From positions 1 through 42,532 of the forward strand of contig NW_014039825.1 in NCBI RefSeq assembly GCF_001186125.1: 42,532 bases of DNA, in the 5' to 3' direction. Below, one piece after another: positions 1-42,532 of this stretch. Source of the DNA: Sphaeroforma arctica JP610. Taxonomy: Eukaryota. Every line of letters starts with the position of its first letter. Position 1 is the first letter of the stretch. A program made the position numbers and the translations under genes. The notes beneath the pieces were generated by a model that saw nothing but the letters and a program-made list of their open reading frames with translations, did no database searches and was not told the origin of the DNA.

Positions 1-19
1 TCGACTCTAGAGGATCCAC
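1..19. other. Cloning-vector polylinker remnant (SalI-XbaI-BamHI, pCC1FOS/pUC-like)
   Basis: TCGACTCTAGAGGATCCAC at the very start; the window length is fosmid-like. Confidence 0.85.
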
Positions 20-29
20 ATATATATAT

Positions 30-93
<64 letters not shown>

Positions 94-111
94 ATATATA
101 TATATATATAA
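20..111. repeat. (TA)n microsatellite
   Basis: Near-perfect TA run. Confidence 0.98.
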
Positions 112-2414
112 TTGTCTTGCTCATGTTGATAGATGACTTCTCTTAAGTCCAAGCATGTGTGTACCTTCTTTAGTAGGCTTGTTTGCTCATGCCCACGTGT
201 TGATAGTATTGGCAGATTCACCTGTGTTGGTGTTGTTTGTTTGTATATTTGTCCGTCCCGCACCCACTTTTGAACGTTGTCATCTGATCAGGGTATGTAC
301 TTGTGTGGAACGAAGTTTACTTATGCATTCCTGATGTTCTTTTACCTGACTTCTTGTCTCGGTATTTCCACAACTGACCATGGTAAGTTGCAGTGTACAT
401 CAGGTGGGATCATTGCGTTGTGGTCTAATGTCCGATAACTATTCTCGGAAACCCTCTTGCTCATGTTCGGGGTCTTCTTCGCGCGGTGTAAAATGATTCA
501 CATTTTGCATCTGTTGGTAAAAGTGGTCTGATTATCCCTGCTAGATATGTGCCCCAAGTATGGTAAAATGTCCATGGCTAAAAGTATTAGTGACTTTTTG
601 TTGATGAGGTCTAGTACCTCTAGGACTGATAAGTACAGTTCTGTTTATACACTCGATCCATATATGAGCGCTGGGCTCCAGAGCCCACCAGTGCATTGTA
701 TGTGGTCCCATTGATTTGTATATCTATATGCAATCTTTTGTCTCGTGGGGTAAGAATTAAAGAATAAGGTGTGTAAGCAATACCATTTGCATTTTTAGTA
801 ACGTTTCTTCACCATGCATTCACATCTAGCATGTTTATCATGATAGCGTCTGCCCACCAAGCCTGTCAAATTTCTTTGTCCATCTACTGTACCTTGTTTC
901 CAATAGAGATGATGGATTGGTTGAGATTGCTGTGCTGCACTAGCTGTAGCCTTCTGTCGGTTGCTTTCTTTCTTCTTGGGACACTTGCTGAACGCATGAG
1001 GTGAAGGATCTACACGGCAGATGGGCAAGGTCTTGGTCCTCGCTGGGTTGGGTTGGTATTACTCCGTCCCATAGGATATCCTCGGACTTGACCTGGTCCT
1101 GGTCCTTGAGGTTGACCCCCTGTTGGTGGACCAAGTCTTGGACGACTAACTCGTTGGTCTGGAATGGGTACGTTTGTCATTCGTTTGCGTTCTCGATTGT
1201 GAATAGTTTGCATTATTGTTGCTTGTCTCATAAGTTCCTCTGGTAGTCTGTGGAAAGCCTTCTCTGATATGTCAGACAAGTGTTAACTACTTGTAACCAT
1301 CAGGCTTGGTTTGAACCCTAGATATCTTATCAGTTTTAGCCTGCTGTCCGTATCTGACTTGGAGAGGCAACGTGATGCTTTAAGAAGCTACATATTGATG
1401 GGCTCTCTTGCAGTTACCTTAATATCGCTTCAAGCTCAAGAATTGTTCTGCGCAAACGTGCAGCTCTTACTTATATATTCATGTCACTGGCATGAAATTC
1501 GTCGAGCTATTTTTCCATTAGGCAGTCTACTTGAGTTCTGCGCAAGTTATCAATAACTAATATGTCGTAATCTCCAACGTCGGTGAAAGTCTTTCCAAAG
1601 CTGTTTAGAGCTGCGAAAGTTGTTGAGTGCTGTACGTGACACCTCGGTTGCATCCGTCTGTCTTAACAACTCTTGCATCAGTGATAATTATTGTACCAAT
1701 GGCATGTTGGTACTCGCAAACTGATATTTACTACTGACACTAATTCTATTGTGTCACGACAATCAGCCATGCTAGCACACTTGCTGGCTGGCCACTTGGA
1801 AAACTCGTTCATTTCAAGTAGCTTGTCCATCTCTGGATCTGAGATTTTAGCCTTTTCATGATATCTAATTAATGTTAGCTTACTCATACAGCCACTGATT
1901 GCAATTAGCTCATCTTGATCACTTTTATCAAAGTTCTTCACAGCTTTATTGTATAGCTCTGATAACCATTGATCCACTTCTGGTATCATTTTTATGGGTC
2001 AAAGTTTCTGATTTTGTGGAATGCTCGTACATCAATGAGTTCGTCCGCCTTCTATGCGTATAGCGTGTCTACTAATATGCCTATGATGTACGCGTTGCCC
2101 TCGTATATGTTTTCATCGATGGTTTCATTGAACTTTCTCGTTGCACAGTTGTTGAGTTAAATGATATACCCCCTGGTGTGGACTGATCGTCCAACTGCAT
2201 AGCTCTTTCTCCATTACTTGGAGTGAAGTTTTTTAATGGGGCTTGAGATACTGGCATCGTGTGTACTTGTATTGGTCGAGTCCTGGCTCGACTTGTAATT
2301 TTTTCTTGTTTGTGTACGGCTCGAGCTCACTTGTATGCGTAGGCTCCCCCGTGCTGACTTTCGATCCTTTGATAAGGAGCAGAAGACGTTGACTGTTGTG
2401 TGTTCAATGTTCAT
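112..2414 (-). mobile_element. Degenerate Ty3/Gypsy fragment (family A): gag, Zn knuckle, protease and RT N-terminus
   Basis: Frameshifted knuckle C-P-I-C-RVDPSP-H-AFSK-C (~981-1027). Protease with mutated catalytic Asp, IQINGTTYNALVGSGAQRSY (~662-722). RT start VQKWVRDGQIYKQTTPTQVNLPIL...KKVHTCLDL (~112-280) aligns with the RTs of families B and D. Upstream boundary approximate. Confidence 0.8.
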
Positions 2415-4268
2415 TGTAGTGTTAGAATTCGTGATTTGTTGTTTGCACTATTTTCCCACCTAAAAGTAGTATCCCCTTGAATTCACACGTTCCGTGTTAC
2501 ATATGGAAGTTTACCTTTATGTTGGCCTTCGTTGTGGTGTCTATGTGGAAGTTGAATACAGTTCATTAGGCTTGATTTGATCGAACTGACGTACTCCTTG
2601 ACACCTGTGTTTGTGTAGAGGTTTTATGTTTCGAGTTGATAAACTTTGGTTTATATTTGTTTATTTGATGACTTCTTGTAAACTTAGTTCACTGTGTCGT
2701 CAGCCTTAGTTCTTGGTTTTTCAGATGTCCTCGTGTTGAGTACCGAAATTCCGTGTTTTCGAAGTAAGTGATTCTTAACTGTTGTCAGTCAGTATCCATA
2801 TTATATATTGTGTGTATCTTTATAATTTCTTGTATGTGTGTATAAATGTCTACTTGATGTGTTTTGTTCTTGAGCATCTACATATTGTGGATGTCCCTGC
2901 ACTTGTGTTTACTTATGGTACCTTCGTTGTTGATAATTTTGTGCGCTGTAGTTGTGTCTTGCTACAAAATTACTTAAGTGTATCCGCATCTGTGTCTGTG
3001 CACGTGATCTGCTTCTGCAGTATTTGCATATTTATCGTTATATCTGTTTTTTTTTCATGTCAATTATATGTTTGCATGTGTTTGTATGTTTCATCCGTGG
3101 ATTTATTCTTTGCGCTGGCTAATACGAAGCACGATTTTCGAAATAACACGTCGTTTCGCCCAATACATGTCGATTTCATCTGCTACATGCAATTTCATAT
3201 GCTTTTCTCTGCCCTTAAATTGCACTCCCTATTGATACCCTCTACAGTGCTACACATGGCGTACTAAGTATCAGGCTACTGTACCTCAGTAGCGTTAACT
3301 TCCTACCTTCTTGTGTTGTCCCTTTCCTCGTGATTTGGGCTTTCTATTATTTCTCTTTGTGCTTTTCCTCCCTAACACTGGCACTGCGGTTGAAAACCCC
3401 TGTGGCGCAAATACCTAAAACTGCATAAACTGATCGACCGTTAGGAAACCCACTGCCGGATATCTGGCGCGCCACTTTCGTGTCAACCGAGCACCTTTCG
3501 TCGCGAGCTCTCGAATAAATAGTGCCTACATTAGTACTGAAAGCGTGAGCTTGGAAGTCCCTCCAGACTATGTTGCTTTTCCCCCCATTTGTCTATCGCC
3601 GTATATGCCATTTGTGAGACCCTTCAGGATCATATCAGCAAAAATTAGAGCTTATACGAGTCTGCGTTTAGAACACGTATTGAACTTGCGTATTGTGTCT
3701 CCTGTTGATGTTCGAATGTAGACGTTCTAAGTATATAAAGATATGAATTTACGTTTTATTGGCTCATGCCACGTTAACGTATAAAGTTGGGCCCAGATTA
3801 TTTAACTGAGGGACAAAATACAAGAATAACCACAACGTAATTGAAACTTTCAGTCCCCTTATCGGAGACATGATTTATTCATTCTGGATTACTTTTGAAC
3901 AGTGATCCTTTGTGATCGAACTTAGGATTTAGGTTAACGATATAGGTAAAGGGAAGCTTTAGATAGTTACACATGAAGATATGTTGCAATTAGAATAATG
4001 TGAGGGCATGTCCGGCCGGGGAGATACAACACTGCAGAATTTTATTACTCCAGGATAAACAAAACCGTAGAGAAATGACAGGTCATAGATGCTTGGTAAT
4101 TTTTTTAGATTGCCAATTATGGTAAAATATTGTAGCATCAGGTAACAAGTCCTATGATGTAAGCCTACAATATTGTGTACATCATATAGAAACTAGGGGT
4201 CAGTCGTGTACATGTTACAAACTTGACATTTAGATTATAGAATTAAATGTTGATTCCAAATTTCTGGT

Positions 4269-4920
4269 ATGAGCAGTGATAGACAAAGACGTTGGAATGT
4301 CCGCGAGCCCGTAACTAGGCCTTCCAGTCGAGTGAGCACTGATACTAGCGAAGAGCCAATCACCCCGAACGGTCAACAAACAAGCGAATGGAAATAGCCC
4401 TGAACACGAAAGCGATCCAAATCCGACACAGTGATTCGCAGGGGGTAATATAATCAATGCAAGTGCACCAAACTGTCAATTCAGGAATTATTCTCACCCA
4501 CACACGCAGCAGCCTATGTTTAACACATGTCAGTGCTACGCCAACACTGGGCCAGATCAGAAATATACAATCACAACAGCAGTACCTCCACCACCAGAAT
4601 TTCAGACCGTTAAGCCAGGTGTCCATTCAAGTGCACAGGCCGGATACCGCACAACGCAGCCAGGTTTCCAGAATGCTTGAGCAGGAGACCCCATGTTGGT
4701 GGTTATCGTCAAAATAAGCCATCCGAATCCACATCCGATAATCACAATACTCCTACAGATACTCGCGATCGCTGTCAAGTTATGGAAGCTCAGCTGAAAG
4801 AACTGACTGAGGACAATACGCGCATGAAGAAGTAACTGGCAACCACCGTTGTGAGCGCAAGTGGGATGCATCCTGGAGCTACTAAGGGCGTAACCCAGGA
4901 TAGTCGCTTGTGAGTGAACT
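4269..4920 (+). pseudogene. Decayed low-complexity ORF, possibly the gag N-terminus of another element
   Basis: ATG at 4269 (MSSDRQRRWNVREP...), broken by stops and frameshifts; coiled-coil-like RCQVMEAQLKELTEDNTRMKK; no diagnostic motif. Confidence 0.3.
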
Positions 4921-4939
4921 GCATGATGGGGTCCAAATG

Positions 4940-7900
4940 CTGGGGAGCACGGGACAACATGTGTCCGCCATATAATTACATTCACCAGGAATGTAGCGGA
5001 TATGAACTGTATGTTTACGGACCTTCTGGACTAGACGGAGGAGACGATCACCACGAATTGTCTTAGGAAACACCATATCCTGGTGGAAGAAACAGATCAC
5101 ATTCTAGTGATCAGTCCAGATATATAAAGGGTTGTAATCAGCAGTAATAGTCCTTTCATCCTTTTCAATGCCATATTGTTTCCAAGTCAAAAGTGTGATA
5201 GCAACGTTGGGCAGGGTTGAGTTTCGTGCTTCGACAAGAAACGGGGTATAAACGGTCAATGCCGTTGATGGAATAACCATGGATACGAGGATCGATAATA
5301 GGTGAAGAAGAATCCGGCATATGCGTAACACATGATAGACGTCGTGCACGGTTTAATTATAGTTACTCTCGTTCTGAATAACGCTCGGCTTGAGTTTTTC
5401 GAGCACGTTTATAAACAGGGAGAGTGAAGTTGACGGCACCACTTGGGGTGGCAGGGCGCTTGAGGCCAGCACGTAAAGACGGCGACGAGGTTGGGTAGGG
5501 TCGTAGATTTACGAAAGTATTTGCCTGTGAGTTTTGTTGAAGCTTATTCTGGAGTAGAACTTGGTCTGCTGAAGCCATTCTTTTGGATCTTAGTGGTTGA
5601 ACCCAACCAGCAGGAAGTGGAGATGAGGGTTCATGCTGCCGAGGGATTCGAACAAAAAGTCCAGTGCGAATGCTGATAGGACAAGCATCGGCAAACATGT
5701 GAAGATGATGTTCAGGTTGTGGAGTAACAAGCATCATGGTACCTCGAATAGCGTTATTAGCTAATGTATAGGCTGAATGGCAGGCAGCAGTGTAGTGAAA
5801 TTTAACATTCTTGGAAGTAAGATCAGTCAGTGGGGCAAGAATAGTAGCCAAGTTTGGTATATATTGTGCCCATCAGTTCATGGTGGCACAAAAGGTTTGT
5901 ACCTCGTGTTTGTCCCGAGGGGGTGGCATTGATATAAGTGCTTGGAGACGATCTTGAGAAATCGTCGTAAAATTATGTAAAGTGACTCGGCCGTAGTAAA
6001 CCTTAAGGACGTCACTGATAAATCAAGCCAATGTTGAGCTAAGGCCGTGGTACCCCAATGTGCCATGTACCCATCGTCAACAAAGTGCTTAAGGCCTTGG
6101 CGAGAGGCCGCAAATTTACGATCCATGACTTCCTGTAAGGCATAGGCCATTATCTTGACACCAAAACATCAGCAATAGGACGCCAAACGTCGCCGGTAGA
6201 TGTCATCCACGTGAGATAATCACGAGAGTCTTTATAATAACGCAGCGGATTGAAACTGCAGGCCATGTCCATGGTCGAAACAATATCGTCGGCGGGTTTA
6301 ATACGTGGATTCTTACGTGCGAGAACAGCACTAGACATCCACGGACAAAAATAATTCCCGGGCTCAATAATTCCACGTGCATGGTCACGAGCACAAATTT
6401 CCTGTTCCCATTGAACATATTGTGGATTCTTTTGTTTATAAATAATACGCCGAGGGCGCGTGTTGACCTTGATTTTTATCTTAACCTCAACACCCGTAAT
6501 ATAGTTATGATTATCGGGATCGTAACGGATACGGTTAAAGGCTTCTTTGAGCTTATCGACCTCAGTAGGTGATCTAGATAGCTTTATAGCTAATGAATCT
6601 ATTCCTGTCCAATCGTATTCCTCTAGGTCCCCGGGTGCGTCACGGCATATGCGATGGAATTCTACAAGAGCAGCAGTATTAACTTCGGCACGAACAAGTA
6701 TGCCCACAAAAGGAAGGGATGTGATTGGTATAATACCAACAGAGGAAGGTTTTGGGGTAGGAGCCTGGAGTTTCAAGCCAAAAGTAGGTGAGGAAGTAGT
6801 GTTGTCCCAATAGGTAACAATAAGATTATCTCGTTGAGCCGTAAAACTGAATAGGATATCACATCCTATGGGAATACCATCAGTTAAATAACCTCACCGT
6901 TCTCATCTTTACCCGGGGTTCTGGGGTTTGAAAGGGACGTTCGTGAACGAGAAGGACGGCGATCACGGGACTGAGAGCGGTCCTGGCGAGAATTTTTAGT
7001 ATTAGACGTCATTGCTTCAGACATAGTCTCCTGGTCTGGAACCACTGAGGCAGTTGCCAAGGGATGTGGAGCAGGATATGTATTCCGGTTACGTTGACCA
7101 CGGCGGTCATTTCGATCACGAAGGCGGGGTGCTTGGCCATTGCCACGATTCTTGGAATCAAAACGAGAAGTGTTATAGCGACCGCGGTCTTGATTATTTG
7201 CTCGTGGGTTTGAGTACTCACCTACACTCAACAAGGTCAGCTGGGGGATAGTTCGGAAACTTTCGGGACCATGACTCGTCAAGTACAGCGGAAGCGTAAG
7301 CAAAACCTGCATAGATATGTAAGTTATGAAAAGATACTTTCTCCTAGTTGTCTAGACAAATGTTGAAGAAATCGCTGAACCTCTGATGCATTGTATCCAG
7401 AAATTGGATGATGATGTCTGCATCATAGCAGAGCAATTTATAGAGGCAATCCATGTTGAAGGGGTCATTGGCAACAGGAAGGAGGAGTGAGTGAACCGAT
7501 CGGCAATCACGGTCAGCACCTACTTTGAGGTTGGACAACAGCATGTCATCGCTGATGGATGCATGTATGGGAGGAAGAACTGGCAAAGCATGACGCCAAG
7601 TCTTTGTACGGGGGTCTTGGTGGAACAACTCAGGGTGCTCGAGGATCCATGTTTCTTTGTAGATATCCCAGACGAAGCCATCATACCAGTCATTAAGTTC
7701 ACCGGAAGAATTAAAGGCATCATGTTTGTAACGATAAACCCAACGGTTGCGAGAGCGAGACCAACGGAATGGTCCTACCGGTTTCGGGGGACGAGGAGAA
7801 GAATAAGATGAATCTGATAAATCAGTAGAGTTATTGTCATCATCCTCAGGAACATCGTTAGCAGAAGTTGGGTCGGGTACAGTAGTAGTAACAGCATCAG

Positions 7901-8823
7901 GCTGCGGAGGAGGGTCGGAAGAGGCAGTAGTTTCTGGTTTCTTCACACTAAAGTTGCGGGTAGCAAGCAAGGCTGAACGGAGATCAGCATAGATTTGGCA
8001 GGCATAAAAGCTTTAGCTTCAAGAGCCAAGCGGGCAGATGGATTTCGATTGTACTTAGCAGATTGCATGTTTTCGAGTTCGCGGTGACCAAGGATTATGG
8101 CCACTCTGACCATCATCTCATGGAATTATTGAAGCCATGTAATTCGGTGGTATGAGTTATTCCCATCAGGGCCACGGACTTGCTGAGCAAAGCGGTAGAT
8201 GTGGGGGTCATTTCCGGGCTTGAAGAAAATATTAGCCATTGGGCCAAATTCAGTTTGACAATAGAGGTGAACTCTTGAGGTGTAGCAGACGGGGTCAGCC
8301 ATGGATCAATCAAATGCCAAGATGGCTGATCAACAAACTTCATGAAGGTATTGATTTTAGCGCTGCGTTCGGAAGTTGTACAGCGGTTATCCAGCTTGCG
8401 GAAAGGTATCTCTTCGACGTAAGCGTGAAAATTACGGACCCATGGAACAATTGGGCGATCAGGATCAAAATGAAGAACACGAGGAACATTGCCCTTAGGT
8501 CTGTTGTTGTTAGATGTTTTGGTTTTTCTACCCATAGTGGTAAATTGAAGGAGAGCCCAGTTAGTTAAAGCTCAACAACCATAAGACAAATTGTAGAGCC
8601 TATACAGTACGACACGAGTTGGGATAAACGTTAGAATGCATTTATTTGTCTTGTGTTGGTTGTAGCTTTAGCTAATGAAAGTGAAGCTACAACCGACAGT
8701 TGTACTGCTTTTTATATCTTTGTCACACGAGAGTCGTCGTATTTCCATTCTCGTCTCCAGACCGACCGTTGGTAATTTAATGTCACACGAAAGTGTTTTG
8801 TCAGTTTCCGTTCAAGTCTGACA
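4940..8823 (-). mobile_element. Degenerate Ty3/Gypsy fragment (family E): putative 5' LTR/leader, gag, partial protease, RT and RNase H; no integrase seen
   Basis: gag ORFs 8113-8535, 7344-7970 and 6884-7312; protease tail GIPIGCDIL (~6860-6885); RT PWMSSAVLARK and KHFVDD; RNase H HLHMFADAC, RYSERE, IWTDH, IRYIPGECNYMAD; TATA-like motif at ~8709-8718. LTR limits approximate. Confidence 0.8.
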
Positions 8824-9801
8824 TTTGACCCGCCAAATTACAAATAAGGTATCCGAATTGGTCTATGAACTGTTCCACAAGTTTAAGCAGGTTTTAGTCC
8901 ATAAACCGCAATTCGCTGGCTAAAGTAAAAGACTAAAAGTATATTTAGCCTCCGCCACTCGGAGCTCACGGACTCGCGTAATTACTAAATAGTCACGGAC
9001 TCACAGTCACGGCCCTCATAGCAGGCTCACACTGAGTCACACCCGGGCCGTCGGGCACTCACGTAACACAGCTGCACAACCGACCCACAACAAGAAGTGA
9101 CTCGGAGTCGGCAGTCGGCAGTCGGCTGGCTGCATGACTGTATGAGCCACGAAGATTTGCAATTTTGCATAGTATGAGTAAAATTTCGTGCTATTTTAAA
9201 ATATATATATAAAAATAATATCAATTTAAAAACCAAAAACAAAAACGCTGATACGTCTGAGATTAAAATCGGGGAGTACCCGACTAGGCGACTCCCCGCT
9301 TTCTAATGTTTGATTTATATCCTGATCCATTTCACTGATTTCAGACAAAGAAAATCTCCTTATTTTTCTCAGAAAATGTGTTTTCATAGCCTTCTAAATC
9401 AAACATTTCCCTTTTATTGATTCTTTTTTTTTTAATTATGTATCTGTTTCATTCTATATTTATGTTTCTTTTGGTTTAAAAAAAAATCAAATCAAATAGC
9501 TGTTGTGTCACAGTCACAACTGATGACAACTCACAAGACTGTCAACTGTCAAGTGTCAACCGCTGTGTGAGTGTGACTGTGTTTAGTATTTACACTATAC
9601 TGTACGTCTGTGCCGGTGACACGGTGTGCCCTCGCCCATATCTCTAAGTCCCTCTCACGTGAGAGTAGAGAGTAAGAGTAGTGTGCCAGGGCGCCAGGCC
9701 TCCAGGTACCAGCAGACGCCAGACAGTCGAGCCCAAAAAAACCCCAAAACAGGTTTGTAGTGTCAACCATGTTTACCTCCGATTTAAAACAATATTGGTG
9801 T

Positions 9802-10221
9802 TGTAAGTACCGAACTGTTGGGTAATGCTCCTGGGCGTCATAAGAGTGCGAGAACTTGTAAGTGTGGGCGATAACTTGCAAGTGTGAAAACTAATAAGTT
9901 CGAAAAGTTCTAAGTTGTATAATGCGGTTTGTTGGCGAACGGCCGCTCAGGCTCGAAAGACGAGGAGGTTGGTGTATGATTGGTGCTTTGCGTACCGAAG
10001 TGCGGGGTAATATGAGCTGGAGGTTGGCAGATGACGATATATGTTGAATGAACTTGTAGGCTCGAAATTAAGAAGATATACTATATGATAGGCGGCAGGA
10101 TTCTCAAGGAAATCCTTCGGAAATAGTATAAATACGTGGTTTAGTTCATTCAAGAAGTTTATTCTGCTAAGGTAGACGTTTATTCAACAATCGAGGAGTT
10201 AATACTAAGTTCACCGTTACA
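9802..10221 (+). mobile_element. Candidate solo LTR
   Basis: TGTAA...TTACA inverted termini, 420 bp, TATAAATA at ~10127; flanks GTGT/TTGT give only an imperfect TSD. Confidence 0.4.
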
Positions 10222-10536
10222 TTGTGTTTTGAGCCGATCTAAGATTACAGTTTTGGTTTTTATATATTAAAAGGATACCGTCTGACAATCGGCAGTCTGA
10301 CAGTGAGTTCGACTTTGAACACCTGTTTTATCCACAGATTGTTGGAATGATTCGCCCCTCATTTACATATTCTATAAAAATTTAACTATGTGTACATTTG
10401 TATTGTATGCAACACGGCAGCCGCAGGTGTCAGGTGAATATCGCCCCCTACGCCGGACATCACAATATTAAAGTATGAACACTACGGAGAAATCTGACAT
10501 ACAAATGAGACGAATTTATAAATAATAATAAAAATC

Positions 10537-10608
10537 TGACCGGTGAAAGGATCGAACTTCCGGCCGTAAGGTTTGGAATCTTACGCTCTACCGCTGAGCT
10601 AACCAGCC
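10537..10608 (-). tRNA. trnW: tRNA-Trp (anticodon CCA)
   Basis: GGCTGGT-TA-GCTCAGCGGTAGAGC-G-TAAGA-TTCCAAA-CCTTA-CGGCC-GGAAG-TTCGATC-CTTTC-ACCGGTC-A folds as a cloverleaf; no encoded CCA tail; followed by a T5 Pol III terminator. Confidence 0.93.
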
Positions 10609-11920
10609 ATATAAATAGGGACCAGTAACGATACCAATCACAAGTAGCTGGGTGTCAAGGTGAGAACTGGTCGACAGTATTTATTCATAACTGGCCGTGT
10701 ATTTTTTTTTGTGGCAAATCAAAACGATGACAAATGTCATGTGGATTGAGGAATGAAGTGTGTGAATGACTGAATGTGTGATAGACTGATATTGTAGCCT
10801 CCAGGTATTTTGGAAAAGTTACAGCCAGTGCTAAGGCCTAGGTCGACAATTAACCAGAATAAATCATGTATTTCCATTGGTCAAGACGTCTTAAATATTT
10901 TTTTCTGAAACCGACATTTCATTTTCTCAACTGACGATATCGAAGATTCAAACTCTTTTCTAGTGGCTTTTAGTTAAAATTAATCCAATGAAATCAAATT
11001 TTGTATCACACATTTTGTAAATGAAGTTTCACAACGTTATATAAGTTCGCTGTTAGTCGAGCCAATCAGAAGATGCCAACGATACGCACCCCTGCACTCA
11101 AAGTCCAGACCGGTCCACGAAATCAATGGCTCAAGGTACGTTCTTAAGACCATAGAGACATTTTTGTACGCACACGAAATGATACACACAGAATAGGACA
11201 AACATTGCTATCGGTGGTGGACAACGAGATAGCGTTGGTAGCGAATTATAAACCGTCTGTTGCAGTTTTAAATAGTTGACACTATCGTTGTTTACCACCG
11301 GTTGCGACCGTTTACCGTAGACTTTATTGATTTATTTTGATAAATATGTAGAATTACTTCCTGATTATATCCAGTTCTGTAAGTAAGTAACTGTACTGTG
11401 TAAGATAAGTTAGCGTAAGATAGTCGGCAGTATGCCAAGTAGTGGTAGTATGTCAAGTAGTGATGATGAAGTGTTCTGCAAAGAAACTTCATTGCAAAGT
11501 CCACCCAGTGCAGGCAGTACACAACACAGTGTACGCCGTACGTCCCCACCGCATGCATCGCATGCATCGCATGCATCACGTCAAATTCCAAGACAGATCA
11601 ATCAACTTTCAGCTTCGGGCCTTCAGGCAATAGCCATAGCGCAACCTAGGAAAGTATATGGAGAAATTAGTAAGTGTAAATCCAAAGCTGCGCGATTAGC
11701 TTTAAAACAAACGCACAGTAGATCACAGAGATTAGTAACAAACCCATGACATTCAAACGATGAACGCACTAACAGAGTTAACGAAGCACGCGCTCATGAA
11801 GTAAACGATGCACGCGATAATAACCTCGTACGGAAAACACTATTCAACGATCAGGAAGGTGCAAAACATCGTTGCACCAATTCATTGCAAAGGAGATTGC
11901 GGTACAAAATTAAACACACG

Positions 11921-12442
11921 TACTGCTGCCAACACAGATACTACCGCGCATACTGCGACCAACACAGACACTACTGCACGTGCTGCAACCAACACAGACA
12001 CTACTGCACGTGCTACGACCAGCACAGGCACTACTGCACATACTGCGACTAGCACAGACACTACTGCACGTGCTGCGACCAACACAGACACTACTGCATG
12101 AGCTGCAACCAGCACAGACACTACTGCACATGCTGCGACCAACACAGACACTACTGCACGTGCTGCGACCAACACAGACACTACTGTACATACTGCGACC
12201 AACACAGACACTAATGTATGTGGTGCAACCAGCACAGACACCACTGCACGTTCTGCGACCAACACAGACACTACTGTATGTGGTGCAACCAGCACAGACA
12301 CTACTGCACGTACTGCGTCCAACAAAGACACTACTGTACATACTGCAACTGACACAAACACTACTGCACGTGCTGCGACCAGCACAGACACTACTGCACG
12401 TGCTGCGACCAGCACAGACACTACTGCACGTGCTGCGACCAG
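11921..12442 (+). repeat. 30-bp minisatellite, ~17 copies
   Basis: Unit CTACTGCACGTGCTGCGACCAACACAGACA; one inverted copy also at ~13828-13857. Confidence 0.97.
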
Positions 12443-13639
12443 TGTACGTACTAGCATAGACAGTAATGCGAGAACTGGGGTAAAAACAAGTGTGGTTTTC
12501 CAACGCCCTTGTTATGGGAGCACGTTCCAGCACGGTCTGGTCTATACTATTTTATCACGCATCGCTCTATATTAGAAGATCCGTTGACGGCAAGCGCCTT
12601 GAATAATGAAGGCTGTGCGTTCTGCCTGTTAGGGAGAGATTTGAACTCGCACTTTTGCAGCATTTGCAATAGAGCCGTTCACGCTTTCTGTCAAGATGTT
12701 GGTGATGCAGAGGGCGCAGGCAGTATTGGTTCGTGCTACTACTGCAAACCAGGTCCTATGGACAGTATCGCTCACGCGAACCGCATGAAGTTTGCAGGGT
12801 TAACTTACAGTAGGGAACAACAAACTAACTACAGCGGCTAAGGACGAGGCATGATATTATAATATTGAGCCCATACTCGGGTTCGGCCGTCAGAGTTGGA
12901 GCGCAAGAGGTATTCTCTCCACCCCACTCTCGCAGGATGGACAGCGGGCAGATGCCAGAGTTTAATATTGGTGACTGTGGCGAGTCGGACCAGGAAGAAG
13001 GACAAGATCCCAATGCGGAGTGGAATGCCTTATGGGCTAGAATGCCCCGTGTTGATCCACCAGAGCGATCCCTACACGTGCAGGTAAAGTTTAATAGAGG
13101 AAACAACACAAGATCATTCAGTAACAGAGGCAAGGAGGGATCCCCTGATGTATGCTTAATGTCATTGGTAGATATGTTTGATGTGGCTAATTTAGAGCGT
13201 CAAATTCTATTGTTGGCTAACCATACTATTAACGAGTGGCGAGCACAACCAACATCAAAGAAGAACGCAGTGGGCGGAACGAAGGGGGGATTGAAGGTGA
13301 ATGGGTCGCATGAATTTACTCTTCCATTCACGGGGGCCCCAGATATGCACAAGCGCGCTGTGATCAGCTGCAAGGAGTTTGGCGAACAGCGACAAGACGA
13401 CCATAACCCGCTATGGGTAGTGGATTCAGCTGGAAACGACGACCTTTCAATCAAGGTAAGAAATATGGTTTGTTTTATTGTGATTATATTACGGTTTTAG
13501 GGTGATTATATTAAATAGCGTTTTTAGGATTATATTGCCTGTTTTTATACAGAGCATGGACATAAACGTAAGTATAATGAGATTCAACCCCCATAGGGTA
13601 TGTAGATTAAGGTAAGTAATCTTTTTTACTCGAAGTACG

Positions 13640-14210
13640 CATAGTACATGTATATGGCACGTGGTGCAGGAACAGAGAAACCCACCACTACACATGTGTG
13701 CATCTATGTGGATGGCAGTACACATACATACACATACATACCCATACACATACACATACACATACGTGCATCTATGTGTATGGCAGTACACATAGACGCA
13801 TGTATGTTTACATATACACGTATATAGGTGTCTGTGCTGGTCGCAGTGCTTGCAGTAATAACACACACATACATACACATAGTACATGTATATGGCACGT
13901 GGTGCAGGAACAGAGAAACCCACCACTACATAAACGTGCATCTATGTGTATGACAGTACACATACATACACATACATACTCATACTCATACTCACACACA
14001 TACATACACATACATATACATATACATATACATATACACATACCGTGCATGCACAAGAACATGTGCATGCACTTGCGAGAAAATATTCAGCGACCTGGAA
14101 TCTCGATTGGCTGCTGGTAGACCAGCACGCGAGTATTCCAGGTCGCTGAATATTTGCGATACACATACACATCTCTGTGTCCACATATTCGTATCTACAT
14201 AGACACATCT
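13640..14210. repeat. Intronic (CA/TA)-rich microsatellite block with a ~53-bp duplication
   Basis: CATAGTACATGTATATGGCACGTGGTGCAGGAACAGAGAAACCCACCACTACA at ~13640 and ~13878; CATACA runs. Confidence 0.85.
14081..14155. repeat. Inverted repeat forming a long hairpin
   Basis: AAATATTCAGCGACCTGGAAT (14081-14101) is the exact reverse complement of 14135-14155; inner stems CTCG/CGAG and TGCTGG/CCAGCA. Confidence 0.9.
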
Positions 14211-15138
14211 ATATCTTATTATTACAATTTGTACTCAATATCAGAAACGGCTCTTAGCTTCTTTCAATAAGGTTACTAAGAACTATGCAAAAGGTGCGGC
14301 TACTTCACGGTCGCGAGAAACTTTCATGCAAGTCTGGGTTGTATTTAAGAAAGCAGAAGGACGTGAGGCAATACGTGGCAATACAAGACAACACGGTGGA
14401 ATAGCGCAACGACTCAATACGCAGCTACGGGTAGAGGAGGGTATGGGGCCAGACCGCGAGATAGAACGCGTTACTATGGCTCTTCAATACAGTCGCCAGA
14501 AACGAATTAAGATAAGCCATGCTAATAAAGCAGAGGGTCTGATTGATCTGGGTAATGCGCCAGTCTCTGAGGCAATCAACCAGAGCAAGGCGCTAGACGC
14601 CATGAACAAGAGGGTTAGAGAGGGAAAGCGGCAGCGTGATGTAGATTGCGTTACACGGGAAACTACTTTCCGCGAGCATTGTCACCCGTTGACACTGCTA
14701 CGAAATAAAGCTTGCAGATGGCACCGACGGGGAAGAGATTTTTGAAGCTCTTGCAATGCCGATGCAGATATTTGCAGCCGTCGGCGTGCCTTCCATGATG
14801 TATCGTGGCTTTGTCCCACGCAGGCCTAATTTTGTTGAGGAAGTGGAGGGCACCGGTGGTGTTGCCTCGCTGGGCACAACAGTGAATGACCCCGAAAATG
14901 TGTTGCATCTGGAGAAGGATAGAGCGAAAGAGGAACTACAAGCATTAGCGTGGGATACTGAAACTCGTTCTTACCCACAGTTGATGTCTTATGTGGGTAT
15001 TCTAAGGTGGCAGCGGGTTTCCCCCCAAGATGGGGATGAGACCGAGCCCAATGGCGTGTTCGCTGCAAGAACAGCCCCACCAGCTGCTGGTAATAGAGTT
15101 TTTGATGACGATCATGGGGACGATACAAACATGGGCGC

Positions 15139-15219
15139 AGGATTTTAGATACAATAGATTAGGATTTTAGATACAATATATTAGGATTTTAGATACAATA
15201 GATTATGATTTTAGATACA
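15139..15219 (+). repeat. 22-bp tandem repeat, ~3.5 copies
   Basis: Unit GATTTTAGATACAATAGATTAG. Confidence 0.9.
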
Positions 15220-15742
15220 GATACAATATCGCAATGAGGCCATGCTAATGTTGGTATCACAATTACCATTAAAGCCCAAACTGAGCGATATGACTTTGTA
15301 TATGTTAAATAGATAAATAAAAGATATAAACCCAATAAGTTATATTGAAATCATATGAACGTTCTTAATTTTAGGTTATTTATTAATACATAAACGAACT
15401 AATTTGATATCTAATATAGTAAGTATAGTACTGTACTATGTTAATGAACTAGTAAATACTATTTAGTAATTATATTTTATAGTTATTTATATATTTATAC
15501 AGCTAATGTGTACATTGTTTATGTTAAATAGTTTAAATAAATAAAAGGAACTGTATTCATGTCCTATCTCCCAAATATCGAGACAAATTATCAAGTTATT
15601 TACATCGTAAAGTTCGATGAAAATTTTAGAAAATTTCCTCAAACAACGCACTCAAACTTCACTCAAACTTTTGGGGGCAAAATTTATATATATATTTAAA
15701 TAATTTAGTCCTCTTCAGCTAGATCGGCGTCGTCGTCTGCAT

Positions 15743-15858
15743 CCTCGGCATCAATGCCTGCTTCCTCAGCATCAATGCCTGCTTCCTCAGCATCAATGCC
15801 TGCTTCCTCAGCATCAATGCCTGCTTCCTCAGCATCAATGCCTGCTTCCTCAGCATCA
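15743..15858 (-). repeat. 21-bp tandem repeat, ~5.5 copies; reads as an acidic (DAEEAGI)n tail on the minus strand
   Basis: Unit CCTCAGCATCAATGCCTGCTT; minus frame GGPAITEDEIVPDDVDA(DAEEAGI)nDAEDADDDADLAEED*. Confidence 0.9.
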
Positions 15859-15921
15859 GCATCGACATCGTCGGGGACAATCTCGTCCTCTGTAATAGCC
15901 GGGCCTCCACATTAGACTCTA

Positions 15922-16627
15922 TGTTATAAACGTACTCTTAAGCAGTACGTATATTTAAAAAGTACTCTTAATAGTACAAGGAACTTAAGTTTCCTAAATG
16001 GTTTTTAATGGTTTTATTAATTAATACCTTTTCCATTTTACATATCAGATATTTGGACGAGGCCATTAAAAGGCCCCAGTAAAATACCAACCATAAGCGA
16101 ACTATATTTACTTTCCAAATCTATTTATATATGAATACTTCGGTAGCGAGATGGCTCAACCGAATATAGGTTTCCAGGGACTATTAACGTTACCTAGTTT
16201 ATCCTCCGATCAGCCAACCAGATGTGCCAGTCTGATGAAGGATAAGTCGGTAATTCTTGATAAGTGGCAAGTTATTGGATAATGCAATAACTAAGGACAT
16301 CAAGAGTATTTTTCTTTTTTCTTTTATTTTTTTTTAAAGATAGGATTTTATGAGTCTCTCAGATTCGCCCCAACGAAACATACCCTAGTGTCTAATAGAG
16401 CGACAATGAAACACTAATTCAGCGAAAACAGTACTGAGAGGACTATATATAGGCAATGTCTCAGCCTCACAATCCCTCAGAGTATTGCTGTTTTCACGAG
16501 GCATACCTAACTTTACTAAAAGTCTCATTTCGTTTATTTACTTTGATATTTTCACGATACTTAGAATTTACTTACGCGTTTAATTATTCTAAGGCGTTAA
16601 TATCGCCTTGAGAGACCGAATCTTACA
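15922..16627 (+). mobile_element. 5' LTR of family B copy 1
   Basis: Begins TGTTATAA (start inferred). Ends GACCGAATCTTACA, an end shared by the copies at 19789, 20014, 34844(-) and 35331. TATA-like motif at ~16444. Confidence 0.75.
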
Positions 16628-16753
16628 CATTTTAAAGTTAGCAAAGGTATTAATTACTTAAACTACTTAAACGTAAAGGTAGAAAACTACCACAAATTTT
16701 TTCTTGTCCAAGCTAGTCCTTAAGAGACAAGCTAGCAGTCATAAGTTAAGATT

Positions 16754-17608
16754 GTGACCAAGCAAGACAATACTCCTTGTAAGAAGCGTAGAGCTGAAAA
16801 GAAGAGGATGGAGAGAGACGCCGCTGCTGCTGCCGCATTTAACGCGACCGCAGAAGAGGACAATCAATCCGTAACCGAAATCATTGCTGCTGGTATTTAT
16901 AACCAGGACAATACAATAGATAAGGATGAAGACTTTCCATTAAGAGAGAAGTCCCCTGAAGAAAGAGCCCGCGGGCCAACTATTGCGTCTGCTTCGAAGC
17001 TTACGTTTACGAAGCCAAGAAGCCACGCAAAAGGATCGGTTAAGACGATCCCTACCAAACCTGATGAGGACAATCAGAAGGATCTAACTCCAATTACGGA
17101 GAAAGGAGACAACCCGCTCGAGGGAGAGGATGAGAAGGAAAACTTAGAGAGCCGACCCGAATCAGAATCAAACCAGCCATCGCACATAAGTAAGTTGATC
17201 GATGAGAACACTAAACTTAAGAATCATTTAGCCGCTCTTAAAAAGCGAATGACCTCGCAGGAGAAGGTGGTTGTTAAGAAACCGCGGGAGCAGACCGATC
17301 AAGGGTATGTATCCAGGCAGACCTCAAACGAGAGACCCCAACATACACGTCCACGTGAATCTACCCAATTTATACGCCCTGTTAAGAAGGTGCGTGCGGA
17401 GCACAAGGAACCTGCATACAAGCAAGTTAAGAACTGTGCTGATGAGAAATGTGGTTATGACATGTACCAGTTAACCTCTATCGGTTACTGGAACGGAAAG
17501 CGTGCCCAATATTGTAGACACTATCTTACAAAATGCGATAAATGTGAGAAGACCAATGGCTACCACACTAAATCGTGTAACGTCAGACCCGACATTAAAT
17601 TGGACTGA
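16754..17608 (+). CDS. Gag of family B copy 1, with an in-frame internal deletion
   Basis: Homologous to both ends of the 32561-34711 gag but lacks its middle; C-terminal knuckle CDKC-x6-H-x3-C; GTG where copy 3 has ATG. Confidence 0.8.
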   Translation: MTKQDNTPCKKRRAEKKRMERDAAAAAAFNATAEEDNQSVTEIIAAGIYNQDNTIDKDEDFPLREKSPEERARGPTIASASKLTFTKPRSHAKGSVKTIPTKPDEDNQKDLTPITEKGDNPLEGEDEKENLESRPESESNQPSHISKLIDENTKLKNHLAALKKRMTSQEKVVVKKPREQTDQGYVSRQTSNERPQHTRPRESTQFIRPVKKVRAEHKEPAYKQVKNCADEKCGYDMYQLTSIGYWNGKRAQYCRHYLTKCDKCEKTNGYHTKSCNVRPDIKLD

Positions 17609-19166
17609 CGATACTACCGGGTACAATCGTTACAAAGAAAATACAACGACTCTTTAGACGAGCGTGTAATAATACCTGTATATTGCAATGAAAATAGAAT
17701 CCTTGCGTTGATTGATCCTGGTTCAGAAATTTTATTTATATCCGATCGCTTTGCATTAATGAAAGATATCGAAAGGAGAACACAAACAACTCACTTCATT
17801 TTAGCTGATGACAAAACTTTTAAGTGTGATACGATGGCCACAAATGTTAAAATCTCCCTGGCCGATGACAGGAGTATCACTACCCAAGCTGTGATAGTTA
17901 AGATGTCACAGAAGTACGACATTATAGTCGGAATGAGCGATTTACTCACTCTGGGTGTAACCGTAGCTGGTTTACCGAATAACATAGATCCATTATAGGA
18001 TCAATCATACGATAACTGTCTGAATCAATATAAGCCCCCGTCAGACACAGTCAAGGCATTCATACTTGACTTTGCGAACAAAATCATATATCTGATTCTG
18101 GTTAATAAGAAGATAAAGATCACAAATTGGGGCAAAATTCCGTTTTATCGACGGATATGTCAGCCTTGACTTAACCAAGGTGGACTTTACACAGTTGAAG
18201 TGTCCCTCAAGGAACTATGTATCCTGGAGACACGAGGCTGTGGTAAAAGAACAAGTTGAGAGACTACAGATCTCAAGCAAGTTTCAATAGCAAGAAAACT
18301 CTTTTTCTTGAATGAAATCACAAGAGTTGCGTCACTCCGAAAAGCGGATCAAATTATTAACCACATCGTGTTAATAATACTTTTGCTCCTATGAGAGCAT
18401 TGCTCCGAAAGCCGATAGCTAGGAGAGAATTGCTATGAAAGCCAAGCAACATTAATTGATCGGCGTAAGAGCGAGTAGCAGATATTATGCTATAGAACAA
18501 TATCTAAGTGTTAAAGTGTTCTGCAAAAGGTTTCTCATATTGACCATATGATTTGTCACCCTGGCCAACCCAAGCGGTTGAACACTAGCACAAACACCAT
18601 GAGTATAAAACCAAAGGTGAGGTTGTAAATAAAGATATACAATTATACTTTATTCAAAGACTACCATCTTACACTCTAACACAAGTTGAGAAATGGCTAG
18701 CAGATGGAGTGATAGAATTTATCTATCAACAGACGCCAGTTAACTTGGCATTGCTAGCTGCAGAACAACATAACTCTGACGGATCGTTTAAGAAAGTCAG
18801 AGTATGTTTAGATATGAGTCCGATAAATAAAATTTTACCGACTAATAGCTTTCGCCTACCTCGTATTAACGAGCTACTGCGAAGGATGGAAGGTGCTACA
18901 GTATTTACAACTATAGACCTTACACAAGGATACCATCAAATGCAGATATATGAACCACATCGTAAATACTTTAGTTTTACGTCGAAAGGTAAACAATACC
19001 GGTTCAGAGGTGCACCTTTCGGTTACAATCTTTACCAGCATTCTTCTAACAAGTAATGGAGGAAATGTTTGCAGACATGCCTAACGTGCAAGTCTATATA
19101 GATGACATAGTCATCTTCTCTAAAACTAAGGGCGAACACGCCGCATTAGTCAGACGAGTCCTTAAG
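17609..19166 (+). pseudogene. Pol fragment of family B copy 1 (protease and RT), interrupted by a solo LTR and truncated
   Basis: ILALIDPGSE; KYDIIVG; KKVRVCLDM; FTTIDLTQGYHQM; APFG; VQVYIDDIVIFS. Confidence 0.9.
18257..18681 (+). mobile_element. Solo LTR (family C1) inserted in the RT of B copy 1
   Basis: TG...CA, 425 bp, with 5-bp TSD CAAGT (18252-18256 and 18682-18686); removal restores EQVEKWLADG; TATAAAA followed by AATAAA. Confidence 0.88.
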
Positions 19167-20014
19167 TACCTTTTCCATTTTACATATTAGATATTTGGAC
19201 GAGACCATTGAAAGGCCTCAGTAAAATACCAAACTTAAAAGTTGGTCTAGTTCTATTAATAGAACTATATTTACTTTCCAACTTTATTTATATCTGAATA
19301 CTTCGGTAGCGAGATAGCTCATCCAAATATAGGTTTCTAGTGACTATTAACGTTACCTAGTTGATCCTCCGATCAGCCAACCAGATGTGCCAGTCTGATG
19401 AAGGCTAAGTCGGTAATTCTTGATAGTGGCAAGTTATTGGTTAAGACAATAACTAAGGACATCAAGAGTATTTTTTCTTCTTCTTCTAAAGATATGATTT
19501 TATGAGTCTCTCGAGTTCGCCCCAGTGAAACATACCATAGTTTCTAATAGAGCGACAACGAAACACTAAATAAAATCCCTTCGGCGGAAACAGTACTGAG
19601 AGGATTATATATAGGCAATTTCTCAGCCTCACAATCCCTCAGAGTATTGCTGTTTTCACGAGGCATACCTAACTTTACTAAATGTCTTATTTCATTTATT
19701 TACTTTGATATTTTCACGATACTTAGAATTTACCTACGCGTTTGTTTATTCTAAGGCGTTAATATCGCCTTGAGAGACTGAATCTTACACATTTTAAAGT
19801 TAGCAAAGGTATTAATTACTTAGACTACTTAAACGTAAAGGTAGATTAACTATCACAATTTTTTTTCTTGTCCAAGCTAGTCCTTAAGAGACACTTCTTT
19901 GATGTGGCGTCACCGTTTAACTTGCTCTATCCATTAAAGGATAAGATTATAATTTACCTACGCGTATATCTATTCTAAAACATTAGTATCGCCTTTATTA
20001 GACCGAATCTTACA
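19167..20014 (+). mobile_element. Heavily deleted family B relic: partial LTR (to 19789), leader, ~55-bp integrase scrap and LTR 3' end
   Basis: Repeats ~16025-16728; ~19892-19946 encodes HFFDVASPFNLLYPLKDK, matching the minus-strand integrase at ~20520-20575; ends GACCGAATCTTACA at 20014. Confidence 0.8.
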
Positions 20015-20046
20015 ACCTGATACTCTGCTATCTTCTTGGTAGTGTT

Positions 20047-21312
20047 TCAACGCTTTTGCCTTTTTAATAAGGCTATATTGCGTATTTCTCGCAAGCAAGG
20101 ATATACAACGTTATAAATACGTTGTACCTTCTCTAACCATGGTAACTCATGATGATCAGGTTCGTCCTTGTTAAAGGGTATTTGTAACTCACTATATCTG
20201 CCACGAAAATAGTGAGCGGGTGTAGTTCCTGTGACCGGATCAGCACACTCATTCATTTATGTTTGTACTCACTTACGCTGGTACGGCCAATCATCTGCAT
20301 CATCCGTTAATGCAGTACGCACGAAGAACTTAAGTTTTCTATGGCGCGTTTCATTACGCGCCTTGCGTTTGCGGCTCATATGGCACACCTCTCTTATGGC
20401 ATATGCCTGATACGAGTACTAGCGATTTCATATTGTCACCGCAGTACTCACTACCGTTATCAGTGCACATATTACCGTCAGCAAAGACTTGGTAACATAC
20501 TTCTGCCACGGTCTGCGTATTCTTATCCTTTGATGGATAGAGCAAGTTAAACCGTGACGCCACATCAAAGAAGTGGCATACGTAACGGTCGCCTGTGTGC
20601 TCGGACGTGGGCAGGTCAACCAGATCAATGATGACCCTGCGCCATGGAACATCTTCAGTCACACTCTTAAGCGGTGCAAAACCATAGCGCTTGATCTGAT
20701 TGAGATCACAGTCTGAGCATGACTGGTATACTCTGTCAACTAAAGTTGCCAGCTTAGGGTGCGCGATCCCATTTCGCTTAACATCTTTAAGTGCGTCTAC
20801 TACGTTCTGATGCTTCAGCTTATGGTTTTGCGTCAGCCAAGCAAGAATGTTTTTATCATTCTGCTCCTCCAGAATAAAGGTAGGGTGTTGAGAATCCACT
20901 TGCGTGGTCTCTAAGTCTGTAGTGTTTTCAGACTCCTGTCCTGCTTTTGCATGAGCGTCATAATCGCGCTCATGTGCGTCGGATACACCTGACTTATTAA
21001 ATAGTCGCATTATATGTATATATGCTTCAGGATTGTCTTTCATTAATCTCTTTAAAAATAAGGTTTGAAAGACCTCGGGCTTGGACTTTATGTTATTAAA
21101 CAGAGTCCTAGCTAGAGATTGGCGCTTCTTAACAGTGTCAATAGTAGATTGAATTTCTTGTGCACAGACGTTAAATGCTGTGTTGCCTTTGAACTGCTTA
21201 ACGTTCAATTTGGTAGGTAGTGGAATCTCTGATTCTTTGACCTTGTTAAGGAAGGTCTCATAAGGGGTACATTTGGTTGTTCCAATGGGACCTACACGAC
21301 ATAAAATAGTTT
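20047..21312 (-). pseudogene. Linker and DDE integrase of B copy 3
   Basis: QNHKLKH...CSDC zinc motif; PWRRVIIDLVD; CTDNGSEY; PYEPQTQGA; frameshifted C-terminus. Confidence 0.9.
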
Positions 21313-21332
21313 NNNNNNNNNNNNNNNNNNNN

Positions 21333-21605
21333 AGCCATGGATCTTTACTCCGTAATGGGCAACACAACGTGATGGTAGCTTCATATATATGAACATAATT
21401 TAATAGCTGGGCAATTAACTGCCATGGTGGATTAGCCCACGCATTATGTTTGGAGAGGTCTATTTGAAAGGCGTCTCCCATAGGATGATTTAAAGTCCTG
21501 TAATTTGATAGTTGTGCATTATGATGTGCAGCAAACATATCTATGGTATGTGGCCCATATCTCTCTTAAGCCAGTTCAAACCACCTGGGATTACTTCCAG
21601 TCAGT
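21333..21605 (-). pseudogene. Dam-like (N6-adenine/amino) DNA methyltransferase domain within Pol of family B
   Basis: TDWK..NPRWF...YGPHTIDMFAAHHNAQL...GDAFQIDLSKHNAWANPPWQLIAQLL...ATITLCCPLRSKDPW; NPPW at 21422-21433; C-terminus runs into the N gap at 21313-21332. Confidence 0.85.
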
Positions 21606-22044
21606 GGCTAGTAACTCACGTACGGATTTATTAAAGTCCGGTACGAAGCGTGATAACATATCCGGTAAATGGTTATGTATACCTGGCAAATGTTTTATAT
21701 CAAAATGAACCTTTGATATTGTATCATGCCAGCGACTCAGTAATTGCGAGTCGGGTTTCATCTCTTTCATATATTGAAGATATTTCTGATCACACATCAG
21801 CGGAAATGCTGTTCCGTATAAGTAATCTTGGAAGTATGTCAGAGCTGCCACTATGGCTAATAGCTCTTGTTTAACAGTTGGATAATTCAACCGTGAAGCA
21901 TTCATTGCTCGACTAAAGAATTGTATATATCTAGGTTTGTTATCTATAACCTGATATAATACTCCTCCTAAGGCTAAGTCTGATGCGTTCGTTGCTATTT
22001 CAAACGGCACGCCATCGACTGGCCCTTGTTCAACTGGGGTTTGT
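21591..22044 (-). pseudogene. RNase H of B copy 3
   Basis: FEIATNASDLALGGVLYQ; NYPTVKQELLAIV; HLPGIHNHLPDMLSR. Confidence 0.92.
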
Positions 22045-22295
22045 TGTGGTCAGAATACTATAGTACGTAGTTTATTTGATTATTTTAGGTCTAATATAAA
22101 TTTTACAGTTTATCAGAATAATCATATAAACTGGGTTTTAGGGTTTTGCTGTTCTTACAGCACATAACTGATGACTCATTTTGAGAGTCATTAATCTTAG
22201 GATTACTGTTTACAATTATTATTATATGAACAAACGTCCCCCTCCCTGAGGAGGGAGAACGTTGAGATATAGTTACTCGACGTGTACTTACTACA
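22045..22295 (+). repeat. 5' LTR of element D
   Basis: 251 bp; about 8 substitutions and 1 indel relative to the 3' LTR by manual comparison. Confidence 0.96.
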
Positions 22296-25208
22296 TTTTT
22301 AACTATACTTTGGAAAGTTGTTAGTTTATTAATAATTGTAAAATAAGCTATTTTATTTAAGCTACTTGATAGTATTAAATTGAAATGTATTAGTTTTTAT
22401 ACGAACAAAGAACTTTGAATGTAACAGCAGAAGCAAGATGGAGCAGCAAGATGACGAGATCGCTAGAATCTACCGACGGAGGAGGTCGATAGAGGCTCTA
22501 CTAGCAGTGACGCTAGTGCCAGGATACCGTCCTTGCTGTCAAATAGTGACAGCGGCCCGGTAGAAACACAGAAACACAGATATAACAGAACCAGTCAAGA
22601 GGATCTGAAGGAATCAATCGACGCTTTAGGCTAAGTAGAACTAGTATGGCTAGGCAGTTAGAAAGGTTCAGGCTTTCTCAGCAAGTAGATATTATTCCTA
22701 GAAAGCAGCAAACATTATCAAACAAAGACACTACAACTGAACACGAGGAGCTATCGAAAGAATCGGAGGGATCGAAATCAGCAGAACAGGAGCGAAATCA
22801 GAAGGTCCGGAGGGATTAAGACGGCAAAGACAAGGGCTCAGACAACGAACAAGATAAGTAACAACAATAACTAAGAGTAGTTCTAGTAGTGGTCGAAACT
22901 ATACGGTTAGAGATACAAGTAGTAGGGCAGTAGTTAAACCAGAACCCTACTATAGACACGTACAGACTAGAAGAACAAGCTTGGTTAGTTAAGACAATTG
23001 TTGGAGGTAAAATTTCGTTCGAAACAGGTAAATAGAGTCAGAAAAAGTAGATTTTAGAATGTTGAACAGATAAATATTTAAGAGAAGATATAAGATAGTA
23101 GTGCCTACGTTAGGTAGGGCTAAAAGTGATAACATTACAAACATTATAGACCCACGCCAGATCTAGACAAAAGCAAACTATAGCAATGATATCCTTTGTA
23201 GAAAACATGGGGGTAGGAATAAGGATAAACATACCACCTGCACATAGAGGCTTAGAACGAGTAGATTTACAGTAAGCGAGTGGTTTCAGACGAGCTAACA
23301 TTCTATTCCAGTCGTTGCAAGAAACTATAGCTCAACACACTCACAGAGAAGTGGTCTACCGAGAGAAGGGCCATGGACGAGAACCAAGAACAATACTAAG
23401 AAACATCTGCCTTAGGAGACTTCGGGCAACGGGACGTACGAGGGCAATATTAAGTAGAGTCTAGTTGCATAAGAGAGGGATCGGCAGAGCCAGGAAGGCC
23501 TATATGGAGCCATCATGGGTTGCTTACCACAATGGCACATGTTGGAACACGGAAGAATAAATCAGCGACATACGGGGAGCAACACAAGAGCTGAAAAGCC
23601 TTCTCAGGAGCAAAAGGAGTTCACTGAAGAGAGATGTGACTCCACCAGAAGAATGGAGAAGCACACAAGGGGGTAGGGTGAACCCCGACGGGTACTAAAA
23701 CATAAATACATATAACATATGCATTGGCTAAAGACAGGCGCAGGATTCATGGGTGAGTTGATACTGCGGCAAGGGACGAAATAAATTGTCTAAGTAAGAA
23801 TGTCGAGATTTGTTGAGAAGGGCGTCGAACCTCTAGGACGGGGAAGTATTTATACCCGAACTATTTTGAGGATGACTGCATACATTCCAAACCTCCATTA
23901 CATTACATTACATACCTATTATGTCCAACACACGTCAAAGCCGCCGACAGCAACGCCTAACCCCTGAACGTCGAGAGGATGATGATATAGACCAGAGAGA
24001 GACCAAGCGCTACCAACCTTCAACGAATCATCCCCACCATCGATCTGAGACAGGGCGGAGGGATACTCAGGATGACGAGATCCATAACCAGGAAGCAAAC
24101 TTTGATCGACAGATACCTACGGCAACTAGGGGCGAACCTAGCCTTACAACGGAAGACGTAGCACAGAACGACGAGGCCAAGGGATATTCCGACCTGCGCG
24201 CGGACAGGGAACAGTCCATTATTAGTGAACAGGTAGCCAGTAACGTACTGCCTCCTCGTTCGTCTTCGGGTATCTCAGGCGCCTCATCCTCTGTTAATGG
24301 GCAACCACGCCTCCCACCTAACAAGCGGAGACGTTATCGACGTCGCCCCAGCAACAAGGGTACAACGCGGGAGCAGCTGTCAACACAAAAGCTCACCGAG
24401 CTCATGGCTCAACAACAATCGCTGTTGGAGAAGTATGAACAAAGATTGCAACGTACGGCTTCGGAGCGCCCTACGACATTGTTGTCTCCGCACGCCCCAT
24501 CTACTAGTTCACACAGACAAGGGCAGACAACACGAAGCAGGGAGAACAACCCTACGTTCCGAATACTAGGTCGTTCACAACCACATTATGGCCTTGGATA
24601 CGAGTCACCAGAGTCGGAAGGACAACCCTCTGAGGAGGAAGAGACACTGTCATCCAGGGAGGCAGCGCCATCATTCCAGGAGTTGGTACGCGAGCAAGTG
24701 TTGGCCAAACGGAACCCACACGGGCAGGAGGCACTCAAGACTAAACAAGACCAGATGAGTTCGACATATCGCCAACACCAACAACGTCAGCTGTTCGAGA
24801 AGGAATCCGCTAGTGAGTATGTACAGAACCTCGACGTACGGAGACCACATTATGCACACCAACGGCGAGTGGGCAAGAACAATCTTCGAAGCCAGCGGAG
24901 ACAACGATGCCCACACCTCCTTCTACAACGGCGAGTATTGAAAAGAGCCGCCAGGTGTTACACGACGTATACTACACTTGAGCGACGAACTATGCCAAGC
25001 TATAGAGGATGACAACACGGCTCGGGCTGAAGCCCTTAGGGGTGCGATTGAGACACTCCGAGCCACGCTAGAGGCCCGACCGGTGGAGAAACGTCCATTA
25101 CCATCACCACGGACATGGCCGGACTGGCTTTCGAACAGATATCACCTCCATGATATCATGGAACGTGATACGAGAGGGGCTCTACTGGAGGCTTTTAAGA
25201 ATGCGCAG

Positions 25209-25636
25209 ATCGCAGGGTTAGACGAAAGTTCGAACCTCACATGGTGTCACAAGGTGTTATCTTACTTTAAAGCGGAAAAGTCCACATTGGACTACATACG
25301 CGACAACTCTGAACAATTGAAGATGTGGACCCCAGTAGGAGGCGTATTTTTATATGCGTTAATAACGTTGTACGTCGTCAGCCCGAGAGTAATTTGGGAC
25401 TTGTTCTCAAATTAATATAAGTATCGCAGGGTTAAACGAAAGTTGGAGCCTCACATGGTGCCACAAGGTGTTATCTTACTTTAAAGCGGAAAAGTCCACA
25501 TTGGACTACATACGCGACAACTCTGAACAATTGGATATGTGGACCCCAGTAGGAGGCGTATTTTTATATACGTTAATAACGTTGTACGTCGTCAGCCCGA
25601 GAGTAATTTGGGACTTGTTCTCAAATTAATATAAGT
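25209..25636 (+). repeat. 214-bp tandem duplication spanning the gag/solo-LTR junction
   Basis: 25209-25422 is repeated at 25423-25636 with few changes. Confidence 0.93.
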
Positions 25637-25978
25637 ATAGGTGGGTCAGCCTGAGAGAACGTAAGAGTAATTTGAGACTTCTTCTCAGATTATTCTATTT
25701 ATAGGATACGGGCCACCGGCTAGCCGAGAGCCGAGGTCCGAGACTGAGTGTGGTAACAGAGAATATGATATATTTATTTCTAAAAAATATATCCGAGTGC
25801 TAAAGTGTTCTGCATAAGGTTTCTCATACTGATCATATGAGTTTTTACCCTGGCCAACCCAAGTGGTTGAACACTAGTACAAACACCATCAGTATATAAC
25901 TGAGGGTGACATCATAAATAAATTCATTCGAATGCACCATACTTTAGATACACTAGCACTTTACTATTAGTCCCCACA
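25538..25978 (+). mobile_element. Solo LTR (family C2) inserted in the gag of D
   Basis: TGTGGAC...GTCCCCACA termini, 441 bp; shares a ~105-bp core with 18507-18611; TATATAA followed by AATAAA; no TSD visible. Confidence 0.75.
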
Positions 25979-26837
25979 CCGCACGCTCGAGACGCAAGCC
26001 ACTGTGGATCCCGCATTTCGCAAGCTTGCCAAGGGTCACAGTCGTAATATGCACATTCCTATTATGGAACAGATGACACAGCTGATGGAGAACCATAGGA
26101 GGGCACGTGAACGGTGCCAGACGGATACAGATTTTCAGCAGAACCTACTAAACCATTGCATAGTTCAACTGTTAGAGGAGGCTCTCAACTGCCGTACGTA
26201 CGAACGCACTTTACAGTTGCATCCCAAATGGCAGTTGATGAAGACGCATGAGCTTATCCAGTTGTTAAGTCCCGACATCCAGGACACGCAGCAACGCACT
26301 ACGGCACGTACACAAAACCGTAACAATCGCGACGGATCACAGAGGAATGGGGCTCGTGATTATACCAATAGCCGCCCCAACCCGCAGACGACGCGACAGC
26401 AGGCACAAAACTGGGCACAGCGACCACAACCGACAGCACCTACTACATGCGCTGGATGTCAGGCACAAGCTCCACCAGGGGCGCGTCATATTCCACGCTG
26501 TCATCATTTCCGGGTAGTTCCACCAGGAGGTGCGGAGGGCAGGACATGTTCGTATGACAACAACCGGGCATCACGAGACACACAACCAGCCTATAGACCA
26601 CCCGCAACCCGAGCCTCAGGGCAGGGTAAGGTTACTAACCCGAGCAGAGAATTGGCTACCTCTCGCCCGACACCTCAAGTACAGGTGAACGCGATTACGT
26701 CCAAGGACAGTTTCGTACCACCGTCGGCAGCGACAGAGGTACATATCAATACGATACTCACGGAAGACTTCGACCCTACAGCGATGGAAACAGACCAGGA
26801 CCAAGGTGATTGGGAGTCGGTGAACGACCAAGCATGA

Positions 26838-28740
26838 GAGGTGAGGGTGTCTGATTCGGATAGGAGCTTCACATTTGTTAACACTATTAGGGACGTAATG
26901 GCGATACAGGACCCATTGCTGTCGTCTGATAGCCGTGTTTGTATCCAAGTGCAAGTGAACGGACGGATGTTCAAGGCACTAATCGACACGGGAGCAAACA
27001 GAAGCTGTATCTCACAGACATCCGCAGACCTCCTCGGCCGCCCGACAACTCCAGCACCACCTGGGTCATTCATATATTTAGCTGACAAGGCGGTTCGAAC
27101 TCCTCGACTGGGGACGACGGAAGTGGTTCCTATTCGGTATGGGTCCAAGATCATTGACGGGTCACTAGAACTAATGAATTTACCAACGGGGATAGACGTT
27201 ATAGTGGGACAAGACATGTTGAAGGGTTTGGGCCTATACATAAGAGGTATTCAATCTCCACTCGCGCCTATCAACCATACAGAACTCGACGAGCTCCTCG
27301 AACCAATCCCTCGTCGACAGGCGCCGAACACAGCGGAACCTGCCGATGCACGACAACGACTCACGCGGGACTTAGAAACGAACGCAAATATTGCTGACAA
27401 CGCACGTTGTCGCCTGGAAGGGAGTGAGGTTACTATTCCGGTAACCCGCGAACAGGCGATGCATATGCGCAAATCAACGGGTAACTTCGTATCCGACCGG
27501 AGGCTACCATACGTAGACGAGCAAGTACAGAAGTGGTTGTCGGACCTGGTAATAACGAAGCGGACGACACCAACGACGGTTAACCTTTCGCTCCTCACGG
27601 TCCCGATGTTTGATGCAGAGGGGAATGTGAAGAAGGTACGCGTGTGCTTATATATGCGGGCGGTCAACGCCCTGATCCCAGGCGACCAGTTCTTAATTCC
27701 CAAGGTCAACGAACTGATCTCTCGCCTCAAGAGTAATAAGTACTACACCACGCTGGACATATCGGCTGCTTATCATAGGCTACCGATCCATCCTGACTCA
27801 CAATATCTCTTTAGTTTCACTCACGAGCGTTACCAGTACTCGTTTACCTCAGCGCCGTTTGGACTACACGTACTCACACAACAGTTCCAGCGAACCTTGA
27901 GCACGATACTGGATGGCTTACCGGTCCATCACTATATCGACGACATCGTGATCGTGACTATGACGAACATATCGAGACGGTGTGGAAAATGATTCAACGC
28001 TTAACATACCACAGTTTCAAGCTCAACCCTGCCAAATGCCACTTTGCCATTTCGGAAGTGATGATCCTAGGAAAGAAGGTGTCGGCTAAGGGCATAGACA
28101 TCGATCATGGGAAACAGCGAAGCTTATTGACTGGCCTACCCCACTACGGTACAAAGATATAGCTTCTGCCTTAGGGTTGGCGAATTATCTCCATGAGCAT
28201 CTCCCTAACTTTGCGAAAATGGTTGCACCGTTGCGCGAATTTTGCAAGCTCAAACCGAAAGAGTTGATCGGCGACCGATGGGAGGAAAGGCACGCACTAG
28301 CGTGGCAAGCCATGAAGGATGCTGTGGTTAATGCGGTCGTTTTGCACTTTCCGGTCGACGGTATACCCTTGAACTTGGAAACCGACGCGAGCGACTACGG
28401 TTTGGGGGGAGCGCTATTCCAATGGGTCGACGGGAAGAAACACTATTTAATGTTATTTAGCAAAACTCTGAACCACGCCCAACAAAACTATGCCACATCA
28501 ATGAAGGAGTTACTCGCCCTAGTATATGGTCTCACACATTTTTAGGGAGTATTTGGATGGACAACGGTTTGCAGTTTTCACCGACCACAAGGCCCTGGTA
28601 TATATGAACACACAGCTTAAGCTTAACCCGATGCTTCAGAGATGGTACCACATCATCGCGCAGTTCAACTTCACCATATCACACATACCAGGAGAGACGA
28701 ATGTGCTACCGGACATGTTGAGTAGAGTGCATGAGGGAAT
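26838..28740 (+). pseudogene. Protease, RT and RNase H of element D
   Basis: KALIDTGANRS; YTTLDISAAYH; APFGL; HYIDD; LETDASDYGLGG; KELLAL; FTDHKAL; NVLPDMLSR. Confidence 0.95.
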
Positions 28741-28769
28741 AGCGGAGCAGGACGAATCTGAAATACTGT

Positions 28770-29180
28770 ATCCGGATTGTTGGCAGTTATTCCCTAGTTA
28801 CTTTTAACAAGCGCAACAACACTTCGGTCCGAACGACGTAGATGTATTTGCAGATCCACCCAACGCTCAGCTCCCTAGATTCTGGACTAAGGACGAGGGA
28901 GAAGGCGCGTTTGCTCAAGACTGGTCGACAGTTGACGGATGGATGAACCCACCTTGGAAACAGATATATAGGATGTTACGCAAGATACGAGCAGACGGCG
29001 CACGGGCAACGGTATGTTTGCCATGGATACCAAGAGCACCATGGTTTGACCTGTTCAAGCAGTTATTGCAAACAGATCCACTATTGGTCCCACGAACACC
29101 CCATACATTCCTCAAGCATGCCAAGTACGCCTGCGGGAAGACACCTTGGGGACATACGGTAGTAGCACGGGTGAATCGGG
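28770..29180 (+). pseudogene. Dam-like (N6-adenine/amino) DNA methyltransferase domain within Pol of element D
   Basis: DCWQLFPSYF*QAQQHFGPNDVDVFADPPNAQLPRFWT...AFAQDWSTVDGWMNPPWKQIYRMLRKIRADGARATVCLPWIPRAPWF; same frame as the RNase H end apart from one TAA at 28805; NPPW at 28946-28957. Confidence 0.88.
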
Positions 29181-30620
29181 GTTCAAGTTGGACCCCCTGT
29201 TTTCACAGCGACTTGGGTATGCAGAACCAAAGCACATAGAGTATATCATGTGCTTAGATACAGCGCGCGAAATCTCAGTGGCAATTGCGGACGCCGAAAG
29301 TCAACCAGCGTTTGAACGGGCGACTCCGGCAGAGCAACAGCGACGCACACGGCTTACACAAGCGCAACATGAACAGGGACATCATGGGGCAGCGGACACA
29401 GTCCAACAACTCCGTCAGGACGGTCATGTATGGCCTGGGGCACTAGAATTAGCCACAGAGGTAAAGCAGCAGTGTGCCACGTGTTTGGGCCAGGTTACGC
29501 TTCGTAAAGGCTTCCATCCGATGATTAGTATTGACGCACGCTATCCATGGGACCACATCCAAGTGGATTACAACCCAATGCCACTGGAGTCCAGACGCAA
29601 GAACAATTATATACTTCACGTCTTGGACATCGCCACTGGCTACTCCGTCCTCCGAGCCACACCGGAGAAGACGAAGGAGACCACGGCACAGACACTCGTA
29701 GAGATTTTTGGCGAGCATGGTTTTCCACGGCTGATCCATACGGACATGGGGAATGAATTCACCAATAAAATAGTGGAGCGTTTGGTGCAAGAAGTGGGGA
29801 TGTTACATAAGGTGTCGCCACCACATCGACCCCAAGTGTTGGGCGCAGCGGAATGCCGTCATAAGGAAATTACATGTTCCATTAGACAATGCTGCGAGGC
29901 GGTTCCTCTACGTTGGGACGAACGCCTTCCGTTTACGATGCTGTACCAGAACTTCGGATATCCCGCCGCCATAAGAGTGCACCGTTCAGCGTATACTTTT
30001 GCCGCCGTCACGTCCCATTTGCCGATTTCACTGACGAGTTGCCTAACTCCCAGCCAATAACGAATGACACCTGGGCACAACGGTCAGACCAGTTGCTGGA
30101 TACCATCCTGCCGACTCTCCACCACATTACCAAGAAGTATACAGGCAAACTAACGAAGACATTTGATCGCCTGCATGCTCATGACTTGGTACACTTCGAT
30201 GAAGGGGACGTGGTTATGGTACGTTCAGAAGGCCGCACAACTAAGGCCATGCGGCCATTGTTTGGGCCATATGTTGTAAAGGCCAGACACGGGCAACGCT
30301 ATGAGTTAGCGAACAAAGATGGTTCCGTTCCGCCAGAATTCAAGGACAAACCGGTACGGGTGGAACTCCTTCGGTTGGTGCATAGACGCACAGACCCTCC
30401 ACTTAACGATAAATTGTGGACTGAAGGAGGTGTTGAGTTTCGCCACATTATTACATACCGTACAAATGATGAGACAGGGAAATTGGAATACCTGGTGAGA
30501 TGGCGGGAAGGCGAACCAACGTGGGAAACAGCGGAAGCATTTGATGATGCCAACGATATCGTGGCCTACCATAAAGCTTCGCAAACACGGACACGTAAGC
30601 ACCAACGCGCCCAAATCTAA
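29181..30620 (+). pseudogene. Integrase (HHCC, DDE, GPY/F) with C-terminal chromodomain, element D
   Basis: HEQGHHG...CATC; IQVDY; HTDMGNEF; GAAE; LFGPYVV; chromodomain EFRHIITYR...LEYLVRWREGEPTWETAEAF; one frameshift at ~29955. Confidence 0.93.
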
Positions 30621-30685
30621 TGTTAATTATCTGACGACCATTTGGTCGAACGTTACGTTCGAACCGTGATTTTCGAGCCCTCCAG

Positions 30686-30778
30686 CTCTCAGAGGTTAAA
30701 TGCCAGCGCACTGCTCTAGCTCTCAGAGGATAACTGCCAGCACACTGCTCTAGCTCTCGGAGGATAACTGCCAGCACA
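30686..30778 (+). repeat. 34-bp tandem repeat (~2.7 copies) in the 3' UTR of D
   Basis: Unit CTCTCAGAGGATAACTGCCAGCACACTGCTCTAG. Confidence 0.88.
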
Positions 30779-30852
30779 TAAGGTACTTTATAATTTCTTA
30801 TCATCTCTGAAACTGGCACACTGCTTCGGCCAGTGTTTCAGTTTGGGGGGGT

Positions 30853-31102
30853 TGTGGTCAGAATACTATATTACGTAGTTTATTTGATTATTTTAGGTCT
30901 ATTATAAATTTTACAGTTTATAAGAATAATCTGATAAACTGGGTTTTAGGGTTTTGCTGTTTTTACAGCACATGACTGATGACTCATTTTGAGAGTCATT
31001 AATCTTAGGATTACTGTTTACAATTATTATTAAATGAACAACGTCCCCCTCCCTGAGGAGGGAGAACGTTGAGATATAGTTACTCGACGTGTACTTACTA
31101 CA
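30853..31102 (+). repeat. 3' LTR of element D
   Basis: 250 bp, preceded by the polypurine tract GGGGGGG (30845-30851). Confidence 0.96.
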
Positions 31103-32560
31103 TTGTTGGACTGCATGTTTGAGCGCTTTAAACGCGTCATCATACTCTTTAGTCCACAAGTCTCCTAGTTTGCCTTTATGACATCTTAAGTGTCCAAAAG
31201 GTTTAAGGTAGTCGGCTAAGTGTGGTACTCCATCTGAAAAGAAGTTTATAAACCCACACATGCTGTTAACATCTCTTCCTGTAGTTGGTGTTCGCCAATC
31301 TAACAGGTGTTCTACCTTACCGGGGTCGATTTTAATACCTTCCCCAGATATATGGCAGCCTAAGAGCTGTATTTCGCTCATTGCGAAGTGGCATTTCTTC
31401 TCGTTAATTTTGAAGTTTTTTTCATTGAGTCTCTTAAGGACTCGTCTGACTAATGCGACATGTTCGCCTGTAGTCTTAGAAAATATGACTATGTCATCTA
31501 TATAGACTTGCACGTTAGGCATGTCTGCAAACATTTCTTCCATTACCTGTTGGAAGAATGCTGGTAAAGAGTGTAACCCGAAAGGTGCACCTCTGAACCA
31601 GTATTGTTTGCCTTTCCACGTAAAGCTAGAGTATTTACGGTGGGGTTCATATATCTGCATTTGATGGTATCCTTGTGTAAGGTCTATAGTTCTAAACACT
31701 GTGGCACCTTCCATCCTTCGCAGTAGCTCGTTAATACGAGGTAAGTGAAAGCTGTGAGTCGGCAATACTATATTTATTGGACTCATATCTAAACATACTC
31801 TGACTTTCTTAAACGATCCGTCAGAGTTATGTTGGTCTACGGCTAGCAGTGCCAAGTTAACTGGCGTTTGTTGATAGTTATTTTCTATCACACCATCGGC
31901 TAGCCATTTCTTAACTTGTTCATTTACAACAGCCTCTTGTCTCCAGGATACATAGTTCCTTGAGGGACACTTTAACTGTGTAAAGTCTACTTTGGTTAAG
32001 TCAAGGCTGACATATCCGTCGTTAAAGCGGAATTTTGCCCAATCTGTGATCTTTATTTTCTTATTAACAAGAATCAGATCCATGATTTTGTCCGCAAAGT
32101 CAGGTATTAATGCCTTGACTGTGTCTGACGGGGGCTTATATGTATTCAGACAGTTATCGTTTAATTGATCCTTTAGTGGATCTATGTTAGTTGGTAGACC
32201 AGTTACGGTTATGCCTAGAGTGAGTAAATCACAAATTCCGACTATAATGTCGTACTTCTGTGACATCTTAACTATCACAGCTTAAGTAGTGATACTCCTG
32301 TCATCGGCCAGGGAGATTTTAACATTTGTGGCCATGGTATCACACTTAGCAGTTTTATCATCAGCTAAAATGAGGTGAGTTGTTTGTGTTCTCCTTTCGA
32401 TATTTTTCATTAATGCAAAGCGATCGGATATACATGAAATTTCTGAACCAGGATCAATCAACGCAAGGATTTTATTTCCATTGCAATATACAGGAATGAT
32501 TACACGCTCATCTAAAGAGTCGTTGTATCGTCTGTGTAACGATTGTACCTGGTAGTACCG
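31103..32560 (-). pseudogene. Protease and RT of B copy 3
   Basis: ILALIDPGSEIS; KKVRVCLDM; IDLTQGYHQM; APFGL; VYIDD; KCHFAMSEIQLLG. Confidence 0.95.
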
Positions 32561-34711
32561 TCACTCCAACTTAATGTTGGGTTTTCGGTCACAAGACTTG
32601 GTGTGATAGCCATTGGTCTTCTCACACTTGTCACACTTAGTAAGAAAGTGTGTACAGGTGGATGCATGTCTACCATTCCAATAACCGTTAGGGGTTAACT
32701 GGTACATGTCATATCCATTTTGGGCGTCGGCACATTTCTTAATCTCCTTAAATGGAGGTTCCATGTCCTTCGCTCCTGCTCGTGCCCGTTTATTGGGTCG
32801 CGTGGATAAAGTGGATTCGCGAGCACGTGTTTGTTGGGGTCTCTCGTTTGAGGTCTGCCTGGATACGAACCCGTGATCGGTGAGCTCCCGTGGCTTCTAA
32901 ACAGCCGCTTTCCCCTTCGATGTTACTCGATGTGCAGGAAGAAGAGTGGATACAGTATCATAAAACTGTTCCCATGTAAGTCGGGATAGATGAAACTTTG
33001 TTTCATGTCTCTTGTCTCGAGCCTCAGTTGCGTGTTTACGTCGCAACTCGGTGTACAGACTCTCACGGTCGTCATTCCCTATGTTCTTACCGAACACGTG
33101 CATAACCAGGAATTTGTACCATCGCTGCGCCTTGTTCTTTTTTATATCTGGACGTTTCAGGTCAGCATCTAGCTTCAGAATATAACTCTGAATGGGCGTG
33201 TTCTCAGCTGGTTCATTTAAAATTGAACTCAGCCCAGGGCTACGCATATCCTTACTTAACAAGGATGTGACCAACCAACAAACTGCTGGCCAGTAGCGAC
33301 AAGCGTCTAGCTCATGCTGGTGTCGCTTCAGGATCAGATAACTGGTACCTGTAGGGTCAAATGTCTGCATTGAGGCAGAGATCCATTGCTGGGGAGCGAT
33401 ATCATTCGTCTACAGCATGACCGTAAACGCATTAAGTGTACGAGTTAGCGTGTCGAGGTCATGGTTGTTTATAAACTCGACCTGCTTGCTGTTGGCATCC
33501 CAGTTCGACTTAAGTCGACTGATCTGTCCCTTGTACTTCTGGTTGTCCTTGTGGTCTTGTCCACGTTGGGCCTGAAGTAATTGGTCTATGTGCTTTTGCT
33601 TAATCGCAATAATATTTGCATAGTATGCTACGTCACCAGCATGATGCGCAGCATGGGTGACTTCCATTTTATTGGTATAGTCGTCGACCGATTTATTAAG
33701 GTCAGTCACCTCGTCAAAGTGGAAATCCTCTGCGGGTTGGTGTAAAGCTGTGCGGTCGAAGCGATTAAACTCGACATCGTTCACACGTCCACGGGGATGA
33801 TTAATATCCTTTGGTGTCGGAATAACATACCCAGTCTTAACTGGTTTCCGACGACTATCCTCCCAATTCGGTACAAGTGGCGGAGTATATCTCCTTATCT
33901 CTCGGTCTACAATACCTTTGAGGACAGGAGACTCACGGCCGGGTGTCAGAACAGGCGAATGATTAGCCTGTTCTTCTGGCAGTAATGCCTCGTACGGTAT
34001 ATCGACGCTGTGCACCTCTGGATCATATGACTCATGTGTCGAGCTTGAGTCTTTGGGCGTAATTGCCTGTCGACGTTCTGTCCACTTCTGTAGTGCTTCA
34101 GTAATGCACGGGGAAACATGCTCGCGTAAGCGCTGTGTATGTTTTCCTGATCTATCTAGTTGATCTACATGTTCGACAGTCAAGTCTTTCATAATAGTAG
34201 TTAACTGATTCTTAAGATCAGCGTATTTAGTAATTAACTTACTTATGTGCTTCGGCTTAGAAATCTCGGACGTAGATTCGGGTTTGCTACTTGAGGTTGC
34301 CTCCTCTTCTGGTTCCATAATAGGTTCCTTCTGAGATTTGTCCTTGTCCCCTATAATTGGGGACGCCCTCATAATTGGGGTCTTTCCTTTCTGATTTTCG
34401 TCAGAAGAATGGGTTTGGGCGTCTTGAGACGTATCCCTTGTCTCACTTTTTGGCTTCGTTAATGCAAACTTTGAAGTTGAGGCAATAGTTGGCCCTCGGG
34501 CTCTATCAATGGGAGTAGTCTCCTTAAGCGGAGCGGCTACATCCTTATCTGAAGCATTGTCCTTTTGACTATTATTGTCAGAGGCAAGTACTTCGGCTAC
34601 AGTGCGGTTAAACGCATCAGCAGTAGCTGCGGCAGCGCTAACGACTTCTCTCTCCATCTTCTTCCTTTCAGCTCTACGCTTCTTAGAAGGAGGGTTGTCT
34701 TTCTTGGTCAT
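32561..34711 (-). pseudogene. Gag of B copy 3
   Basis: ORFs 33410-34711, 32897-33370 and 32561-32764; knuckle CDKC-x6-H-x3-C. Confidence 0.85.
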
Positions 34712-34843
34712 AAAATTAACTTATGACTACTAGCTTGTCTCTTAACGACTAGCTTAGACAAGAGAAAATAAAAGTTGTGTTAGTTAACTTACCTTTACGC
34801 TTAAGTTGTCTAAGTAATTAATACTTTTGCTAACTTTAAAATG

Positions 34844-35331
34844 TGTAAGATTTGGTCTAATAAAGGCGATACTAATGCCTTAGAATAAACAAACGCGTAG
34901 GTAAATTCTAAATATCGTGTAAATATCGATATAAATAAAAGAAATGAGGCGTTTAATAAAGTTAGGTTTGCCTCGTGAAAACAGCAATACTCTGAGGGAT
35001 TGTGAGGCTGAGACATTGCCTATTTATAATCCTCTCAGTACTGTTTCCGCTGAAGGGATTTTATTTAGTGTTTCGTTGTCGCTCTATTCTGGGGCGAATC
35101 CGAGAGACTCATAAAATCATATCTTTAGAAACTTACTTATTGTCTTAACCAATAACTTGCCACTATCAAGAATTACCGACTTCATCAGACTGGCACATCT
35201 GGTTGGAATATCGGAGGATCAACTAGGGAACGTTAATAGTCCCTAGAAACCTATATTCGGTTGAGCCATCTCGCTACCGAAGTATTCAGATAATAAGGCG
35301 TTAATATCGCCATGAGAGACCGAATCTTACA
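34844..35331 (-). repeat. Partial 5' LTR of B copy 3 (34844-35292), abutting a plus-strand LTR-B 3' end (35294-35331)
   Basis: Reverse complement of ~16130-16627, followed by TAAGGCGTTAATATCGCC...GAATCTTACA in the opposite orientation. Confidence 0.85.
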
Positions 35332-35335
35332 CTTA

Positions 35336-36735
35336 TTCATTATTCAGACCTTGTAGCTTTTTCATATATTGTTCAAACCCGACAGGGTTATGATATGCCT
35401 ATCTATCAAAGTCTAGGTGGTCCCAGTTTTAGCCAGCATGAGAAAAGGTTGTAAATAAATCACATGTAAACCCCATTTATATTCCATTGTTGATATCCTT
35501 CACGCAGCACTCCTGAACTGCGTTGATACAGTCCAATGGTCTCCACAGTATTAAAAGTACCATAGAAACATATNNNNNNNNNNNNNNNNNNNNNNNNNNN
35601 NNNNNNNNNNNNNNNNNNNNNNNNNNNNNNNNATGTGTGTGTGTGTGTGTATGTGTATGTGTTAAAAACTAAAGCAATGTAAATCATAGGATGAAATATT
35701 GTGTGAAATATAGCAAGTATAACTGATATATTACTAACATACCATGTAAAGAGCACCGCAGTGGCGCAGCATAAACGATTTTAATCTCCCAAACGCAGTT
35801 TCTATGAGATTCAGGTATGGTCTATATGGCGGGATGAAAAACACTCCCGCTCCCACGGATTCGATAAGCTCTACTACATCTGCGCAATGTATAGCAGTGT
35901 TAAATCACAATGCTCCGCGGCAAAGACCACGGATAGAGATAAGGCAGAATTTGTTGCCGGAAATGATTGTAGAAAGTCGTAGAGTCGTATGTCCCCATAG
36001 TTAGTGCTCAGGCCAAAAATCCAGATAGGTCGCTAGCTGCCAACACGCTAACACGGTTACCACGGTTACCACGTTCGAATGGACTTTTCGCGATTATCTT
36101 CTGTCCTTTCGGGCCATTGCCACGTTTCCGAAACGTTGAGCGAGCATCGCGGGATGCCTCGTCGACGAAGACCAATTGATTCATGTTACTATATACCTGT
36201 TCATTTAAAGTAAAAGAGATAGTCAGAGCACTGAAGAAATTTATTTAAGTATTTAGTATATTGATACTTCCCATAGACCATAAATAATAGTTAAGAACAA
36301 AATATACCTTACCCACGATAGACAGGTAAAGAAATCCAATTGTACTTCAAATGAAGCATATCTGACAGCCTTTTCCATTACCTGCCTCGTATACTTCAGG
36401 TCGAACTTCAATATGCGAAGTATAGTGGTATATGATATCGTATTTCCTCCATTGTCAAGTTGTACTTGTTTCTGGAGTTCATCGAGATGTATTGCTGGAT
36501 TAGCTTTATGAATGGCCTCAACTTGGGCTATTAGTTCTTTGGTTCGCAACAAATCATCTCGCATCTTTTTTTGTTTGGTCACCTACACAGGACACCCGGT
36601 GTTTAGCCATGTTTTGACTATTCTACGTGTTGAACTCTCTGAAACTCTCAAGAATAATCGTATGTCATCGTAGGTAAGATGGTAGTAATACCAAGCGGAA
36701 ATAACCAGCCAGGCTACATTCTCCGAAATCGTCAT
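35336..36735 (-). pseudogene. Intron-containing IS630/Tc1/mariner-type transposase relic
   Basis: HTH-like N-terminus; IHLDELQKQV...ISYTTILRILK; LVFVDE; FFIPPYRPYLNLIETAFG; FSHAG tail. Phase-0 intron 36312-36197 (GTAAGG...CAG) and a second donor GTATGT at 35742. Internal stops. Confidence 0.82.
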
Positions 36736-37695
36736 TATTGAATAACACTAGGACTAGGCGAGACGTGTGCGTAGTGTGATGTTTATATTCTCTATTTACT
36801 AACATCACGAACCAGACAAAGATGAACCACTTTAAAAAAAATATAAATTAATTATATCCGCCTACAATAAATATCGGGGAGATTGTTCACTGTCCAGGTT
36901 CTCAACTCTGGGAAACCGGGATACGTTTGTTCAGAACTTTTGTTTTTTTGCATCTTTATTTATTTATTTATTAAATTTAATACTGAGAGCCGATGGAATC
37001 AGCTTTAAATGGGATTTCTCTCAAAATATATAATTCTGAATAAATGAACCCGCCAAGGCATAAATCACTATTTCAAAAAAAAATTAATTATATATATGGT
37101 CTCCCATTGGCTTCTATTTTAAATATTTATTATTGGGCCAGGTCAATTTCCGCCACCTTCTCAACCCCGTTCCCTAGGTCTGCGGGAACCACCGCTGGGC
37201 TTAATTTAAATTTGTTTTTTTTTAAAGAAAAAAATACTTTGTATTTTTTTCATATTTCTATTTACATATTTAAAAAAAAATACAATGTTCAATTTTAAAT
37301 TTTTGTATTTATTTTTTATAGAAGAAGAAGGCTATGTATATAGTTTTTTTAAATATGTATTTATGTACCTGTTTTTATCAAATAGCCTTCTGCAAGTTCT
37401 GCCAGTGCCTTTTAGTCTTTTACCTTCAATATACTCTCCTAGCTCCTAGTTTCCAATGTACTACTCTCATACAACAAATACTTTATTTATTTGTACTATG
37501 GCTAGGAACAACAAGTACATAGCAGATTGCAGAGTGCAGTTGCAGAGTGCAGACTACAGAGTTAAGGAGTACACTGTGTAGGCCCGGGTAGGCCCGGGCC
37601 CCGATGCTCCTCGTATACATCCCCGTCCCCCGTGTAGTCAACTAGTCGTACACATTACACATGACGACGCAGTCACATTACAATTTACATACTCC

Positions 37696-37775
37696 TTTAT
37701 ATATATATATATATATATATCTCTCTCTCTGTGAAGTCTCCCACTCTAGTAGAGAGAGAGAGAGAGAGAGAGAGT
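37696..37775. repeat. (TA)n/(CT)n/(GA)n microsatellite cluster
   Basis: Direct inspection. Confidence 0.9.
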
Positions 37776-38478
37776 CTTCAGTGCAGAGTTCAGACTGCTA
37801 GTAGTAGAGAGAGTGACTACTACTAGTAGTAAATAGACACTCTAAAGAGAGTAGACTCTCCATGCTACCTCTCTAGTAGTAGAGTCTCTAAAGTCTGAAG
37901 GCAAATATAGAATAGAGAGAGACTAATTTACATTTGTGTATCATGTAATGTACAGTGGTCAGTAGATTGTAGTAGTCAGTATTCACTGCAGTATACTCAG
38001 AACAGTATTTAGTATTTCCCTGATAGTATGTAAATACATAGTCTGTAACTGTATATTGTACCACTGTAGCGTCTGTTTCTGTAGTTTGTTTCTGTAGTCT
38101 GCTTTGTGTAGACTCTAGTGACTAGAGTGATGAATAGTCAACCTCGGCACTCTGCAGAGTCTGTACTATGACACAGCCTGTTTTTAAATTTTTTTAAATT
38201 TTTGTCTGTACCTGTAATTTTACTAATTAGTTAATTTAGTATCAGGTACTATGAATAACCATGTGTGGACTGCAGAGTGTAGGCTGGTGTAGACTGTAGA
38301 GTGTAGTTATGGTGCAATTACCTTTATTTAAAAGAGAGTCGGCCAAATATATTTAAAAAAAAAATGCGAATTACACACCAAAAAAAAATCTGATTTCGCG
38401 AAATCGGGTTGTATGGTTGAATTAGGCTGGTTGAGAGGAAGCCAAAACTGCCCTAATAATTTTGGCCATTTTTGAAGT

Positions 38479-38528
38479 GGCCAATATATGGACCTGGGGC
38501 GGCCAATATATGGACCTGGGGTGGCCAA
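38479..38528. repeat. 22-bp direct repeat (2.3 copies), possibly a subterminal transposon motif
   Basis: GGCCAATATATGGACCTGGGG twice, downstream of the transposase fragment. Confidence 0.75.
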
Positions 38529-38702
38529 CATTGACACTGCCCCTGCCCACATGTCTCAGAACTGATTACTGTATGTCTTTTAATAGTAGAAGTCTATCCT
38601 ACAGAAAAGGCAACATGTTACAATGCGAGATCTGTCCATACAGAATGGATGATATTTTAATTAAAGCTGTCTCCGGGTTAAAGTGAAAAATAGAGCAGTA
38701 CT

Positions 38703-39036
38703 TTAACTTCTGCTGGCACATTTCTTAATAGCCATCTTGGCGGTGATTATTTCATATACATTCTCAGATACACGTCGATGAGGAGTATATTTCTTTTTCG
38801 CAAACGCTGCAAGTTGCAAAGGAATACCCTTATCATAGCAATCGAGGTAACGATAGGCACCCCTCACAAAGCATCTAACTGTATCCAGTTTAACATTGTT
38901 CAGAGCTTCGATGACATGTTTTCGAAGGCCTGCCCACGTATCATCGCATTCTTCTCGCACCTCAAACTTGGCTCGGCCCCAATATCGCTCGATGGGGTTG
39001 CACTCGCAATGTAACTTCGGAATAAATACGCATATG
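38703..39036 (-). pseudogene. 3' fragment of a second IS630/Tc1-superfamily DDE transposase
   Basis: ICVFIPKLHCECNPIERYWGRAKFEVREECD...YRYLDCY...KKYTPHRRV. Confidence 0.82.
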
Positions 39037-39893
39037 TAATATTAATACTACTGGGCTGCACTGAACTTAATATCAATACTTCTGTGATTGCTGCACTGAA
39101 CTCAAGGATAGCGTTTATGTGCCTGTCACACACATAAATATTCTTTTCGACCTGACGGAATATTATCAAAATCAATATTTTGACAGTTCGACTGATCTTA
39201 TAAATGACCGGGTATGTCGATTTCTGACCTCAAAAGTCCAAAATTCGTACTGGAAGGGTGATTACTGAAGAAAGGGCCAACATTTTCCAAATCAGTCAGA
39301 ATAAAATGTGTCCTTGTGATATTTCAGATCAGGTCCCCTGAGCATTTTCCGCTATGTATCAAACTCTCGAATCGGGTCATTATTTGTGCTCCTTGGGTCG
39401 AGACAGGAGGGGTCATTTCACATTTGGCCGACAATCTTTTTAAAAAAGGCAACTGCATCATACTCATAGGATTATAGAGTAGAGTTTTTAAACACATCGA
39501 GAGTAAACTAATAGTAACAACACATGTGTCAAGCACAGGAATTACTATTTACTGAATCAGAACTAGGGACAGGAGCTTGTATTTGTTTTTATGTTCTTTG
39601 TTAAAGCAAAATGTACATAGTGATTGTAGTCGACGATATTATAGATCGTATGTAATCGTTTACTCTTCGAATGTTTTATGTAATTAGTGTTATTGGTTTC
39701 TAAAAATTATATATTTTACATTTACGAGTAAATGTGTTTTACAATTATTTTGTGTTTAGCAGGCTATGTAATGTATATATTTTTCTGTAGAAGTAAAACT
39801 TGAAATGCTTTTATCTATTTATATTATATTATATTGAAACGTAGAAGATTACAAAACAGTCAGCTCAGTAGTTGGTTGCAATCACAATTCACA

Positions 39894-41354
39894 ATGCAGA
39901 CAATCAAAGTAGCCAGCGCTTTCGCGGTATGGGTCATGGCCTCCACATGTGCCCAGCCCATTTCTGAGGAGACTGTCTCGAATATACCATCAGCTTCATT
40001 AGAAACAGAAATAGCGAACACGACAGAAATTCCAATTATGTCGTCGATTCCTGACACACCGGTCGTGCAGAACGTCACCGAAGATCTTTGTAGTTGCTAT
40101 GTAGCCGTGAACAGGATATGCGTTAACACAACACTGCCAGAAACATTGGCAGCAGCCGTAGAGGGAGATGTTGTATCTATATCCGGCAACTACGCAGCAA
40201 GCGAGCCCATGAATATATCAGTATCGTTAACACTACAAGGCATCACGTGCGGTGATAAAATATCGCAAATCACAACACTTTTCAAAACTGATACTCCACT
40301 TATACCCGAAAGTAGAGAAGCCTCGTCACAGAAGTATGCACTATTCAATATTGTGGCCGCATCCATTTCTGTTACTTTGCAAGACCTGAAACTGCAGCGA
40401 GGTCAGCATGATGCGGATTCGTACGGAACTGCTCTATATAGTGAATTTGGAATAGGATTGGAGCTGAAGAACGTGGAGATCTCCAATATGCGAGCTTTCT
40501 CACATGGTGGTAGCGCCGTGTACATTGCAACTGCTGTGGGGTCGGTGCACTTCGATGACCAAACTAAAATTATAGACAACAGTGTAGCCGACGGGGGATG
40601 TAACGAAGACGACGTGCTCGACCCTTACTGTCCGGCACCCAATGGAGGGCCTGATTTGCACCTGTGCCCGGATAGATGTTTCGGTGGTGGTGGTGCAGTC
40701 TGGATTGGATCGTGCTTCGGAGCTGAGACTGATGTTAATGTCAGCGCCAATTTTCACAACAACTATCACGAGTTTGGCCACGGTATGGGTGGCGCTGTAT
40801 TTATGGACTGGGTCCAGTGCGAGGTCCACTTTGTAGGTAACTACACAAACAACACGTCATCCGATGGAGGTGCGATCCACATTGAGAGTATCCAGGAAGG
40901 GGGCTCGATCGAGTTCGATGGTCACTACGAGAATAATCAGGCCGTGGAAGGCGGATGGGGCGCTCGCGGGGCTGCCAATAGAGTGCGTGATATGGTTGAT
41001 GGCAGCACTCTAGCCATCCGCGGCACTTACATCGGCAATCGTGCGGCCGGGCGGGGTGGTGTCATGGCACAAAACAACATTGACGGAACAGTCACAATGG
41101 AGGTCGTTGCAGAAGGCAATGTGGCGACGAGAGGATCGGCTACAAGTGTGCACGGGGTGATATCTGAGGCGTCGATATACACTCTGGCAAAGGAGTGTGT
41201 GTTCACTGATAACGAGGTCGAGGATGACACTCTAACTGATATCAATCTGTACAACGAACACGACATCTCAGAAGTCGAATTCAACGCCGACTACTACAAC
41301 AAGGTAGACTATGTTGTACGCATCCAAACAGACACCCCAACAGACACCCAATAG
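39894..41354 (+). CDS. Secreted right-handed parallel beta-helix protein (pectin-lyase-like fold, Pmp-like GGA[IV]/FxxN repeats), 486 aa
   Basis: Intact, intronless ORF; signal-peptide-like MQTIKVASAFAVWVMASTCA; S/T-rich stalk; repeated GGSAV, GGGAV, GGAV, GGAI and F/YxxN motifs. Confidence 0.8.
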   Translation: MQTIKVASAFAVWVMASTCAQPISEETVSNIPSASLETEIANTTEIPIMSSIPDTPVVQNVTEDLCSCYVAVNRICVNTTLPETLAAAVEGDVVSISGNYAASEPMNISVSLTLQGITCGDKISQITTLFKTDTPLIPESREASSQKYALFNIVAASISVTLQDLKLQRGQHDADSYGTALYSEFGIGLELKNVEISNMRAFSHGGSAVYIATAVGSVHFDDQTKIIDNSVADGGCNEDDVLDPYCPAPNGGPDLHLCPDRCFGGGGAVWIGSCFGAETDVNVSANFHNNYHEFGHGMGGAVFMDWVQCEVHFVGNYTNNTSSDGGAIHIESIQEGGSIEFDGHYENNQAVEGGWGARGAANRVRDMVDGSTLAIRGTYIGNRAAGRGGVMAQNNIDGTVTMEVVAEGNVATRGSATSVHGVISEASIYTLAKECVFTDNEVEDDTLTDINLYNEHDISEVEFNADYYNKVDYVVRIQTDTPTDTQ

Positions 41355-41399
41355 CCACCGCCAACTTCAGAGAACACCAACTTAGTCCAGCTGCTGCCA

Positions 41400-41841
41400 C
41401 AATCAGAGCTCAGTTTTATATACGTAAACGAATAAACAAACATATTAGTATATAGTGTATTTCAGTCGTTGCATCAATCAGAGCTCAGTTTTATATACGT
41501 AAACGAATAAACAAACATATTAGTATATAGTGTATTTTAGTCGTTGCATCAACCAGAGCTCCGTTTTAAATACGTAAATGAATAAACAAACTGATTAGTA
41601 TATAGTGTATTTCAGTCGTTGCATCAATCAGAGCTTCGTTTTATATACGTACATGAACAAACAACCAGATTAGTATATAGTGTATTTCAGTCGTTGCATC
41701 AATCAGAGCTCCGTTCCATACACGTACATGAACAAACAAACAGATTAGTATATAGTGTAGTTCGGTCGTTACATCAATCAAAACTCCGTTCCATAAGCGT
41801 ACATAAGCAAACAAACGTACTTGTATATAACATATTTCAGT
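41400..41841 (+). repeat. 75-bp minisatellite, ~6 copies, diverging toward the 3' end
   Basis: Units start at 41400, 41475, 41550, 41625, 41700 and 41775 (CAATCAGAGCTC...). Confidence 0.95.
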
Positions 41842-42097
41842 TTTTTCTGCAGTTCGTGTTTATAAGCACGTGCCACAACGTCAAGACCTGCTCTATGTAT
41901 CTGTTAATATCACTACAGATTCCAACCCGCGGATTATTAACTAAGTGGCTATATATTTATGAACCACCGATGAAGCAGCACACTGATATGAACAACCAAT
42001 CATTCGCAAGCGATTCAAGTAGCCAGAGACGTGTGTACTCTCCGCATGGCTTATATATTGCCACCGGTTTAGCCTTTGCCTGCGTTCACAACTTTTA

Positions 42098-42453
42098 TTA
42101 ATGAGTGGGACAGGATTACTGGATGACTCCGATAGAGTTACAGTCACGTGCCAGATGGTCAGTCTTCCCACACTTGTTGCATTTCTTGGTGCTCTTGTTG
42201 GCACCTTTCCCTTCCATCTGTTGCAAGATGGATGAAAGTGAATGCATGAGCACATGTTGTTAGAAATAAGCCCAGGCAGCCGTAGCTCTGTTGGTGCTGG
42301 GACAGAAATAACAGTGATACATACTCATGGACACGTTGCTAATCTCGCTGCCAGTTGGAGGGTTTGCAATGGTCGATGCCATCTCCTCTAACTCCGAAAC
42401 ATGCCAACCAGCGAATACATACAATGGTGTGATGCATTTGAGGCCACGTTCAT
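42098..42453 (-). pseudogene. Gag-like fragment with a canonical CCHC Zn knuckle
   Basis: KKCNKCGKTDHLARDC at 42140-42181; internal stops. Confidence 0.6.
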
Positions 42454-42463
42454 ACATATATAT

Positions 42464-42531
<68 letters not shown>

Positions 42532-42532
42532 A
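42454..42532. repeat. (TA)n-(GATA)n-(GA)n compound microsatellite
   Basis: Direct inspection. Confidence 0.97.

What the first reader, a model, noticed from the sequence alone, without database searches (positions are those of the whole stretch)
21313..21605. A second, divergent family carries the same NPPW methyltransferase at the same Pol position
Family B has unrelated LTRs and gag and a clearly diverged Pol. It still carries YGPHTIDMFAAHHNAQL...DAF...WANPPW...ATITLCCP...PW between RNase H and integrase. Motif residues are kept while the intervening residues differ from D. This argues for an ancestral, selected domain rather than a one-off capture.
Basis: partly seen in the sequence, partly recalled or inferred. 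Interest (0 to 1): 0.85.

Follow-up and report, generated by a model that had tools for sequence, protein, structure and literature searches.

The report
Retrotransposon lineage keeping an adenine methyltransferase
Two distantly related jumping-gene families in a single-celled relative of animals carry the same adenine-methyltransferase-like domain inside their replication protein, likely inherited from a common ancestor and kept by selection, but this lineage of elements was already described in a 2026 preprint.

Summary
Confirmed, but already known. Family B (minus strand) has a Dam-like (PF05869) NPPW domain between RNase H and integrase, as family D does. These are the only two such domains in the window (106 and 149 bits; next best -0.4). 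The nearest named relatives are from Sphaeroforma arctica and Abeoforma.

The ancestry and selection reading holds. B and D share one RT clade in which 14 of 15 rows carry the domain, and one Dam clade. Across 10 intact Pols the domain is as conserved as RT (0.42 vs 0.45; flanking linker 0.14). B-D synonymous sites are saturated, so dN/dS could not be computed.

bioRxiv 10.64898/2026.05.21.726589 describes this ichthyosporean DAM-LTR lineage. The scan has met DAM-LTRs in other genomes.

Small additions: D is nested inside B; D and 7 of 12 relatives carry a divergent chromodomain, which the preprint says the lineage lacks; and the nearest solved fold is the RNA cap methyltransferase PCIF1, so the substrate is open. 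This B copy is broken.

The parts
21333..21605 (-). Family B Dam-like N6-adenine methyltransferase domain, part before the gap; NPPW at 21422-21433; frameshift near 21593, TAA at 21566-21568
   Evidence: Pfam PF05869 E 2.4e-5; 106 bits with an independent profile; 78% identical over 77 aa to intact Pol P0003; coordinates
21313..21332 (.). Run of 20 N inside the B domain, probably an assembly gap; relatives have about 29 more residues here than it can hold
21290..21310 (-). Last strand of the B methyltransferase domain, after the gap
   Evidence: aligns to P0003
21714..22007 (-). Family B RNase H
   Evidence: Pfam RT_RNaseH E 2.1e-26
20014..20845 (-). Family B integrase (zinc finger and core), broken near 20360 and cut off near 20014; no C-terminal tail or 3' LTR
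   Evidence: Pfam rve E 5.4e-5; tblastn to P0003 and P0176
31103..35332 (-). 5' half of the same B copy: LTR-like repeat (about 34736-35332), decayed gag, protease and RT
   Evidence: RVT_1 E 1.9e-25; self-blastn; P0003 aa 1-440 map here and aa 432-588 resume beyond D
22045..22295 (+). Element D 5' LTR (TG...CA), preceded by target duplication TTGT at 22041-22044
   Evidence: 8 mismatches, 1 indel against the 3' LTR
30853..31102 (+). Element D 3' LTR, preceded by a run of 7 G (likely polypurine tract) and followed by TTGT at 31103-31106
26838..30620 (+). Element D pol: protease, RT, RNase H, Dam, integrase, chromodomain; frameshifts and stops
   Evidence: Pfam; tblastn to P0007
28775..29197 (+). 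Element D Dam-like domain; NPPW within 28940-28957; TAA at 28805-28807
   Evidence: PF05869 E 2.7e-8; model pLDDT 87.8; top fold PCIF1/CAPAM Z 9.1, rmsd 3.2, 121 aligned
30435..30587 (+). Divergent chromodomain at the end of D integrase
   Evidence: Pfam Chromo E 8.5e-4, below cut-off; 55 of 55 PDB hits at E<=1 are chromodomain proteins, best E 7.7e-5; 23.0 bits vs shuffle maximum 6.0
16021..19893 (+). Second family B copy (B'): LTR-like repeat, gag, protease, part of RT, LTR-like repeat; the whole RT-end to integrase stretch is missing
   Evidence: RT 89% identical to B with pN/pS 0.22

Best explanation
B and D are Ty3/Gypsy LTR retrotransposon families of a likely ichthyosporean host whose Pol carries a Dam-like N6-adenine methyltransferase domain between RNase H and integrase, likely captured once by their common ancestor, kept by purifying selection, and predicted to methylate adenines in the element's own reverse-transcription product. 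Shown: domain order, motifs, shared clades, conservation level. Inferred from the trees (about 0.9): one capture at the base of this lineage, then vertical descent; the preprint names DIRS elements as the donor. Inferred from Gypsy biology and the preprint's model (about 0.55): as part of Pol the domain is packed into the particle and puts 6mA on the cDNA or RNA:DNA hybrid. The host maintenance enzyme AMT1 would then keep new insertions in transcription-permissive chromatin. The two window copies are broken and would make no enzyme.
For: Domain order. 12 of 25 scanned top Dam hits are Pols with RNase H-Dam-integrase in that order. An RT search blind to Dam gave 59 hits; 4 of the top 5 carry Dam, the fifth ends inside RNase H, and none of the other 54 scores. 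RT clade 99/95 with 14 of 15 rows Dam-positive. Dam clade 99/98. Dam and RT pairwise identities correlate over 45 pairs (r 0.66). Mean identity: Dam 0.42, RT 0.45, RNase H 0.40, linker 0.14. B vs P0003: Dam 78%, RT 70%, linker 29%. NPPW/F kept in 18 of 20 clade rows. Methyltransferase fold. The preprint reports more 6mA and more expression on DAM-LTRs than on other LTRs in S. arctica and A. whisleri.
Against: No activity has been shown: the preprint's E. coli assay found no rise in 6mA. Iyer et al. judged DIRS1 methyltransferases likely inactive. P0176, an intact-ORF Pol close to B, and gene model P0004 have CPPW. The nearest solved fold is an RNA cap methylase (Z 9.1), above E. coli Dam (6.8) and T4 Dam (6.7). 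Most clade rows were found through Dam, so Dam-less members are under-sampled. Deeper branching differs between the RT and Dam trees, and B-family plus D-family as one Dam clade is not rejected (AU p 0.22). The Pirum fragment P0018 fell outside the Dam clade on a long branch.
Confidence: 0.6

Rival explanations
1. Same ancestry and selection, but the substrate is RNA: the domain works like PCIF1/CAPAM and methylates an adenine at or near the cap of the element's transcript, or the RNA strand of the hybrid.
For: PCIF1 is the top match in both fold searches (Foldseek E 2e-4; Z 9.1, the only Z>=8 among 48,161 chains, followed by rRNA methylases KsgA and ErmC). Iyer et al. place DIRS1 methyltransferases in the PCIF1 clade. 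No DNA methylation was seen in E. coli.
Against: By sequence the domain matches PF05869 and a phage DNA methyltransferase family (phrog_111, E 6e-8). No close PF05869 relative turned up among solved structures, so PCIF1 may win by default at 12-15% identity. The aligned part covers only about 120 of PCIF1's 482 residues. DAM-LTR insertions carry extra DNA 6mA.
Confidence: 0.17
2. The domain is kept for binding or structure, not catalysis: it binds SAM, flipped adenines or the element RNA, or spaces the Pol domains.
For: CPPW in 2 of 20 clade rows, one an intact-ORF Pol. Negative E. coli assay. Iyer et al.'s view of the DIRS copies. The 6mA on insertions could come from host AMT1 alone.
Against: Asn of NPP is kept in 18 of 20 rows across families whose RTs average 45% identity, though the search profile favoured it.
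Confidence: 0.18
3. Independent captures or recent swapping of the domain between B and D at the same Pol site; or a neutral passenger.
For: Other LTR lineages did capture Dam separately (preprint; P0022-P0025 and P0048 lie outside the clade). Deep Dam branching is unresolved.
Against: B-D sister Dam rejected (p 0.004); tip groups agree in both trees; silent sites are saturated while the protein is kept at RT level.
Confidence: 0.05

Closest known systems
Ichthyosporean DAM-LTR lineage (Fernandez-Moreno et al., bioRxiv 10.64898/2026.05.21.726589; Pirum gemmata, Abeoforma whisleri, Sphaeroforma arctica)
   Same: Ty3/Gypsy Pol with a PF05869 Dam domain and NPP motif; B and D group with A. whisleri Pols in the RT and Dam trees, and D's Dam with an S. 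arctica protein.
   Different: The preprint text says the lineage lacks chromodomains; D and 7 of 12 relatives, including A. whisleri P0006, have a divergent one. Its text has no test of purifying selection and does not mention PCIF1 (whole text read). Its figures and supplements were not seen.
DIRS1-type tyrosine-recombinase retrotransposon methyltransferase domain
   Same: Same domain family, placed right after RNase H; DIRS-like proteins fill much of the Dam hit list.
   Different: Here it is followed by a DDE integrase, with direct LTRs and a target duplication; the RT groups with Gypsy, not DIRS.
Chlorophyte DAM-chromovirus-like elements (same preprint)
   Same: Dam plus C-terminal chromodomain in a Gypsy Pol.
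   Different: Dam-plus-chromodomain Pols with a strong Pfam Chromo hit (P0023, P0024, P0025; hosts unnamed) lie outside the B/D clades. D's chromodomain is below the Pfam cut-off.
PCIF1/CAPAM cap-specific adenosine N6-methyltransferase
   Same: Nearest solved fold; same clade according to Iyer et al. (PMC4738411).
   Different: 12-17% identity; only the catalytic core aligns; a cellular RNA enzyme, not a mobile-element domain.

Membership tests
Ty3/Gypsy LTR retrotransposon | Pol order protease-RT-RNase H-integrase | tested here: met
   Pfam and tblastn for B and D
Ty3/Gypsy LTR retrotransposon | Direct LTRs with TG...CA ends and a target-site duplication | tested here: met
   Met for D. B has only its 5' repeat and its ends were not resolved.
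Ty3/Gypsy LTR retrotransposon | RT groups with Gypsy, not DIRS | tested here: met
   (DIRS-like rows split off at SH-aLRT 100)
DAM-LTR, ichthyosporean lineage | PF05869 Dam domain inside a non-DIRS LTR Pol | tested here: met
   D above the Pfam cut-off; B below it as a half domain but 106 bits on an independent profile
DAM-LTR, ichthyosporean lineage | Dam and RT group with Abeoforma and Sphaeroforma elements | tested here: met
   the one Pirum fragment fell outside on a long branch
DAM-LTR, ichthyosporean lineage | No chromodomain (the preprint's description, not its clade criterion) | tested here: not met
   D and A. whisleri P0006 carry a divergent chromodomain, which points to a gap in the description. 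B's tail is missing, and its two closest relatives gave no hit.
DAM-LTR, ichthyosporean lineage | Raised 6mA and expression of insertions | not testable with these tools
   no methylation or read data for this window
Active N6-adenine methyltransferase | Rossmann methyltransferase fold and (N/D/S)PP(Y/F/W) motif | tested here: met
Active N6-adenine methyltransferase | Methyl transfer to DNA adenine | not testable with these tools
   the preprint's E. coli assay was negative
DIRS retrotransposon | Tyrosine recombinase in place of a DDE integrase | tested here: not met
   rve integrase follows Dam in B and D
EpiLTR | Cytosine DNA methyltransferase in addition to Dam | tested here: not met
   no C5 methyltransferase Pfam hit in the D pol ORFs scanned or in the clade Pols scanned

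The most novel reading that the evidence does not exclude
The ichthyosporean DAM-LTRs are a chromodomain-bearing lineage whose 'Dam' is really a PCIF1-like RNA or RNA:DNA-hybrid adenine methyltransferase that marks the element's own transcript. That would explain the failed E. coli DNA assay and would make it a retroelement-encoded RNA-methylating enzyme.
Probability: 0.15. Interest if true: 0.7.

Novelty: already known. Interest (0 to 1): 0.27.

Why it matters
If active, the domain would let a retrotransposon write the host's 'active gene' adenine mark on its own new copies, a counter-silencing route in the closest single-celled relatives of animals. The concept and this lineage are already in a 2026 preprint. 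What this window adds is modest: protein-level evidence of long-term selection, an overlooked chromodomain, and a structural reason to test RNA and hybrid substrates. Intact relatives with NPPW (P0003) and CPPW (P0176) make a natural pair for such a test.

Tried and rejected
No whole genome is held, so copies of B could not be counted; no read or expression data were obtained. A word-based search with the D domain against longer proteins found nothing. A single-sequence fold was poor (pLDDT 42) and was not used. A PDB sequence search with the B+D alignment gave only two chance kinase hits. The metagenome scan kept 80 of 234 loci; in 80 of 80 the best Dam match was a DIRS-like reference, so none served for dN/dS. 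B-D dS is saturated (pS 0.92), so only dN (0.61) is given; local alignment biases pN down, equally for all domains. ApT and GATC counts in the elements are near expectation and uninformative. The profile-profile chromodomain match (98%) is circular, since segments were chosen with the same profile, and is not counted. B' lacking the domain is no refutation, because it lacks everything from late RT to integrase. S. arctica model P0001 joins RT to integrase, but as a gene model it is uninformative. Rows left out: 8 near-duplicates dropped from the RT set (99 to 91); 30 of those 91 used; 49 rows in the Dam tree and 26 of those.

Full report
Observation. B scores 24.5 bits (cut-off 28.1) on the half domain before the gap, and D scores 34.1. 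A profile built without window sequences gives 106 bits for B and 149 for D, against -0.4 for the next best six-frame hit. B and D are different families. Their LTRs share no blastn match, D's gag-region ORFs have no significant match in B, and their Pol domains are 30-48% identical.

Anatomy. D (22045-31102, plus strand) has 250-bp TG...CA LTRs that differ at 8 positions and one indel, a G run before the 3' LTR, and a TTGT duplication on both sides. It sits inside B: intact Pol P0003 maps with aa 1-440 to the right of D and resumes at aa 432 to the left. So 31103-35332 and 20014-22044 are one B copy. That copy has a frameshift and a stop at the start of the methyltransferase, a broken integrase and no 3' end. 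D's pol also has stops and frameshifts. A second B copy (16021-19893) lacks everything from late RT to integrase. Both methyltransferase genes here are therefore relics, and selection must be read from their history.

Host. Named hits are from Sphaeroforma arctica (73% identity over 147 aa in the RT region), Abeoforma whisleri and Pirum gemmata. An ichthyosporean host, probably Sphaeroforma, is inferred.

Ancestry. A profile search with the B and D domains gave 3,947 hits at E<=0.001, of which 150 were listed. Of 25 scanned, 12 are Pols with RNase H-Dam-integrase in order. An RT search blind to Dam gave 59 hits. Four of the top five carry Dam, the fifth ends inside RNase H, and none of the other 54 scores, though some of those are fragments. 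In a careful RT tree of 30 rows, chosen from 91, B and D fall in a 15-row clade (99/95) with Abeoforma Pols; 14 of 15 carry Dam. In a Dam tree of 49 rows they fall in a 21-row clade (99/98) with the same tip groups. B and D as sister Dam domains are rejected (AU p 0.004), while the two families as one clade are not (p 0.22). Against this: deeper branches differ between the trees, the Pirum fragment fell outside, and most rows were found through Dam. Other Dam-bearing Pols lie outside the clade among Dam-less ones, so 'ancestral' applies to this lineage only.

Selection. Between B and D, silent sites in the domain are saturated (pS 0.92; 5 of 15 fourfold sites identical), yet amino-acid identity is 37%, like RT's 39%. 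B and P0003 are 78% identical over 77 Dam residues, 70% in RT, 67% in RNase H and 29% in the linker after Dam. Over 45 pairs of 10 intact Pols the means are Dam 0.42, RT 0.45, RNase H 0.40, integrase core 0.37 and linker 0.14. NPPW/F is kept in 18 of 20 clade rows; two have CPPW. A formal dN/dS was not possible: no genome is held, and 0 of 80 metagenome loci belonged to the clade.

Fold and mechanism. With a 26-row alignment the D domain folds confidently (pLDDT 87.8). Both searches rank the RNA cap methyltransferase PCIF1/CAPAM first (E 2e-4; Z 9.1, rmsd 3.2, 121 aligned, against 6.8 for E. coli Dam). Iyer et al. (PMC4738411, passages) put DIRS1 methyltransferases in the PCIF1 clade and thought them inactive. 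By sequence the domain matches a phage DNA methyltransferase family. I commit to methylation of the element's own cDNA or hybrid inside the particle, then upkeep by host AMT1. That is the preprint's model and rests on its report of raised 6mA and expression. It is inferred, and the preprint's E. coli assay was negative. RNA-substrate and binding-only roles remain open.

Chromodomain. D's integrase ends in a chromodomain: Pfam E 8.5e-4, and 55 of 55 PDB hits at E<=1 are chromodomain proteins. With a profile from four Pfam-verified element chromodomains, 8 of 13 clade C-termini, D and Abeoforma P0006 among them, beat the best of 520 shuffles. Five did not, including B's two closest relatives. 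By eye D keeps the central cage Trp but lacks the first and third aromatic residues, like group II element chromodomains (PMC3350952, passages); the position mapping is my own reading.

What is known. bioRxiv 10.64898/2026.05.21.726589 (whole main text read; figures and supplements not seen, and they may bear on the chromodomain point) defines DAM-LTRs and an ichthyosporean lineage in S. arctica, A. whisleri and P. gemmata. It says that lineage lacks chromodomains, using an E<=1e-5 domain threshold that D's would miss. 'Purifying' and 'synonymous' do not occur in it. Paper searches listed no other report of this lineage. The scan's earlier notes list five DAM-LTR cases in other genomes, all filed under that preprint; I had found the preprint before reading them.

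Verdict. A real feature, correctly read, and already known. Interest 0.27. The open and testable part is the substrate.

Noticed in passing
window 26835-26837 (+), 17606-17608 (+), about 32561-32563 (-): An in-frame TGA separates gag and protease in D, B' and B alike, with pol continuing in the same frame; likely stop-codon readthrough. A paper search was seen as a listing only.
   Followed up: partly
window 114-793 (-): Fragment of a third family of the same clade: protease and start of RT, 53-74% identical to P0007; the Dam position lies beyond the window edge.
   Followed up: partly
window about 4300-8570 (-): A decayed, more distant retroelement with RT, RNase H and integrase-like remnants and no Dam match.
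   Followed up: partly
window 18500-18633 and 25789-25922: A 134-bp sequence (85% identical) lies inside both B' RT and D's 5' region; possibly a small non-autonomous insertion.
   Followed up: no
L004 5362-6459 (also L005, L010, L057): GC-rich Gypsy elements in which the Dam-like domain follows the integrase and a chromodomain-like stretch, a different position from B and D.
   Followed up: partly
proteins P0022 and P0029: LTR-type Pols with an exonuclease/endonuclease/phosphatase domain and Dam in front of RT.
   Followed up: no
protein P0177 aa 939-987: Weak Agenet (Tudor-like) match between Dam and integrase (E 0.004).
   Followed up: no
window 39804-41354 (+): A 516-aa frame with a signal-peptide-like start and repeats that look like a beta-helix by eye; no Pfam hit. 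Probably a host gene.
   Followed up: no
window 10536-10609 (-); 11828-12531; 25209-25636; 41308-41907: tRNA-Trp; tandem arrays with periods 30, 214 and 75 bp.
   Followed up: no

What the first reader, a model, noticed from the sequence alone, without database searches (positions are those of the whole stretch)
28740..30620. Integrase-type Ty3/Gypsy element carrying a Dam-like DNA methyltransferase plus a chromodomain in Pol
Seen: a ~135-aa domain lies between the RNase H end (NVLPDMLSR) and the HHCC integrase. It reads W-x-L...FGP-x-DVDVFA-x3-NAQL, AF-x-QDW, WMNPPW and LP-W-x4-PW. Known: this pattern matches the phage-Dam-like methyltransferase that follows RNase H in DIRS tyrosine-recombinase retrotransposons, and (D/N/S)PP(Y/F/W) is the catalytic motif IV of amino-methyltransferases. 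Canonical Ty3/Gypsy Pol is PR-RT-RH-INT with no such domain. Element D has direct LTRs, a TSD, a PPT and a DDE integrase, so it is not a DIRS element. Inference: a retrotransposon lineage that may write 6mA (or 4mC) on its cDNA or insertion site while reading chromatin through a chromodomain. I cannot confirm that this is unpublished. This copy is disabled by stops and frameshifts.
Basis: partly seen in the sequence, partly recalled or inferred. Interest (0 to 1): 0.92.

Follow-up and report, generated by a model that had tools for sequence, protein, structure and literature searches.

The report
Dam-methylase gypsy element with hidden chromodomain
This is a broken copy of a gypsy-type jumping gene, likely from the animal-relative protist Sphaeroforma, that carries a phage-like adenine-methylase domain, a design described in a 2026 preprint, and also a divergent chromodomain that the preprint says this lineage lacks; the methylase is predicted to mark new copies so that they stay switched on.

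Summary
Observation confirmed. A 9,058-bp Ty3/Gypsy element (LTRs 242/250 identical, 4-bp target duplication) encodes PR-RT-RNase H-Dam-integrase-chromodomain. The Dam domain passes Pfam PF05869 (38.3 bits, cut-off 28.1) and keeps NPPW. The stop inside it is private to this copy, and 20 of 30 scanned relatives hold RNase H-Dam-integrase in one frame. Its RT groups away from DIRS-type RTs.

The architecture is not new: bioRxiv 10.64898/2026.05.21.726589 describes DAM-LTRs, including an ichthyosporean lineage in Sphaeroforma arctica, the likely host. This scan also met DAM-LTRs before on other DNA.

What appears new: the preprint's text says that lineage lacks chromodomains, but this element and its clade, including an Abeoforma whisleri protein, end in a divergent chromodomain. 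It falls below Pfam's cut-off, matches retrotransposon chromodomains profile-to-profile (98%), and is under purifying selection (26 silent of 40 listed changes). In this element two of three methyl-lysine cage residues are missing.

Likely mechanism: Dam marks the cDNA with 6mA for host upkeep, and the chromodomain tethers integrase. Both are untested here, and the preprint's E. coli assay was negative. A new variant of a known kind; modest interest.

The parts
22041..22044 (.). left copy of 4-bp target-site duplication
   Evidence: empty-site joint skipping 9062 = 9058+4 bases in contigs of 2 of 4 runs
22045..22295 (+). 5' LTR (TG..CA, 251 bp)
23921..25415 (+). likely N-terminal part of gag, in two frames
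   Evidence: other copies join 25334 to 25988; no Pfam hit; inference
25335..25987 (.). stretch absent from other copies, holding part of a 214-bp tandem duplication and a highly repeated piece
25971..26837 (+). likely gag C-terminal part with a Cys/His motif, ending in an in-frame TGA before protease
   Evidence: no Pfam hit
26943..27224 (+). aspartic protease (DTG at 26985)
   Evidence: Pfam gag-asp_proteas 37.3 bits
27500..28160 (+). reverse transcriptase (YIDD at 27933), frameshifted
   Evidence: Pfam RVT_1; best PDB match Ty3-G, E 4.7e-16; tree
28279..28726 (+). Ty3-type RNase H, frameshifted near 28540
   Evidence: Pfam RT_RNaseH_2 82.3 bits
28775..29176 (+). Dam-like amino-methyltransferase domain (DxFA at 28841, NPPW at 28946); stop at 28805-28807 private to this copy
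29335..29484 (+). integrase HHCC zinc finger
   Evidence: Pfam Integrase_H2C2 E 3.4e-4
29545..29860 (+). integrase DDE core
   Evidence: Pfam rve 43.9 bits
30264..30272 (+). GPY motif of the integrase C-terminal region
   Evidence: motif name recalled
30432..30578 (+). divergent chromodomain: central W kept (30501), first and third cage aromatics missing
30845..30852 (+). short polypurine tract (seven G)
30853..31102 (+). 3' LTR (250 bp)
31103..31106 (.). right copy of target-site duplication
20017..22040 (-). 3' part (RNase H, Dam, integrase) of the related DAM-LTR element E into which this element is inserted; E continues at 31107 to about 35300

Best explanation
This is a dead copy of a Ty3/Gypsy DAM-LTR retrotransposon, likely from Sphaeroforma arctica, whose Pol carries a Dam-like domain between RNase H and integrase and ends in a divergent chromodomain; in intact copies the Dam domain likely methylates adenines on the element's own new cDNA, and the chromodomain likely tethers integrase to chromatin. 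Shown here: the domain order, its in-frame conservation in relatives, the Ty3-side RT placement, the kept NPP(W/F) motif, and purifying selection on the chromodomain. Inferred: Dam is packaged as part of Pol and acts on the cDNA or RNA-DNA hybrid; after integration the host enzyme AMT1 would maintain 6mA and keep the copy transcribable (the preprint's model). Inferred: with two cage aromatics missing, the chromodomain would bind chromatin in a way unlike HP1, as plant group II chromodomains are thought to. My odds: identity and architecture about 0.95, chromodomain real and family-wide about 0.9, active 6mA writing on cDNA about 0.45.
For: Pfam Dam 38.3 bits, above cut-off. 20 of 30 relatives scanned hold RNase H, Dam and integrase in that order in one ORF (chosen by me as top or long hits among 150). 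In all 4 laid runs nearly all depth at the first stop base reads another letter, and four indels seen in other copies have frame-restoring lengths. RT tree: DIRS-type rows form one side at 99/99, and this element sits in a 10-row clade at 96/93 with the Abeoforma protein P0012. Dam tree (quick, SH-aLRT 99): a 15-row clade with S. arctica SARC_07150 and P0012. NPP(W/F) is kept in 14 of 15 clade members. Chromodomain: profile-profile 98.2%, E 2.7e-14, against 0.2% for the reversed control; a clade HMM built without this element scores it 38.0 bits, best shuffle 9.0; 26 silent and 14 amino-acid-changing variants, 26.5% silent expected, p about 4e-7. The preprint reports more 6mA and more expression on DAM-LTRs than on other LTRs in S. 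arctica and A. whisleri.
Against: No activity is shown: the preprint's expression of DIRS, DAM-LTR and adintovirus Dams in dam-minus E. coli did not raise 6mA. The 6mA enrichment is a correlation that transcription alone might explain. The element shows no ApT excess (odds 0.96, against 1.02-1.05 in flanks). The Pfam match covers only positions 10-81 of the 169-position Dam model. The chromodomain is below Pfam's cut-off (22.7 < 25.1); only 5 of 9 clade relatives with a C-terminus beat the shuffle maximum with the canonical profile; I located those domains with that same profile, which makes partly circular. The species is inferred from homologues, not given.
Confidence: 0.6

Rival explanations
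1. The Dam domain is kept for another job: it methylates the element's RNA, makes N4-methylcytosine, or acts as a SAM- or nucleic-acid-binding module, and the 6mA on insertions is written only by host AMT1 after transcription.
For: The E. coli DNA assay was negative, and DIRS Dams thrive in hosts without 6mA. The (D/N/S)PP(Y/F/W) motif is shared by N6A and N4C enzymes (recalled). Earlier scan notes report DAM-LTR lineages that lost the motif yet kept the domain (not checked by me).
Against: The motif and the DxFA element are kept across the clade. DAM-LTRs co-occur with AMT1 in 9 of 13 species in the preprint.
Confidence: 0.3
2. The C-terminal segment is a vestigial or chance chromodomain look-alike with no function, so the element is an ordinary chromodomain-less ichthyosporean DAM-LTR as the preprint says.
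For: Below Pfam cut-off; no Pfam Chromo hit at E <= 0.01 in any of the clade relatives scanned; cage residues missing.
Against: Purifying selection in the right frame only; profile-profile match 98.2%; most of the 53 PDB sequence matches and all listed top Foldseek rows are chromodomains; it sits at the usual place after GPY.
Confidence: 0.07
3. The Dam domain comes from a DIRS fragment nested in a plain Ty3 element, or from an assembly chimera.
For: The region is full of nested, broken elements, and this copy is frameshifted next to the domain.
Against: RNase H runs into Dam in one frame here; intact relatives such as P0008 are colinear with the element over PR to chromodomain; the neighbouring element E has the same order; the Dam groups with LTR-borne Dams, not DIRS-type ones.
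Confidence: 0.02

Closest known systems
Ichthyosporean DAM-LTR lineage (Fernandez-Moreno et al., bioRxiv 10.64898/2026.05.21.726589; Pirum, Abeoforma, Sphaeroforma arctica)
   Same: Ty3/Gypsy organisation with a Dam domain and NPP motif; likely the same host species; groups with S. arctica and A. whisleri proteins in RT and Dam trees.
   Different: The preprint's main text says the lineage lacks chromodomains; this element and its relatives end in a divergent chromodomain.
Chlorophyta DAM-chromovirus-like clade and EpiLTRs (same preprint)
   Same: Dam plus DDE integrase plus chromodomain in one LTR element.
   Different: Host is not a green alga; the chromodomain is divergent, not canonical; no cytosine methyltransferase was found in the scanned ORFs. 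I had no named member of that clade to place in my trees.
DIRS tyrosine-recombinase retrotransposons (PMC3783388)
   Same: RT-RNase H-Dam (PF05869) order.
   Different: DIRS lack protease and DDE integrase and have inverted terminal repeats; this element has both enzymes, direct LTRs and a TSD.
Group II chromodomains of plant chromoviruses (PMC3350952)
   Same: Keeps the central W and lacks the first and third cage aromatics.
   Different: That 2012 paper reports group II only from plant Gypsy elements. Here the loop after W is also 2-4 residues shorter, and 5 of 9 clade rows keep the first aromatic, so the loss is likely independent.

Membership tests
Ty3/Gypsy LTR retrotransposon | Direct LTRs with TG..CA ends and a TSD | tested here: met
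   empty site
Ty3/Gypsy LTR retrotransposon | Pol order PR-RT-RH-INT with DDE integrase | tested here: met
Ty3/Gypsy LTR retrotransposon | RT groups with Ty3/Gypsy | tested here: met
   best PDB match Ty3-G; tree side with integrase-bearing Pols, 99/99; references are unnamed and labelled by architecture
DAM-LTR (preprint) | PF05869 Dam domain in a non-DIRS LTR element | tested here: met
DAM-LTR (preprint) | Asn-Pro-Pro catalytic pocket kept | tested here: met
DAM-LTR (preprint) | Methyltransferase fold | tested here: inconclusive
   single-sequence model pLDDT 37.8; Foldseek uninformative
DAM-LTR (preprint) | Raised 6mA on insertions or enzymatic activity | not testable with these tools
   no modification data; the preprint's assay was negative
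Ichthyosporean DAM-LTR lineage | Dam clade with Sphaeroforma and Abeoforma elements | tested here: met
   (quick tree, SH-aLRT 99); tied to the preprint's clade by species only, its sequences were not seen
Ichthyosporean DAM-LTR lineage | Lacks a chromodomain (as described in the main text) | tested here: not met
   hence filed as a variant of, or correction to, that lineage
DIRS | No protease or DDE integrase; inverted terminal repeats | tested here: not met
Chromovirus | Chromodomain at the integrase C-terminus | tested here: met
   (below Pfam cut-off)
Chromovirus | RT in the chromovirus clade | tested here: inconclusive
   nearest RT neighbours mostly carry canonical chromodomains, but no named chromovirus was in the tree; the TSD is 4 bp where 5 bp is common
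Group I (HP1-like) chromodomain | Three-residue aromatic cage | tested here: not met
   V at the first place, W kept, loop with the third deleted (column mapping is my inference, cage definition)

The most novel reading that the evidence does not exclude
The ichthyosporean DAM-LTRs are not a chromodomain-less, separately assembled lineage. They are chromovirus-like elements with a remodelled, cage-poor chromodomain, nested in a wider RT clade (96/98, 19 of 20 rows Dam-bearing) whose other members have canonical chromodomains. One ancient Dam capture would then underlie a broad RH-Dam-INT-chromodomain group, possibly opisthokont-wide, and the remodelled chromodomain would pair with 6mA writing to aim new copies at, or convert them into, active chromatin instead of heterochromatin.
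Probability: 0.3. Interest if true: 0.6.

Novelty: new variant of a known kind. Interest (0 to 1): 0.33.

Why it matters
DAM-LTRs are a newly described way in which retrotransposons may exploit host 6mA. The two species with 6mA and expression data in the preprint (S. arctica, A. whisleri) are the ones whose elements were said to have no chromatin reader. If those elements carry a selected, non-canonical chromodomain, then the 6mA enrichment on their insertions may come from where they integrate as well as from what Dam writes. That confound is testable in a culturable protist, and it changes how many independent Dam captures need to be counted.

Tried and rejected
No whole genome is held for this window, so copies could not be listed. 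Word-index homologue search with the Dam ORF among longer proteins: 0 of 60 candidates; with the integrase: 1 of 920. Related loci: 0 of 12 stretches in viral contigs and 0 of 103 in metagenome contigs. Exact look-ups: 1 of 7 and 0 of 10 window ORFs are in the collection. PDB sequence search with Dam: no meaningful match. The chromodomain model (pLDDT 73, strands then helix) gave chromodomains in all listed Foldseek rows but best E 0.045 and TM below 0.5; VIA-align best Z 3.6 with unrelated folds, inconclusive. No RNA holder was listed, so expression was not assessed. The careful Dam tree did not finish; the quick tree is quoted. P0123 was left out of the RT tree (no YxDD match), and DIRS-type fragments with partial RT were not entered. 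My 'noDam' label for P0101 was wrong: it holds a Dam remnant (39.4 bits). My 'canC' label also covers Dam-LTRs without a chromodomain hit (P0029, P0048). Hosts of the canonical-chromodomain relatives could not be named. Element E's 3' end is missing from the window, so its chromodomain could not be checked.

Full report
What is there. The finding lies in the 3' half of a 9,058-bp LTR element (22045-31102). Its LTRs are 251 and 250 bp, begin TG and end CA, and match at 242 of 250 aligned bases; a 4-bp duplication flanks them. The element is inserted into the RT-RNase H junction of an opposite-strand element, E. Removing the element and one duplication copy leaves E's frame phase unchanged, and contigs of 2 of 4 laid runs show the empty site as a joint skipping exactly 9,062 bases. 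Pfam finds protease, RT, Ty3-type RNase H, Dam, integrase zinc finger, integrase core and chromodomain in that order.

The Dam domain is real and belongs to the family. It scores 38.3 bits on PF05869 (cut-off 28.1) with the stop read as X, over model positions 10-81 of 169, and matches phage DNA methyltransferase PHROG 111. At the first base of the stop nearly all depth in all four laid runs reads another letter, and indels seen in other copies at four of the five Pol frame breaks have lengths that keep one frame; the break inside RNase H was not among the rows shown. A full HMMER search gave 332 proteins at E <= 1e-10. Of 30 top or long hits that I scanned, 20 hold RNase H, Dam and integrase in that order in one ORF. 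P0008, an intact 1,288-aa Pol, is colinear with the element from protease to the C-terminus. Element E has the same order. In a 15-row alignment of the nearest Dam domains the DxFA element, NAQ, NPP(W/F), P-x4-A-x-W and TPW positions are nearly invariant; 14 of 15 keep NPP(W/F), the exception being a decayed fragment. A nested DIRS piece or an assembly chimera is therefore excluded. A fold test was inconclusive, because the single-sequence model failed.

Ty3, not DIRS. DIRS elements lack protease and DDE integrase and have inverted repeats (PMC3783388, passages). The RT's best solved relative is Ty3-G. In a 50-row RT tree the 24 DIRS-type rows (labelled by architecture: RT, weak RNase H match, C-terminal Dam-like part) form one side at 99/99, and this element lies on the other, in a 10-row clade at 96/93.

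Host. The intact neighbouring gene at 39894-41351 is held by NCBI and EukProt. Its four relatives at E <= 1e-5 are one EukProt protein with a CFRG id (Creolimax; recalled), two S. arctica proteins and one weak unnamed match. The best Dam hit is S. arctica SARC_07150 (66%), and another near hit, P0012, is from Abeoforma whisleri. The host is thus an ichthyosporean, likely S. arctica (my odds about 0.9).

What is known. bioRxiv 10.64898/2026.05.21.726589 (whole main text read; figures and supplements not seen) describes DAM-LTRs, five lineages, chromodomain-bearing forms in green algae and Euglena, and an ichthyosporean lineage in Pirum, Abeoforma and S. arctica that 'lacks chromodomains'. It reports more 6mA and expression on DAM-LTRs in S. 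arctica and A. whisleri, a negative E. coli assay, and the model that Dam marks reverse-transcription intermediates for upkeep by AMT1. Three searches on the architecture returned only this paper; two on ichthyosporean chromodomains returned it plus papers on other holozoans and unrelated topics (listings). Most subscription journals and Repbase are not searched. Earlier scan notes found DAM-LTRs in at least three other genomes, none on this sequence or naming Sphaeroforma.

What differs: the chromodomain. Pfam gives 22.7 bits (cut-off 25.1), and no clade relative got a Pfam Chromo hit at E <= 0.01, which may explain the preprint's statement (inference; it states an E-value threshold of 1e-5). 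A profile from 11 Pfam-called retrotransposon chromodomains scores this element 21.3 bits and the Abeoforma protein 21.6, where 2,000 shuffles reach at most 7.4; 5 of 9 clade relatives with a C-terminus exceed that maximum, 4 do not. The clade's C-terminal alignment matches the canonical one at 98.2% (E 2.7e-14; reversed control 0.2%), and a clade profile without this element scores it 38.0 bits against a shuffle maximum of 9.0. The clade domains were located with the canonical profile, so this is partly circular. Independent support: most of 53 PDB sequence matches are chromodomains (best E 1.6e-4), and variants among copies are 26 silent and 14 amino-acid-changing among the 40 rows listed (5 more not shown), with 29 of 40 at third positions, against 26.5% silent expected; the other two frames show no excess. 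These variants are not independent events, so the p-value (4e-7) is only a guide. In this element the first cage position is V, the central W is kept, and the loop with the third aromatic is shortened. This resembles plant group II chromodomains (PMC3350952, passages). Five of 9 clade rows keep the first aromatic.

Wider context. The clade sits in a 20-row RT group (96/98) in which 19 rows carry Dam or a Dam remnant and most outside members have canonical chromodomains. The quick Dam tree puts the clade with 14 other LTR-borne Dams and one DIRS-type row on a 96-supported branch, but places P0030 among DIRS-type rows on a long branch. This fits one older capture followed by chromodomain remodelling, but hosts are unnamed and no topology test was run, so it stays a hypothesis (0.3).

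How it likely works. Shown: architecture, conservation and selection. Inferred: Pol carries Dam into the particle, where it would methylate adenines on the cDNA or hybrid; host AMT1 would keep the mark after integration, in hosts where 6mA goes with H3K4me3 and transcription (PMC12695648, passages). The chromodomain would tether integrase without HP1-like methyl-lysine reading. Against: the negative assay, no ApT excess in the element, and the possibility that targeting or transcription, not Dam, explains the 6mA. I put active 6mA writing on cDNA at about 0.45.

Other papers: PMC6338049 (passages) cites Dam only for DIRS polyproteins; PMC4007536 (passages) notes 5-bp TSDs as common for chromoviruses, whereas this TSD is 4 bp.

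Verdict. Real, correctly read, and mostly already described. The divergent, selected chromodomain in the ichthyosporean lineage is a small new point that bears on the preprint's interpretation. Interest 0.33.

Noticed in passing
window 19900-22040 and 31107-35300 (-): Element E, a second DAM-LTR family of the same clade (about 65% identical to intact P0009 in RT and RNase H), interrupted by the element studied; its Dam spans an N gap at 21313-21332 and its 3' end is missing.
   Followed up: partly
window 16025-19893 (+): Internally deleted relative of E with about 700-bp LTRs, keeping gag, protease and part of RT but no RNase H, Dam or integrase.
   Followed up: partly
window 114-793 (-): Protease-RT fragment 53-74% identical to P0008, a third family of the same clade in this window.
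   Followed up: partly
window 26835-26837 (+), 17606-17608 (+), about 32561 (-): In all three elements gag and pol are in the same frame, separated by one TGA; in two of them it is followed by CG. This suggests stop-codon read-through rather than frameshifting (context rule recalled).
   Followed up: no
window 39894-41351 (+): Single-ORF 486-aa host protein with a hydrophobic N-terminus and a predicted beta-helix fold; its close relatives are ichthyosporean, its structural look-alikes prokaryotic.
   Followed up: partly
window 4600-8600 (-): A further, much older LTR-like element with gag-, RT- and RNase H-like remnants, no Pfam hits in its ORFs and no NPP motif.
   Followed up: no
window 11828-12531, 15703-15870, 41308-41907: Tandem arrays with 30-, 21- and 75-bp units.
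   Followed up: no
window 36253-36582 (-): Weak Tc1-like helix-turn-helix match, possibly a DNA transposon remnant.
   Followed up: no
P0057, P0105, P0055: Hits with Dam at other places in integrase-bearing Pols: before RT next to an endonuclease domain (P0057, P0105) or after integrase (P0055).
   Followed up: no
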